A stretch of 56,972 nucleotides of DNA from a virus (IMGVR_UViG_3300018839_000093:1-56972), one strand, 5' to 3'; counted from the stretch's first letter, positions 1 through 56,972 are shown. Program-made: numbers and translations. Notes: a model not told the origin generated them from the letters alone.

Positions 1-17
1 GTAGAGGATGATAAAAT

Positions 18-389
18 ATGCCAGTTAAGCAGAGAAAGGTATTAAACTTCAATGACGAACGATTTACTCGCGTTACTAAAGTTGTTTTGGACGATAATAA
101 ATACTTGGACAAGCCCATACAGAAATTAGTTTACGCGATACTTTGTATGTATGCTGATAACGAAACAATGAAATCACACCCGAGTATTCAAACGTTAGCG
201 AAGAAATGTTGTTGCTCGGAAAATTCAATTAGATCAGCACTAAAGCGACTTGAAGAATTAGAATTAATCAGTGTAAAACGCCGAAAATATGGCGAAAAAA
301 ACTATTCAAATGAGTACACAATATGGGAGCCACCAAAATGGTTTTATGAGGGTACTTCAAATCATGAAGGAGGGTACTTCACCTCTTGA
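18..389 (+). CDS. Helix-turn-helix replication initiator-like protein (HTH_36-like)
   Basis: PSIQTLAKKCCCSENSIRSALKRLEELELI winged-HTH pattern; the ORF ends inside tandem iterons. Confidence 0.75.
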   Translation: MPVKQRKVLNFNDERFTRVTKVVLDDNKYLDKPIQKLVYAILCMYADNETMKSHPSIQTLAKKCCCSENSIRSALKRLEELELISVKRRKYGEKNYSNEYTIWEPPKWFYEGTSNHEGGYFTS

Positions 390-414
390 AGTAGGGTACT
401 TCACCATTTGAAGA
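349..414 (+). repeat. 3 x 22-bp tandem iterons, putative origin A
   Basis: AGGGTACTTCA-N5-TGAAGN at 349, 371 and 393, each with an internal CTTCA/TGAAG palindrome; followed by AT-rich TAACTAA(A)C repeats (415-460). Confidence 0.85.
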
Positions 415-588
415 CTAACTAAACTTATTTAACTAAACTATATTAACTAAACTTTAAATACTTTGCGCAAGCTATCGCATGCGCCAACTATCATACTTCC
501 GCATAATAATTTTATTTAAAATAATCTAGCGAAGAATATATCAATCTATCATATTCCGCTAATTCAAAGAAGAAAAGGAAGTGATTCA

Positions 589-729
589 ATGAAGGGATGT
601 TGCGCAGCCACCCGCGCCCAACTGGCGCAAGCCATCGACCGCCGCGCCGAAACGGAAACCAACCCGCACATCAAGGCCGGATTATTAATCGCAAAATCAA
701 TCGTTAAGGAGGAGTTATTATGTCGCTAA
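589..729 (+). CDS. Small hypothetical protein (46 aa, not in ORF track)
   Basis: AAGGAAGTGA RBS, MKGCCAATRAQLAQ...; overlaps the start of the next gene. Confidence 0.5.
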   Translation: MKGCCAATRAQLAQAIDRRAETETNPHIKAGLLIAKSIVKEELLCR

Positions 730-1025
730 ATATTCAAGTAAATTCGGAATTCAAAATCGTATCAGACCCGTACAATATCGTACTTCAACGCAAGTTTATC
801 GTTGATCCGACGAAATCGCCGAATTGGGAACGCTTAAAGGCGCAAGGTGCCGATCCTACACCGCGCGAAGAATGGCGTGATGTCGGATATTATAGCAACA
901 TAGACGCAGCAATCAACGGAATTATTGACCGTCACGTGCACGAAAGCGATGCGGATAATATCGGCGATTTGCTACGAGAAATTAAAGAATTTCGACGGGA
1001 AATTAGCGCGATAATGGGCGGTTGA
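720..1025 (+). CDS. Hypothetical phage protein (DUF5405-like)
   Basis: AAGGAGG RBS; IVSDPYNIVLQ...WRDVGYYSNID pattern common in phage early genes. Confidence 0.65.
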   Translation: MSLNIQVNSEFKIVSDPYNIVLQRKFIVDPTKSPNWERLKAQGADPTPREEWRDVGYYSNIDAAINGIIDRHVHESDADNIGDLLREIKEFRREISAIMGG

Positions 1026-1086
1026 ATATAAAACCATTCGGACGCAAAAAAAACGCGCTAAAATTAAGCGAAAGGGGTATCGTAAA

Positions 1087-1464
1087 ATGATAACGCAAAC
1101 GGAACTAAACGCAATTAAGGAACGCGCGGAAAAGGCGACGGCGGGACCGTGGCGAATTGGAATGCAATCTCCAAACGGATTAAATAACGTGGGAACGATT
1201 GGCGGACTACTTACCGCACAGACTGCGGATGAAGCTGACGCAGAATTCATCGCACATGCACGCGAAGATATTCCGCGATTAGTGGCGGAGATAGAACGAT
1301 TGAACGAGATTATTAAAAACTACGATAATACTATTCGTAATTTGGACGCTTTGGCTGGTTCGATTATATATGAGACGGAATACTACCGTTATTCGGAAAT
1401 GGTTGCGGAGAAAATAATCGGACTAATAACGGAACTAGAAAAGAAGGTTGGCGATATTGTATGA
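1087..1464 (+). CDS. Hypothetical phage protein (Ead/Ea22-like N-terminus)
   Basis: AEKATAGPW...AEFIAHAREDIPRLVAEIERL motif. Confidence 0.65.
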   Translation: MITQTELNAIKERAEKATAGPWRIGMQSPNGLNNVGTIGGLLTAQTADEADAEFIAHAREDIPRLVAEIERLNEIIKNYDNTIRNLDALAGSIIYETEYYRYSEMVAEKIIGLITELEKKVGDIV

Positions 1465-1844
1465 CGAAAATTAAATCCACCGACTGGCAATCGCTACCCA
1501 TCGCGGACTGGAACGTCGCCACCTTCCTCGCATTCATATGTGATAGAACGCGCGAGCTATATGGCGTCGAGTATGCGCCGGGCGGAAGTGGCGCAAAGCA
1601 GGCGCGGTGGAATCGCGAGCGCGGCATGCTAAAGAACGCGCAAGCACGCTATGGAAACGCCGTGCTACGCAAATTTATCGAAATATGCTGGCGCGAGTAT
1701 CGGACGAGCAAGCCCGAATTATATCCGTACCCGACCGTCACTTTTATGCTCGCCTATATGGATCGTCACTTTGCGGAGGCGCAGGCGAAGGTTGTTAGGA
1801 AGGAAAACGTTATAAATTACGAAGAATTGGAGGAATGGTTATAA
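1461..1844 (+). CDS. Conserved phage replication-region protein
   Basis: ATGA overlap with upstream gene; acidic C-terminus EELEEWL. Confidence 0.7.
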   Translation: MTKIKSTDWQSLPIADWNVATFLAFICDRTRELYGVEYAPGGSGAKQARWNRERGMLKNAQARYGNAVLRKFIEICWREYRTSKPELYPYPTVTFMLAYMDRHFAEAQAKVVRKENVINYEELEEWL

Positions 1845-2060
1845 ATGGAACTGATAAAGCTCTTCTTTAGAATATTCGGATATCTTTTATTATTAACCAT
1901 AGCATCATTGCTATCTGTGAGTTTCTTATTAGAATTAATGGAATTAGTAACTCAATTATTTCCAACTTATGGCGATGAGGTGATGAAAACAATTCTTATT
2001 ATTGGAGCAGCCGCATTGTTTTTGACAATTATGGCCGCCATGGGAACGCCTCTTAGTTGA
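1845..2060 (+). CDS. Small membrane protein (2 TM)
   Basis: Two hydrophobic stretches; AT-rich. Confidence 0.6.
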   Translation: MELIKLFFRIFGYLLLLTIASLLSVSFLLELMELVTQLFPTYGDEVMKTILIIGAAALFLTIMAAMGTPLS

Positions 2061-2168
2061 TGTGCAAAAATTATATTTAAGACAAACGATCAGGGTAAAG
2101 CTGTCTCATTATTTATTGCGATTATGGCTGATATATGATTTCCGTCATAATTTGAAGGAGGTATAGTC

Positions 2169-2270
2169 GTGATAAAATGTCCTAATTGTGGTGGGAAAAT
2201 AAAGTTTAAATCTAACGGTCATGGCAGATGTGAAGCGTGCAATACTCATATTAAAATTTTGAAATATTAA
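2169..2270 (+). CDS. 33-aa zinc-ribbon peptide (not in ORF track)
   Basis: AAGGAGG RBS, GTG start, MIKCPNCGG...CEAC. Confidence 0.55.
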   Translation: MIKCPNCGGKIKFKSNGHGRCEACNTHIKILKY

Positions 2271-2284
2271 AGGGAGGAATCCAA

Positions 2285-2962
2285 ATGAGCGGGATTGTAC
2301 TAAAGTCTTTGTCAGACGAAATGTTAGAGGAGTTGCTACGGGATATTCAAGCGGAAATTAAGCAACGTTCATATAACGCAGGTTATTCGCAAGGAAAATT
2401 CGACGTTAAGGCATATGAAAATTTAGTTGGAACATTACCGGCATTTTCTTATCCTTCGCAACAAAGACGCGATGAAATCATCGAGCAGGCAAAGCGAGAT
2501 GTTTCGGAATTAATGCGAGACGCAGAAAGCGACCAGAAGGTATGTCGAGGAAATAAAACCATGCGACATTTTACGAACCGAGTCGAGTTCGTCGTTAACA
2601 AGGAAAAGCGAACGGTTGTTGCATTAGTTTTCGGTAAGTATCCGAGCGTCTACAACGAATTACGCGAAAGAGGAATCGCCAAATGTGCGCCGCAAGATTG
2701 CTTTAACGTCCATATCGGCAAAGCGATTGCGTTAAGAAGGGCACTAGGGCTCGAAGTACCGGAGGAATATCTGAACGCGCCACAGCCGACAGAAGTGCGA
2801 GTTGGGGATAAGGTAGAATTTGAATCACCCTTAGGAGAAATAAAATGTAGGGCAGTAAGTAGATTCGGAACAGATCGATATGAATTCGCCAGTGGTACTT
2901 GGCTACCAGACTATTACGAATTAAAAATAATCGACGACTCGCGCGAAGGGGTGGCGGAATGA
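2285..2962 (+). CDS. Hypothetical phage protein
   Basis: GGAGG RBS; GIAKCAPQDCFNVHIGKAIALRRALG motif typical of Bacillus phage proteins. Confidence 0.75.
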   Translation: MSGIVLKSLSDEMLEELLRDIQAEIKQRSYNAGYSQGKFDVKAYENLVGTLPAFSYPSQQRRDEIIEQAKRDVSELMRDAESDQKVCRGNKTMRHFTNRVEFVVNKEKRTVVALVFGKYPSVYNELRERGIAKCAPQDCFNVHIGKAIALRRALGLEVPEEYLNAPQPTEVRVGDKVEFESPLGEIKCRAVSRFGTDRYEFASGTWLPDYYELKIIDDSREGVAE

Positions 2963-3213
2963 GAATCGTAGTAGATAACACGGCAGCAAAACCTAGCTTG
3001 CGCGGATTGACGTGGGGTAGTCCGGAATTTGTCGCGATTGCAAAGGCGGCAGAGGAGGAAGGCAAGCAAGACGATCATTTTATCCGTATGGTTGACGAAG
3101 TTTGTACGATGGTAAACGAAATAAATATTTCAGCAGTCGGGTACGAAAATTGTCGCTATAAATTAAAAGAGGCGTTCGACTTTTACGAGGAGTGTGACTG
3201 CGAATGCTACTGA
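2959..3213 (+). CDS. Hypothetical protein
   Basis: ATGA coupling to upstream gene; start reassigned to 2959. Confidence 0.6.
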   Translation: MRIVVDNTAAKPSLRGLTWGSPEFVAIAKAAEEEGKQDDHFIRMVDEVCTMVNEINISAVGYENCRYKLKEAFDFYEECDCECY

Positions 3214-3386
3214 CGCAAGCCATACACGCATTAGTCGACGGCGCGCCCGCAATTGTAAGCGTAATAGGCAAACGCTATACGATTGCGGAACTTGCACCGA
3301 AAAAGCTAGGCGATCATGTGGCGGTATTTAATGATGTCGGCATGAAGAAAGAAGAAATGAAAGGAGATTGGATAGTGTGCAATTAG
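3204..3386 (+). CDS. Hypothetical protein
   Basis: GAGGAG RBS, in operon. Confidence 0.55.
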   Translation: MLLTQAIHALVDGAPAIVSVIGKRYTIAELAPKKLGDHVAVFNDVGMKKEEMKGDWIVCN

Positions 3387-3563
3387 TTGCGATGATTATT
3401 TATGCAGTCATTATTGCGGTCCCCGTATGTTTAATTATTGACGCAAACGACGTAGAGACGGTATTAATTGCAGTTCTTAGTTCTCTTATCGGTGGGATAT
3501 TATCGGCATTTTATCCATCAAATAACGAGAAAGTATGCTGAAAATTACGGAGGTGAATCGCAA

Positions 3564-4325
3564 ATGACAACGAACGAACAACGCTGCCTGCTCGCAAGCC
3601 GTTGCAAATTAGCGGGCGGAAGCGCGTGCCATAGCCAATGCGCGCATTTCGTCGCGCTGCACGGCATGAGCGGAACGGGCGGACGGTCAGGCGCCGCCAA
3701 TCTACCGCGCGACTACCGGCTTGTCAATGCGCAAAACTCACCCGCGCGAGCAAGCCAAGCGGAAGTTTATCGCATGGTTGACGCTTATATAAAAACGTTC
3801 GAGCGCCAATTTGACGATAATGCGTCCCGCATCAAGTCGCTTTATCTTTACTCGGAATCGCCGGGTACGGGCAAGACGACGACCGCCTGCGCCATATTAA
3901 ACGAATGGATCGTGGCGCATTATCTAGGCAGTTTAAAGCGAGGCTTGCAGCCATTGCAGGTGCCGGCATTTTTGCTCGACGTAAACGAGTGGCAGACGCT
4001 ATATAACGAATTTAATCGCGCCAATGTGCCGTCCGACATTGCCGAGCGGGCAAGCCGTGAATATTATCGGCAAATGCAAAGCGCCAAGCAAGCGCCTTTT
4101 GTCGTGCTTGACGATATAGGCGTGCGGACGGCGACGGAAGGATTCCGCGGAGATTTGCACAGCGTGATTAATGCGCGTGTAACGAACGGAATGCCGACGA
4201 TTTATACGTCCAATTTAGCGATTGAGGATATGGCGCGGATATTTGACGCAAGGCTATACGATAGGATGCGCGACATGTGTGTCGTGTTGGAATTCGGAGG
4301 CGAAAGTCGGAGGGGGAGACGTTGA
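3564..4325 (+). CDS. DnaC/IstB-like helicase loader ATPase
   Basis: N-terminal Cys/His cluster, Walker A SESPGTGKT, Walker B VVLDDIG, IYTSN, RLYDR; GGAGGTGA RBS before ATG 3564. Confidence 0.88.
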   Translation: MTTNEQRCLLASRCKLAGGSACHSQCAHFVALHGMSGTGGRSGAANLPRDYRLVNAQNSPARASQAEVYRMVDAYIKTFERQFDDNASRIKSLYLYSESPGTGKTTTACAILNEWIVAHYLGSLKRGLQPLQVPAFLLDVNEWQTLYNEFNRANVPSDIAERASREYYRQMQSAKQAPFVVLDDIGVRTATEGFRGDLHSVINARVTNGMPTIYTSNLAIEDMARIFDARLYDRMRDMCVVLEFGGESRRGRR

Positions 4326-4507
4326 TGGAAGCGGAAATAGCGGAGTTATTAAAGAATAACGGATATTCCGTTGTAAATACAGTTAACGTTTGGTCGAACG
4401 GTCGTAAAATTCGGAGATACTCGGGACAAGACGAACAAAGCGTTTGGCATAATCCGAAAGACGGTTACCGCAAAATGGTCGCAATTTTAGTTGAGGTGCC
4501 GAAATGA
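4325..4507 (+). CDS. Hypothetical protein
   Basis: GGAGGGGG RBS, coupled start. Confidence 0.5.
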   Translation: MEAEIAELLKNNGYSVVNTVNVWSNGRKIRRYSGQDEQSVWHNPKDGYRKMVAILVEVPK

Positions 4508-4965
4508 CCGCCCGCCAATTCAAATTCGGCGACCTCGTCCGCGTTGCCGGATATGACGAGCGTATATTTCAAATTGACGGATGGCGCGTTGAACATTATT
4601 ACTATCCGGACGCAGAATGGACGGAGCATGTTTTCGAATTAACGGACGTGCATAGCGCGGAATGTCTCGAGGCGGACGAGGAGGACTTGGAATTAGTAGA
4701 AAAGGCGGAAAAGGCGGCGGAATATATGGCGAAAGTGAAGGGCGGTGAGGGGCCGATGTTAATATTCGATTTTAGCGGAGGCGGAAGGCAATCGCGAGTA
4801 TCGCCCGAGATTGAGCGGTTTAATAAGGCGCGGGAACGTGAACGCAAGGTGAACGAATTGCTGGACGAACGGAATGATGTACGGATTTTGCACGAAATGT
4901 TTGGCGACGATCAGTATAAAAGGCGTATTGAGGAAATTGATAAGGAGTTGCGGAGTGTAGAGTAG
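4504..4965 (+). CDS. YodN-like hypothetical protein
   Basis: FKFGDLVRV N-terminus and VNELLDERND...FGDDQY C-terminus. Confidence 0.6.
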   Translation: MTARQFKFGDLVRVAGYDERIFQIDGWRVEHYYYPDAEWTEHVFELTDVHSAECLEADEEDLELVEKAEKAAEYMAKVKGGEGPMLIFDFSGGGRQSRVSPEIERFNKARERERKVNELLDERNDVRILHEMFGDDQYKRRIEEIDKELRSVE

Positions 4966-4988
4966 AACGAAATTACGAAGGAGTGGGT

Positions 4989-5141
4989 ATGGAAATGGGT
5001 TATCATGTTTACGACCACAGAACAGGAGAAATTTTGTTTTCAAGTGAAGATGACCTGCAATGTATTCATTTTATGAATGAGGTTTACAAAAAAGATGAAG
5101 AACTAGCAGAACATATTTGGTTGAAGGAAATTACTGCGTAG
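4989..5141 (+). CDS. 50-aa AT-rich cassette gene (not in ORF track)
   Basis: AAGGAG RBS; MEMGYHVYDHRTGEILFSSEDD...; bracketed by conserved motifs. Confidence 0.6.
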   Translation: MEMGYHVYDHRTGEILFSSEDDLQCIHFMNEVYKKDEELAEHIWLKEITA

Positions 5142-5234
5142 TCCGACCTTACAGAGTTGAACGAAAATACAAATCAAATACAACGGAAGTTATAGGACTG
5201 TGTAAGCCATAAGTAAAAGATAGGAGGTGTCTGC

Positions 5235-5450
5235 ATGTCACGTATATATGAATTAATTAGAAGAAAACCTAACAGATGGGGAAACATCACTATAAAAGAA
5301 TTTGAAAGAGATATAAAATTACTACAAGAGACATGCCGTATTTATGAGGATGCTTTAAGAGAGATTGACACACATATAAGATCCACCGAAAAACCAGTAA
5401 AATATATAATTGAAACATTAAAGTCTGTTCTACCTGAATATAAAAATTAA
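5235..5450 (+). CDS. AT-rich hypothetical cassette gene
   Basis: AGGAGGTG RBS; bracketed by the same motifs. Confidence 0.65.
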   Translation: MSRIYELIRRKPNRWGNITIKEFERDIKLLQETCRIYEDALREIDTHIRSTEKPVKYIIETLKSVLPEYKN

Positions 5451-5519
5451 TAAACCAAAATAAAATCATAGTTCGATCTTTTCGCGTAACAAAATTAATT
5501 CAACGGAGGTGTAGACGAA

Positions 5520-6875
5520 TTGCACTACGGTCAAATGTTACTATCGAAAATAATCGACCAAAACGACGTCCAAGCGCTCAAGCGATACGCCATTGATGAG
5601 GCGCATTTCACGACGGAAGGCGAACGCGAGGTATTCCGCTTTATTCAGTCCTATGCGCAAGCAAACGGCGGACAAGCGCCCGACTTCCGAACAGTCGTCG
5701 CGGAATGTAGCGCGTTCGATTATCAGCCGAACGTCGAGGATTCTTACGAATTTTTGGCGCGCCAAGTAAAAGAGCATGCCGCCAAGCAAGAATACGTCGA
5801 ACTTTTTAGCGGTGATCGTGCGGAAGCTGTCCGACGTTTTGAGACGGAAAAAGATTTTAAAAAATATATAGAGTGGTTGACGGACGAACTAGAACGTATT
5901 AAAATAAGAACAGATGTTCGTAAAACAGTCGGAACAGATTTGCAGACGATCGGCGAAAAGTTCCTATCGGAATACGAACGGCGCAAAGAAGGCGAATCAT
6001 TCCGTTTATGGAAATCGAAATTCCGCTTTATTAACGAATCCGTCGGCGGTTATATCAGCGGAAATTTATACGTGCCTTACGGAAAGAGCGGCCGCGGTAA
6101 GTCCGTATTCACGTTGGAGGAAGCAATTGAAGCCGCCATGCAAGGCGCGAATGTGCTGATTTGGGCGATGGAAATGCCGTGGTTCGAGGTATGGGTGCGT
6201 ATATTTACGAGCATTAGCGGACGTCAAGGCATCACGACCGCCAATATGCACGGCATGGATTTGACCGCAGGCTTTGACGCAACGGAAATCCGTCATGGCA
6301 AGCTATCGGCTGAATTCGAAACGGCTTTTCGTTATTTTGTCGAGAATATTAACGAGCAAATCGCGGGCAATATTACGGTGCGGGCGGTCGACGACGAGGA
6401 CTTTAATTTGCGAACATTGAAGGCTTTAGAGGCGGATATTCTAACGACGAATGCGGACGTGGTCGTGATTGATCCGTTTTATTACCTCGACTATGAGCGG
6501 AACACGAGTAAGACGACGGGCGGCGATGCGGCAGAAACCAGCAAGAAATTGCGCAGGCTGGCTGGGCGCACGCAGACGGTAATTTTTGCGATTACGCAGG
6601 CGGACGAAGGGCGCGAAGATAAGGACGAGGACGGCAATCGCGAATTAAAATTGCCTGCGCGTGAGGACGTCAAGAAAACGAAGCAACTGCTCGAGGATGC
6701 GTATTTATTAATCGGCGTCGATACGGACTATAAGCAAGGGCGCGGGCTTATCGGACTTAATAAAGGGCGCGATGGTGGTGAAGGGATATCGGGCGAAATC
6801 CTTTATATTCCGCAGGTAGGAATCGTGCGTGAGCCGGAAACGGGCGAGCAGGCGATTAGCCAATTCGAGTTTTAA
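5520..6875 (+). CDS. Replicative DNA helicase (DnaB-like, SF4)
   Basis: Walker A GKSGRGKS, AMEM, VVVIDPFY, ITQ, LNKGRDG. Confidence 0.92.
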   Translation: MHYGQMLLSKIIDQNDVQALKRYAIDEAHFTTEGEREVFRFIQSYAQANGGQAPDFRTVVAECSAFDYQPNVEDSYEFLARQVKEHAAKQEYVELFSGDRAEAVRRFETEKDFKKYIEWLTDELERIKIRTDVRKTVGTDLQTIGEKFLSEYERRKEGESFRLWKSKFRFINESVGGYISGNLYVPYGKSGRGKSVFTLEEAIEAAMQGANVLIWAMEMPWFEVWVRIFTSISGRQGITTANMHGMDLTAGFDATEIRHGKLSAEFETAFRYFVENINEQIAGNITVRAVDDEDFNLRTLKALEADILTTNADVVVIDPFYYLDYERNTSKTTGGDAAETSKKLRRLAGRTQTVIFAITQADEGREDKDEDGNRELKLPAREDVKKTKQLLEDAYLLIGVDTDYKQGRGLIGLNKGRDGGEGISGEILYIPQVGIVREPETGEQAISQFEF

Positions 6876-6906
6876 AACGCACGCTTGTGCGATATATTAA
6901 AGAATA

Positions 6907-6991
6907 TTTGACAGTATTCGACAAAATAACCCCATTTACACCGAATATTTACAAGCGTAATATTAACGTTATAAGAGGAGGAAATTCGACA
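6907..6991 (+). promoter_or_regulatory. Primase promoter region with Spo0A-box matches
   Basis: TTTGACA 6907, TTCGACA 6917 and TTCGACA 6985 (0A box is TGTCGAA on the other strand). Confidence 0.55.
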
Positions 6992-6992
6992 A

Positions 6993-7946
6993 ATGGACTA
7001 TTATATTGACGTCGAAGCCGAACTTCGCGAATTTGAATGGACTCGCCCGCGCTGGACCTCCGACAAACTAATCGCCGCATCACCTTTTCGCTACGACAAA
7101 ACGCCATCCTTTTTTGTCCGACTCGCACCGCATGGCAAATTTCCAGCCGGCACTTGGGCGGATAGCGGCGCATACGACAATGAATGGCGAAGCGGCAACT
7201 TCGTCAAGCTATTGGCGTTTTTGCGGAACGAAAGCTACGAGGAAACGGAAGAATATCTGCGGACAAAATACGCGCCACGTTTCGATGGTTCAATCGCATT
7301 TATTCCGCCACGATTCCGAATTGAGCGTGCTAGGCAGGCGCTTAATCTCGATATAAGTCCGGTTATATCCGATTATTTAATTAATAGAGGAATAAGCGAA
7401 GAAGTACAGCGCATGTTTGGCGTAGGCTATGACGCGGCACAAAAGGCAATCATCTTGCCGTGGCGTTTAGCCGACGGACGCCTAGCCAACGTCAAATATC
7501 GCAAAACTTTCGGCAAGGCGTTTTGGTACGAGCGCGACGGTTGGCCTATCCGCGAGTTAGTTTTCGGTATTAATTTATTTTATTATTGTAAACGTTCCCA
7601 AGCGGTCATATGCGAGGCGGAAATTGATGCGCTATCCTTTTGGACGGCAGGCATACCGGCCATAGCGATCGGCGGCGCGACATTTAATGAAATGAAGCGT
7701 GACATAATCTTGCGGTCGCCAATCGAGGAATTAATAATTGCGACGGATAACGATAAGGCGGGCGAGCGATTGCGGGCGGAAATTGAACGAATGATGAAGG
7801 GGCGAATGCGGTTGAAGAACGCGAGAATCGAAGGCGGATGGAAAGACGCGAATGAGGCGTTAATAAAAGGCGGAATCGAGCCGTTAAAGCGGGCGGTTGA
7901 GCAGGCAAAAAGTTGCCGAGTTTTTACGTCATTTGCGCCGCGGTAA
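6993..7946 (+). CDS. DNA primase (TOPRIM domain)
   Basis: SPFRYDKTPSF, YLINRGI, ICEAEIDALS, IATDNDKAG, KDANE. Confidence 0.9.
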   Translation: MDYYIDVEAELREFEWTRPRWTSDKLIAASPFRYDKTPSFFVRLAPHGKFPAGTWADSGAYDNEWRSGNFVKLLAFLRNESYEETEEYLRTKYAPRFDGSIAFIPPRFRIERARQALNLDISPVISDYLINRGISEEVQRMFGVGYDAAQKAIILPWRLADGRLANVKYRKTFGKAFWYERDGWPIRELVFGINLFYYCKRSQAVICEAEIDALSFWTAGIPAIAIGGATFNEMKRDIILRSPIEELIIATDNDKAGERLRAEIERMMKGRMRLKNARIEGGWKDANEALIKGGIEPLKRAVEQAKSCRVFTSFAPR

Positions 7947-7954
7947 GCCGAATA

Positions 7955-8185
7955 TTACTTACCGTTTTTAGCGTCAACCCATTCGTAAAGGTCCTCAATC
8001 GTACAGCGAAGGACGTCGGCGATGTTTTTAGCGTGTTGTAAGCGCATGACGTAACGGTTGTTAGCGTAGTCGGTTATTTGTTGGCGTGGTATGCCGACGC
8101 GATCCGCTAACTCCGTTTGCGTTAAACGGCGCTGTGCGAGGAGTTCCTTTAGACGGCATTTACCCGGCTTTAACGTCGAAACCAC
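7955..8185 (-). CDS. XRE-family HTH transcriptional regulator
   Basis: LTQTELADRVGIPRQQITDYANN...CTIEDLY; start codon uncertain (see findings). Confidence 0.85.
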   Translation of the reverse strand: MVSTLKPGKCRLKELLAQRRLTQTELADRVGIPRQQITDYANNRYVMRLQHAKNIADVLRCTIEDLYEWVDAKNGK

Positions 8186-8205
8186 CTCTTTTGTGCAATA
8201 TTAAG

Positions 8206-8406
8206 TTATTTTATTTTTATACGAACGACTTCTTCTATCGGAACTTGTAATGCAATACAGATACGTTCAATTTTTTCTAGTGGTATGGATTCGTTTTTAT
8301 TGATTTTAGCAATAGTTCTCGGATGAATGCCATATTCTCTTAAAGCACTTATAACCAACGATTTCTTTTTTAGCGTATCTTTTAAAGGTTCGTAACTAAT
8401 ACCCAT
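8206..8406 (-). CDS. XRE/Cro-like HTH regulator, candidate repressor
   Basis: ISYEPL...IHPRTIAKINKNE...IERICIALQVPIEEVV; divergent from aimR. Confidence 0.85.
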   Translation of the reverse strand: MGISYEPLKDTLKKKSLVISALREYGIHPRTIAKINKNESIPLEKIERICIALQVPIEEVVRIKIK

Positions 8407-8434
8407 AAAAATCTCCTACTTTTTATTAGAATTT

Positions 8435-8452
8435 TGTTCCACTTTTGGAACA
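8435..8452. promoter_or_regulatory. Palindromic operator TGTTCCA-N4-TGGAACA
   Basis: Perfect 7-bp inverted repeat in the divergent xre/aimR gap, just upstream of TATAAT; near-copy at 9880. Confidence 0.7.
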
Positions 8453-8537
8453 TTTGTGTTATAATCATGTTAACGAACCAGACAAATATACCACACCTTA
8501 ATTAAAATTACTAAATTATAGGAAAATATTCAAGGGG

Positions 8538-9683
8538 TTGATGCAGATGTTAAAGAAAATAATGTATTCGATTACTGAAAGTATTGATAAGGATATTAAA
8601 CAACAAGAAATTGCATCTGCTATAAATAAAAGCGAATCAAGAATCAGTAAATTTTTTAATGAAGATAAGGATTTATATTTTTGCGATATGTTACTAGCAA
8701 TTAAAAAATACGCCCTTGATAAAGAAGATGAGTTAGTAAATCAATGCATTGATTATTATTTACATGATTTTAATGTGCAGCCTTTTAACGTAAAGTGCAT
8801 TTTAGATTATTTATATAATAAAAGGAATGTTACAGGTATTCAAAACGTTTTAAATCGCATTAAAGGGAATGGAAATAGGGAAGTTAAGGATTGGTATAAT
8901 TTATATAAAATTGCGATTAGATATTTAATTGCTAATAGTAAAGATGATTTTAAGAAAGTTAATTTAGATTTAGAATCTTATTCTCCAAAATACGAAGAAA
9001 CAAAGATTTTTAAAGAGTTATTACTTACATATGTAAGTTATCAATTACGATATTATAATCAATTGTTTGAAAGAGCTACTAATCTTCAGGAAAAAATTGA
9101 TTTATTAAAAGATGGTTATATGAAGGAGAGTTTAAAAGTCAAGTTAGCAGATGTATTAGATTATGCGTATTTACATTTTAAAGGAGATACTGAAAAAGCA
9201 AGAGAATACGCAAAAATAGTTCAAGAATCCCAATATGTTTGCGCGACTTTTAAATATAACACGTATTATGTAATGGGTACATCCTACTTCTTTGAAGATT
9301 ACAACAAGGCCATTGAAAATTTGACAACCTATGTAAGCCTTCTAAATAAGTATAACTTTACAGAAAGGGCCCACCTTATTTCAGAGGATGACATAGCGTT
9401 TGTACATGCTTTTTGGAATAATGATCGATCAATGGTTAGAACTGATGATGTACTCGTTCAAGGTTACTTTGAGGCTAAACACGGCGATAAAGAGAGAGCA
9501 GTTGAATTAGTCTCAAATGAACCGGATAGTCCCTTCAAAAATTGTATTCTAGGAATCGCAAAGAGAGATATTTCGTATTTATACGAAGCGATCATAGAAT
9601 TTAATGAAAGAGGGGACAAGCATATGGCTAAATTGCCAAGAATAGAATTAGAGATTATTAAAAAGGAAAAAGGAGAGGGTTAA
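8538..9683 (+). CDS. aimR: AimR-like arbitrium receptor (RRNPP family, HTH + TPR)
   Basis: ~380 aa, N-terminal HTH (QQEIASAINKSESRISKFFN), helical TPR-like body, C-terminal AKLPRIEL; immediately followed by a secreted peptide ORF. Confidence 0.82.
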   Translation: MMQMLKKIMYSITESIDKDIKQQEIASAINKSESRISKFFNEDKDLYFCDMLLAIKKYALDKEDELVNQCIDYYLHDFNVQPFNVKCILDYLYNKRNVTGIQNVLNRIKGNGNREVKDWYNLYKIAIRYLIANSKDDFKKVNLDLESYSPKYEETKIFKELLLTYVSYQLRYYNQLFERATNLQEKIDLLKDGYMKESLKVKLADVLDYAYLHFKGDTEKAREYAKIVQESQYVCATFKYNTYYVMGTSYFFEDYNKAIENLTTYVSLLNKYNFTERAHLISEDDIAFVHAFWNNDRSMVRTDDVLVQGYFEAKHGDKERAVELVSNEPDSPFKNCILGIAKRDISYLYEAIIEFNERGDKHMAKLPRIELEIIKKEKGEG

Positions 9684-9685
9684 AG

Positions 9686-9832
9686 ATGAAAAAGGTTCTA
9701 TTAGTGTTGACATTAGGGTTAGTAATTTACGCAGGTTCACATTTCTCCCAAAAACAAGTAGCTAGCGACGTAACGCCTCTATGGACTTGTCCAGGAGGAA
9801 ATGGCGGTACAGGCGGAAATTGTTCAGGCTGA
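9686..9832 (+). CDS. aimP: AimP-like secreted pro-peptide, 48 aa (not in ORF track)
   Basis: MKKVLLVLTLGLVIYAGSHFSQKQVASDVTPLWTCPGGNGGTGGNCSG; signal-peptide N-terminus, AGGAGAGG RBS, followed by a terminator. Confidence 0.82.
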   Translation: MKKVLLVLTLGLVIYAGSHFSQKQVASDVTPLWTCPGGNGGTGGNCSG

Positions 9833-9854
9833 TTTAAATAACTATTACTGATCG

Positions 9855-9880
9855 CACCCTTTTATTAGGGTGTTTTTTTT
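9855..9880 (+). terminator. Rho-independent terminator after aimP
   Basis: CACCCT-TTTATT-AGGGTG followed by T8. Confidence 0.85.
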
Positions 9881-9897
9881 GTTCCACAAGTTGAACA
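9880..9897. promoter_or_regulatory. Second copy of operator, TGTTCCA-N4-TTGAACA
   Basis: Same half-sites and spacing as 8435-8452, one mismatch. Confidence 0.65.
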
Positions 9898-9984
9898 TTT
9901 TGACAATTGAAAAAATAATCAAATTACATAAATTTATCCATTTTATATTGTATTATCTAATTACAAAATAAATTTAATAATTTT

Positions 9985-10014
9985 TGCGCGAGTATAATTA
10001 CCCAAACGTATAAT
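9985..10014 (+). promoter_or_regulatory. Putative phage-sigma promoter TGCGCGA-N13-AACGTAT
   Basis: Identical bipartite motif and spacing at 21263-21289 upstream of phoH. Confidence 0.55.
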
Positions 10015-10044
10015 TATATGAAAGCGCTAAAAGGAGGAAATTAT

Positions 10045-10659
10045 ATGAAACAAAACAAACAACTAAATAACTTGGTAATGATGTACAAGCTATCTCCAAA
10101 TGACGAAATTTTTACGAAAATCTACGAAACTATTACGCAAACCTGGCGCAATCTTGAAACCGTAGCAAAATCAGTTCGCGCCGATATCCACGAAATAACC
10201 GCGCTATATGAAGATGTACTTCTAAAATGCATTGAACGCTACAACGGACAACAAGATTTCATCAATTTTTACCGATTCAGTTTAACTAGGGCAAGAGCGG
10301 ACTTATACCGCAAGAAAAAAAGGCAATATGATCGTGAATATTACGAATCACCAGCAGACCAAGAAAGTGATTTATTCGAAATTCTATGCGCTACTGACGA
10401 AGATACGACGGCGGCAACCGTTATATCAAAAAAAGAAGCCGACCAGCGGCAACTGATCGACTTCCTATTGAGTGGCGCAGATGAATTAACGACGGCAATC
10501 GTTAAAGAATTCTTGGAACATCCGAAACTAACGCCGACGGCAATCGGCAATAAGTTAGGGTTGCACCACTCGACAGTTTCGCGCAAATTAACTCGCCTCG
10601 CAAGCAAGTATGATTCTAAACAGTTCGGAGATTATACCGACTATTTAGTTGCGCTTTAA
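10045..10659 (+). CDS. Phage sigma-70-like transcription factor
   Basis: Region-2-like LLKCIERYNGQQDFINFYRFSLTRARADLYRK; C-terminal HTH TAIGNKLGLHHSTVSRKL; AAGGAGG RBS before ATG 10045. Confidence 0.72.
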   Translation: MKQNKQLNNLVMMYKLSPNDEIFTKIYETITQTWRNLETVAKSVRADIHEITALYEDVLLKCIERYNGQQDFINFYRFSLTRARADLYRKKKRQYDREYYESPADQESDLFEILCATDEDTTAATVISKKEADQRQLIDFLLSGADELTTAIVKEFLEHPKLTPTAIGNKLGLHHSTVSRKLTRLASKYDSKQFGDYTDYLVAL

Positions 10660-10665
10660 TTTAGA

Positions 10666-10705
10666 AAGAGTGGTACTGCGTTTAGGCATTACGCACTACC
10701 CTCTT
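10666..10705 (+). terminator. Stem-loop after the sigma-like gene
   Basis: AAGAGTGGTACTGCGT...ACGCACTACCCTCTT imperfect hairpin; no clear U tract. Confidence 0.45.
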
Positions 10706-10788
10706 ACGATTATTATAGTTTAGAAACTACACAACGTAAACAATATTATTAAATTATTTTATTATTGTCAATGGGAGGATTGAACGAA

Positions 10789-10956
10789 ATGAAACGCGGT
10801 ACACACCCATCTAATAGATATTATGCACTACTTTCGCTAAATAATACTACTTTATCACGCAAAATTGAACGAATTATGCACGACCCTATCGCATTTGAGC
10901 GCGGCCATTACGACGTTGAGCAGATCGCGCCAATTAAGGCGGTGAAACTCGGATGA
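10789..10956 (+). CDS. Small hypothetical protein
   Basis: GGAGG RBS before ATG. Confidence 0.45.
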   Translation: MKRGTHPSNRYYALLSLNNTTLSRKIERIMHDPIAFERGHYDVEQIAPIKAVKLG

Positions 10957-11049
10957 ATCTAATGAATTTATTCGTATGGTCGGGCGTTACTACTATCGCT
11001 ATTATGGTCGCGATTGTATGGCGCGGTACCGAGGCGGAATGAATAAAGA

Positions 11050-11500
11050 TTATACGCGGACGCACGTCCGCCAGTCGTCACGAAGGCAGTCGTTCAAAAT
11101 AACGCAGGCTAAACGAAAAACAGTCGGCGGTCGGCTCATGTGGCGGGCGTGAGAAATAATCGTTGGTTGGGCGGAGGCTGGATTAGGCAACTGTCTGCGC
11201 CGAGCCAACGAACTTTCTTGCGTCGGCTAGCGATTATTTGTGGCAGCGGAATGCCATAGGCGCTCGGCATAAGTCCATAAGTAGTCGCCAGCGGGCGCAA
11301 GATTTGCGGAAATGGGCCAGCGTTATTAGACGCGAAGGTAAGTGGGAATGGTTTTGGTGACATATTTAATGTCCGAATGCGTGGAGCACAACCAAGTTCT
11401 ACCGATTAGGCAGTGGCCGAAAGCATCGGTAAGTGCGCACCTTTTCCGCATGAGCGCTCGTAAATGCCGATGGGCGACGGCTATAATATCGTCCAATTAA
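11050..11500 (+). ncRNA. Large structured RNA or leader upstream of the SSB gene, family unassigned
   Basis: GC-rich with no credible ORF; helices with G-U pairs on the + strand: 11154-11170/11223-11239, 11291-11312/11443-11461, 11264-11270/11464-11470, plus local hairpins. Confidence 0.65.
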
Positions 11501-11520
11501 TATTCGAAAGGGGAATGTTC

Positions 11521-12240
11521 ATGACGAAGTACCAAAGTGGCGCAGACGCGCTAAACGCATTAAACTCAACGGGGGATAGCGGAACAAAGACGGAATTTAC
11601 GTCGTTCAAAAGCGGAAGTTCATTCATCGTTAAGGTTCTAGGAACGGCGGATTTAATTCAGTTTTTCAGCTACGGAATTTTTAAGCAAGTCAACAGCTTT
11701 GTTGCGAAAAATCCGTCCAAAAAGTCCGCGAAAGGCTATCCGGTCGAAAACTTGACGCCGTGGGATAAGGCGTGGAAATACCACAAGGACTTGTCGCAAG
11801 ATTTTAGCGATCATCACGGACAAGAGGCGTCCAAATATCGCGCCAAAGAACGCTATGCAATGGGCTTTTTCGATTTAACAACGGGCGAGCCGATTATCGT
11901 CGACTTATCTAAAAAGCAGGCGCAAGCCGTGCATGACGTCATTAAAAAGTACGAGAAGAAACTCGGCAAAGTGGCGTTTGAATTATCGAAGCAAGGCAGC
12001 GGACAGAATACCGTCGTTAGCTTAACGCCAGTCCTCGATATGGACGAAGATTTGACGGCAGAGCAACGAACTAACTTCGATAAAGCGCCGGAATCGTTTG
12101 ATATGAGCCTATTTGACGGCATCTTATACGAGTTAGACGACGCGGAACAGATCGAACTATTGAAAAAAGTCGGCTTTGACGTCAGCTTAATCGGCTATGA
12201 TGCGGATGCAAAAGCGGACGACCCAACGGAACAATTTTAA
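11521..12240 (+). CDS. Single-stranded DNA-binding protein (gp32-like)
   Basis: Position before polA, KQGSGQNTVVSLTP, acidic tail ending ADDPTEQF; GAAAGGGG RBS. Confidence 0.65.
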   Translation: MTKYQSGADALNALNSTGDSGTKTEFTSFKSGSSFIVKVLGTADLIQFFSYGIFKQVNSFVAKNPSKKSAKGYPVENLTPWDKAWKYHKDLSQDFSDHHGQEASKYRAKERYAMGFFDLTTGEPIIVDLSKKQAQAVHDVIKKYEKKLGKVAFELSKQGSGQNTVVSLTPVLDMDEDLTAEQRTNFDKAPESFDMSLFDGILYELDDAEQIELLKKVGFDVSLIGYDADAKADDPTEQF

Positions 12241-12406
12241 TCGGAAGGACGGTGACGGCGATTGTACTATTTAAAAGCGTTTTTTGCGGTCGCATGTGTG
12301 ATTCTCGCGGTCTATAACTTTATTATCGCGGAATATATACTGGCGCTCAATCAGCTAATTATTGCGTTACTACTAGCGAACCTTATCGTAAAGGAGGAGA
12401 ATAAAC

Positions 12407-12802
12407 ATGGCGCATGACACTTCTACTAAAGGTCGCCATGCAGAATTGGTTGCAATAACCGCCTTACTTGCGAATGGGTTTATCGTAATGGAACCAACTG
12501 CGCCTGATGTGTTCGACTTAGGAATAACTAGACCAGGTTGGACAGAATATAAACGCGTTCAGGTAAAGACCGCCAGACCTCGTGAAAAGGAAGGCGTAGA
12601 TTGGATAATTGTTACAGGTAAGAAATCAAATGGTGATAATTACTCCCTAAATGAAATCGATTATTTTATAGGAGTATATAACGGAGTTGCGTATATGTTC
12701 CGAAATGAAGGATTAACCGAATATTGGTGTAAAATGTCAGAGCTAGATATAAAATGGACGCGATTGGACGCAAGCATAGCGAATTTAAAGGAGGCGATAT
12801 AG
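12407..12802 (+). CDS. PD-(D/E)XK endonuclease (free-standing, homing-endonuclease-like)
   Basis: KGRHAE...FDL...KRVQVKT...YSLNEIDYF pattern. Confidence 0.7.
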   Translation: MAHDTSTKGRHAELVAITALLANGFIVMEPTAPDVFDLGITRPGWTEYKRVQVKTARPREKEGVDWIIVTGKKSNGDNYSLNEIDYFIGVYNGVAYMFRNEGLTEYWCKMSELDIKWTRLDASIANLKEAI

Positions 12803-13360
12803 TTGGTAAAAGTGACGATTGCAGGCGTAGATTACGAAGGTACGCCGAAGGAATTAAAGGAATTGTTCGAAGTGTTAGGCGGTAAGTTTCAGCTTGATGA
12901 AGAGCCGCTAAAAGTCGGTGACTATGCAAAAATTACTGCCAATAGACGTCATGGTACCATGGATTTACATGGATTTGAAATTGGGGAAATCGTTCGAGTA
13001 ATTACTTCGATAGAAATGTTGATTACAGGCGATAGAATTAAGGCGGAGACTTTAGACGGCGGAATATCCTGGTTCGTACATCAAGACGATTTTGTCAAAG
13101 CAACCGACGAAGAAGTTGCGAAAGCCAAAGCGGAATTAAAGAAGTGGGCGAAAATTGGACGTAAACCTAACGAGTTCAAGAAGGGTGATATTGTTCGCGT
13201 CAAGGAACCCGGAGACAAGGAAATCATCGGTATTTTAGCTACGGACGAACCTCGCGGTGATATTTGCGGAGGAAATTACGACCTAGAAAACGGATTTACT
13301 GCGTTAGGTGCTTTCATTACACTAATCGCACCAGTCGAAAGTCGAGTTGATCGCGAATGA
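12803..13360 (+). CDS. Hypothetical phage protein
   Basis: AAGGAGG RBS; repeated LKVGD/FKKGDIVRV SH3-like modules. Confidence 0.65.
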   Translation: MVKVTIAGVDYEGTPKELKELFEVLGGKFQLDEEPLKVGDYAKITANRRHGTMDLHGFEIGEIVRVITSIEMLITGDRIKAETLDGGISWFVHQDDFVKATDEEVAKAKAELKKWAKIGRKPNEFKKGDIVRVKEPGDKEIIGILATDEPRGDICGGNYDLENGFTALGAFITLIAPVESRVDRE

Positions 13361-13539
13361 GCCTATATTGCGCAAACTGTAACGAGGAAATTAACGAAAA
13401 TCAACGTTGCTATATCGACGAATATATGGACCAAGCGTTTTGCACCCGTTCATGCTTTCGCGATTGGGCAACGGATAACCACGAAGTTATTGCGAATTGG
13501 TACCGCAAGCTATATTTGAGCGAGAGTGGCGGCGCATGA
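13357..13539 (+). CDS. Small Cys-rich protein
   Basis: CANC...FCTRSC; ATGA coupling on both sides. Confidence 0.6.
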   Translation: MSLYCANCNEEINENQRCYIDEYMDQAFCTRSCFRDWATDNHEVIANWYRKLYLSESGGA

Positions 13540-15719
13540 ATATCCGCTTAAAATTAAACGACCCAGCGGGCGTTGATGCGCAAGAACGAATCAAGCAGGC
13601 GGTCGAGCGCAAGAAGGCAGCGACCGAAACAATGGCGGAAGCATGGGAACGCATCATGGCGATGAAAAACGGTGAGGCGGATAGGCAGCGTCTTATGGAG
13701 GTTAAGGCGGCGATGGAGGCGGGGCTAATTGGCAGGCATCCCGCCGACGTTGCCAAACGGTTTAGCAAGGCGGAAGCGCTTCGTTTATGGCGCGACTTGC
13801 AGGAACGTCAGCGCGAAGAAACGTTGCGCAAAATGGTCGAGAATACGCCGGCGAATTACGAACTAATAACGACGGAACGGCAATTCCGCGAGTTATTAGA
13901 GTCGCTAGGCAGCGAGGATATTATTGCGGTCGATACCGAGACGACGGGCGTAGATGTTTATACGGATCAAATCGTCGGCATATCGTTCAGTTTGCCGCGA
14001 GCCAACAAGCACGTTTATATACCGGTTGCGCATGCAGACGCCGAGCAACTTGATCGCGACTATGTACTGAACGGCTTAAAACCGATATTGTATGACGAAT
14101 CAATCGGCAAGGTACTTCATAACGCCATATTCGATATTGCGATGTTCCGACGACATGGTTCGGACTTGCGCGGCGTTATATGGGATACCATGACCGCGAT
14201 GCACCTGCTTAACGAAAACGAAGAATCGTTCCGCCTAAAAGATTTAGCGCCTAAATATCTCGGCGTTGAATCGGACACGTTCGAAACGCTATTTGGCAAG
14301 GATGCGCAATTTCGCGAAATACCGCTAGATATTGCGCTAGTTTACGCCGCCAAAGATACGGACTTAACGTGGCGCCTATATCAATTCCAGCGGAAACATT
14401 TCGAGAAATTGCCGACGATTCTTCGCTATTATCAGACGGTTGAAGTGCCGTTGCTATACGTGATTGTCGATATGGAAGCCAACGGCTATGTCCTCGATTT
14501 AGATTTCGCAAAATCATACGGCGAACAGTTGCGCAAGCGTGCCGAGGAATTAAGTGCGGAATTAATTGCGGAATTGACACCTTATCATGAAGGCGATGAA
14601 CTGCTGAACTTAAATTCACCGCAACAAATGCGACCGGCATTATCAAAAGCGATCGGGCAAGAACTTCCGAACATGGACGCCAAGCGGACGTTAAAGCCTT
14701 TGGCGGCAAAGCATCCGATTATTGCGAAATTACTAGAATACAAGAAAATAACGAAGCTATCCGGCACTTATATTGACGCCTTACCGCAAAAGCAAAATCC
14801 GACGACCAAGCGATGGCACTCGCGCTTTAATCCGATGGGAACGGTCACGGGGCGATTTAGTTCGGGCAAGGACGAGGACGCGGGCAACGAGCAACAATTT
14901 AACGTGCAAAACCAGCCGCAAGAAGCGCGTCCAATGTTTGTTGCGCCGCCAGGCAAAGTTCTTATTAGTGCGGACTTTAAAGCGCAGGAAATTCGATGCG
15001 TTGCGTATTTAAGCGGCGAGCCGGTTCTAATTAACGCTTTTCTCGAAGAACGCGATCCATACGCGATGATGGCGGCGAACTTCTACAAGCGACCGTATGA
15101 GGAAGTCTATAAAAACGCGGACGGCTCAGACACGAAAGAGCGCAAGCAAATGAAGGTCGTTTGGTTGGCGACGCTTTACGGCATGAGCAAATATTCGCTC
15201 GCGGAAATGCTAGGCGTTGACGTGAATGCGGCCGTCAAATTTCAGTCCGATTTGTTTAAGTCCATGCCGAAACTAAATGCGTGGATTGAATCGAACAAGA
15301 AATTCGTTGAGCAATACGGCTTTGTATGGATGGATAATCAAGCGCGGAAAAGACGTTTGCCGGACGCAAAAATTAAATTGCGTGGCTATGGAGATCCGAA
15401 TTTTAGCAAGAAGAACCGCGCGCTACGTCAAGCGACAAATGCCCGCGTGCAAGGTAGTTCGTCCATTCAGACGAAAGTGACGATGATTCGTGCCTATGAA
15501 ATGTGTGAGCGGAAAGAGGGCTGGCGCTTGTGGGCGACCGTTCATGATGAACTGATATTCGAGGCACCCGAAACGTTGACGCACGAAGATATAAAGGACG
15601 TATATGACATCATGGTCAATTCGTATCGGTTTGGCGATGTACCGAACGGTACGGACATCGAGATTATGCGTAGGTGGGGCGAAGGTATGACAGTCGATAA
15701 ATGGTTTGAGTCGCGGTAG
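13536..15719 (+). CDS. polA: Family A DNA polymerase with 3'-5' exonuclease
   Basis: ExoI DTETTG, ExoII HNAIFD, ExoIII YAAKD, TGRFSS, motif A DFKAQEIR, motif B RKQMKVVWLATLYG, motif C VHDEL. Confidence 0.95.
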   Translation: MNIRLKLNDPAGVDAQERIKQAVERKKAATETMAEAWERIMAMKNGEADRQRLMEVKAAMEAGLIGRHPADVAKRFSKAEALRLWRDLQERQREETLRKMVENTPANYELITTERQFRELLESLGSEDIIAVDTETTGVDVYTDQIVGISFSLPRANKHVYIPVAHADAEQLDRDYVLNGLKPILYDESIGKVLHNAIFDIAMFRRHGSDLRGVIWDTMTAMHLLNENEESFRLKDLAPKYLGVESDTFETLFGKDAQFREIPLDIALVYAAKDTDLTWRLYQFQRKHFEKLPTILRYYQTVEVPLLYVIVDMEANGYVLDLDFAKSYGEQLRKRAEELSAELIAELTPYHEGDELLNLNSPQQMRPALSKAIGQELPNMDAKRTLKPLAAKHPIIAKLLEYKKITKLSGTYIDALPQKQNPTTKRWHSRFNPMGTVTGRFSSGKDEDAGNEQQFNVQNQPQEARPMFVAPPGKVLISADFKAQEIRCVAYLSGEPVLINAFLEERDPYAMMAANFYKRPYEEVYKNADGSDTKERKQMKVVWLATLYGMSKYSLAEMLGVDVNAAVKFQSDLFKSMPKLNAWIESNKKFVEQYGFVWMDNQARKRRLPDAKIKLRGYGDPNFSKKNRALRQATNARVQGSSSIQTKVTMIRAYEMCERKEGWRLWATVHDELIFEAPETLTHEDIKDVYDIMVNSYRFGDVPNGTDIEIMRRWGEGMTVDKWFESR

Positions 15720-15745
15720 AACGAAATTGTGAAGGAGGAAATATC

Positions 15746-15883
15746 GTGGAAGAAAAAATTATATTCAAGTATTCATGTATCGAGTGCGGTGCAGAGTTCC
15801 AAAGTGAAGGCGAAAAGCTAATATATTGTGATTCAGAGAAATGCTTGGATAAAGACCATCGTTTAACTTTTATTACTGAATAG
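15746..15883 (+). CDS. 45-aa zinc-ribbon cassette gene (not in ORF track)
   Basis: AAGGAGG RBS, GTG start, CIECG...CDSEKC; bracketed by cassette motifs. Confidence 0.6.
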   Translation: MEEKIIFKYSCIECGAEFQSEGEKLIYCDSEKCLDKDHRLTFITE

Positions 15884-15926
15884 TTCGACCTTAACACGCA
15901 ATAAATTCGAAAAAGGACGTGATTAA

Positions 15927-16928
15927 TTGAGTCAAGATGTAGCGAATCAGATAGCGCAACACTTTACCGATTATTTAAACGAATGGCACTCGATTCCCGA
16001 AGTATTCGATAATGAATTAGACGCGCAGCTTCATCGGTGGTATGCCGAAGTTAAGCCCGTCTTTCCGAAAAAGCCGTACTTCTCGCCGTCGTCGATTAAT
16101 TCGTGCCAGCGCGAACTATATTTAAAAACGATCGGCGCCAAAAAGGACAACTTTCCGCGCCCGCCCTATCAAGCGCGCTGGACTCGGATTGGAACGGCTA
16201 TCGGCGACATTATACAGCGCGACCTACTAATCGCGGAACGCCACTACGAGCGCTTAACCGGCAAGCCTGCGCCATTTGTATTTGAGCGCGACGAACAAGG
16301 ACGTCCAATGTTCGAAGATTTTGCAAAGCGTAACGTTCCAGTCCATTATCGCGGCCATACATTTTATCTATACGGCGCGCCTGACGGCATTATGCGCTAT
16401 ATAACGCCTGATGGCGAAGTTATACGAATTGGCCTCGAGGTCAAATCCAAGCAAACATCCGCAAGCAAAACGTCTGTTTATTCGATGAATGAGGCGGAAC
16501 TAAAGCACGTCAAGCAAACGATCGGCTATTCGAAAATGTATGACGTTGATTATTATTTGATTCTTTACGTGAACGCGGCTAAAAAGGCGTGGGTTTATAG
16601 CGACAGCGATTTCGAAAAGAATCCGGATATTAGGGCGTTCGGTTTACATTTTACGGAAGCCGACCGCGAGCAGCTTTACGAATATGTGGCGGATATATTG
16701 GACGCGGTAAAGGCGAAAAAGCCGCCAGCGCTCGATTTAACGAAATGGACGTTCAACAACTTTAAGACGGCGAGCGCTTTGTCGCTAACGGACGATGAAT
16801 TTGACGAAATTAAAACGTATGTGCGACGAGTATTAAAGTCCGGCTTGCCTAACCATGAGAAGGAACAAACGCTAGACGCTTACGAGTTTATTAAGGAAAT
16901 ACGGGAGAAGGAGGATGTGATTAGGTGA
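15927..16928 (+). CDS. PD-(D/E)XK exonuclease (Cas4/RecB-like)
   Basis: FSPSSINSCQRELY, GTAIG, GAPDGI...LEVKS, Q...Y motifs. Confidence 0.75.
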   Translation: MSQDVANQIAQHFTDYLNEWHSIPEVFDNELDAQLHRWYAEVKPVFPKKPYFSPSSINSCQRELYLKTIGAKKDNFPRPPYQARWTRIGTAIGDIIQRDLLIAERHYERLTGKPAPFVFERDEQGRPMFEDFAKRNVPVHYRGHTFYLYGAPDGIMRYITPDGEVIRIGLEVKSKQTSASKTSVYSMNEAELKHVKQTIGYSKMYDVDYYLILYVNAAKKAWVYSDSDFEKNPDIRAFGLHFTEADREQLYEYVADILDAVKAKKPPALDLTKWTFNNFKTASALSLTDDEFDEIKTYVRRVLKSGLPNHEKEQTLDAYEFIKEIREKEDVIR

Positions 16929-17134
16929 GAAGTATTAGAAAGGCAACGTTAATCGCAAGTGATGATGTAACCGTTGTAAATAAACGTTTGCAAGAAACTA
17001 TAGATAGCTATAATTCGGAAGGGCTACTTGTCGGAATAGAAAAAGTATTTAGTGATTCTGCGAGAAGAACAGGAAATAATAACCGAGTAAGTCTGTTAGA
17101 GATGTTTGTATTAGTGGTTGGTTATGATGAATAA
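16925..17134 (+). CDS. Hypothetical protein
   Basis: GGAGG RBS, overlaps upstream stop. Confidence 0.55.
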   Translation: MRSIRKATLIASDDVTVVNKRLQETIDSYNSEGLLVGIEKVFSDSARRTGNNNRVSLLEMFVLVVGYDE

Positions 17135-17155
17135 TTTCCGAGAGGAGGCGGTCAG

Positions 17156-17347
17156 ATGGACGCATTAGAAGCAGTTGAAAAATTAGCGAAATTGAATGAG
17201 CGAATCGACGCGTTAGATTCCGCTTACAATTACTTGTGGGATGAATTCGAATTACGAACTACTGCGCTTTTAATAAGTGAAATTCGAGAGGAATTGAAAG
17301 AAGAACGCGGAATACTCGAGGAAAAATTACGGGCGGTGCAATTATGA
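17156..17347 (+). CDS. Hypothetical coiled-coil protein
   Basis: AGGAGG RBS. Confidence 0.6.
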   Translation: MDALEAVEKLAKLNERIDALDSAYNYLWDEFELRTTALLISEIREELKEERGILEEKLRAVQL

Positions 17348-17844
17348 CCCGAATTCTAGCCTTCGACATATCCGCAAGCCCCGGCGTCGCCGTCCTCGAA
17401 ATCAAAAAGAATCAACCGCGACTGCTGTTCGCCGATTCCATCAAAACGGACAGCAAGACGCCCGACAGCCAACGCTTCGCCTACGTTGAAGCCTTCGCCA
17501 TTAAAACGATCCATGAATACGGCCCATTCGACCATGTGATTCGCGAACATTTTACGAAGGGCAGTTCGAAACGCTCGACGCAACTAGTATTCGGCTCATG
17601 GGCGATGATAGATTCGGCGCTTGGTCGCTACGGTTATAAAGTGGACGCGGAAATAACGCCCACGTCCGTCAAAAAAATCGTCGGCGGCAAAGGCGGTGCG
17701 GAAAAGAACGAAGTGGCGGATGGCGTACGGCGCATCTTAAAATTACCCGCGGACTATGCGTTCAAGTCGGACGACGCGAGCGATGCGGTGGCGATTGCGC
17801 TGGCTTGGGCGATAGATAGCGGTTTAATAAAGCGGAAGGAGTGA
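17344..17844 (+). CDS. ruvC: RuvC-like Holliday junction resolvase
   Basis: ILAFDIS, IRE, TPTSVKKIVGGKGGAEK, DDASDAVAIA. Confidence 0.85.
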   Translation: MTRILAFDISASPGVAVLEIKKNQPRLLFADSIKTDSKTPDSQRFAYVEAFAIKTIHEYGPFDHVIREHFTKGSSKRSTQLVFGSWAMIDSALGRYGYKVDAEITPTSVKKIVGGKGGAEKNEVADGVRRILKLPADYAFKSDDASDAVAIALAWAIDSGLIKRKE

Positions 17845-17850
17845 TCGGAT

Positions 17851-18039
17851 ATGGTAGAAATTATTGCGACTATTATTAGCGTAGCTTTAACGTTTGGTGC
17901 TTATTTACTCGTCGCGCTTGGCGCATTGACGCTAGCGGGCGCAACTATCGACTTTTATAGCGTCAGCATAACGATATTAACAACGATGATAACCGGATAC
18001 TTTATTGTAGCGTTATTAAAGGCGGTACATTCGAAATGA
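17851..18039 (+). CDS. Small membrane protein
   Basis: Two TM segments, AAGGAG RBS. Confidence 0.6.
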   Translation: MVEIIATIISVALTFGAYLLVALGALTLAGATIDFYSVSITILTTMITGYFIVALLKAVHSK

Positions 18040-18230
18040 GTTTGCTGGCGGATTTAGAACGGATGCTGGCGGACTTAAATCGTCAGCTTGAGGAAAATGG
18101 CGAAGATATAGCACGCTATAACGAGCGCTTGCAGGAGTTATATCGCGAGCGAATCCGCATATATGACGGAATTGTCGGCATTGAAGCCGAGATTAAAAAG
18201 CAACGAAAAGAAACGGAGGAATCAGATTGA
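18036..18230 (+). CDS. Small coiled-coil protein
   Basis: Coupled ORF. Confidence 0.55.
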   Translation: MSLLADLERMLADLNRQLEENGEDIARYNERLQELYRERIRIYDGIVGIEAEIKKQRKETEESD

Positions 18231-18646
18231 CAACGTTATTAACCGATCATTTTATCGAAAAATATCCGGATTTCCCAGCGCACATGAATGCGCTAGGACA
18301 ATTCGTTTACTACCGCACCTATTCGCGATTTTTGCCCGAAAAGAAAAGACGCGAAACATGGAAGGAAACATGTCGCCGAGCAACGGAATATAACGTTGGG
18401 CTTGCGGTAAGGCACCTCGAAAAAATCGGTTATAAGGTCGATTACGAGAAATATCGCAAAGAGGCGGAGGAATTCTTCGATAATATGTTTAATCTTCGCC
18501 AATTTTTAAGCGGACGCACACTTTGGGTAGGCGGTGCTGATGGCGGAGTAGCCGAGAAATATCCGCTATCTAATTTTAACTGCTCATACGTATCGATTCG
18601 CAGCTGGGACGACTTATGCGATTTATTTTATTTGTTACTTGTCGGT
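18227..18646 (+). CDS. nrdJ: Class II (adenosylcobalamin) ribonucleoside-triphosphate reductase, exon 1
   Basis: FVYYRTYSR, RETW, SGRTLW, FNC; ends LLLVG at the 5' splice site. Confidence 0.9.
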
Positions 18647-19416
18647 AAGTGAAAACCTGTGCCGACATTAAACCGTGTGAACCGCTGCCAGCGGGTGTCT
18701 ACGAAAGTAGGCTAACGGGGAAACCTTAACGCTTTTGGCGAAGGCAATCCCGTGCCAAGCGTCTAATAGTCGCCTAAATGGAGGCGATAATATGGAAAAT
18801 TGGAAACCGGTAAAAGGATACGAAGGATTATACGAGGTAAGCGATTTTGGGAACGTTAGAACTCTTGATCCGCGACACTATCAAACAGTAAAAACACAAA
18901 AGAAAAACAAGGACGGACATATGCGCGTATGGCTTTCACGTAATTCAAAGAAGCGACCGTTTTTCGTACACCGTCTTGTCGCAATCAGTTTCATACCCAA
19001 TCCTGAAAATAAGCCAGTTGTAAATCATATTGACGGAAATCCTTCAAATAACCACGTCAGTAATTTAGAATGGTCAACACGTTCCGAGAACGATAAGCAC
19101 GCATTCCGTTTAGGCATGCGAAAGCCATCAAACGGTGGAACAAATAAATATGTTGTCCGAATAGACAAATCCGGGAAAGAAGTCATTTATGATTCAATGT
19201 TACGAGCAGCTAGAGAAAACGAGTTAAGTGTTGGACTAATTTCGTACTACACGAAAACAGGGCGACAATACGGTAATTATAAATGGCGACTATTAGACGA
19301 AGGTGTAACGACTATCCGAAAGGAGTAGGGCGGTAGATTGGCAACCGTTCGAAGCGCACGGGACGTTAATTAACGTCAAGATATAGTCTGTGCCCGTAGA
19401 AATACGGGATTCTCCG
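18647..19416 (+). mobile_element. Group I intron (770 nt, IA-like) in nrdJ
   Basis: P1 GTCGGT/GCCGAC with U-G at the splice site; P10 CCTGT/ACAGG; P3 CCGTGT/GCACGG; P7 GACTAT/ATAGTC; P9 CCCGTA-GAAA-TACGGG; terminal G19416; splicing restores LLLVG-TGVGFKS in frame. Confidence 0.93.
18792..19328 (+). CDS. Intron-encoded NUMOD4-HNH homing endonuclease
   Basis: WKPVKGYEGLYEVSDFGNVR (NUMOD4), VHRLVA...VNHIDGNPSNNHVSNLEW (HNH). Confidence 0.92.
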   Translation: MENWKPVKGYEGLYEVSDFGNVRTLDPRHYQTVKTQKKNKDGHMRVWLSRNSKKRPFFVHRLVAISFIPNPENKPVVNHIDGNPSNNHVSNLEWSTRSENDKHAFRLGMRKPSNGGTNKYVVRIDKSGKEVIYDSMLRAARENELSVGLISYYTKTGRQYGNYKWRLLDEGVTTIRKE

Positions 19417-21258
19417 ACAGGAGTAGGTTTCAAAAGCACGAAAGAATTTGCGTCTAAAATGGCGCCCATTAGAACGAATGTGGAAGTTATCCATGAGCCG
19501 TATGTACAGCGCTATCCAATCGTTAAAGAGCCGAATACCGCGCTTTATATTATAAAAGACGGTAAAAAGGCGGTTATACATGTCGGCGACTCAAAGGAAG
19601 GCTGGGTTGAGGCGTTACGGAAGTTTTTCGACGTACTAACCAAGCGGGAATACGAGAGCGTTGAGCAAATCGGAATATTTTACGATTATATTCGTCCAAA
19701 GGGTGCACGCCTTTATACATTCGGCGGTACGGCATCAGGTCCTGAACCTTTGCGAGAAATGTTCGAAGGCATTACGAAGGTTTTGCGTAATGAACTCGAT
19801 CCATCGCTTGCGCCGTTAGAGGACGCAGGCAACGGCTATAAGCGTGTTCGTCCGATTCACGTTCTCGACATCGGAAATTTAATCGGAAATAACGTCGTTG
19901 TGGGCGGTGTTAGAAGAACGGCTGAGATATTCTTATTTGACGCGGACGATTACGAGTCTATGTTCGCAAAATACGGAATTAACGGCATATGGGACGAAGA
20001 AAAGCACCGCGCCGTTATTAATAAAGTCCGCGAAAATGGATTAGATAAAATAGCGGAATGGCTCGAATCTTTACCGCTACATGATGCGAACGCGCGACCG
20101 TTACATCATCGTCGCATGTCGAACAATTCCATAGCGTTCGAATCAAAGCCTTCGCGCGAACTATTGAACCTAGTATTTACGATGATGCAGGCGGAAGGTG
20201 AGCCGGGCTTAATTAACTTGGAAGAAGCGAAGCGTCGCCGTCCTAATGCGGAAGGCATAAATCCATGCGCCGAGATTTTGCTCGATTCTTACGGCGTTTG
20301 TAATTTAACGACAGTAAACCTTGCACAGTTTGTCGTTCCTAATTTTCACGGCGGCTATGTGCTAGACGAATATTTACTTTATGAAGCACAGCGCAAATCA
20401 GCGCGCGCAGGCTTGAGAATGACATTGGCGGAATTAGAATTACCGCATTGGAATAGCGTTCAGCAGCGCGATAGATTGCTCGGCACTTCATTAACCGGTG
20501 TTAAAGACGCGATGGCGATGCTTGGATATGATAGCGAAAAAGAAGCGCAACTAATTCGCAGGCTCGGAGAAATTGCCCGTGAAGAAGCCGATCGTTATGC
20601 AAAAGAATTGCGCGTCAATGCACCGCTATTAGTAACGACGGTTAAGCCGGAAGGCACCATTTCGCAAGTGGCGGGCGGAGTATCAAGCGGACTTCATTAT
20701 TCGCACTCGCCATATTATATTCGCCGTATTCGCATTAACGCGGCCGATCCGTTAGCAAAAGCCGTCCAATCTATCGGCTGGAAGGTTTATGCGGAAGTAG
20801 GTACGGAAGGCATTATCGACCCGAACGAATTAGCCAAGCCGGAGATAATCGAAAAGGCACGAACGCTCGTTATCGAATTTCCAGTTGCAAGCGGTGCAAA
20901 TAAAACGAAAGACGACGTTTATGTCGCCGAGCAATTCGATACGTACTTTAAATTTCAGCGGAATTATACCGAACATAACTCGTCCAATACGATTCATGTA
21001 CGTCCACATGAATGGGCGGAAGTAGAATCGATTGTTTATACGAATTGGGACGATTTTGTCGGCGTATCTTTCCTCGCACATGATGGCGGAACCTATACGC
21101 TGGCGCCATACGAGGCTATTACGAAAGAGCAGTACGAGGATATGGTTGCGAAATTAGTACCGTTTAAGGCGGATATTCTTGAAAAATTTGAAACGGGTGA
21201 GGATAGCGACCTTGAAGGAATGGACGGCTGCGAAGGTGGAGTTTGTCCTATCCGCTAA
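19417..21258 (+). CDS. nrdJ: Class II RNR, exon 2
   Basis: VVGGVRRTAE, NPCAE, CNL, TVKPEGT, C-terminal GCEGGVCPIR. Confidence 0.92.
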   Translation, partial: TGVGFKSTKEFASKMAPIRTNVEVIHEPYVQRYPIVKEPNTALYIIKDGKKAVIHVGDSKEGWVEALRKFFDVLTKREYESVEQIGIFYDYIRPKGARLYTFGGTASGPEPLREMFEGITKVLRNELDPSLAPLEDAGNGYKRVRPIHVLDIGNLIGNNVVVGGVRRTAEIFLFDADDYESMFAKYGINGIWDEEKHRAVINKVRENGLDKIAEWLESLPLHDANARPLHHRRMSNNSIAFESKPSRELLNLVFTMMQAEGEPGLINLEEAKRRRPNAEGINPCAEILLDSYGVCNLTTVNLAQFVVPNFHGGYVLDEYLLYEAQRKSARAGLRMTLAELELPHWNSVQQRDRLLGTSLTGVKDAMAMLGYDSEKEAQLIRRLGEIAREEADRYAKELRVNAPLLVTTVKPEGTISQVAGGVSSGLHYSHSPYYIRRIRINAADPLAKAVQSIGWKVYAEVGTEGIIDPNELAKPEIIEKARTLVIEFPVASGANKTKDDVYVAEQFDTYFKFQRNYTEHNSSNTIHVRPHEWAEVESIVYTNWDDFVGVSFLAHDGGTYTLAPYEAITKEQYEDMVAKLVPFKADILEKFETGEDSDLEGMDGCEGGVCPIR

Positions 21259-21262
21259 TTAA

Positions 21263-21292
21263 TGCGCGATCTATTTGTATGGAACGTATTAT
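21263..21292 (+). promoter_or_regulatory. Second putative phage-sigma promoter, upstream of phoH
   Basis: TGCGCGA-N13-AACGTAT, matches 9985. Confidence 0.55.
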
Positions 21293-21336
21293 TAATAAAG
21301 GGCGTCCTTATGGCGCCCGCCTAGGAGGCGAATAGA

Positions 21337-22050
21337 ATGGCGTTCTTCGGAATCTCCGCTAAAAATCCCGCACAAAAACGAGCGTTGCAGGCGCTCACTA
21401 ACGATAAGCCCTTCACGTTTTTAACCGGACCGGCAGGCACGGGCAAGTCGCTCGTTGCGCAGGCGGTCGGCCTAGAGCATACGATTGAAAAGCCGCGCTA
21501 TCGCAAGCTAATCTATACGCGACTTCAAATGCAAGTCGGCATGGACGTCGGCGCGCTGCCCGGCGACTTGAACGAAAAAACCTACCCGTTTGTTGCGCCA
21601 TTCATGGACAATCTCGATGTCATGACCGCCAAGCCAAGCGAATTAAAGAAATACTTTGCGGAAGGCGACGACGACAAGCGCAAGATATTTTTCGATAGCA
21701 TACAGACCGTGCGCGGCCGTTCGATTAATCACGCCTATTTAATGCTAGATGAAGCGCAGAATTTGGACGTGCATACTATCGCCGCCATCGCGACTAGAAC
21801 GGCGATTAATGCGAAATTCGTCTTTATCGGAAACTTTGCGCAGATTGATACGCCTAAATTGCGCAATATCAAGACGAACGGACTATATCGGCTATTGAAC
21901 GGACTTTACGAGCGTGGGGCGTATGAATATTTCGATCACGTGAATTTGACGGAAGTACAGCGCCATCCAGTCGTCGAGATTGTCGAGGATATATTGCGGA
22001 ATCATGAAATGGCAACGGAGTTTGCCGAGTTGGAGGCGCGAGGTAATTAG
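21337..22050 (+). CDS. phoH: PhoH-family ATPase
   Basis: GPAGTGKS, GALPGDLNEK, RGRS, LDEAQN, QID. Confidence 0.92.
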   Translation: MAFFGISAKNPAQKRALQALTNDKPFTFLTGPAGTGKSLVAQAVGLEHTIEKPRYRKLIYTRLQMQVGMDVGALPGDLNEKTYPFVAPFMDNLDVMTAKPSELKKYFAEGDDDKRKIFFDSIQTVRGRSINHAYLMLDEAQNLDVHTIAAIATRTAINAKFVFIGNFAQIDTPKLRNIKTNGLYRLLNGLYERGAYEYFDHVNLTEVQRHPVVEIVEDILRNHEMATEFAELEARGN

Positions 22051-22152
22051 CGCGGTGACGGCTCGAAATTAGATTTTGCGGAGTATTATTTAGTAGGGAT
22101 GACGGCGGGCGTAATGGCTCGCCGAATATTTAACCGAAAGGAAGGCGATTGA

Positions 22153-22350
22153 ATGAGCGACAAACTATATAAGGCGAAGATAAACGGCTTGTACGTGAAA
22201 AATGCGTCTGAATTCTTTAAGGAAATTTCGTTAACGCCTGATAGGAAAAAAGCGCAATACCTAAAGGAGAAAGAAAAAGATTATTTATTAAAACATTTAC
22301 CAACCGCGGAAATTAAGTCTTATTCAATTATTGATGACGATGATTTTTAA
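22153..22350 (+). CDS. Hypothetical protein
   Basis: RBS present, in operon. Confidence 0.55.
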   Translation: MSDKLYKAKINGLYVKNASEFFKEISLTPDRKKAQYLKEKEKDYLLKHLPTAEIKSYSIIDDDDF

Positions 22351-22366
22351 AAGGAGGTAAACGCAA

Positions 22367-22948
22367 ATGAACGTTAATATCAAACGGTTACACCCCGACG
22401 CAGTCATTCCGCAATACGCCCACGAAGGCGATGCCGGCTTTGACCTCGTAGCAGTTGAGGACGTCATTATCGAGCCAGGCGAAACCGCACTCATACCGAC
22501 TGGCCTATCCTTCGAAATACCGCCCGGCTACGAGTTGCAATTACGCCCACGATCCGGCATCACCTTGCGGACAAAATTACGCGTACAGCTTGGCACGGTC
22601 GATTCAAACTATCGCGGAGAAATCGGCGTGATTGTGGACAACATCTTCCGCGAAACATCGTTAGCGTACCGCAACAGAACGTATTATACCGATGGTTCTT
22701 CGGTAAAAAACGAAAACAGCAATGACGTAAACGGTACGTACATCATCCGAAAAGGCGACCGCATAGCGCAAGGCATTATCGCACCCATCACGCAGGCACA
22801 TTTCGTCGAGGTTTCGGAATTGAGCGAGACAGATCGAGGCGAAGGTGGCTTCGGAAGTTCGGGCGTTAGGCTGCGCAAAGAATCTCGCAAACTATCGGAC
22901 TACCATACGGAAACGACGATTTATTTAGACGAGGAGGATGCGGATTGA
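22367..22948 (+). CDS. dut: Trimeric dUTPase
   Basis: AGFDL, RPRSG, GTVDSNYRGE, GDRIAQ, RGEGGFGSSG. Confidence 0.95.
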   Translation: MNVNIKRLHPDAVIPQYAHEGDAGFDLVAVEDVIIEPGETALIPTGLSFEIPPGYELQLRPRSGITLRTKLRVQLGTVDSNYRGEIGVIVDNIFRETSLAYRNRTYYTDGSSVKNENSNDVNGTYIIRKGDRIAQGIIAPITQAHFVEVSELSETDRGEGGFGSSGVRLRKESRKLSDYHTETTIYLDEEDAD

Positions 22949-23679
22949 ACGTCAATCTAATAGCACATACGCAATTAAGCGGTAAGTTTTTATCTAATCT
23001 TCCGAGCGAAACGTGGTTGTGGAGTAACGGCGAACCTAAAAATGGAGAGTCGGTCGCCCTGACCGCCATCCGAACGTGCTATTCCGCAAATAAGCCGTCC
23101 GAGATAGTCGCAAAGGAAGGCGCTAAATATTTCGGCAAGCCTGCGACGGACGGCGAGGGCGGTACGGAAGCCGACCGACTCATACGGCATATTGTCCGTA
23201 GCAAGCATTTAAGTACGCTCGAGCATTTAACGTTTACGTTCGCAATAGAAGGCGTTAGTCGTGCATTATTGGCGCAATTAACGAGGCACCGCGTCGGTTT
23301 TAGCTTTAGCGTGCAATCGCAACGCTATGTAAGATTCGGCTCGGACGATAAGTCGGGCGGTTTCGATTATGTGACGCCTGACAGCATCGAAGAACGGGTG
23401 GTTTATCAAGACTTTATGGAATATGCGCAAGAAACATACGATAAATTGCGTAAATTAGGCGTTCCAGCGGAAGATGCTCGGATGGTCCTGCCGCAAGCCG
23501 CGACGACTAACCTCGTTATGACCGCCAACCTTCGTGCTTTGCTTGACTTCTACGCAAAACGGCGCCCAGGCAACGGCGCGCAGGCGGAAATCGCCGACCT
23601 TGCCGAGTGCTTAAAAGCGGAAATTATAGCGGTCGAGCCATGGACGGCGCCGTTCTTCAAAGGCGGTGATGCGAATTAG
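22945..23679 (+). CDS. thyX: Flavin-dependent thymidylate synthase
   Basis: HLSTLEH, RHRVGFSFSVQSQR, EDARMVLP, AQAEI. Confidence 0.95.
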   Translation: MNVNLIAHTQLSGKFLSNLPSETWLWSNGEPKNGESVALTAIRTCYSANKPSEIVAKEGAKYFGKPATDGEGGTEADRLIRHIVRSKHLSTLEHLTFTFAIEGVSRALLAQLTRHRVGFSFSVQSQRYVRFGSDDKSGGFDYVTPDSIEERVVYQDFMEYAQETYDKLRKLGVPAEDARMVLPQAATTNLVMTANLRALLDFYAKRRPGNGAQAEIADLAECLKAEIIAVEPWTAPFFKGGDAN

Positions 23680-24121
23680 TATCGTAGCAAAGTTCGCATT
23701 GTTTACGCAATTCATGAGCGTATTTACGCCGACAACCTATTCCGTCCTTACTAGCGCGGAGGCACAAGCGGAATATTGGCAGAATCAAGCAGACGATTGG
23801 CAAACGTTCGAGGCGACCGCCTATACCGCGCGTTGCGAAGGCTGTACGGGCATTACCAAGACGGGCTATGACGTACGCCATACGATTTATGCGGAGGATG
23901 GGCGGCGCGTGATTGCGGTTGATCCGTCAATTATTGCGCTAGGCTCGACGGTTGAAATACGGATGGCGGACGGCAGAACGTTCGAGGCGGTGGCGCTCGA
24001 TATTGGTGGCGCAATAAAGGGCGAGCGAATCGATATTTTAGTAGATACGAAGAATGACGCATATCAATTCGGTAGGCAGGACGTTGAAGTGCGGATATTA
24101 AACGAAGGAGGGGCGGAATAA
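23669..24121 (+). CDS. 3D-domain cell-wall protein
   Basis: N-terminal signal, ATAY, IAVDPSIIALGS, DIGGAIKGERIDI. Confidence 0.85.
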   Translation: MRISIVAKFALFTQFMSVFTPTTYSVLTSAEAQAEYWQNQADDWQTFEATAYTARCEGCTGITKTGYDVRHTIYAEDGRRVIAVDPSIIALGSTVEIRMADGRTFEAVALDIGGAIKGERIDILVDTKNDAYQFGRQDVEVRILNEGGAE

Positions 24122-24317
24122 TGCATCCGATTTATACAACGTATTTGGATATTAACGATAATGTAGAGGAAGTAATTCGAGTATTTGACCGGTTAAAGAT
24201 TCCGTTCAAACTAGAAACGGAAAGAAGAAAAGTACGAATTTTTGAACACGCTAATCATACGGCAGAAAGGTTGCAGTATAAATTAACGATATTAAGCGAA
24301 GGAGGGGCGGAATAATG
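24094..24317 (+). repeat. 30-bp direct repeat GATATTAA(A/G)CGAAGGAGGGGCGGAATAATG
   Basis: Copies at 24094-24123 and 24288-24317, one mismatch. Confidence 0.9.
24121..24315 (+). CDS. Hypothetical protein flanked by 30-bp direct repeats
   Basis: ORF between repeats at 24094 and 24288. Confidence 0.65.
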   Translation: MHPIYTTYLDINDNVEEVIRVFDRLKIPFKLETERRKVRIFEHANHTAERLQYKLTILSEGGAE

Positions 24318-24692
24318 GACGGTATGAAATTTCGCATAGGCGCAGTCGATTATGAAATAAAAGAGGTTGCGGATTTGCACGATAAAGGCGAAGAATTGCT
24401 CGGCTGGGTAACGTATAACGACTGTTTGATTCGTATAGATTCGGCGTCATCCAATGAGCGAAAAAGGAACGTAATTATACACGAGTTATTACACGCCATG
24501 TTGTACGAGGCCGGATATGACGAGCAGGACGAGGAAATGGTTAGGCGTTTAGGGAACGTGCTAGCGCAAGTTTTACGAGACAATGATTTCGGATTTATGC
24601 GAAATAAGAAAACGGAGATTGAAATAGTAGGAGACGATGGATATACCTATATAAAAAAGATAAGGGAGGCCGATTTGTTTGAGCGAAATTAA
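24315..24692 (+). CDS. HExxH metallopeptidase-like protein (ImmA/IrrE-like)
   Basis: IIHELLHA motif. Confidence 0.65.
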   Translation: MDGMKFRIGAVDYEIKEVADLHDKGEELLGWVTYNDCLIRIDSASSNERKRNVIIHELLHAMLYEAGYDEQDEEMVRRLGNVLAQVLRDNDFGFMRNKKTEIEIVGDDGYTYIKKIREADLFERN

Positions 24693-25413
24693 GCAACCAA
24701 AAACGCATTTAATTGCTGACGAATCATTGGGCGGCATTTTACGGGAATATGTCGAGGTGGATAGGGTTGCGGAGGAAGGTGACGTTGTTTTATACGAAAA
24801 ACTTGACGCATATTACAAAGTTAATAGGCTCCCGCAACAAGAGGACGACGATTGCCTTACGATTGTTAAGGCTGTAAATTCATCGCTTATTGGAGAGACG
24901 GCTTACGCAGGGCGCTTAGATTATTTTAAAACCCTCGAACCGACCGACATCGTTCAAATCGACGGACGTCGCTACCGCCTAGTCGACCGCAAGGCGGAAG
25001 TCGGCGAGAAGGTTATCGTCGTTAAGAACGATTCAAGCGGGTTTAACGTCGGATTTATTGGCGAAGTCTCGGAAGAAATCGCGGATGATCCCGCGGTAAT
25101 TATTAATGGGGCATACGGTCATTATCACGGAGATTATCGCGTCCTCGAAGCAATCGTAACCGCAACCGAAGGCGACCAAAAGAGCATTATCGACCTATTG
25201 GCGAATTTAGCGGAACGATTGACGAAATTAGAACGCAAAGTTGACCGCCTCGGCGACGCAAACGAGCAAGCGATAACCGCGGTCGCGCGTAATGTAGAAA
25301 CATGGGCGGAAGAAATTGAACGTTTAAAGCATGCGCAGACGGAATCAGCCGCCGTAATAACGATGGACGCGAAGGCGCTGGCAAAACTAATCGCGGAGGT
25401 GAAAGCGGAATGA
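24679..25413 (+). CDS. Hypothetical phage protein with C-terminal coiled coil
   Basis: REYVEVDRVAEEGD / YRLVDRKAEVGE repeated modules. Confidence 0.65.
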   Translation: MSEIKQPKTHLIADESLGGILREYVEVDRVAEEGDVVLYEKLDAYYKVNRLPQQEDDDCLTIVKAVNSSLIGETAYAGRLDYFKTLEPTDIVQIDGRRYRLVDRKAEVGEKVIVVKNDSSGFNVGFIGEVSEEIADDPAVIINGAYGHYHGDYRVLEAIVTATEGDQKSIIDLLANLAERLTKLERKVDRLGDANEQAITAVARNVETWAEEIERLKHAQTESAAVITMDAKALAKLIAEVKAE

Positions 25414-25979
25414 GTAGCGAACAAGCCGTCCTAAAAATCGCCATAACGGGCAAATTCCGTTCCGGCAAAGACAGAGTGGCATGGCGTTTGTTCTATCAGC
25501 ACGACTTTGCGCCTCCGATTGCGTTCGGCGACAAGCTAAAGCGTACCGTCCGCGATCTATTGCCGTGGCTGGGCGACAACAAGCCGCGCGCCTACTATCA
25601 GCGCTTCGGACAGCTAATGCGCGAACATTTTGACGAGGATATATGGATAAAGCATGCGGCTCAAACCGTTCAATATTACGAAGGTTTAAAAACGACGCGC
25701 GGCATCGTTATTTCGGACTTGCGCCAGCCGAACGAATATAAATGGGCGAAGGCGAACGGCTTTATGATTATCCGCGTTAATGCGCCGGACGAATTGCGGA
25801 TTGCTCGCGCGAAAGAAGCCGGCGACGATTTCAGCGCAGAGGATGTGGCGCATGAGACCGAGCAGCATGTTGATAAATTTGCGGTAGATTACGAGATAAG
25901 CAACGATGGCACGCTGGCGGAACTTTATGCGCAAGTGGACGGGATTATTGCGGAGATTGAGCGAAAAGGGGCGGTTTAA
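25410..25979 (+). CDS. Deoxynucleoside monophosphate kinase
   Basis: GKFRSGKD, FGDKLK, ISDLRQPNE, HETE. Confidence 0.8.
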   Translation: MSSEQAVLKIAITGKFRSGKDRVAWRLFYQHDFAPPIAFGDKLKRTVRDLLPWLGDNKPRAYYQRFGQLMREHFDEDIWIKHAAQTVQYYEGLKTTRGIVISDLRQPNEYKWAKANGFMIIRVNAPDELRIARAKEAGDDFSAEDVAHETEQHVDKFAVDYEISNDGTLAELYAQVDGIIAEIERKGAV

Positions 25980-27415
25980 TGACGTTCAAATACGTATCAT
26001 TATTTTCGGGCGTTGGCGGTTTTGAGCAGGCTTTAAACAAACTCGGAGGCACTTGCGTCATGGCATCCGAAATTGATAAATACGCGAATATTGCTTACGA
26101 AATTCTCTACGGACATAAGACGGTTGGCGATATTACGAAGGTAGCCGCCGAGGACGTGCCGGATCACGATTTACTTGTCGGCGGTTTTCCTTGCCAAGCG
26201 TTCAGCGTGGCGGGCAAACGTTTAGGCTTTGACGATACGCGCGGTACATTATTTTTCGAGATTGCCCGTATTGCGCAAGCGAAACGACCAAAAGCGCTAT
26301 TGCTCGAAAACGTAAAAGGTCTAGTCGGTCATGACAGGGGCAAGACGCTTGATACGATAGTTCAAACGCTTAATGACATCGGCTATACGGTTGATTTCGA
26401 GGTACTAAATTCGAAATATTTCGGCGTACCGCAGAACCGTGAGCGTATTTTTATTATCGGAATCCGCGACGATTTAATCGAGCAGACGCCGTGGAATATC
26501 GGCAAGCGAACGGATGTTGTCGCGAAGGGCAAACGAAGAATAGCGCAGATAGACGGCGTTAAAACGTTTAATTTCGATTGGCCGCCGCAAGAGGAAGTTA
26601 CGACGAGATTGCGTGACATACTCGAGCCTAACGTGGACGAGCGTTTTTATTTGAGCGAGGAAAAGACTGCGAAATTAGTGGCGCAGTTGGAGGATAAGAA
26701 CATTATGGAATCTACGGGTGTTGAGTATTCGCGAAAAACGGGTGTTGGTAGCACGCGAGAAATAGCAATTTGTCTATCCGCAAGTGATTGGCGCGGTCTC
26801 AACCGAAACCAAACGCAAACTGCGGTAGCAGAACCGCAAATTCTCGGTCACATCGACATAAAAGGTCATGACGCAATAAAAGGCGATTACAGCGCGGAAG
26901 GTGTATCGCCAACCTTAACGACAATGGGCGGAGGACATCGCGAGCCAAAGATTGCGGAAGTACGCCCCGTCCTAACGCCTGACCGCATGAATAAGCGACA
27001 AAATGGGCGTAGATTTAAAGATGATGGCGAAGAATCGTTTACACTTACCGCACAGGATCGTCACGGAATCGCCATTCGAGAAGCAACGAAACAAGGCTAC
27101 GCAGTCGCCGAGGAAGGCGACGCAGTTAATATCCAGTTTCCGAATAGCAAAACACGGCGCGGAAGGGTCGGAAAGCAAATCGCGCAAACGCTCGAGGCAA
27201 GCGGAATTAATCAAGTGGTAGTAACACCGCGCTATCGCATCCGTAAACTCACGCCGCGCGAGTGTTTCCGCCTTCAAGGGTTTCCGGATTCAGAGTTCGA
27301 TAAGCTGGCGGCAAACGGCATTTCGAATTCGCAACTTTACAAAATGGCGGGCAACGCGGTCACGGTAAACGTAATAGACGCGATAGGTAGGCGTCTATTA
27401 CCGTTCATCCACTAA
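25979..27415 (+). CDS. DNA (cytosine-5) methyltransferase with a long variable region
   Basis: SLFSGVGG, GFPCQ, ENV, PQNRERIF, LTPRECFRLQGFPD, GNAV. Confidence 0.93.
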   Translation: MTFKYVSLFSGVGGFEQALNKLGGTCVMASEIDKYANIAYEILYGHKTVGDITKVAAEDVPDHDLLVGGFPCQAFSVAGKRLGFDDTRGTLFFEIARIAQAKRPKALLLENVKGLVGHDRGKTLDTIVQTLNDIGYTVDFEVLNSKYFGVPQNRERIFIIGIRDDLIEQTPWNIGKRTDVVAKGKRRIAQIDGVKTFNFDWPPQEEVTTRLRDILEPNVDERFYLSEEKTAKLVAQLEDKNIMESTGVEYSRKTGVGSTREIAICLSASDWRGLNRNQTQTAVAEPQILGHIDIKGHDAIKGDYSAEGVSPTLTTMGGGHREPKIAEVRPVLTPDRMNKRQNGRRFKDDGEESFTLTAQDRHGIAIREATKQGYAVAEEGDAVNIQFPNSKTRRGRVGKQIAQTLEASGINQVVVTPRYRIRKLTPRECFRLQGFPDSEFDKLAANGISNSQLYKMAGNAVTVNVIDAIGRRLLPFIH

Positions 27416-27763
27416 ATCAAACGCTCGCCAGCGCACGCCGTTATAATCGACGAATCCGACGTCCTCGAACATAAATGGCGCATCCGCCAAGTTAAGCGCC
27501 AACTTACGCGCAATATGCTTGCCGACGCCACTAACGTAGCCGCGCTTGTCTACTTTGGCGGCGGTGGCGTTCGCGGCTTTAGCGAGTTCTTGTTTGGCGA
27601 TGCCGATGCGCTTTAAATCGACGTCGACCGACGTTACGACGTATTGATAAGCGCTTACTTTTAATTCCGCTTTGGCGGCGCTATTTAAACGCAGGCGTCC
27701 GTATTTGTCGATAGATAGATAACTTTGACGATTGCCTACGACAATGATCGGTTCTAATGGCAC
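27398..27763 (-). CDS. Hypothetical protein, possibly AbrB/MraZ-like
   Basis: AAGGAGTGA RBS; LSIDKYGRLRL and KVDKRG strands. Confidence 0.6.
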   Translation of the reverse strand: MPLEPIIVVGNRQSYLSIDKYGRLRLNSAAKAELKVSAYQYVVTSVDVDLKRIGIAKQELAKAANATAAKVDKRGYVSGVGKHIARKLALNLADAPFMFEDVGFVDYNGVRWRAFDLVDER

Positions 27764-27827
27764 GGTTAAATCACTCCTTTAACGCTATTATATGCGAGGA
27801 GTAAACGAAATGCAAGGGGGCGGAAAT

Positions 27828-28550
27828 TTGAATAAATTTAACGAATTATTAGGAGTACGTGACAATTACGAAGCACCGTCTAAATTAATGGCGATTCTTT
27901 ACGATAAAGAACGACGTGAATTGCTATTCCGCGAGTTTTTAGAAGCGTTCAATTATGACGTTTCATATGATTGGTTTCACGAATATTTCCAATCCGAGCA
28001 TGCGGACCGCCGCGTTAAAAAGCAAGACTTTACGCCTCAAAGTGTCGCTAATCTATTAGCGCATTTAGTGGGCGACCATAATAACGGCCTTCATTATGAA
28101 CCTTGCGCAGGCACTGGCGGGATGACAATAGCTGCGTGGAATCGAGATCGCTATCAGCATAGCCCGTTTGACTATCGTCCATCATGGTACGTTTATCATT
28201 GCGAAGAATTGAGCGACCGTGCCATTCCGTTCTTGTTGTTCAATCTGATTATACGTGGAATGAACGCTGTTGTTGTGCATGGCGACGTCCTTTCACGAAA
28301 ATCATACGGCGCATTTTTTGTACAAAACGACAAGGACGACCATTTGCAGTTTTCGTCGCTTAACGTATTGCCTTATTCGGAACAAGTAGCACGTCACTTA
28401 GCTGTTGAATGGGCGGAACATCGCTATCGTCCTCTAGTGGAATCGCCGGCGGAAATGCCTGCGCATATATTGAATCCGGTGCCTCGCGGACATGTTAGCG
28501 ATTTGACGCGGTTAGTCAATACGTTGGCAGGCGTAGAGGAGGCGGTCTAG
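27828..28550 (+). CDS. N6-methyltransferase-like SAM-binding protein
   Basis: QDFTP, EPCAGTGGM, HGDVL; no NPPF/DPPY motif seen. Confidence 0.7.
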   Translation: MNKFNELLGVRDNYEAPSKLMAILYDKERRELLFREFLEAFNYDVSYDWFHEYFQSEHADRRVKKQDFTPQSVANLLAHLVGDHNNGLHYEPCAGTGGMTIAAWNRDRYQHSPFDYRPSWYVYHCEELSDRAIPFLLFNLIIRGMNAVVVHGDVLSRKSYGAFFVQNDKDDHLQFSSLNVLPYSEQVARHLAVEWAEHRYRPLVESPAEMPAHILNPVPRGHVSDLTRLVNTLAGVEEAV

Positions 28551-29179
28551 TGGGCGCGGTTAAAACGCATTTACCGCCGCTGGAAGTATTTGAACGCTAC
28601 GAGCCGCGCGTACAATTCAATTTAATTCGGGGTTATCATCGCAAGATGGCCGCAAAGCACCGATGGTTTATTCGCGAATTTGAAGGCGATTGCTACTATA
28701 TGGACGGAGATGAACTTCCGAAAATAGACGCAGTATCATACGAAATATTTGACTGCTGGTGGACGCCGACAGAATGGAACATTAGGCCCTATATTTACCG
28801 CATTTTTAATGATGTAGTAACGGAAGAATATCGTGCCGAACGGTCGCTTCCGTTTCCGGACAATCATGTTGGCTTGACGGTCGGCTATCGGCGAAATGGC
28901 GAATGGATATGGAAGTATTATGACGAGGGCATGCGTACATTTCATCGTACAAAAGAAGGATGGTACACGCTGAATAATGGTATTTATACGCGGTATTATG
29001 CGAGTGATGGACGCATATTAATTGGAACATTTGGAAATGAAATACCGGTCAAAGGCGTTTTAAATGGCGAAATATTGCCAGTATTAAAAGGAATGAAGGC
29101 GAAGAAATGGCGAGGATTTTATGACGATGATATAGAGCATGTTCTACAAACAGTTAGCATAGATCGGAGGTATTTGTAA
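28550..29179 (+). CDS. Aromatic-rich hypothetical protein
   Basis: GAGGAGG RBS; N-terminus MGAVKT duplicated from the next gene. Confidence 0.7.
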   Translation: MGAVKTHLPPLEVFERYEPRVQFNLIRGYHRKMAAKHRWFIREFEGDCYYMDGDELPKIDAVSYEIFDCWWTPTEWNIRPYIYRIFNDVVTEEYRAERSLPFPDNHVGLTVGYRRNGEWIWKYYDEGMRTFHRTKEGWYTLNNGIYTRYYASDGRILIGTFGNEIPVKGVLNGEILPVLKGMKAKKWRGFYDDDIEHVLQTVSIDRRYL

Positions 29180-29569
29180 ATGGGCGCAGTTAAAACGGAC
29201 ACTAACGCCAACGAACGCGCACTAGAATCACGCTACATGGCGCTAGATAATGCGGACGGCGTCCGACGGCTTTTGCGCGACGTTCATGCGTTGCACGAGC
29301 GCCAATATGCCGGCGATTATGATGCCGTCGTGCTGCTGGCGGATTTAGAAACGGCAATCGAGCGCGCGGGCTTGACCGAGCGACAGCGTCAGGCACTAGC
29401 GCTTGTATATGGCGCGGATATGACGCAAGAAAAAGCAGGCGAGCAACTCGGCATTTCGCGGGAAGCGGTTAAAATTTACGTAGAAAGTGCGACTAAAAAG
29501 ATTGCGGAAGTGTACGAGGCGTGGGCGTGGATGGGCGAAGGGTATAGGAGGCAGACGAATGAATATTAA
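29180..29569 (+). CDS. Sigma-70 region-4-like HTH, candidate late activator
   Basis: LTERQRQALALVY...TQEKAGEQLGISREAV. Confidence 0.78.
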   Translation: MGAVKTDTNANERALESRYMALDNADGVRRLLRDVHALHERQYAGDYDAVVLLADLETAIERAGLTERQRQALALVYGADMTQEKAGEQLGISREAVKIYVESATKKIAEVYEAWAWMGEGYRRQTNEY

Positions 29570-29915
29570 CGTTAAAATAGATAAGCTATGGGCGGAAACG
29601 AAGGCGGGCAAGATACCGCGCGAGCAACGATTTAACGCGATTGAACGATTAATTGACGATTATATAGAGGCGCATGGCAAGCGACCCGAGCCGGCGCAGT
29701 TGGACCGACTAGCGACGCTATGTCTTTACGAGGAAGTGACGGATAATGACCGCATGAAAATGCGTAATAACGAGTTTCCAATCGCAAGCGACCGTCAACT
29801 TGAGAGGCGCGATGCAGAGTTGGTAGGCGAAACATGGGCGGAAAGTATTGCGGTGGATGGACGCGATCATGCGAAACAGACGAGGAATTATCGGCGTAAA
29901 TTACGGAATTTGTAA
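29559..29915 (+). CDS. Conserved phage protein
   Basis: AGGAGG RBS before ATG 29559. Confidence 0.65.
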   Translation: MNINVKIDKLWAETKAGKIPREQRFNAIERLIDDYIEAHGKRPEPAQLDRLATLCLYEEVTDNDRMKMRNNEFPIASDRQLERRDAELVGETWAESIAVDGRDHAKQTRNYRRKLRNL

Positions 29916-29974
29916 GGCGGATTATACCATTTTAGGACGTTTTGTGGCTATACCTAGTGAAGGAGAAAAGACGC

Positions 29975-30178
29975 CTAGTCTTTCCGCAAATTGCGAGATT
30001 TCTCGTAGACGATAACATCATCTTCGCAGAAAAGAGGTAGGCGCCCGTTATCTACACGCATAATTTCAGGCGGAAAGTCTGCGTGCCTAGTCGACCAATT
30101 ATTGACGACCTGGCGCGAGACTTTCCACCGCGTGGCTAAATCGGATTTAGATAAAAGTTTCGGAAAGTTTACGTCCAT
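29975..30178 (-). CDS. Small winged-HTH DNA-binding protein
   Basis: LSKSDLATRWKVSRQVVNNW...DFP. Confidence 0.75.
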   Translation of the reverse strand: MDVNFPKLLSKSDLATRWKVSRQVVNNWSTRHADFPPEIMRVDNGRLPLFCEDDVIVYEKSRNLRKD

Positions 30179-30405
30179 TTTGCGTACACCTTCCGAATGT
30201 CTGATTCCGTTGCTTTGCCTTCGATGAAGTCGACAATGGCGTCAATGACTTCGTCAAATCCAGCTTCGCCTATTTCCGATTTTAGGATGCGTTCTTGTTC
30301 GAGCATTATTTCGTTCCAATGAGCGCGTTCATTTCCGGTGCCGTGGATTTCTCCGAGTTGATGGTAGTGGATGTTAAGGTTGATTAAGCGGTCAAGTGTC
30401 GTCAT
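30169..30405 (-). CDS. Small acidic hypothetical protein
   Basis: Coupled to both neighbours in the reverse operon. Confidence 0.65.
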   Translation of the reverse strand: MTTLDRLINLNIHYHQLGEIHGTGNERAHWNEIMLEQERILKSEIGEAGFDEVIDAIVDFIEGKATESDIRKVYAKWT

Positions 30406-30593
30406 TATAACGCACATCCTAGATCGGATTTAATTTGTTTAGCGATACGTACATGTTGATTATATTCTTTGATAAGGTTGTTTTTGCTCCAAGCTGGACC
30501 ATTATGAGTTTCAATCATTTCTTTAATGCTAGCGGCGATTCTTTCAACTTTCGCTAATTCTTTTTTAAGTTCTTTGATTTGATATGTTTTCAT
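30405..30593 (-). CDS. Small hypothetical protein
   Basis: AAGGAG RBS, first gene after a strong promoter. Confidence 0.65.
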   Translation of the reverse strand: MKTYQIKELKKELAKVERIAASIKEMIETHNGPAWSKNNLIKEYNQHVRIAKQIKSDLGCAL

Positions 30594-30639
30594 TTTAATC
30601 GACTCCTTTAAATTTGATTTATCTTTACTTCTTGATTTT

Positions 30640-30670
30640 ATTATATCACCTATTGTTTACGCTGTAAACA
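30640..30670 (-). promoter_or_regulatory. SigA promoter overlapped by a palindromic operator
   Basis: TTTACA-17-TATAAT with extended TG on the minus strand; TGTTTAC-GCT-GTAAACA at 30654-30670. Confidence 0.8.
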
Positions 30671-30762
30671 CTTTTTTATTAAATTTTTTTATTTTTTACT
30701 GGAGCCGTGTTGGACGTTGACGTGCTAATTAACGTCTATATTTTTAAGGGCGGTGAAAACGA

Positions 30763-30960
30763 ATGAATATAATCGTATGCGATAATTGCCAGCGCAAAAT
30801 TTATACGGAAACTAATGGATTTAAATTAGGACAGCCGTTTATGCTAACGGTTACGCAGCAAGAAGGATTTAACGCATATAAGCACGACCTTAATCAAGAG
30901 CCGGTCCGGCATTTTTGCAGCAGACGATGTCTAGGCGAATATTATACGAATACTCCATAG
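30763..30960 (+). CDS. Small Cys-rich protein
   Basis: CDNC...HFCSRRC. Confidence 0.6.
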   Translation: MNIIVCDNCQRKIYTETNGFKLGQPFMLTVTQQEGFNAYKHDLNQEPVRHFCSRRCLGEYYTNTP

Positions 30961-30994
30961 TTCGGATGTAATAAAATTTAGGGCGGTGTATAAA

Positions 30995-31237
30995 ATGAGT
31001 TATCGGTTTAAATGGATTTATTTAGATAAAGAAAGACCGGAAGGTTGTTGTTACGATTGTAGAATGAAATACGGAGATTTTCCAGATATGATAATTCCAG
31101 ACGAACTGTGGGAGAAAATTAACCCAACACATGTAGATGGCGCAGGATTATTATGTCCTACTTGTATAGCAAATCGTCTTGATTATCTAGGTTTATGGTA
31201 TTCCGATAATTTATTTTCTCTATCAATTAAGAAATGA
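30995..31237 (+). CDS. Small Cys-rich AT-rich protein
   Basis: CYDC...LCPTC. Confidence 0.6.
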   Translation: MSYRFKWIYLDKERPEGCCYDCRMKYGDFPDMIIPDELWEKINPTHVDGAGLLCPTCIANRLDYLGLWYSDNLFSLSIKK

Positions 31238-31245
31238 AGTAAAAT

Positions 31246-31270
31246 GGCGGTGCTTCGGCGCTGCCTTTAT
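31246..31270 (+). terminator. Hairpin terminator with cUUCGg loop
   Basis: GGCGGTGC-TTCG-GCGCTGCC-TTTAT. Confidence 0.7.
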
Positions 31271-31295
31271 TAATTATTTTAACGGAGGCGATTAC

Positions 31296-31469
31296 GTGAA
31301 CGCACAGTATTTTTATTGCTATTCTCCGCGATTAAAAGAACGTTTGCTAGCGGAAGGCGAACGTTTTATTTGCGTCGGCTTGAACGAATCAACCGGCAAG
31401 AAGTTTTGGCTATTTCCGCAGACGGAACGGCTTGGCGCCGTCATAACGGAATGGAAAGCGCGCAAGTAG
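31296..31469 (+). CDS. 57-aa protein, DUF5659-like (not in ORF track)
   Basis: GGAGG RBS, GTG start; YFYCYSPRLKERL...GERFI...TGKKFWLF. Confidence 0.6.
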   Translation: MNAQYFYCYSPRLKERLLAEGERFICVGLNESTGKKFWLFPQTERLGAVITEWKARK

Positions 31470-31519
31470 CGCCATTTCCTTATTTTAAACGAACGACAGT
31501 ATAAACGGAGGATGATACG

Positions 31520-31957
31520 ATGGAGGACCGAAAAACGAACGCCCTGCCGTTTCAAACGACGATGGGCTTTGCGGCAATACCGACCGCCGTCTGCAAGTAT
31601 TACGTCAGGCATCCGAAATTTACGCCGGCCGTTGAGCGGATCTATCGCTATTTATTGCAGCGACACAATGCCGACTATGGCTATGCGTGGCCGAGTTGGT
31701 CGGTCATTATGCGCGAAACGAATATCGGATCAAAGCAGACGGTACAGCACGCGCTAGATGCGCTGGAATACCTCGAACTTATCAAGCGGAACAAGCACGA
31801 CAATGAAGGCGGATTTGCGAACAATTATTACGTGTTTTTGGCGCCGATTGAGGACGAGGACGAGTTTATGCGCAGATTTGGCGCAGAACTCGGACATAAG
31901 CGGAAAAAGAGCGCGCAGAAGAAGGCGGAAGATAACGATTTGGAGTCGTGGTTATGA
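31520..31957 (+). CDS. Second HTH_36-like initiator protein
   Basis: YAWPSWSVIMRETNIGSKQTVQHALDALEYLELI...NNYY; followed by iterons. Confidence 0.75.
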   Translation: MEDRKTNALPFQTTMGFAAIPTAVCKYYVRHPKFTPAVERIYRYLLQRHNADYGYAWPSWSVIMRETNIGSKQTVQHALDALEYLELIKRNKHDNEGGFANNYYVFLAPIEDEDEFMRRFGAELGHKRKKSAQKKAEDNDLESWL

Positions 31958-31962
31958 CGTAC

Positions 31963-32024
31963 CCTAGTACGATAATCGTACCACCTAGTACGATAAGTGT
32001 ACCGCCCTAGTACGATAATCGTAC
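31963..32024 (+). repeat. 3 palindromic iterons, putative origin B
   Basis: CCTAGTACGATAA(TC/GT)GTAC at 31963, 31984 and 32006, then an AT-rich TATATATAAATA tract (32027-32072). Confidence 0.85.
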
Positions 32025-32631
32025 TCTATATATCTTTATATATAAATATCTATATATAAATACTTATATATTTGCGTCCATATTCGCTTACGCTCATATG
32101 TCCGCGGATTATTTATTTTTAAATAATAGCGAAAGTATATACATGTATGGGTATCTTCGCTGATGTTTTTATATGAAAGATTATTCGAAGAAGTATAGGG
32201 ATAGGTTGGCCGCCGCTATATTTGCGAGGTAGTGGCGGTAAGTCCACTCGGCTTTTTGTTCGCATAATAGCCCGCATATTACGTTTCAATATCCGCGGGT
32301 TTCATTTAATAGTAGGAACGCGTCAATGGGCGGTTATGTGCCGTAATAGGTCGGCGGGGCATATGCACGGTCTATTTCCGCTAAATCATCTGCGAGCGCC
32401 CGTCCGAGCGGACGACCGTTCCAAACTCGAGGGGCTAGCCGATCATATGCCCGCTTTTATGCAGATTATATGCACGCGCGGACCGTCCGCCTTATGCAAA
32501 AAGTACGGGAAATAATCGGCATGCTGGGCGCTATAACCCGCGCCATACCTAGCGTGTATAAAACCGTGCATAATCGATAAAATTTGAACGTGCTGAAAAC
32601 GTTGATTTGACGCGGTTTTTGAGAACGGTCA

Positions 32632-32659
32632 ACTTCCCGAAATTAATATTATGTAAACT
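32632..32659 (+). other. dif-like Xer (CodV/RipX) recombination site
   Basis: ACTTCCCGAAA-TTAATA-TTATGTAAACT versus B. subtilis dif ACTTCCTAGAA-TATATA-TTATGTAAACT as recalled (23/28, right arm identical). Confidence 0.85.
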
Positions 32660-32851
32660 ATATTCCGCATGTTTATACCGATTTTTGCATGCGGTTTTTT
32701 GTATTTATGCAAATAAACGTAAATTTAAAACGTTTCTTGGACGGAAAGCCGCATACCCCCAAGCACCCCTTCCGCGAGGGCCGCGACTGACGTTCAGAAC
32801 TTGCGCACAATTTTTCGTACTCGATACGCTAACGAAAGGAGGAAACGCGAA

Positions 32852-34606
32852 ATGGCATACGTAAATGGCGAATGGCTCGACCGCAACCAACGCGCCAAAC
32901 GCATCGATTTGCTAACGGAACGCATACGCAAACTAGCGGCACTAATCAAGGCGGGCAAAGCAACGGACTACCACGTCGATACCTTCCGCAAAGATAAGGC
33001 GGAATTAGTCAAGCTAAAACGCGTACATCGGGCGGAAGTAGACATCGCCTATTTCACGTATGAATATTTAAGCGACGCAGCGAATCCGGAAAATGACGAC
33101 AATGTCATAAGGCACGCGGACGATGGCACGCCGCATGATCCAATTGAAAAAATAGCGCCGATTCATCGGGAATTTTACGACCTTTGCGACTACGTGAACG
33201 ACGTTGATCGTAATGCGCGTCTAGCCATAGCGGCCGCGCGTGGACATAATAAGTCCGGTACATTTTCGAACGCGTTTCCGTTGCACCAGGTCGCCTATCG
33301 TAAGCGTAAATACGTGCTGATAATTTCGGAAACGGACTCGCTATCGAAAAAATTAATCGGATGGATAAACAAGCAGCTTAAATTCAATCAAAAGCTGCGC
33401 GACGATTTTGGACCGTTAATGCACGAGCAAGCGACGCGCAACGAAAAGGATAACGAAGAAGCATTCATCACCGCGACAAATACATTGGTTGAAGCGTCCT
33501 CCGCAGGTAAGCAATTACGCGGTAAAAGGCACGGTGCGCGCCGCCCTGACCTCGTCATTATAGACGACCCTTCGTCCATGAACAACGAAGGCACAAAAGA
33601 AGCGCGAGAAAAGTTAGTTCATTGGTTTAACTCGGTCGTGGTTCCGATCGGTTCGAAATCGACGGCAATCGTTTTGGTCGGAACGATGGTAAGCGCGACA
33701 GGGCTACTAAACCACGTACTAAAGCGCAAAGATTTTAAATCGTCGTTTCACGGCGCCGTTATTAGCGAGCCAGCCAATCCGAAGCTATGGGACGAATATT
33801 GCGAACTTTATGCGCGTGCGGAATCAATGGAAGAAGTCGACGCATTTTATGAGGCGAACAAAGATGCTCTTGAGGAAGGCATTGAACTCGCGTGGCCGTG
33901 GCGGTGGTCTTATCGCGCACTTATGCACGAAAAGGTAAACATGGGAACACGCGCATACAATTCGGAATATCGTAATCTAGCATTTAGCGAGGACGAGCAA
34001 TTCTTCTTTCCGGAAAACTATGCGAAATATCATTATTATCATGAGAACGGCGTTACGTTCGTTGTTTACGAGGATTTAAAGATTCCGCTTAATGATTTAT
34101 TCGTCGTCGGCGCATGGGATATTGCGATGGGTAAAAATAAGCGGTCGGACTATAACTCTATCGTTATTGTAGGCAAGCACGCGCCGACCGGTCATATTTT
34201 CGTGCTAGACGAACACTCAACGAAAGAACCTGCGCACGTTTATATCGATGTATGCTTGGAGAAAATCAAGCGATTTAATATTCGTGTCTTTTGCGTAGAA
34301 ACAATAAACGCCTATCACGAATTCTACCGCCAATTACAGGAAAAGGCGCGCGCCAAAGGAATCTATCGTTGTCGCATTGACGATATAAAATCACATAAAT
34401 CATCGAAGGAACAACGGATTGAATCGCTCGAGCCATTATTCCATAATAAAACGCTTATTTTGAACGATAGACATACGTTGCTGCTCGATCAATTAGCGCA
34501 ATACCCGTTCGGCGACCACGACGATGCTCCGGACGCACTTGCAACCGCCGTAAGCAACGTATTTAAGCCGAAAGCAAGGGTAACGACAAAGCCAACGTAT
34601 TTATAA
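32852..34606 (+). CDS. terL: Terminase large subunit
   Basis: ARGHNKS, LRG, IIDD, GT, nuclease WDIA...SDY and HDDAPDA; AAGGAGG RBS. Confidence 0.92.
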   Translation: MAYVNGEWLDRNQRAKRIDLLTERIRKLAALIKAGKATDYHVDTFRKDKAELVKLKRVHRAEVDIAYFTYEYLSDAANPENDDNVIRHADDGTPHDPIEKIAPIHREFYDLCDYVNDVDRNARLAIAAARGHNKSGTFSNAFPLHQVAYRKRKYVLIISETDSLSKKLIGWINKQLKFNQKLRDDFGPLMHEQATRNEKDNEEAFITATNTLVEASSAGKQLRGKRHGARRPDLVIIDDPSSMNNEGTKEAREKLVHWFNSVVVPIGSKSTAIVLVGTMVSATGLLNHVLKRKDFKSSFHGAVISEPANPKLWDEYCELYARAESMEEVDAFYEANKDALEEGIELAWPWRWSYRALMHEKVNMGTRAYNSEYRNLAFSEDEQFFFPENYAKYHYYHENGVTFVVYEDLKIPLNDLFVVGAWDIAMGKNKRSDYNSIVIVGKHAPTGHIFVLDEHSTKEPAHVYIDVCLEKIKRFNIRVFCVETINAYHEFYRQLQEKARAKGIYRCRIDDIKSHKSSKEQRIESLEPLFHNKTLILNDRHTLLLDQLAQYPFGDHDDAPDALATAVSNVFKPKARVTTKPTYL

Positions 34607-34623
34607 AAGGAGGATGATAAAAC

Positions 34624-35061
34624 GTGTCTACAAGGCGATTAAAGGCGTTAGAAGCGAAATTAGACGCAAGAAAACGAAAGGCAGCGTATTTACTAGTAGA
34701 AAATGAATTACGCGAAACGGGCGACAAACGTTCGCAAGAAGATATAGCGAAAGAGGTCGGCGTTGTTTATAAAACGCTATGGGAGTGGCGGACGAAAGAC
34801 CCAGTATTTATCGAATATAAAAATGCGCTAGCGGACGACTTCCTTGCGGAAAAGCGTGCGCATGTTTACGCGCAATTGATGAAACTAATCGACGGACCGC
34901 AGCCGTCTGTTAAGGCGCTAGATTTATATTTGCGCCGTTTCGGATTACTCACGGAAAAACAAGTTCAAATTACGGAAGATAGCGGAAGCAACCGCAGTAA
35001 CGATGATTTAGAAAAAGAACTCGAGGAATTGGACGAGCTATTAGGCGACGACGAACAATAA
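34624..35061 (+). CDS. phBC6A51-type HTH protein, candidate terminase small subunit
   Basis: SQEDIAKEVGVVYKTLWEWR; lies between terL and portal. Confidence 0.7.
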   Translation: MSTRRLKALEAKLDARKRKAAYLLVENELRETGDKRSQEDIAKEVGVVYKTLWEWRTKDPVFIEYKNALADDFLAEKRAHVYAQLMKLIDGPQPSVKALDLYLRRFGLLTEKQVQITEDSGSNRSNDDLEKELEELDELLGDDEQ

Positions 35062-35080
35062 ACGAAAGGAGGTCGCATGA

Positions 35081-36604
35081 ATGGCGTTATTTCAAAAAGG
35101 CGCACAATTTCCGCCTGCCGAGGATATTGAGCGGCTCGCCAAATACGAGCGCATGCGCAAACTATTCGACGGAAATCTATACGAAGTCTACGAGCGCGCC
35201 ACGCAAGTATTAAAGGATTCGCCGCAAGCCGAGCAATTAAAAAAGCTATATATTGCGATTAACTTGGCGGACATTATCGTAACCAAGCCCGCCGACTTGC
35301 TCGTTGGCGATTCGCCGGCATACGAAAGCGGAATGCCCGACGATTCGGCGGAACAAAAAGCGCTGAATGCCTACGTCGAGGAAAATGATCTAAATGTACT
35401 TATACACGAAAGCGCAACGGCCAATGGCTATCGCGGCGATTCGTGGATTAAAGTACGCTATGGATACCGCGAAGATTTGACGGAAGTGCGCAATATTTTA
35501 AGCGAAGAACAGTTCGCGGAATATTTAGCGAACTATTCGTTGGAGCCGATTATTGAGCATGTACAAGCGAGCGCGGTATTTCCGGAACTAGCGCGAGGCA
35601 ACGTCAAGAAATTTAAGGCGGTCAACATTGCGACGGTTGAATGGGTGGATAATGGGCGCGAAGAAATACCGTTCTTAAACGTTGAGCGTCATGTGCCAGG
35701 CTTTATTCAATACAAGCGCTATAAACTTTATCCGCTAGACGTTGTAAATACGTTCGGCGTGCCGGTTCAACTATTCCGCATTGGCGACGAAGTATCCACG
35801 GGGCGCGACGAAGATTTAGTCGAAACGGGATTAACGCATATTCCCGTCTTTCATATTCCTTATAAATCAATCGACGATGATTGGCGCGGTATTGGCGGAC
35901 TAGAAAAGCTAGAATCCGTTTTTGCGGCGATTAATGACCGTATTGTTCAAATTGATTATATCTTATGGAAGCACAGCGATCCTACCGCATATGGACCGGA
36001 ACTTGAAGGCAACGAAGGTTCATCAATCGCGTTCGGCGGTCGTTATATACCGGTATCAAAAGACGATGTGGCGCCGGGCTATATGACGTGGAGTGCGCAA
36101 CTAGATTCCGCGTTTAAAGAACTCGATTTGCTAATATCGACCGTTTTCATTATGTCGGAAACGCCACAATGGCTATTCGGAACGGTCATGGCGGGCGACC
36201 AAAAAGGTGGAACAGGAACGTCGCATACGGACAGCACGGCAATTAAGGCACGCTTCATGCCGATATTGAGCAAGGTGAAACGAATACGCAAGCACTACGA
36301 CAAAGCGATTCGCGACGCACTTTGGACGTGCTATTTATTCGATAAGAATTTCGGAGAGTACGAAGGCGATGCCGTTTATCCGACTATTAGTTGGCGCGAT
36401 GGCATACCGCGCAACGAAAAAGAGGAAGCGGAAATCATGGAAATACGGACGGGCCGCAAGCCGACGATTGACGTTCACAGCGCCGTCAAGCGTTTGGACG
36501 AAGTAGACGACGAGAAGGCAAACGAAATTATTAGCCGTATTGATAGTGACGAAGTTCGCGCTAATGGGTTCGTTGACGGCTCGATATTTAATGGCGGTGA
36601 ATAA
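35081..36604 (+). CDS. Portal protein (SPP1-like)
   Basis: 507 aa, synteny, INLADIIV, IPVFHIPY. Confidence 0.85.
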   Translation: MALFQKGAQFPPAEDIERLAKYERMRKLFDGNLYEVYERATQVLKDSPQAEQLKKLYIAINLADIIVTKPADLLVGDSPAYESGMPDDSAEQKALNAYVEENDLNVLIHESATANGYRGDSWIKVRYGYREDLTEVRNILSEEQFAEYLANYSLEPIIEHVQASAVFPELARGNVKKFKAVNIATVEWVDNGREEIPFLNVERHVPGFIQYKRYKLYPLDVVNTFGVPVQLFRIGDEVSTGRDEDLVETGLTHIPVFHIPYKSIDDDWRGIGGLEKLESVFAAINDRIVQIDYILWKHSDPTAYGPELEGNEGSSIAFGGRYIPVSKDDVAPGYMTWSAQLDSAFKELDLLISTVFIMSETPQWLFGTVMAGDQKGGTGTSHTDSTAIKARFMPILSKVKRIRKHYDKAIRDALWTCYLFDKNFGEYEGDAVYPTISWRDGIPRNEKEEAEIMEIRTGRKPTIDVHSAVKRLDEVDDEKANEIISRIDSDEVRANGFVDGSIFNGGE

Positions 36605-36606
36605 TT

Positions 36607-37446
36607 ATGGCGCCACAAATACCGCAACCTGACTACGAATATAACGTTGCACAGTTAGTCGCATATTATAGGCGTGCGCTTGCGGACATACAGCGCGAAC
36701 TTGACCGTTTAGATTTAACGGACACGAGGCGCGCTCATATGCTCGCCGTCCAACGCGAAATCGCCAAGCTATTAAAGGAACTCGACAAAAAAGCGACGGA
36801 ATGGGTCGAGCAAAACATTCCGATTGCCGTCGAGGACGGAATCATACGTACGCTTGTCGCATTAGAACTCGTTGCGAATACGGACGAGGCACGCAAGGTA
36901 GTTGCGTTTAATCGGCTAAACCGCGACTTAATAGCGACAGCCGTTGCCGATACGCAAGCCGATTTGCTGGCGATTACACAAAACGTTGACCGTAAATTAC
37001 GCACGGCCATACGTCAAGCGATGGCGTTAAGCGTTCGTACTAATATGACGCAAGGCATTAATGGCGTACGGACAATTCAACGCGATTTTTTAGCGGAAGC
37101 GCGTGCGATATTAGGCGACGCATTAAATACTGGAATAATTGACGCAGCGAATCGTCGGTGGAAGCCAACGGTTTATGCGGAAATGGTTGCGCGTACAAAA
37201 ATGATGCGTACGCACGAAGAAGCAACCGTTAATGAGGCGGTAAGTAGAGGCGCACTATATGGCGTGATTAGTCGTCATGGTGCGACGGATGCTTGCCGTA
37301 ATTGGGAAGGACGCATAGTAAAGTTGGTGGCGGGCGCGCCAGGTGACTATCCATATGTCGGTAGTCTGCCGCGTCGCGAGATATTTCATCCGAATTGCCG
37401 CCATCAAATACTGCCTTTGCGCGATCCTGACCGTTTGAATAATTAA
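36607..37446 (+). CDS. Minor capsid / head morphogenesis protein
   Basis: YAEMVART, HPNCRH. Confidence 0.85.
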   Translation: MAPQIPQPDYEYNVAQLVAYYRRALADIQRELDRLDLTDTRRAHMLAVQREIAKLLKELDKKATEWVEQNIPIAVEDGIIRTLVALELVANTDEARKVVAFNRLNRDLIATAVADTQADLLAITQNVDRKLRTAIRQAMALSVRTNMTQGINGVRTIQRDFLAEARAILGDALNTGIIDAANRRWKPTVYAEMVARTKMMRTHEEATVNEAVSRGALYGVISRHGATDACRNWEGRIVKLVAGAPGDYPYVGSLPRREIFHPNCRHQILPLRDPDRLNN

Positions 37447-37525
37447 TTTACTGCCTTACGGAATGGCGTAAAACTTTCGGTTTTTAAACTTAACAGCCGA
37501 CGGGCTTTAAACGGGAGGTACGAAT

Positions 37526-38230
37526 ATGGAGAAAAAGTTTTTATTACCTTTAAATTTACAGTTTTTCGCTGATGAATCCGTAGATAATGCGGAACAACAA
37601 CAGCCGCAAGATACGGAAGAAAATAAGCCGGAATCAAAAGTATTCACGCAAGAGGAAATCGATAAAATTATCGCTGACCGTATCGCGCGTGAACGTAAAA
37701 AATATGCCGACTACGACGAAATTAAAACGAAAGCAGCCGAATATGAAAAGGCGCTTGAAGAAAAGCGTTTAGCGGAGTTGAGCGAAAAAGAACGGCTGGA
37801 AGAAATCGCGAAAAAGTACGAGCAAGAAAAAGAGCAGCTTGCGAAACAATTAGAGGAATTTAAGACGCAAGCGCAACGCGAAAAAGTCGTAAACGCATTT
37901 ATTAAGGCGGCACCAAGCGTAAACATACCGTCAGACCGAATAGACGCTGCTTTAAAACTTGCCGATTTATCCGCGGTAACAATCGGCGAGGATGGCAAAG
38001 TCGAGGGAATTGACGCGGTGTTAACTACGCTTGTTGAGCAATATACATTTTTAGCGGAATCCAAAAAGCCGCAACAAAAGCCGATCGGTGAAAGTACAAA
38101 TGGACCAAAAGAGGTTGCAGAAAAAACAGCGGAACAATTACTTAAAGAGGCCGCAGAGAAAGCGCGTCGCACGGGCAAGCCCGAAGATTTAGCGGCGTAT
38201 GCAAAATTAAAGCGTGAATTAGGTAAATAA
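37526..38230 (+). CDS. Capsid scaffolding protein
   Basis: LNLQFFA N-terminus, FTQEEIDKII, coiled coil. Confidence 0.88.
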   Translation: MEKKFLLPLNLQFFADESVDNAEQQQPQDTEENKPESKVFTQEEIDKIIADRIARERKKYADYDEIKTKAAEYEKALEEKRLAELSEKERLEEIAKKYEQEKEQLAKQLEEFKTQAQREKVVNAFIKAAPSVNIPSDRIDAALKLADLSAVTIGEDGKVEGIDAVLTTLVEQYTFLAESKKPQQKPIGESTNGPKEVAEKTAEQLLKEAAEKARRTGKPEDLAAYAKLKRELGK

Positions 38231-38232
38231 AG

Positions 38233-38258
38233 AAGGGCGCCAATTATGGCGTCTTTTT
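38233..38258 (+). terminator. Hairpin with T-tract between scaffold and capsid genes
   Basis: AGGGCGCCA-ATTA-TGGCGTCTTTTT. Confidence 0.65.
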
Positions 38259-38293
38259 AAATTAAAAAATATTAATCTAGGAGGAATATTAGA

Positions 38294-39385
38294 ATGTCTA
38301 AAATTTTATCAGGTGAATTAGTAGGTAAACGCGAATCAGTAGTCGACCAAATTTTACTTTTAAACGAGCATCAAACTCCACTACTAAATCTATTAGGATT
38401 TAGCGATCCAGTTTCACAAGTTGAGCATGTATGGTTTGAAGATTCTTTATACGCTGACGAGTCAACAGTAAGTGGCGCTAAATTAGCGGCTGACACTACT
38501 ATTACAGTAGCAGACGCAGAGCCATTCCGTGCCGGACACGTTGTTAAAATTGGCGAAGAATTATTGAAAGTTACTGCGGTAAATGGTAGCGACTTAACAG
38601 TTGTACGCGGATATGCAGGAACAACTGCTGCGGACATCGCAGACGGCGCTCAAATCGAAGTACAATTCGTTGAAGGGCAAGAAGGTGCTGACGCTCGCGA
38701 ATCTCGCTACAAAGCCCGCAAGCGCGTATCTAACTTCACGCAAATTTTCGATGAAACGGTTTCTATTTCCGGAACTGCTGCCGCGGTTGCTAGTTACGGA
38801 ATCGACGACCTTTACGAGTACGAAAAACAAAAGAAACAATTAGAATTAGCGCTTCAATTAGAAAAAGCGTTAATCAACGGAGTTAAATACGAATCAGGAG
38901 ACGGACTTGTTCGTCAAATGGGCGGTTTCCGTCACTATATCCAAACAAACGTCGTAGACGGCGGTAACGCTGCGCTAACTGACGAGAAAATCAACGACGC
39001 TATGCAAAAAATCTACGAAAAAGGCGGATTTGCAAACGGCGGAATGTATAAAATCATGGCGGGTGCTAAACAAAAACGCGCGATGTCAAACTTCCAAAAA
39101 TCTGATGTTCGTTTAACTCGCGCAGAAAATACTCGCGGTCAAGTTGTAGATTTCTTCGTTTCTGACTTCGGTCAAGCTGAAATCATCCTTAACAACAACT
39201 TAAAAGCGGACGAAATCGTTATCTTCGACGCTAACCGTGTAGCTGTTAAGCCTTTACAAGGTCGCGAATTCTTCCATGAATATTTAGGTAAAAAAGGCGA
39301 CTATTTCGAAGGCCAAATCGTTGGGGAATACGTTTTAGAGTTCAAACAAGAAGGCGCACATGCGCGTATTAAAAATCTCGGTTAA
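38294..39385 (+). CDS. Major capsid protein (DUF5309/SU10-like)
   Basis: After scaffold; NFTQIFDETVSISGT, LEKALING; highly expressed codon usage. Confidence 0.85.
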   Translation: MSKILSGELVGKRESVVDQILLLNEHQTPLLNLLGFSDPVSQVEHVWFEDSLYADESTVSGAKLAADTTITVADAEPFRAGHVVKIGEELLKVTAVNGSDLTVVRGYAGTTAADIADGAQIEVQFVEGQEGADARESRYKARKRVSNFTQIFDETVSISGTAAAVASYGIDDLYEYEKQKKQLELALQLEKALINGVKYESGDGLVRQMGGFRHYIQTNVVDGGNAALTDEKINDAMQKIYEKGGFANGGMYKIMAGAKQKRAMSNFQKSDVRLTRAENTRGQVVDFFVSDFGQAEIILNNNLKADEIVIFDANRVAVKPLQGREFFHEYLGKKGDYFEGQIVGEYVLEFKQEGAHARIKNLG

Positions 39386-39396
39386 TTAAACTAAAC

Positions 39397-39417
39397 GCCC
39401 GTCTATTTTAGGCGGGC
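39397..39417 (+). terminator. Hairpin after the capsid gene
   Basis: GCCCGTCTA-TTT-TAGGCGGGC. Confidence 0.55.
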
Positions 39418-39436
39418 TAAACTATTACGCCTGGAG

Positions 39437-39679
39437 GTGCTTGAACCAATGGCGGTTTTTGAATCGCGATATAAGGAACTTGGTTTCTACGTAAATAACA
39501 GTTTTAAAACGTTCAAGAACGGTCGTTATGTGACCGAAAACGCTGTCGAAATCAAAGCGTTAGAAAAATTAGCGGACGTCAAGCGCATTGACGAGCCAAA
39601 AGCAAAAGAAGAACCAAAGGCGGAGGAAACGGACGCCAAGCCGAAAAAAGCGCCAACACGCAAATCCTCCGCAAAATAA
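39437..39679 (+). CDS. Small virion-associated protein
   Basis: Synteny, Lys-rich tail; start may be ATG 39449. Confidence 0.65.
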   Translation: MLEPMAVFESRYKELGFYVNNSFKTFKNGRYVTENAVEIKALEKLADVKRIDEPKAKEEPKAEETDAKPKKAPTRKSSAK

Positions 39680-39698
39680 GAAAGCGGGGTGATCGCGC

Positions 39699-40085
39699 GT
39701 GGCGATTAATATAACGGATGCAAACGTTTATATCGAATCAAACGTAATTGATATAGAGGATTGGCAAGGCTCGGACGACGATAAAAAGCAACGGATACTA
39801 AACGTTGCCAACACGGTACTCACGCGCAAATATGGCGACTATATTATACCGGACGAGGCCGTTTATGAATATGCGGCATCATTAGCGATTGCATACAACG
39901 ATACCAACCGTCTAAATAATCAAGGTATTGCGGGCTTTTCGATTACGGGCGTCGGCTCGTTCAATTTTAAAGATACGTTGCAGCGCGATTTAGAGTCGTT
40001 CATACCGAAAACGGCGATTGATTTAATCGGCGAAACCAACGGCGTCAAACTCGGCGGACGTCAAGCGAAATGGACGGTGTTGTAG
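39699..40085 (+). CDS. Head-tail adaptor
   Basis: Synteny and size. Confidence 0.65.
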   Translation: MAINITDANVYIESNVIDIEDWQGSDDDKKQRILNVANTVLTRKYGDYIIPDEAVYEYAASLAIAYNDTNRLNNQGIAGFSITGVGSFNFKDTLQRDLESFIPKTAIDLIGETNGVKLGGRQAKWTVL

Positions 40086-40086
40086 C

Positions 40087-40419
40087 ATGCCAATCATTCC
40101 TATGCGTCAAACAATAACGATTAAAAGGGGCGAACAGTTGGACGATTGGGGGCGACCAATTCCCGGACAAGAATTCGTTTTAAAATGCCGCGCGGATGAA
40201 GGCGCAACCATCGTACAAAGTCGTTCGGGTTCAACTATCCGTAGCGAAGAATTTAAGGCGGTTGCGCGTTTCTTAATAGACGGACTAGCCGACATAAAAT
40301 ATGACGACGTTATCGTTTTCAAAAACGAGCGCGACGAAATCATTGAACGCAAGCCGGCGGAAATCAACGTAAAGCGCCACGTCAGCGGTAAGCCGTTATT
40401 GACGGAGGTGTACGTATGA
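40087..40419 (+). CDS. Head closure protein
   Basis: Synteny, DDWGRP. Confidence 0.6.
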   Translation: MPIIPMRQTITIKRGEQLDDWGRPIPGQEFVLKCRADEGATIVQSRSGSTIRSEEFKAVARFLIDGLADIKYDDVIVFKNERDEIIERKPAEINVKRHVSGKPLLTEVYV

Positions 40420-40844
40420 GTTTCGAGTTGGATGCGAGCGAAGTATTGCGCGGTTTAAGTTTAAAAGATAAAGCGGTCATGGACGGTGCTAAACGTGGAT
40501 TGCACGACTCAATGGACGATTTAAAGCGAATCTCCGTTAATATTGCGCCGATTGATACGGGCACGTTGCGTAGGTCGGCAAGCTATCGCGTAATGCCGAA
40601 AGCGAATGGTATCGTCGGCGAATTAACGTTCAGCGCAACCGAAAAGGACGGCAACGGCCACTTTAATTACGCCTATTGGACGCATGAAATGACGTATAAA
40701 CTAGGCCATAAATCGAAGCAGGCGCCAGGAACGGACGGTTACGAAGTCGGAAACAAATACGTAGAACGTCCGCTAAAAGGTGAGGCCAACAAATATATGC
40801 GTTGGATAGCGGAAGAAATACGGAAGGAAGTGGATAAGGCGTGA
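40416..40844 (+). CDS. HK97 gp10-like neck protein
   Basis: APIDTGTLRRS, YAYWTHE. Confidence 0.75.
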   Translation: MSFELDASEVLRGLSLKDKAVMDGAKRGLHDSMDDLKRISVNIAPIDTGTLRRSASYRVMPKANGIVGELTFSATEKDGNGHFNYAYWTHEMTYKLGHKSKQAPGTDGYEVGNKYVERPLKGEANKYMRWIAEEIRKEVDKA

Positions 40845-41215
40845 AAATACTCGAATTAATATCGTTTATTAGGACGCGAGTCAATGGCGTTTATTATCCG
40901 AACGACTTTCCGTTGACTGCAACCGACAAATGCGCCGTTGTACGATTGACGGGCGGATTTCCGCCGAATCAATGGACGGGCAAAAAGCAGCCGTCGTTTC
41001 AAATTTTAGTCCGCGGACGTGCTGACGATCCTGCCGAAGTTGAGAATCGTGCTTACGCGATACATGATGCGCTAACTAATTTGCGCGAAGTACAAATCGG
41101 TAACGAGTCAATAGTCGTCATACGAGCGACAAATAGTACGCCGATTCATATAGGAATGGACGAGAATGGTAGACCAATTTATACGATGAATTTCGATTGC
41201 GTGGTACGCCCATAA
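40841..41215 (+). CDS. Tail terminator / minor capsid protein
   Basis: PSFQILVRG, IGMDENGRP. Confidence 0.7.
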   Translation: MKILELISFIRTRVNGVYYPNDFPLTATDKCAVVRLTGGFPPNQWTGKKQPSFQILVRGRADDPAEVENRAYAIHDALTNLREVQIGNESIVVIRATNSTPIHIGMDENGRPIYTMNFDCVVRP

Positions 41216-41268
41216 CGGCTAACCGCGCTTTTATTTTTATAAAAATCTAAACATGGAGGGCGAAGTAA

Positions 41269-41805
41269 ATGGCGGGAATAAACGTTCCTATCGGTCCTGC
41301 GAAAGTCGAATTCGGCGAAGGCGCTGACCTTACTGTATTCGATATTACAAAGGGCGGTATTCAATTCCAAGCGTCAACGACAAAGCAAGATATTACCGTC
41401 GACCAATACGGGGATACGGTTGTCAAAAGTATCATGAAAGGTCGTACGGCGCAAGTTACAGTTCCGTTTGCTTTACACGATATTGATAAATTAGCAAAGG
41501 TTATTCCGAATAGCGAACTTGTGACAGACAGTGTAGACGCAACTAAAAAGAAATTAGTAGTTAAATCGCAAGCTGGCTACGACTTATTAGCAGCCGCGAA
41601 AAAACTTGTCATTAAACCAACTGACCCGAACGCTACGGCTAACGATTGGATTACAATTCCGTTGGCTGGCGCTATGGCTGATCCTGAATACACATACGAT
41701 AGCGATAATGAGCGCATCGTAAATATCACTTTTATCGCATACCCTGACATTGATAATGATGGAGAATTATTTATTTTAGGCGACGAAACTGCGGTTTCCG
41801 CTTAA
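41269..41805 (+). CDS. Major tail tube protein
   Basis: Synteny, IGPAKVEFG, TKGGI, VDQYG. Confidence 0.8.
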   Translation: MAGINVPIGPAKVEFGEGADLTVFDITKGGIQFQASTTKQDITVDQYGDTVVKSIMKGRTAQVTVPFALHDIDKLAKVIPNSELVTDSVDATKKKLVVKSQAGYDLLAAAKKLVIKPTDPNATANDWITIPLAGAMADPEYTYDSDNERIVNITFIAYPDIDNDGELFILGDETAVSA

Positions 41806-41813
41806 TGACTCAT

Positions 41814-41836
41814 GGGCGCTTTAGTGGCGCCCTTTT
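41814..41836 (+). terminator. Terminator after the major tail gene
   Basis: GGGCGCT-TTAGT-GGCGCCC-TTTT. Confidence 0.7.
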
Positions 41837-41863
41837 AATTTAAAAATAACGGAGGGATTACCG

Positions 41864-42247
41864 TTGAAATCATTATTTTCGAAAGAAACAGCGCTTGGCA
41901 AGAACGAAATGTATCTCGGTGACAAGCGCGTTAAAATAAATAAACTTACGCCTAATAAATGGCGGCAACTATTCGAAACGGTCGATAAATTGCCTGGTCT
42001 TATCGTTCAAGTCTTAACGGCGCCAGCAGACGACTTTTATGCGTATGTCATAAGCGCGTGTGATTTGGCTTTGGATGAAGTTGTAAACATAGTCGCTATA
42101 TTATCGGATGTTGATTCGGAATACATTCGCGAAAATGTCGGCATTGACGAGATTATTGAATACTTAACGCGGACAGTACAGCGCAATAGACTCGATCAAA
42201 CGGTAAAAAACTTGACGAGCCTTCTTCCGAAGCCAAAAACGAAGTAA
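41864..42247 (+). CDS. Tail assembly chaperone (G)
   Basis: Between tail tube and tape measure genes; slippery site near its end. Confidence 0.8.
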   Translation: MKSLFSKETALGKNEMYLGDKRVKINKLTPNKWRQLFETVDKLPGLIVQVLTAPADDFYAYVISACDLALDEVVNIVAILSDVDSEYIRENVGIDEIIEYLTRTVQRNRLDQTVKNLTSLLPKPKTK

Positions 42248-42582
42248 GTGCGGAGGAAGGCGATAAATATACAATTGACGACTTTTTGCTCGACTGTTCC
42301 GTCGTGCTTGGCGTCAGTCAAATCGATATAGAACGCAATTATTATATGGTCGACTTGCCGGAATTGCTGGTACGAAAACGAAAAAATGACGCCATGCAAC
42401 GATTAACAGACTTGCGCGTTTTAATTGCGTCCAATAACCGCATGATTGAGGACGCGGAATATAAAACGCTTGTAAACGAATTTACGAAGGCGGTCGGTAT
42501 TAAGCCTCGAAATACATTTGACCGCAATAAGTTTGAACAGTTGCGCGCCTTAACGATGATGGGCGCAAATAAAGCGAAATAA
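42205..42582 (+). CDS. Tail chaperone GT extension via -1 frameshift
   Basis: A-AAA-AAC at 42205-42211; the -1 frame is open into ORF 42286..42582. Confidence 0.8.
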   Translation, partial: KKLDEPSSEAKNEVSAEEGDKYTIDDFLLDCSVVLGVSQIDIERNYYMVDLPELLVRKRKNDAMQRLTDLRVLIASNNRMIEDAEYKTLVNEFTKAVGIKPRNTFDRNKFEQLRALTMMGANKAK

Positions 42583-42597
42583 AGGAGGTGCGAATCA

Positions 42598-45381
42598 TTG
42601 GCAAACGCGGGAGAAATAAAAGCACGCATAACACTCGAGAACGAACAGTTTAAGCGCAAGATGGCGGAATCTCGCCAAGAACTTCAAAATACGAGCAAAT
42701 CTTCAAAACAGTTAAGTAAAGATATGGCCGCCATACAACGCGCTAGTTTAGCGGTAGCCACCGCCATCGGTGTCGGAGTTGGTAGTGCGGTCACAGTCGC
42801 GGCGAACTTTGAAAAACAAATGAGCGCGGTTAAGGCGGTTTCGGGCGCTACGGCTGACGAAATGGAAAAATTAACGCAACTAGCGATGGACCTCGGAGAA
42901 TCAACGGCATTTAGCGCAGGTGAAGCGGCGCAAGGTATCGAGGAATTAATCAAAGCGGGTGTAACTGTTGAGCAAATACTGAATGGCGGATTGCAAGGCG
43001 CATTAGACCTCGCCGCCGCAGGAAATCTCGGACTAGCCGAAGCGGCGGAAATAGCGTCAACGGCGCTTAATGCGTTCCGTGACGATAGCCTATCGGTTGT
43101 AGACGCGGCTAACGTTTTGGCAGGCGCAGCTAACGCATCGGCAACTGACGTTTCAGAATTACGGTTTGGATTATCGCAAGTATCTGCGGTAGCGTCGGGC
43201 GTTGGAATGTCGTTTAAAGATACGGCGACAGCGCTTGCAGTATTCGCTCAGAACGGTTTAAAAGGATCAGACGCGGGTACGTCGCTAAAAACGATGCTAC
43301 AAAACTTGCAGCCGACGACGAAACAACAAATCGAATTATTCGAGGAATTAGGCTTAATGGCGGAAGATGGAACGAATAAATTCTTCGACCAAGAAGGGCA
43401 GTTGCGCAGTTTATCCGAAATTGCCGGCATTCTTCGCGAATCAATGGAGGGTATGACCGACCAACAACGCATGCTTGCGATGGAAACGATATTTGGCTCG
43501 GACGCCATTCGTGCGGCCAACGTTCTTTATAAAGAGGGCGCAGACGGCATCGAAAATATGTGGGACGCTATGAGCAAGGTAACGGCGGCGGAAGTAGCGG
43601 AAACCAAACTCGATAACCTCGCCGGTGCGTTCGAGGAATTTCAAGGCGCATTAGAAACGCTAGGAATCACGATAGGCTCGGAATTTTTGCCGGTATTTAC
43701 CGATATTGTTCGATGGGCGACGGACGTTGTTCGTTCAATGGGCGACATTGACGGTAAGACGGTCAAAGCAGGCATAGCGTTCGCGGGCACAGCCGCAACC
43801 ATAGCGCTAGTCGTGTCAACCGTTGTAAAGCTAGTGACGGCATTAAGGACGCTTGCATTAAGCATGGGTCCAGCGGGTTGGATAATTACGGCGTTATCGC
43901 TATTAGGCGGCGCAGTAATGGGCGTTAAAGTAGCGATGGAGGAAACGGAAGTATCGTTCGAGGAATTAGAATCGCAATTCCGCGAAACGCAAAATATAGA
44001 CGCAAGCATTGACCGATTTGAGCAGTTGCGGGCAAAAATGCGCCTATCCAACGAGGAACTGGCACGTTTCGTCGATATTAATTCGCTTTTAAGACAGACG
44101 GCTGATCCGCAGATTATAGAGGCGTTACGAAACGAGCAGAATCAGTTGCTCGAAAAGTCCGGACTAACAAACGAAGAATTTGCGGAATTTTTAAGATTGA
44201 ACGAGGAATTAATTCAGAAGTTGCCGGACGTAACGAAGGAAATCACCGATCAAGGTAACGCATTAGTGGCTAATGCCGAGGCAGCGCGTCAATTAACGCG
44301 TGAAAAGTACGAGCAGTTGCGAATTGATTTAGAGGCTAAACGAGACAAACTCGAAATGGAACGTACGAAAAACCTCGAGCGTCAAAAAGAATTAATCGCG
44401 ACAATAAAAAAGGCGGAAGCTGAACGTGAGAAAATAGCGGAGAAAATTGAAGTGCGCGAAAGCAATATCCGACGTTTTAAAGAGGAAATTAAAGCGTTAG
44501 AGAAGGAAAATACGGACGAAGCACGTTTACAGATTGCGATGATTGAGAAGGAAATTGTAGCAGAGGAAGAAGCAATCCAAAAGCTATTAACGAAAAAGGC
44601 GTATCAATCCGAAGTAGTTAAATTGAATTCCGAAGAACTTCGCAAAATCGAAAAGAAAATCGGCGACCTCGATAAAGTTAATCGCAAGCTAGTGGAGATT
44701 GAACTGCAATATGCCGGCATTAATGCGGAAAGCGGTAAGGAATTAACGACTATTGACGCAAAGATTCGCAAACTAGAGGAAGAAAAAGCGAAGTTAGAAG
44801 AAACCACGCCGGCCGCACGCAAAAATACGGAAGAATATCGGGATCAAGTTGCTAACCTCGATAAGCAGATTGAACGATTAAAAACGGCGCAATCGAATAT
44901 TCAAGAAATTATCGAGGATTCACAAACGCTAAATGCGGAACTTGCGAAAACCGTTACGAAAGAAGTACGCGTCCGAACGGTAGGAACGGCGGAACTACTT
45001 CGCGGCCCACAACGTTTGACATATCATACGGGCGGAATTGTGCCGAAACTTCATATCGGAGGCACTTATGCGCAACGTTTCCAAAACATGCCGATGCACG
45101 ACGAAGTTGATGTTCGCATACGCCCTAACGAAATGATTTTAACCGAAGCGCAACAGGCGTCCTTATTCCGTTTGCTAGATTCGTATATTCCTTCGCAACC
45201 TATTAACAACGATAGCAACGAATTAAGTCGTGTTGCGACGATGTTGGCGGAAGTTGCCGGTCGCCCGATTCAAGTCGAACTAACGGCAGAAGGGCGCAAG
45301 CTAGCGGAAGTAACCGTCGACCCAATGTCCGAGTTGCTTGACCGCAAAGCAAAACAAACGAGAAGGGGGCGCGGTTTATGA
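42598..45381 (+). CDS. Tape measure protein (TP901 family)
   Basis: FEKQMSAVKAVSGAT, GLKGSDAGTSLK, Ala-rich, coiled coil. Confidence 0.93.
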   Translation: MANAGEIKARITLENEQFKRKMAESRQELQNTSKSSKQLSKDMAAIQRASLAVATAIGVGVGSAVTVAANFEKQMSAVKAVSGATADEMEKLTQLAMDLGESTAFSAGEAAQGIEELIKAGVTVEQILNGGLQGALDLAAAGNLGLAEAAEIASTALNAFRDDSLSVVDAANVLAGAANASATDVSELRFGLSQVSAVASGVGMSFKDTATALAVFAQNGLKGSDAGTSLKTMLQNLQPTTKQQIELFEELGLMAEDGTNKFFDQEGQLRSLSEIAGILRESMEGMTDQQRMLAMETIFGSDAIRAANVLYKEGADGIENMWDAMSKVTAAEVAETKLDNLAGAFEEFQGALETLGITIGSEFLPVFTDIVRWATDVVRSMGDIDGKTVKAGIAFAGTAATIALVVSTVVKLVTALRTLALSMGPAGWIITALSLLGGAVMGVKVAMEETEVSFEELESQFRETQNIDASIDRFEQLRAKMRLSNEELARFVDINSLLRQTADPQIIEALRNEQNQLLEKSGLTNEEFAEFLRLNEELIQKLPDVTKEITDQGNALVANAEAARQLTREKYEQLRIDLEAKRDKLEMERTKNLERQKELIATIKKAEAEREKIAEKIEVRESNIRRFKEEIKALEKENTDEARLQIAMIEKEIVAEEEAIQKLLTKKAYQSEVVKLNSEELRKIEKKIGDLDKVNRKLVEIELQYAGINAESGKELTTIDAKIRKLEEEKAKLEETTPAARKNTEEYRDQVANLDKQIERLKTAQSNIQEIIEDSQTLNAELAKTVTKEVRVRTVGTAELLRGPQRLTYHTGGIVPKLHIGGTYAQRFQNMPMHDEVDVRIRPNEMILTEAQQASLFRLLDSYIPSQPINNDSNELSRVATMLAEVAGRPIQVELTAEGRKLAEVTVDPMSELLDRKAKQTRRGRGL

Positions 45382-46181
45382 CGGTAAAATTAGACGGTAG
45401 ACCTTTGCGTGATTTCGGCATCGAATTATTAAGTCCGCCGATTCATCCAGCAACGCCGCCAACGCACGATATAACATTGCGCGTGCCTCGAAAGGACGGA
45501 CTTTACTATTATGATACACGCTATGACGAGCGCACATTTACGCTTGAATGCGGAATTATTCGCGAGTTAGACGTGTTTGATTTGCAACGCCGTTTGCGTG
45601 AATTTGCCGTATTTTTATTAAACGAACGCGGAAAGCCGCGCGATATTAAATTGACGTTTGATTACGAGCCCGACAAGTATTATACGGTCAAATTCCGCGG
45701 ACAAATATCGCCTGACCGTATATTTGCGTTAGGATCGTTTATATTGACGTTAGTTGCGGACGACCCTTACGCTTACTCGAACGTTTCAAGCGAAGAAGTC
45801 GTTTGGGGTAACTCCGATATTGATTTTATGGCGAATTATACGCTAGGGCATGAATCGGTTCAATCCGTTCAAATAACCGCACCGACAACGGTAAAATGTT
45901 CGGTTGCTGGCGGTCTAATACGCCCAACAATCGAAATTGTAGGAACGGCAACTAGTGTGCAAATGAGCGCAAATAATAAGTCGTTCAGTTTAGGCGCATT
46001 TAGTAACGCGACGATTATGATAGATGGCGCAAGCTATAACGTGCATAAGGATGGTGTTAGCACGCTTGCACTTATGACTGGCGACTTTATCGAATTGTTG
46101 AACGGCGAAAATACGATTCAAATAAAGGGTAATGGAATGAATTTCAAATTGTGTGTGAAATTCCGCGATAAATATATTTAG
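45378..46181 (+). CDS. Distal tail protein (Dit)
   Basis: After TMP; LTFDYEPDKYY, ADDPYAY, LLNGENTI. Confidence 0.82.
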   Translation: MTVKLDGRPLRDFGIELLSPPIHPATPPTHDITLRVPRKDGLYYYDTRYDERTFTLECGIIRELDVFDLQRRLREFAVFLLNERGKPRDIKLTFDYEPDKYYTVKFRGQISPDRIFALGSFILTLVADDPYAYSNVSSEEVVWGNSDIDFMANYTLGHESVQSVQITAPTTVKCSVAGGLIRPTIEIVGTATSVQMSANNKSFSLGAFSNATIMIDGASYNVHKDGVSTLALMTGDFIELLNGENTIQIKGNGMNFKLCVKFRDKYI

Positions 46182-46201
46182 AACGAAATGGAGGCGATTT
46201 T

Positions 46202-47932
46202 ATGGCGGTTGAACATATTAATCCGACTGATTCGCTAAATACCGGTCGCGGCAAGCTGAACGCCGCGATCGACCAATCGAACGAGGCCTTAACGAAGGCG
46301 ACTAGCGCAGAAACAAAGGCGAATCAAGCGCTAATTAATTCGGAAAGTACGCAGACACAATTAGATACGATTATCATTGAAAGCGGAACATCGGACGCAG
46401 AAGTATTACAAGCGCGTACAAAAGCAGACGGTACTTCCTTTCCGCTATTAAAAGATAGATTAAATGAAGTTGATGCACAGTTGGCGGATATAGCGGTTAA
46501 TATAAAAAATTATTGGTCAACAACCCTGGAAGCAGCTTTACAAGCAGCACATGATGCACTACCTCCAACAGGTGGTATAATTTTAATTCCTCAAAATTTA
46601 GAAGTTACTTTAACTAATTCTATTAATATAACCAAACCCAATGTTTGTATTATGGGTATTAGTGGTAAATATGGTTTAGCAAAAATAAAAGGAACTACAT
46701 CAAATATGACCATGTTTAATGTTGATAACTACGGTTTTACTTTAAAAGAATTGGGTATATATGGAGATGGAGTTATTGGCGATTCCACAACAGCAACTAT
46801 CATCCCATTTAAAATAAATGGAACGGTGAATGGTGACGCAGATTGTTTTTTAGAAAATGTTATTATATCTCAATGCAAAAACGCTGGTGAATTCAAAGGT
46901 CGAAATATTCGTATTAAGAATAATGTATTAGTTTCAAATTGCTTTAATGGTTTTAGGGTACTTGGTGGTTTTACAGATATGAGAGGTGTTGAGATTTTTG
47001 ACGTTAGATTCCATAGCTTGGGTATAGGGAATAATACTGGAACAAAAACAAGCTGTATCTATATTGAGCCAACAGCAAATTATAAAGAGGTTAAAATTAA
47101 TGTTTACGCTGACGATTGTGAGCAGGTAGTGAGTGGTGCTATTAGTTCAGGTATAATAGCACATTGCATGAGTTACCGAGCGAGAGCAGAGTTATTTGAT
47201 ATTGATAATTCACTATTAACAACCCCTAACTCTGAACGACAACTTAAAATAACAGATAACTCTATCAGCTTTTATACGACTAATAATGGAAGTTATGGTA
47301 TGAAACTAAAGGGGCTAGGCTTTCAGGTGAATAGCAACACGATTCAACGTTCATCTAAACATGGCATATTCGCCGACAGTGTTACTGATAGTGAAATACA
47401 CGATAACACCATCAGTAATTGTGGGTATGAAGCCAATAGTGATGGAATACATTTAACGGTTAATTCTGTACGTAATACAATAAAAGATAACATCGTGAAA
47501 AAAAATGATGTAAATTGTATAACAAGATATGGGATTTGTGTAGAAGGTTCAGAAAATCAATTTGATAACAACACCACGTTTGGACTACCCTCTGGTAACG
47601 AATTTTATATAAATCCTACTACAAGCAAATTAGCTTATGGTGACACTAGATCGCCTTTTGTGAAACAACGTGTCACACAAGGTACATCAGCACCAAGTTC
47701 AGGAAGATGGCTTGCGGGTGATATTTGTTATAATACTTCACCAACGGCAGAAAAAAACATTGTTTATTGGGTATGTATTGTTGGAGGAACACCAGGAACT
47801 TGGAGAGCTGTTGGAATAGGACAAGGAACCACAGCGAATAGACCAAGTTTAACAAATCGAGATATAGGATATTTATACTTTGATACAGACTTACAAAAAA
47901 TGCTTTACTATGATGGAACAGGTTATAAATAG
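46202..47932 (+). CDS. Tail spike / receptor-binding protein with a right-handed beta-helix
   Basis: Anchor SDAEVLQAR...LKDRL, then ALQAAHD...GGIILIP and Asn/Ile-rich beta-helix repeats; AT-rich after ~46495. Confidence 0.8.
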   Translation: MAVEHINPTDSLNTGRGKLNAAIDQSNEALTKATSAETKANQALINSESTQTQLDTIIIESGTSDAEVLQARTKADGTSFPLLKDRLNEVDAQLADIAVNIKNYWSTTLEAALQAAHDALPPTGGIILIPQNLEVTLTNSINITKPNVCIMGISGKYGLAKIKGTTSNMTMFNVDNYGFTLKELGIYGDGVIGDSTTATIIPFKINGTVNGDADCFLENVIISQCKNAGEFKGRNIRIKNNVLVSNCFNGFRVLGGFTDMRGVEIFDVRFHSLGIGNNTGTKTSCIYIEPTANYKEVKINVYADDCEQVVSGAISSGIIAHCMSYRARAELFDIDNSLLTTPNSERQLKITDNSISFYTTNNGSYGMKLKGLGFQVNSNTIQRSSKHGIFADSVTDSEIHDNTISNCGYEANSDGIHLTVNSVRNTIKDNIVKKNDVNCITRYGICVEGSENQFDNNTTFGLPSGNEFYINPTTSKLAYGDTRSPFVKQRVTQGTSAPSSGRWLAGDICYNTSPTAEKNIVYWVCIVGGTPGTWRAVGIGQGTTANRPSLTNRDIGYLYFDTDLQKMLYYDGTGYK

Positions 47933-48002
47933 GTGACACATTTAATAAAATATAGATTAAAATATTAACAAATACCCCATAAATTGTTAAAATATTATAG
48001 GG

Positions 48003-48221
48003 GTGGTTAATATTAACAGTAATTCAAGGGATCATTTAAAAGTCATTCTTGGGATTACTAAAAGTAATAAGACAACAAAAAGATGTCGTGATTGCTTGTT
48101 TCAAAATAAAAAGATTTGCCAAATTCACCAAATAAAAATACATCATGATGATTACTGTAATAGATTTAATAATATAAAAAGAATAAAAGTAGTAAATGGC
48201 GGTTTAATATCGTCAAAGTAG
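48003..48221 (+). CDS. Small Cys-rich AT-rich protein
   Basis: CRDCLF...CQIH...YCNRF; start codon uncertain. Confidence 0.5.
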   Translation: MVNINSNSRDHLKVILGITKSNKTTKRCRDCLFQNKKICQIHQIKIHHDDYCNRFNNIKRIKVVNGGLISSK

Positions 48222-48239
48222 GAAGTTACTGCGCAATAA

Positions 48240-48270
48240 GACATCGCTAAAAATGGCGGTGTCTTTTTTT
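48240..48270 (+). terminator. Rho-independent terminator
   Basis: GACATCGC...GCGGTGTC followed by T7. Confidence 0.75.
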
Positions 48271-48292
48271 ATTTGAACGGAGGTGATACGCC

Positions 48293-50137
48293 ATTATTAA
48301 AATACTCGACTTAAACCGTCAACCCGTCGCTATTCTCGAAAACGCCTTCGACGACGGCTATACGAAACGCGAAAACGATTTATGGACGGCACATTTTTCG
48401 CTACCACTCGACGACCCAAAAAACGACTTTTGCTCGCCCTTAAATTTCGTTGAAATGACGGACGACCTAACGGGCGAATATATCGGACTGTTTCGCATTG
48501 TTCCATCTTATACGGAAAAGGACGAATCAACGGCGCAAATTAAATACGAATGTGAGCACGTTTTGTCTACGTTATTAGACGACGTGCTTTTTTTGTACCA
48601 TGATAAGTTGGACGCAAGCACGGCGGACGTGATCGCCTATATTCTCGAGCAACAAAGCGTCAAGCATTGGCGCGTCGGCAACGTTCAGATAACGCGCTAC
48701 TTTTCGTACAAGTGGGAAAACGCAAACTTGCTCGAAGCTCTTTTCAGCATAACGGAACCATTCGACGTGCCGGCGCTATGGACGTTTGATACAACGACTT
48801 ATCCGTGGACGCTCAACCTCGTACAGCCTGACGAATTGCCAACGTGCGAAATACGCGAAGGCAAGAATCTCGTCGGCTTTCAAATCGAGCGCAACCCCAT
48901 GTCGCTATATAACCGCATTTATCCGCTAGGCTACGGTGAAGGCGTCAATCAGCTTACGATAAAGGACGTTAATAACGGCGTGCCATACGTTGAGGATGCG
49001 GAATCGATTGCGCAATATGGCGTTAGAGCGACAACGTGGGTAGATAGGCGCTTTGAGAACGCCAACGCATTAAAAGCGTCTGCAATTGCGCTATTAAACG
49101 AATGGAAAACGCCACGCGTATCGTGGCAAGTGGGCGCTGCGGACATAAGCGCTATCACGGGCGAGGATATTGACCGCTTTAAGCTCGGCCGTGTTGTTCG
49201 GATTGTAACGGACGAATACGGCGCAGTCGATATGCGAATTGTGACGGAATCAAAGCCGAATATGAGCGGTGCGCCCGGCGATATACGGCTCGAAATCGGC
49301 AATGTTAAGGCGAAGTTAGATACGACGCTTGCCGACCTTGACCGAAGGCAACGTATTAACGAACTATACGCGCAAGGTGCAACAAGCATGCTATTAATTC
49401 CGCATAATGATAACGCCGACCAATCGAATCCGGCGGTCATGCGTTTTTATTATCCGGAAGAATTCGTCCGCATTAATAAATGCCTATTAAGTTATAAGAC
49501 GGAAGAATTTCGTGCTTATTCGCGTGCAACGAAAGGCGGAGGTGCAACGACGCAGACGACATCAAGCGGTGGAGGAACCGCAAAATCAACAGCTAGTGGA
49601 GGAGGAAGCACACAAACGTCAAGCGCTGGCGGAGGTACTACCGTTTCTAGTTCAAACGTAGACTTCGCCGGTGCTAATTTAAGAACTGATATTCCATACG
49701 GATCTATAACTCCGCCATACGAAACACACGAACATTTAGTTCCATTATTACCAGGTCAATTAGCGCATAGTCATAGTGTTACTGTTCCAAATCATACGCA
49801 TTCAATTAGCATCCCTTCACATACTCACGATTTTGATATACCTAATCATACTCATTCAGTAACAATCCCGAATCACACGCATGATATAGAATACGGGATT
49901 TATAAATTAACAACAAAGCCGACAAGCGTTACTATAAAAGTTGACGGGAATGCGGTACCAGGAAATAAACTAGAAGCGGATAATATCGATCTAATTCCTT
50001 ATTTGTCAAAGGACGCAAAAGGAAATGTACTTCGCGGATGGCATACGGTTGAAATTACGCCAAATAATTTAGGTCGAATTAACGCGCAAGTTTCAACGCA
50101 ATATTTTATCCAATCACGCGGAGGTGTGAATTTATGA
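48293..50137 (+). CDS. Baseplate hub / tail endopeptidase-like protein (Tal)
   Basis: GKNL...NRIYPLGYGEG, SIAQYG; C-terminal HTH/HSH repeats; frame open upstream to ATT 48293 after GGAGGTGA. Confidence 0.82.
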   Translation: MIKILDLNRQPVAILENAFDDGYTKRENDLWTAHFSLPLDDPKNDFCSPLNFVEMTDDLTGEYIGLFRIVPSYTEKDESTAQIKYECEHVLSTLLDDVLFLYHDKLDASTADVIAYILEQQSVKHWRVGNVQITRYFSYKWENANLLEALFSITEPFDVPALWTFDTTTYPWTLNLVQPDELPTCEIREGKNLVGFQIERNPMSLYNRIYPLGYGEGVNQLTIKDVNNGVPYVEDAESIAQYGVRATTWVDRRFENANALKASAIALLNEWKTPRVSWQVGAADISAITGEDIDRFKLGRVVRIVTDEYGAVDMRIVTESKPNMSGAPGDIRLEIGNVKAKLDTTLADLDRRQRINELYAQGATSMLLIPHNDNADQSNPAVMRFYYPEEFVRINKCLLSYKTEEFRAYSRATKGGGATTQTTSSGGGTAKSTASGGGSTQTSSAGGGTTVSSSNVDFAGANLRTDIPYGSITPPYETHEHLVPLLPGQLAHSHSVTVPNHTHSISIPSHTHDFDIPNHTHSVTIPNHTHDIEYGIYKLTTKPTSVTIKVDGNAVPGNKLEADNIDLIPYLSKDAKGNVLRGWHTVEITPNNLGRINAQVSTQYFIQSRGGVNL

Positions 50138-50316
50138 CGACAACAATACGATGCTTGACGCATGACGGACGCGAGTATATAATAGACATAGAAAATTACA
50201 ATCCGGAGTTAATTAATAACCAAATAAACGATAATAATGTAACAACGGTATTGCTCGGGGATCATATACTTGCAAGAATAACAATCAAGGAAATAGTACC
50301 AATTAAAGAAAATTAA
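50134..50316 (+). CDS. Small tail-associated protein
   Basis: Coupled to tal. Confidence 0.6.
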   Translation: MTTTIRCLTHDGREYIIDIENYNPELINNQINDNNVTTVLLGDHILARITIKEIVPIKEN

Positions 50317-50379
50317 TCTATTTTTATACTTGAAAAATTCGTTAATTTGGTTTTAAATTTAAGTAAGTGAGGGGATAAT

Positions 50380-50697
50380 ATGAAAAAATTTTTAATCTCT
50401 TTAATGGTATTAATGGTTGTCATTGTTGGGTGTTCAAGTAAGGAAAATAGTGAAACATTAAAGAAATCAGAAGAATTATTTGAATTAATGGTTTCCGCAC
50501 ATGAAAACGGAAGAATGTTAACCGCAGAAGAACAGCAGGAAATTAATGATTTTTATTTATATAAACCTTTAAAGGAACGCGGGGATGAATTAGATTTTGC
50601 TTTAAATCAAATGTTTTTAAATTTCGGAAATAAAAATGCCTTTGAAGAATTTAAAAAGAGAGCAGAAGTTGCTTTAAAAGAAAAAAATAACGAGTAA
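50380..50697 (+). CDS. AT-rich lipoprotein (moron)
   Basis: MKK + hydrophobic stretch + IVG-C lipobox; own terminator. Confidence 0.75.
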   Translation: MKKFLISLMVLMVVIVGCSSKENSETLKKSEELFELMVSAHENGRMLTAEEQQEINDFYLYKPLKERGDELDFALNQMFLNFGNKNAFEEFKKRAEVALKEKNNE

Positions 50698-50701
50698 ATT
50701 T

Positions 50702-50725
50702 AGGCGCCATTTCAGGCGTCTTTTT
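50702..50725 (+). terminator. Terminator after the lipoprotein gene
   Basis: AGGCGCC-ATTTCA-GGCGTCTTTTT. Confidence 0.7.
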
Positions 50726-50752
50726 ATTTTGCACGAAAGGAGTTGGCGGAAT

Positions 50753-50947
50753 GTGGAGCACCGCATTGAAAAGCTAGAAGCGGACGTCAGCGAATTAAAG
50801 ACGCGCATGGCGGTCGCAGAATCGAATATAAAGGATATTCGCGAAGATATTACGTCAATTAAAAGCAATACGACGTGGATTCTTCGCTTAATTATTGGCG
50901 CTATTGTTACGGGTGTTTTGGGACTATTAATTAAAGGAGGAATTTAA
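50753..50947 (+). CDS. XhlA-like lysis protein
   Basis: Coiled coil, NTTWILRLIIGAIV, C-terminal TM. Confidence 0.8.
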   Translation: MEHRIEKLEADVSELKTRMAVAESNIKDIREDITSIKSNTTWILRLIIGAIVTGVLGLLIKGGI

Positions 50948-50949
50948 CG

Positions 50950-51189
50950 ATGAAAGCAACGATTATTCGTACGATTGTATTGGCGGTGGCTTTGCTAAAT
51001 CAAACGCTAGTATTGGCGGGCTATTCTCCGCTACCATTCGATGACGCGCAAGTGGAGTCAGCGGTAACGGCGCTATTTACAGTTGGCGCGACGTTATGGG
51101 CGTGGTGGAAGAATAATAGCTTTACAGAAGAAGCGCGTATCGCAGACGATCTGTTACGTGAAATGAAACGTAAAAAGGGTGATGCGTAA
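50950..51189 (+). CDS. Holin (SPP1 family)
   Basis: TIIRTIVLAVALLNQ...WAWWKNNSFT. Confidence 0.9.
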   Translation: MKATIIRTIVLAVALLNQTLVLAGYSPLPFDDAQVESAVTALFTVGATLWAWWKNNSFTEEARIADDLLREMKRKKGDA

Positions 51190-52235
51190 TGATTAAACCG
51201 CGTCAAAAATTAGTGCCCGCGAGTAAGTATTCGATAAAATGTCCGTACAGCATGAACGCGGAATATATCACCGTGCATAATACGGCAAATGATGCTTCCG
51301 CGGAAAACGAAATCGACTATATGATTCGGAACAATTACGAGGTATCTTATCATTTTGCGATTGACGATAAAGAAGTCGTGCAAGGACTTCCGCTCAATCG
51401 AAACGGCTGGCATGCGGGCGATGGCGGTAACGGACCTGGCAACCGCAAGTCAATCGGTGTTGAAATCTGCTATTCTAAATCGGGCGGTGAGCGCTATAAA
51501 AAAGCGGAACAGTTAGCGGTTAAATTTATTGCGCAATTATTAAAAGAACGCGGATGGGGAATCGATCGCGTTAAGTCGCATAAATATTGGACGGAATTAG
51601 GCGTTAAAAATGGACGTTCAAGCTACGTTAAAAACTGTCCGCATCGTATCTATGATGAAGGACGTTGGCAGTCGTTTTTAAACGAGATTGAAAACGAACT
51701 AAAAGGCGCTTTGCCACAACCAAAGCCGTCTACACTATACCGCGTGCGCTTATCTTGGGCGGATGAAAAATCGCAAATAGGCGCATATAGCGAATTAAAG
51801 AACGCAATTAAAATAGTGGACGACAATCCGAAATATAAGGTATTTAACGATAAGGGCGAAGTTGTTTATGAAGTAAAGACCGCACAGCCGAAGGCACCTT
51901 CAAAAACGTATAAAGTAGTCGCAACTATAAACGGATACTATACGGCGGCAGACGCTAAATCACGCAAAAATGCGAAAACAAAAGTAAATGCCGGCGACTA
52001 TTATATTTATAACGAGCATAGCGGTATGATTAACGTAACCAAGAAGGCGGGAATGCCTGGTGCGTGGATTAATCCTGCGGATAATAAAGCAGCCGTTTAT
52101 CATATCGTTAATGCAGGTGAAACGTTGTGGAGTATTTCGCGAAAATATAATACTACAATAGATAACATCGCAAAATTAAATAATTTGAAAGATAAAGATT
52201 TAATTTACCCTAAACAAAAACTTCGCATAAAATAA
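51189..52235 (+). CDS. Endolysin: N-acetylmuramoyl-L-alanine amidase with C-terminal LysM
   Basis: ITVHNTAN, WHAGDG, IGVEIC, KNCP; LysM GETLWSISRKYNTT. Confidence 0.93.
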   Translation: MIKPRQKLVPASKYSIKCPYSMNAEYITVHNTANDASAENEIDYMIRNNYEVSYHFAIDDKEVVQGLPLNRNGWHAGDGGNGPGNRKSIGVEICYSKSGGERYKKAEQLAVKFIAQLLKERGWGIDRVKSHKYWTELGVKNGRSSYVKNCPHRIYDEGRWQSFLNEIENELKGALPQPKPSTLYRVRLSWADEKSQIGAYSELKNAIKIVDDNPKYKVFNDKGEVVYEVKTAQPKAPSKTYKVVATINGYYTAADAKSRKNAKTKVNAGDYYIYNEHSGMINVTKKAGMPGAWINPADNKAAVYHIVNAGETLWSISRKYNTTIDNIAKLNNLKDKDLIYPKQKLRIK

Positions 52236-52241
52236 AGAACT

Positions 52242-52263
52242 GCCCTTCTTATAATAGAAGGGC
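52242..52263. terminator. Hairpin between convergent genes
   Basis: GCCCTTCT/AGAAGGGC. Confidence 0.55.
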
Positions 52264-52452
52264 TATATCATCTTTTCCATTAATAATTACTTTCTCTAAA
52301 GTAAAACTTTGATATTCTCCTCTTAATTGATCTATCCACTTTCTCGCAACTCTAATAATTTCATCATCCGTATTCTCCCGAATCGGAAACGAACCTCGAC
52401 GCATTATATTAGATACATTTCCTTTAAAATGAACCTCAATGCTTACATACAT
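52249..52452 (-). CDS. Small hypothetical protein
   Basis: GGGTGA RBS; RRGSFP...LEKVIING. Confidence 0.55.
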   Translation of the reverse strand: MYVSIEVHFKGNVSNIMRRGSFPIRENTDDEIIRVARKWIDQLRGEYQSFTLEKVIINGKDDIALLL

Positions 52453-52725
52453 TTATATCACCCATTACAATTATATTACATTTTCGCAGGTACACGCATT
52501 ATTTTATGCCCGACCGCATACGCTTTACTAGCGCATAAGCGCGACGTCAAAGCGACCTTGCCCGTTCTATTGGCTTCATTTGCTCGTTGGCTTTTAAAAG
52601 CCGGCGGGCTTATTTTATTTTTTGCGGACGTGCAAAATCGCTCAAATCGGCGCATATTGATTAGTAACTACGTCATAACCAACTTGGCGAGGTTAATAAC
52701 TAATTAATAACGAGGTGATGGACGT

Positions 52726-53553
52726 ATGCCATTAATCGTAGGCATTGACGCCGGCAATAACGAAGTAAAAGTCGCCTATCAAAACGGCGTCGATAAGTTC
52801 GCAAGCGCCATCGGAGAATACCGCGAGCGCAATATCGTCAACAGGCATGGCGACGACGATATGATATTCGAATTTGAAGGACGGCTAGGCTTCGCGGGCA
52901 CGTTGGCGCTGGCTGAATCGGAATTTGCAGGCGCTATTATGGGCGATAGTAAGGCGCATGAGGACGCAAAGCTACGGATATTACTTGCGCTACACCGAAT
53001 CAAGACGGCGCATAATTGCTTTAGAATCGTGGTCGGTCAGCCAATCGGAAAGCATAATAGCGAGGAAAAAGACGCTATCAAACGCATGCTAATCGGCACG
53101 CATGAGTTAATCGTAAACAAGGAACGGAAATGGATAACGATTGATCGCGTGGAAGTGGCGGCAGAGGGCGGTGTTGCTTTTTGGTCGGCGCCGCGCGAAG
53201 GTTTATTGCGGATTATAGATGTCGGAAGTGCTACCGTTAATTGCGCCACGCTACTTAATAAGCGCTATATCGACCGCGATAGCTTTACGTTGCCGTTCGG
53301 CTTTAGCACGGTCAAGACGCGAGATATGAACGAACTAGCGCGCGGCATCTTTACGCAAACGTCTAAAAAATGGTCGGCGAGCGATGATGTTTTAACCGTG
53401 GGTGGAATCGCGGACCAAATCGCAGAATCTTTACGCAAATACTATCCGCGCGCTAGGTCGGTCAGCCCAACGCTAGATGGCGAAGTATATCCGCCAATCT
53501 ACGCCAATGCTATCGGTATGTATACGATAGGGAGGGCGATTTATGGCAACTAA
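52726..53553 (+). CDS. parM: ParM/StbA actin-like ATPase
   Basis: GIDAGNNEVK, VAAEG, IIDVGSATVN, VGG, ANAIG actin-fold motifs. Confidence 0.88.
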   Translation: MPLIVGIDAGNNEVKVAYQNGVDKFASAIGEYRERNIVNRHGDDDMIFEFEGRLGFAGTLALAESEFAGAIMGDSKAHEDAKLRILLALHRIKTAHNCFRIVVGQPIGKHNSEEKDAIKRMLIGTHELIVNKERKWITIDRVEVAAEGGVAFWSAPREGLLRIIDVGSATVNCATLLNKRYIDRDSFTLPFGFSTVKTRDMNELARGIFTQTSKKWSASDDVLTVGGIADQIAESLRKYYPRARSVSPTLDGEVYPPIYANAIGMYTIGRAIYGN

Positions 53554-53758
53554 AAATATTATACGCAAATCCGTCGTGTTTAATGTAGCGGACCCTTTGC
53601 AGCGATCACTTTACGAATACGCGACACAATTTACGAATTTTTCCTACTATATAAAAACTCTTATTCAACGCGATATGGATGGCGCTCGAATACCGAGTAA
53701 AAACGAAAAAGAAGTCGCGTCGGATATAGACGCAACCTATATTAAGGATTTAATTTAA
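53543..53758 (+). CDS. ParR-like ribbon-helix-helix adaptor
   Basis: KSVVFN...NFSYYIKTLIQRDM, coupled to parM. Confidence 0.65.
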   Translation: MATKNIIRKSVVFNVADPLQRSLYEYATQFTNFSYYIKTLIQRDMDGARIPSKNEKEVASDIDATYIKDLI

Positions 53759-53823
53759 CCGCCTAAAATCGTAGTAACAACCGCAATCATTGCTCCGATA
53801 CCAAATCCTACTAAAAACGGCAT
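53755..53823 (-). CDS. 22-aa hydrophobic peptide (not in ORF track)
   Basis: GGAAGGAG RBS; MPFLVGFGIGAMIAVVTTILGG. Confidence 0.55.
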   Translation of the reverse strand: MPFLVGFGIGAMIAVVTTILGG

Positions 53824-53907
53824 AGTCGATTCTCCTTCCGGTTTATATTCCTTGTTCCTAATTTAACCGCAAGTTTGCGGAATTATTCAACGAAAGGATT
53901 GATAATT

Positions 53908-54246
53908 TTGGCGAAAGTTCAAACGATAGACTTTCGTTCGTTCATGCGCGGTGAAACTATGCCGCCGAAGGTTCCGATGAAGTTAATAAAGGCAGGTGCG
54001 GGCGTTTATTTAGCGCTTGTTCCGAAATATGCGTTCGCTAGCACGGGCGCGCAGACGTTTGCGAAGTTATGGGTAAGCGTTATCGGAATTGTCGATTGGA
54101 TAGCGGTCGGCGTGTTTATATTCGCAGGCGTGGCGTGGATGTTCGGTCATAGGACGAAAGCGCTCGAGCATATTATCGGCGGCGCAGCGGGCTACTTGCT
54201 TTGCAAGCATGCGGTAGATATTCGCGACTTTTTAAAAGCGTTATAA
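53908..54246 (+). CDS. VirB2/TrbC pilin-like membrane protein
   Basis: Leader ending AFA, then two hydrophobic helices. Confidence 0.6.
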   Translation: MAKVQTIDFRSFMRGETMPPKVPMKLIKAGAGVYLALVPKYAFASTGAQTFAKLWVSVIGIVDWIAVGVFIFAGVAWMFGHRTKALEHIIGGAAGYLLCKHAVDIRDFLKAL

Positions 54247-54258
54247 GGAGGCGTTCAT

Positions 54259-54552
54259 ATGAAATTCGTTTTAACAGCGGAAGGCATGTCGCTAGCCGAA
54301 CGCGGACAAATAGACGCTTATGAGCATGCGGGTCAAACTATATGGTCGTGGATGGGCGATAAATTGGCGGATGGCATAGCATCAATATTTACGGACTTAC
54401 TGAACATTATTACGGCTAATATGCCCGAAATTGGCGCTTTTATCACGATCATTTGTGGCGTTGGCATTATGCTAACGGGCAATTTTGCGAAATGGTTTAT
54501 GCGGTGGGGATTCGCAATGTTAGGGGCGGTCATATGGCTACTAAACGCATAA
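54259..54552 (+). CDS. Membrane protein (2 TM)
   Basis: AAGGAGG RBS, hydrophobic C-half. Confidence 0.65.
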   Translation: MKFVLTAEGMSLAERGQIDAYEHAGQTIWSWMGDKLADGIASIFTDLLNIITANMPEIGAFITIICGVGIMLTGNFAKWFMRWGFAMLGAVIWLLNA

Positions 54553-56972
54553 AGGCGATTAAGTTAAGCGACTATTTTGCCTATCAGCGCAATAAAATCG
54601 TAACCTTCCGCATTATACCGCATATTGGCTTGACGAATAATACAAATGCAAAACTTTGGCGGACGCTTCATCGCATGTACGAAATGTACGATAAGCTACC
54701 GTCGCGCCTGCAACGAAAAGGCTTTCGATTTACTTTGCGGGAAAAAGATACGATATGGTTCGATATTGTTTTTCGCAAAGATAACGTGGAATTTTACGCA
54801 AGTACGACGGAAATATGGGCGAGGAAATTCCGCGACGTTTTGGAACAGCGCATGCGCGTTAAGGTGGAGCCGACGGATAGCGAGCGTTTGCAGATTCCGC
54901 AAGAATCGAATTTGTACGAAGTAAAACTCGCGCGCCATAACATATTTTCGCTCGGCATAGATTTAACGGAACAAACGAGTCCAATTGGCGCTATTATGAG
55001 CGTATTGGACGAAATGGAAGCCGACGAAGATTTCGCGCGTTTAAGCGTCTGTACCGAAACGTTTGACCGCAAGAAATGGGCGAAACAAGCCGAATGGGCG
55101 CATGAAAAGCTATCGAAAGGGAAAGTGCCTGCCCGTGCTAAATTCAGCGTCAGAAAGGCGTCCAATGCGTCTAAACGTGCGCTAGTTACGCTGATAAATG
55201 AGATATACGGCGTGATTAACGATATGATTACCGCCATTAGCAACGTATTCTTTAAAAGCGATAAAGCGGTCGATAATAAGCCAGCGCTCGAACAGACGAA
55301 TCAGCTAGTCGAGGAAATTAATTCAAATAAACTATCGGCGCGGACCATCGCTAAATCGAATCAGCCCGTTTGGCGCACGCACATGCGGATTGCGACCTAC
55401 TCGCCTTCTAAATTACGCGCGGACTTAATGGCGAATACGCTGGCCAGCGCTTATGCGGAAATAGCGGGCGATAATGAACTGAACGCCGTAAAAATACGCT
55501 TTAAAGCGGTTCGTCGCGAATTGAACGAGTTTAGATTGTCGGCTAGGACGCGGAATGATCCGGACGTTTCGCTGCTATCATGCGAGGAATTGGCGAAGGT
55601 TAGCCTGCAATTACCGACCGCCATCGTTCAGCAACGTTTTGAAACGGCGCTACAAGTGAATCGCAAAATTGAAGCGGAAGTGCCTGCGGTATTTAAAAGC
55701 GATAGTGGACTTTTAGTAGGGCATAACGAAAAGCAACCGATATATTTGCCGACGCGCAATCCGAACGAGTTTTATCGCGGCTATGTATTTGCGGGCGAAA
55801 TGGGCGTCGGCAAAGATACGGCGATTCAAAATTTCGTCGTCGAAGGCAATTTGCGCCATAATATATCGTTTTTAATTATCGACCAGGTAAACAAGGAAGG
55901 CGCGCAAGGCATGGCGAACGGCATCCGCGACAGTTTACCGCCCGACCGCATAATTGATTTAGATTTTAGCGACGAGAATTATTTGCCTCCGTTGGACTTG
56001 ACGGAAGTGCTGGCGAAATTAGGAAGGCGTGGCGCTGATCGGTTTGCCAACGAACTAATCGACTTTTTTGACGTAGCCGACATGGCGCAGACTAAATCGC
56101 TATTGAGGACGGCTGCGCAAGCGAGCGGCGGAAGTTTGTACGAAACAAAGCGCATTATCGAATCGGACGAATATCGGCTAGCGCTTGCGGATAAATTGGC
56201 GGATAGCCAGCCGTTAGTCGCTTATGAATTGCGCAAATATGGCGAAAGTTTAGCCCGCAATAAAGCCGAGCCAATACTATCGCGCTTGGACGACTTTTTC
56301 GGCGATAGCACGCTCAATGCGATATTTTCGCAACCGCCCCGCAAGGAACTCGACTTTGAGCGGTTTATGCGCGAGGGCAAAGTCGTGCTTATCCGCGTGC
56401 CTGACCGAATCTTATCAACGGTTGCCGTCCGCACGCTCGTACATTGGATTACGTTAAAGGCGCTTATGACGCGACTACTTATGGCGAACGACGATCAAGC
56501 TAACGGAGCCTTTATCGTCTATAATGAGCCGCAGACCTATTTGAACGATGGCTTGTCACGCTTGATTGCGCGGATAGCAACGCAAGGGCGCAAGGAACGG
56601 CTCGGCGCGTTAATTGCCGTCCAATATTTCGAGCAGTTAGGCAAGCTGACGAAAGATTTAACGGGTGGAGGCGTCAATTGGTTCTTATTCCGCAGCGGCG
56701 AGCGTAAAATATACGAGGAATTAAAGCATAGGCTTGAACCGCAGGTGACCGTAGAAGAAGCGCTGGCAACCGAGCGATACCATGCGTTATGCCTGCTTAA
56801 TTTTGCCGGAAGGCCGCAGCCGCCATTTCTAGCGCGCATGCTACCGCCAAGCTACGAGCGTTATGATGCGCATGACAATTCGTTTTTGACGCGGAGGCAT
56901 GCACGGCAATATGGTCGTCATTGGGCGGAGATAGAACGCTTATTAATCGAGAGGGTGATGGCGAATGAATAA
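54534..56972 (+). CDS. VirB4/TraD/HerA-like P-loop ATPase
   Basis: GEMGVGKDT, GKVVLI, FIVYNEPQ, QGRKERLG...QYFEQL. Confidence 0.75.
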   Translation: MATKRIKAIKLSDYFAYQRNKIVTFRIIPHIGLTNNTNAKLWRTLHRMYEMYDKLPSRLQRKGFRFTLREKDTIWFDIVFRKDNVEFYASTTEIWARKFRDVLEQRMRVKVEPTDSERLQIPQESNLYEVKLARHNIFSLGIDLTEQTSPIGAIMSVLDEMEADEDFARLSVCTETFDRKKWAKQAEWAHEKLSKGKVPARAKFSVRKASNASKRALVTLINEIYGVINDMITAISNVFFKSDKAVDNKPALEQTNQLVEEINSNKLSARTIAKSNQPVWRTHMRIATYSPSKLRADLMANTLASAYAEIAGDNELNAVKIRFKAVRRELNEFRLSARTRNDPDVSLLSCEELAKVSLQLPTAIVQQRFETALQVNRKIEAEVPAVFKSDSGLLVGHNEKQPIYLPTRNPNEFYRGYVFAGEMGVGKDTAIQNFVVEGNLRHNISFLIIDQVNKEGAQGMANGIRDSLPPDRIIDLDFSDENYLPPLDLTEVLAKLGRRGADRFANELIDFFDVADMAQTKSLLRTAAQASGGSLYETKRIIESDEYRLALADKLADSQPLVAYELRKYGESLARNKAEPILSRLDDFFGDSTLNAIFSQPPRKELDFERFMREGKVVLIRVPDRILSTVAVRTLVHWITLKALMTRLLMANDDQANGAFIVYNEPQTYLNDGLSRLIARIATQGRKERLGALIAVQYFEQLGKLTKDLTGGGVNWFLFRSGERKIYEELKHRLEPQVTVEEALATERYHALCLLNFAGRPQPPFLARMLPPSYERYDAHDNSFLTRRHARQYGRHWAEIERLLIERVMANE

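Follow-up and report, generated by a model that had tools for sequence, protein, structure and literature searches.

In T4-type phages, promoter-early stem-loop (PeSL) cassettes have been described as repeated intergenic units, which run from the stop codon of the upstream gene to the Shine-Dalgarno sequence and the start codon of the downstream gene, and which flank ORFans (Arbiol et al., 2010, PMC2839356; Comeau et al., 2014, PMC4122927). According to the same two descriptions, the units hold a sigma-70 promoter and a stem-loop terminator, and recombination between copies of them, for which no dedicated recombinase is needed, gives rise to insertions, deletions, replacements and mini-circles. 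PeSL cassettes are the closest described system to the locus that is characterized here. A more general idea is that short homologies at gene borders, termed boundary sequences, let otherwise unrelated modules exchange; this is a model and not a defined family. Phage morons are small AT-rich accessory genes that are situated between backbone genes and have their own promoter and terminator, and the stoperators of mycobacteriophage L5 are tens of copies of one asymmetric site, which is bound by the phage repressor. In integrons the attC site is made up of R''/L''-L'/R' boxes with extrahelical bases and has a length of 57–141 nt, and an attI site with a Pc promoter lies upstream of the array. 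Integron gene cassettes with attC, attI and IntI have been described in PMC3053210, PMC5027507 and PMC2095811, where attC is presented as an imperfectly palindromic site that forms a hairpin when single-stranded. For lambdoid phages, short conserved boundary (linker) sequences were proposed for modular exchange (as cited in PMC3029335).

The whole stretch of DNA that was analyzed, called the window in the following, comprises 56,972 bp and corresponds to a single virus record of IMG/VR (IMGVR_UViG_3300018839_000093:1-56972) that is classed as a provirus and has an estimated completeness of 95%. It represents a temperate siphovirus-type, Bacillus-type phage, which is probably a phage-plasmid, and nearly all of its genes are encoded on the plus strand. 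A ParM/ALP-like gene is present and the relatives include plasmid records, and therefore the phage may not integrate at all. The replication genes form one tightly packed plus strand operon, which is interrupted by three small ORFs, designated c1, c2, and c3 (Table 1). A homologue of the gene downstream of c3 is annotated as "exonuclease" in a relative, and the start region of the gene in the window is GAAAAAGGACGTGATTAATTG, of which the last 19 bases (19/19) are common to the related locus L018 and represent backbone sequence. The 839-aa end protein and the ORF 11464–12240 remained without a match in PDB or NCBIfam.

Table 1. Features of the window, with positions counted from its first nucleotide
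Feature	Position	Strand	Remarks
DnaC/IstB-like loader	3468–4325		replication module
Upstream backbone gene, YodN-like (match below cut-off)	4504–4965	+	left flank of insertion site 1
Left border of c1, GTAGAACGAAATTACGAAGGAG	4962–4983	+	TAG 4963–4965 is the stop of gene 4504–4965
c1, 50-aa ORFan	4989–5141	+	GC 0.35; likely start ATG 4989, ORF listing begins at GTG 4983
Right border of c1, ATTACTGCGTAGTCCGACCTTA	5130–5151	+	TAG is the c1 stop codon
Left-type motif of c2, GTTGAACGAAAAT	5156–5168	+	67 nt upstream of c2 start
c2, 71-aa ORF	5235–5450	+	GC 0.28
Right motif of c2, CATAGTTCGATCTT	5467–5480	+	48 nt upstream of helicase start
DnaB-like helicase	5520–6875	+	right flank of insertion site 1
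Toprim primase	6993–7946		replication module
PD-(D/E)XK-type endonuclease match	12407–12802		just under its cut-off
DNA polymerase I (PolA)	13497–15719		replication module
Left border of c3, GTAGAACGAAATTGTGAAGGAG	15716–15737	+	TAG is the stop of the DNA polymerase I gene
c3, 45-aa ORFan	15746–15883	+	GC 0.34; CxxC...CxxxxC pattern
Right border of c3, ATTACTGAATAGTTCGACCTTA	15872–15893	+	TAG is the c3 stop codon
Gene matching a PHROG family labelled "CRISPR/Cas system associated"	15927–16928	+	right flank of insertion site 2
RuvC-like resolvase gene	17344–17844		recombination nuclease
Weak right-type look-alike, TAGTTCGGATGT	30958–30969	+	at the stop of ORF 30763–30960
Third exact TAGAACGAAAT	46179–46189	+	stop of tail gene 45378–46181; 3 copies vs. 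0.11 expected

A reading of the window that was based on its sequence only (the sequence-only reading) had proposed that AT-rich small genes are bracketed by a pair of end motifs, that the same pair encloses an unrelated gene 11 kb away, and that this represents an integron-like exchange of single-gene cassettes. The motif strings and their coordinates all matched the window sequence, and the distant pair was found to be that of c3 (15716/15881), which has no protein similarity to c1. The AT-richness could also be confirmed, as the GC contents of c1, c2, and c3 are 0.35, 0.28, and 0.34, while most long ORFs of the window have values of 0.43–0.54. The left motif GTWGAACGAAAWT occurs in three exact copies (4962–4974, 5156–5168, 15716–15728), and the same is true for the right motif TAGTYCGAYCTT (5139–5150, 5469–5480, 15881–15892). 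All six are on the plus strand, and they pair in order around the three ORFs, with the right copy 165–313 bp past the left copy. The window was simulated 200 times with a third-order Markov model, and the expected numbers of exact copies were 0.055 for the left and 0.025 for the right motif, with a maximum of one in both cases. The excess was weaker when two mismatches were allowed: the left motif then had 19 occurrences versus 11.6 ± 3.5 (3/100 shuffles reached 19), and the right motif had 25 versus 14.2 ± 3.7 (0/100 shuffles reached 25). The 8-base cores were not enriched in the window as a whole, neither TAGTYCGA (9 vs. 4.3 expected) nor GAACGAAA (10 vs. 7.6 expected). The motifs exist and they are non-random.

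The surroundings of the motif copies were inspected further. Five of the six copies provide, with their TAG, the stop codon of the immediately preceding ORF, and the sixth has TTG instead; in this way the motif directly forms the stops of gene 4504–4965, c1, PolA, and c3, and for c2 the TAG lies in frame 18 nt past the tandem stop TAA TAA. With c1 and c3 the left motif leads directly into a Shine-Dalgarno sequence (GAAGGAG for c1) and then to the start codon. The left motif of c2 begins 5 nt after the 12-base right motif of c1 and 4 nt after the c1 right 22-mer, and it has no adjoining Shine-Dalgarno sequence. The additional exact copy of TAGAACGAAAT directly precedes an AT-rich beta-helix tail-fibre gene (46202–47932) and is not accompanied by a matching right motif. 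The look-alike at 30958 shares 14–15 of 22 positions with the right 22-mers, possibly by chance, and another look-alike at 48225, GTTACTGCGCAATAA, was discarded because both of its 8-mers are common in the window. As a separate observation, the AT-rich ORF 24121–24315 was found to be bracketed by a stop/start junction that is directly repeated over 30 nt (29/30), at 24094 and 24288; relatives of the 3D-domain gene were sought for this repeat, and none were found.

The ends of c1 and c3 turned out to be nearly the same, with 20/22 identical positions at the left (GTAGAACGAAATTnnGAAGGAG) and 19/22 at the right (ATTACTGnnTAGTyCGACCTTA). The proteins encoded in between are unrelated: BLASTP gave no alignment, and the global protein score was 12 compared to 16.9 ± 5.7 for shuffled sequences. 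Thus, c1 and c3 have about 90% identical flanks around unrelated protein sequences. In a collection of 5.8 billion proteins c1 and c3 each retrieved only themselves. No Pfam match was obtained for c1 at E ≤ 0.1, and its three PHROG matches (E 0.007–0.07) were all to families of unknown function, while c3 yielded a weak hint of a zinc ribbon (E 0.009, below the cut-off). For c2 an atlas search gave nothing above chance, and 22 homologues were found, which have only a C-terminal stretch of about 35 aa in common and have unrelated N-termini. None of the ten viral loci with c2 homologues carries either motif, and therefore the motifs do not travel with the c2 family.

A consensus scan for sigma-70-type promoters did not reveal a plus strand promoter-like sequence in the region 4400–5700, and a plus strand terminator-like site was also absent from this region. 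The c3 cassette likewise lacks plus strand promoter-like and terminator-like sites; the sole plus strand terminator-like site in 15300–16300 (position 16100) falls within the gene that follows c3. This suggests that the cassettes are probably transcribed as part of the replication operon.

Relatives of the locus were collected from several databases. The INPHARED phages and PLSDB plasmids yielded the named relatives, i.e., Bacillus, Sporosarcina, and Paenibacillus phages as well as Bacillus plasmids of 27–65 kb, with nucleotide matches of 64–80% identity. In IMG/VR 14 loci were identified via the helicase and 79 via the protein encoded by 15927–16928, 93 loci in all with protein identities of 40–75%, and the GTDB genomes contributed one relative at 71%, a locus in a Robertmurraya genome. 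Together, the 93 loci and the Robertmurraya locus span protein identities of 40–77%, with 57–77% for the closest. None of the three cassette ORFs is encoded in any of the 93 loci, and searches with the cassettes as short queries gave only chance-level matches. Neither motif was found at a gene border in the scans of the loci, four motif patterns had no match among the IMG/VR records open to the search, which may lack those very near the window, and a scan of the whole records of five relatives did not reveal further border copies. Copies of TAGAACGAAAAT in the loci L021, L022, and L070 lie within a coding sequence and were set aside as chance occurrences, and five additional sense-strand copies of TAGTYCGA in relatives are intragenic or in a stretch without a long ORF.

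The two insertion sites are nevertheless variable in the relatives. The distance from the 4504-type gene to the helicase gene ranges from 26 bp to about 0.9 kb, and that between PolA and the exonuclease-type gene from 82 bp to more than 1 kb. At both junctions the variable gaps hold other small genes, often between duplicated ribosome-binding junctions. The relatives thus carry different small genes at the same junctions.

To trace the origin of the ends, they were compared with the contexts of all gene starts and stop codons of the window and of the loci L004–L097. The c1 left 22-mer shares 20 positions with c3, 17 with the helicase start of L004/L005, and at most 16 with the other 1248 contexts, among 1252 gene starts. 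For the 28-nt start region of c1 the values were 21/28 with c3, again 21/28 with the L004/L005 helicase start, and at most 19 elsewhere (1253 gene starts). L004 and L005 are the nearest relatives, and their matches to the c1 left end indicate that the left motif of site 1 is derived from the backbone. The left junction is homologous to the ancestral helicase start region, and the left border of site 1 is largely this region, which now serves c1. The present start region of the helicase gene in the window retains the ACGGAGGTG core of the ancestral region. This speaks against the left motif being a dedicated site; it is largely an ordinary stop codon followed by a ribosome-binding region.

At the right end, the c1 22-mer has 19/22 positions in common with c3, and the next best of 1292 stop-codon contexts reached 16/22. 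The best matches outside of the window (15–16/22) were five orthologous Bacillus-type junctions, which are the top five of 1290 other contexts; all remaining contexts had 14 or less. In this group, i.e., in 10 of the 79 loci from relatives among the Bacillus phage-plasmids, the small ORF upstream of PolA exists as two unrelated alleles (five loci each) with near-identical flanks, and the right breakpoint of the allele swap is (A/G)GTAGTCCGAA. The junction of the Bacillus group counts as one independent event. An extension of the right motif to about 30 nt, which had been noticed by eye and is shared with L007 and the Bacillus group, failed shuffling tests. When five right-hand flanks were compared beyond the core, the similarity was not significant: at least 138 of 1000 shuffles reached the score in 8 of the 10 pairs, and 17 and 20 of 1000 did so in the other two, without correction.

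The sequencing runs were searched for variants of the locus. The source run (X1) covers the region evenly, with a word depth of about 890–930 in most bins, and no joint that skips a cassette was detected in its contigs, which drop rare variants. A second run (X2) contains relatives with 80–95% identity. One X2 contig of 702 nt is about 95% identical to the window from 15880 to 16266 only, so that the match begins one base before the right motif of c3, and its remaining approximately 300 bases do not resemble the window. In addition, two short contigs of X2 have an end close to 4957, which is five bases ahead of the first left motif. Regions that X2 leaves uncovered carry no weight. That the contig and alignment ends adjoin motif copies is only a hint of possible breakpoints. 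Two additional runs (X3 and X4) contained next to no window sequence.

Taken together, the most likely explanation is that the shared borders mark a swapping of small genes via short homologies, and not a new integron-like machine. In its explicit form, i.e., promoterless mini-gene slots in the replication operon with conserved intercistronic junctions as short homologies for recombination, this explanation is given a probability of about 50%. Small promoterless AT-rich genes would have been slotted in at two junctions, one between gene 4504–4965 and the helicase gene and the other between DNA polymerase I and gene 15927–16928, and the shared ends would be the intercistronic junction sequences of these slots. 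The left junction would consist of the TAG stop of the upstream gene, AACGAAAWT, and the Shine-Dalgarno region, and the right junction of the cassette's own TAG stop and TYCGAYCTT. The junctions of 12–28 bp could act as short homologies, at which general or phage-encoded recombination would replace, add, or delete the gene in between. The process could be homologous or microhomology-mediated recombination, including slippage between direct copies that are 194 bp and 330 bp apart; these direct repeats of the c1-c2 tandem would permit the precise loss of either gene. The same recombination may have copied one slot type to the second site.

Such slots would account for the roughly 90% identical ends with unrelated interiors and for the backbone-derived left end, and also for the c1-c2 tandem, the allele swap in the relatives, and the repeat around ORF 24121–24315. 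Candidate recombination nucleases of the window are the RuvC-like protein, the PD-(D/E)XK-type match, and the product of gene 15927–16928; a single-strand annealing protein was not found. We infer that the border sequences are used for recombination, and likewise the enzymes responsible and the direction of transfer. Several points argue against this reading: homologies of 12–28 bp are short for RecA-type recombination, the ends could instead be conserved for a role in gene expression, the junction of the Bacillus group provides a single independent event, and its core is unremarkable on its own, considering that TAGTYCGA has 9 copies versus 4.3 expected in the window. The missing significance beyond the core, the c2-type loci without motifs, and the lack of a cassette-skipping joint in the X1 contigs, which drop rare variants, likewise count against it.

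The strongest competitor, which we regard as unlikely, is that the motifs are expression signals under selection and that their placement around small genes is a by-product. The left motif would then be a translation-coupling start element, composed of a stop codon, AACGAAAT, and a Shine-Dalgarno sequence, and the right motif would be a post-stop spacer or a binding site. The overlap of the motif TAG with the stop codon of the upstream ORF would fit, as would the third copy of TAGAACGAAAT ahead of a tail-fibre gene that has no right motif, and the finding that five of the eight plus strand copies of GAACGAAA are intergenic (4965, 5159, 10782, 15719, 46181). Asymmetry, restriction to one strand, and an intergenic position are features that the motifs have in common with the L5 stoperators; the many copies of the latter are missing, however, as there are three exact copies each of two different motifs, and none of them is in the regulatory region 7950–10770. 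In addition, the left copy of c2 is 67 nt away from the start codon and is followed, without a Shine-Dalgarno sequence, only by a TTG-initiated frame of 12 codons. The RNA folds of the three cassettes were also inconspicuous (z −0.05, −0.45, and +1.14), and no Rfam family matched. Finally, a start signal would not need an identity of 20/22 that reaches into the stop codons of two different upstream genes.

An improbable alternative is a trans-acting, site-specific exchange of cassettes, as had been suggested by the sequence-only reading. The junction of about 35 bp between c1 and c2, TAGTCCGACCTTACAGAGTTGAACGAAAAT, would be the recombination site, the outer borders would keep half-sites, and the recombinase would be of the host Xer type or would be encoded outside of the window. 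The latter is conceivable, since the record is classified as proviral and a contig of 191 kb was found to carry its proteins, so that a recombinase could lie just outside. The motifs are indeed oriented, are located exactly at gene borders, and each pair surrounds one gene, and the cassettes are promoterless and in one orientation as in integrons. The c1/c2 junction moreover contains a loose inverted repeat, GTCCGAC-N8-GTTGAAC, with a 5/7 match of the arms around 8 bp. In contrast, the two remaining right-hand junctions show no palindrome (2/7), and at the left borders the first arm is missing and there is no full site.

Further results also argue against a dedicated mechanism. A Pfam scan of 55 ORFs, which included every ORF of the window of at least 170 aa except PolA and the tape-measure gene, did not yield any integrase, resolvase, or transposase family and no tyrosine or serine recombinase; the earlier statement that the window has no recombinase is therefore borne out for these ORFs, and the co-occurring tyrosine recombinase that had been envisaged was not among them. 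An attC-like hairpin was not detected in six single-strand DNA folds (three junctions, both strands), which had z values of +0.38 to +1.79, with 125–196 of 200 shuffles folding at least as well. Four motif patterns gave no match in IMG/VR, the scans of the related loci gave no gene-border copy of either motif, and the left motif has an ordinary start region of relatives as its homologue. The proposal that the left and right motifs are inverted repeats holds only weakly, with 7/9 matches for c3 and 6/9 for c1 and c2, and the same bases can also be aligned as direct repeats (8/12). With terminal inverted repeats of 6–7/9, no flanking target-site duplication, and no transposase, the units are also unlike IS elements or MITEs. 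Of the integron-like cassettes, what stands are discrete single-gene units with conserved ends at variable junctions and a look-alike of the right end at the allele-swap breakpoint of relatives; what is not supported is the integron-like machinery, as a recombinase among the 55 ORFs, an attC hairpin, and motif copies in IMG/VR are lacking.

Slightly less probable still is an integrase-free phage cassette platform, in which a bipartite junction of about 30 bp (TAGTYCGAY - spacer - GTWGAACGAAAWT) would be a true recombination site that is cut by a host or neighbour recombinase or by a phage nuclease. If this were true, single ORFan mini-genes could be transferred from one intercistronic position of essential operons to another, and from phage to phage, and the expression of the flanking genes would not be disturbed.

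It is equally doubtful that c1 and c3 are old duplicates of one cassette, which diverged beyond recognition in their interiors and kept their ends. They are similar in length (50 and 45 aa), and their interior nucleotide sequences have a weak similarity, with a global score of 15 versus 7.7 ± 2.5 for codon shuffles (44/3000 reached 15), while the 26 control comparisons, for which 13 other small genes were used, all stayed at 11 or below. Yet the proteins have no similarity at all, ends of about 90% identity next to a saturated interior would need strong selection on at least 22 bp per end, and c2 would be left unexplained. An ECF-type promoter at the motif (no consistent −10 element after it, despite an ORF with a weak ECF-sigma-like match), a read-through or suppression signal (no tRNA genes found in the window), and an RNA element (no Rfam match at the cassettes and no fold signal) were rejected.

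The gain and loss of ORFans without breaking tight operons is poorly documented outside of T4-type phages. The window has the same border pair at two loci of one genome, and distant relatives have a related border at their allele swap, which makes it a compact case in which to test whether short junction homologies act as exchange points in phage-plasmids of the temperate Bacillus type. Should the borders direct exchange, the sites of accessory genes, which are often involved in host takeover or anti-defence, might be predicted with their aid, and the borders could be used as landing pads when phages are engineered. If signalling in expression is their sole role, they would represent an ordinary finding.

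With integrons the window shares promoterless single-gene cassettes in one orientation, which have recognizable ends and occur in tandem (c1-c2). Unlike integrons, the window has no IntI among the 55 ORFs scanned, no palindromic attC that folds as a single strand, and probably no attI/Pc platform, judging from the scan of 4400–5700 for sigma-70-type promoters, and its ends are only 12–22 bp long and overlap with stop codons and ribosome-binding sites. Like morons, c1, c2, and c3 are small, AT-rich, and situated between backbone genes, but in contrast to classical morons they lack a plus strand promoter and terminator of their own. The resemblance to PeSLs is that the units run from a stop codon to a Shine-Dalgarno sequence in the cases of c1 and c3, and that they border small ORFans in variable regions. 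They differ from PeSLs in that the cassettes have neither the sigma-70 early promoter nor the stable stem-loop terminator within the repeat, that no stable fold is formed, that the units are shorter (12–35 bp) and present in 3 + 3 copies, and that they are inside an essential replication operon of a temperate siphovirus-type phage. In accordance with the boundary-sequence model, short conserved sequences at gene borders are the proposed exchange points, and the window goes beyond this model in that one border pair recurs at two loci of one genome, each time around single mini-genes.

The mini-gene c2 (71 aa, 5235-5450), which lies between the shared left and right border motifs, belongs to a family of small proteins from phages and Bacillota (P0003-P0024). 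Its conservation is confined to the C-terminal ~35 residues (ALREIDTHIRSTSEPVPYIIETLKxTLPEYK), while the N-termini are unrelated; one Peribacillus protein instead resembles the N-terminal half of c2. At another site a stop/start junction is duplicated as a direct repeat (29/30; 24094-24123 and 24288-24317), and with the ORF 24121-24315 between its copies, this genome contains bracketed mini-genes of a second kind besides c1-c3.

In Bacillus-type relatives, DNA polymerase I is directly preceded by a small membrane-protein-like ORF, of which two unrelated alleles occur. Each was present in 5 loci (10 of the 79 IMG/VR loci fetched), and the flanks were near-identical. The tail-fibre block, which encodes a beta-helix protein of 576 aa (GC 0.36) and a 72-aa ORF (GC 0.26), looks like a swapped host-range module.

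Features of the window and of related loci
Feature	Position	Remarks
Two divergent HTH genes	7955-8185, 8206-8406	- strand
AimR-family receptor	8538-9683	Pfam E 7e-40
48-aa ORF in AimP position	9686-9832	follows the AimR-family receptor
ECF-sigma-like ORF	10018-10659	E 5e-07, below cut-off
ORF with ribonucleotide reductase alpha domain	18227-18652	
HNH/NUMOD4 homing-type endonuclease ORF	18735-19328	between the two reductase-domain ORFs
ORF with reductase barrel domain	19390-21258	
AT-rich 64-aa ORF	24121-24315	bracketed by 30-nt direct repeat
AT-rich tail-fibre block	46202-48221	starts right behind the third copy of the left-motif stretch TAGAACGAAAT
ParM/actin-like segregation protein	52726-53553	
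839-aa protein, conserved in phages	54453-56972	phrog_5156, E 8e-209
Two alleles of the small membrane-protein-like ORF	about 1400-1720 in L031 and L024	L031/L028 compared with L024/L043

An arbitrium-like communication module was observed within an AT-rich block (7955-10659). A 25-nt AT-rich repeat occurs in three copies, one of them within the primase gene (7568-7592) and the others at both edges of the arbitrium/sigma block (8199-8223 and 10747-10771). In a relative from the sequencing run X2 the stretch 7568-7636 is skipped, and the skip begins exactly at the first repeat copy.

Because a homing-type endonuclease ORF separates the alpha-domain and barrel-domain ORFs, the arrangement suggests that the reductase gene at 18227-21258 is split or interrupted by an intron; Rfam called no intron. 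The 839-aa protein had no match in Pfam, NCBIfam or PDB, and its gene is the largest in the window without an explanation.

Relatives of the phage include records that are filed as Bacillus plasmids, with sizes of 27-65 kb (H43-H50). Together with the ParM/actin-like protein and the fact that no integrase was found, these relatives suggest that the phage lives as a phage-plasmid, even though its record carries a provirus classification.
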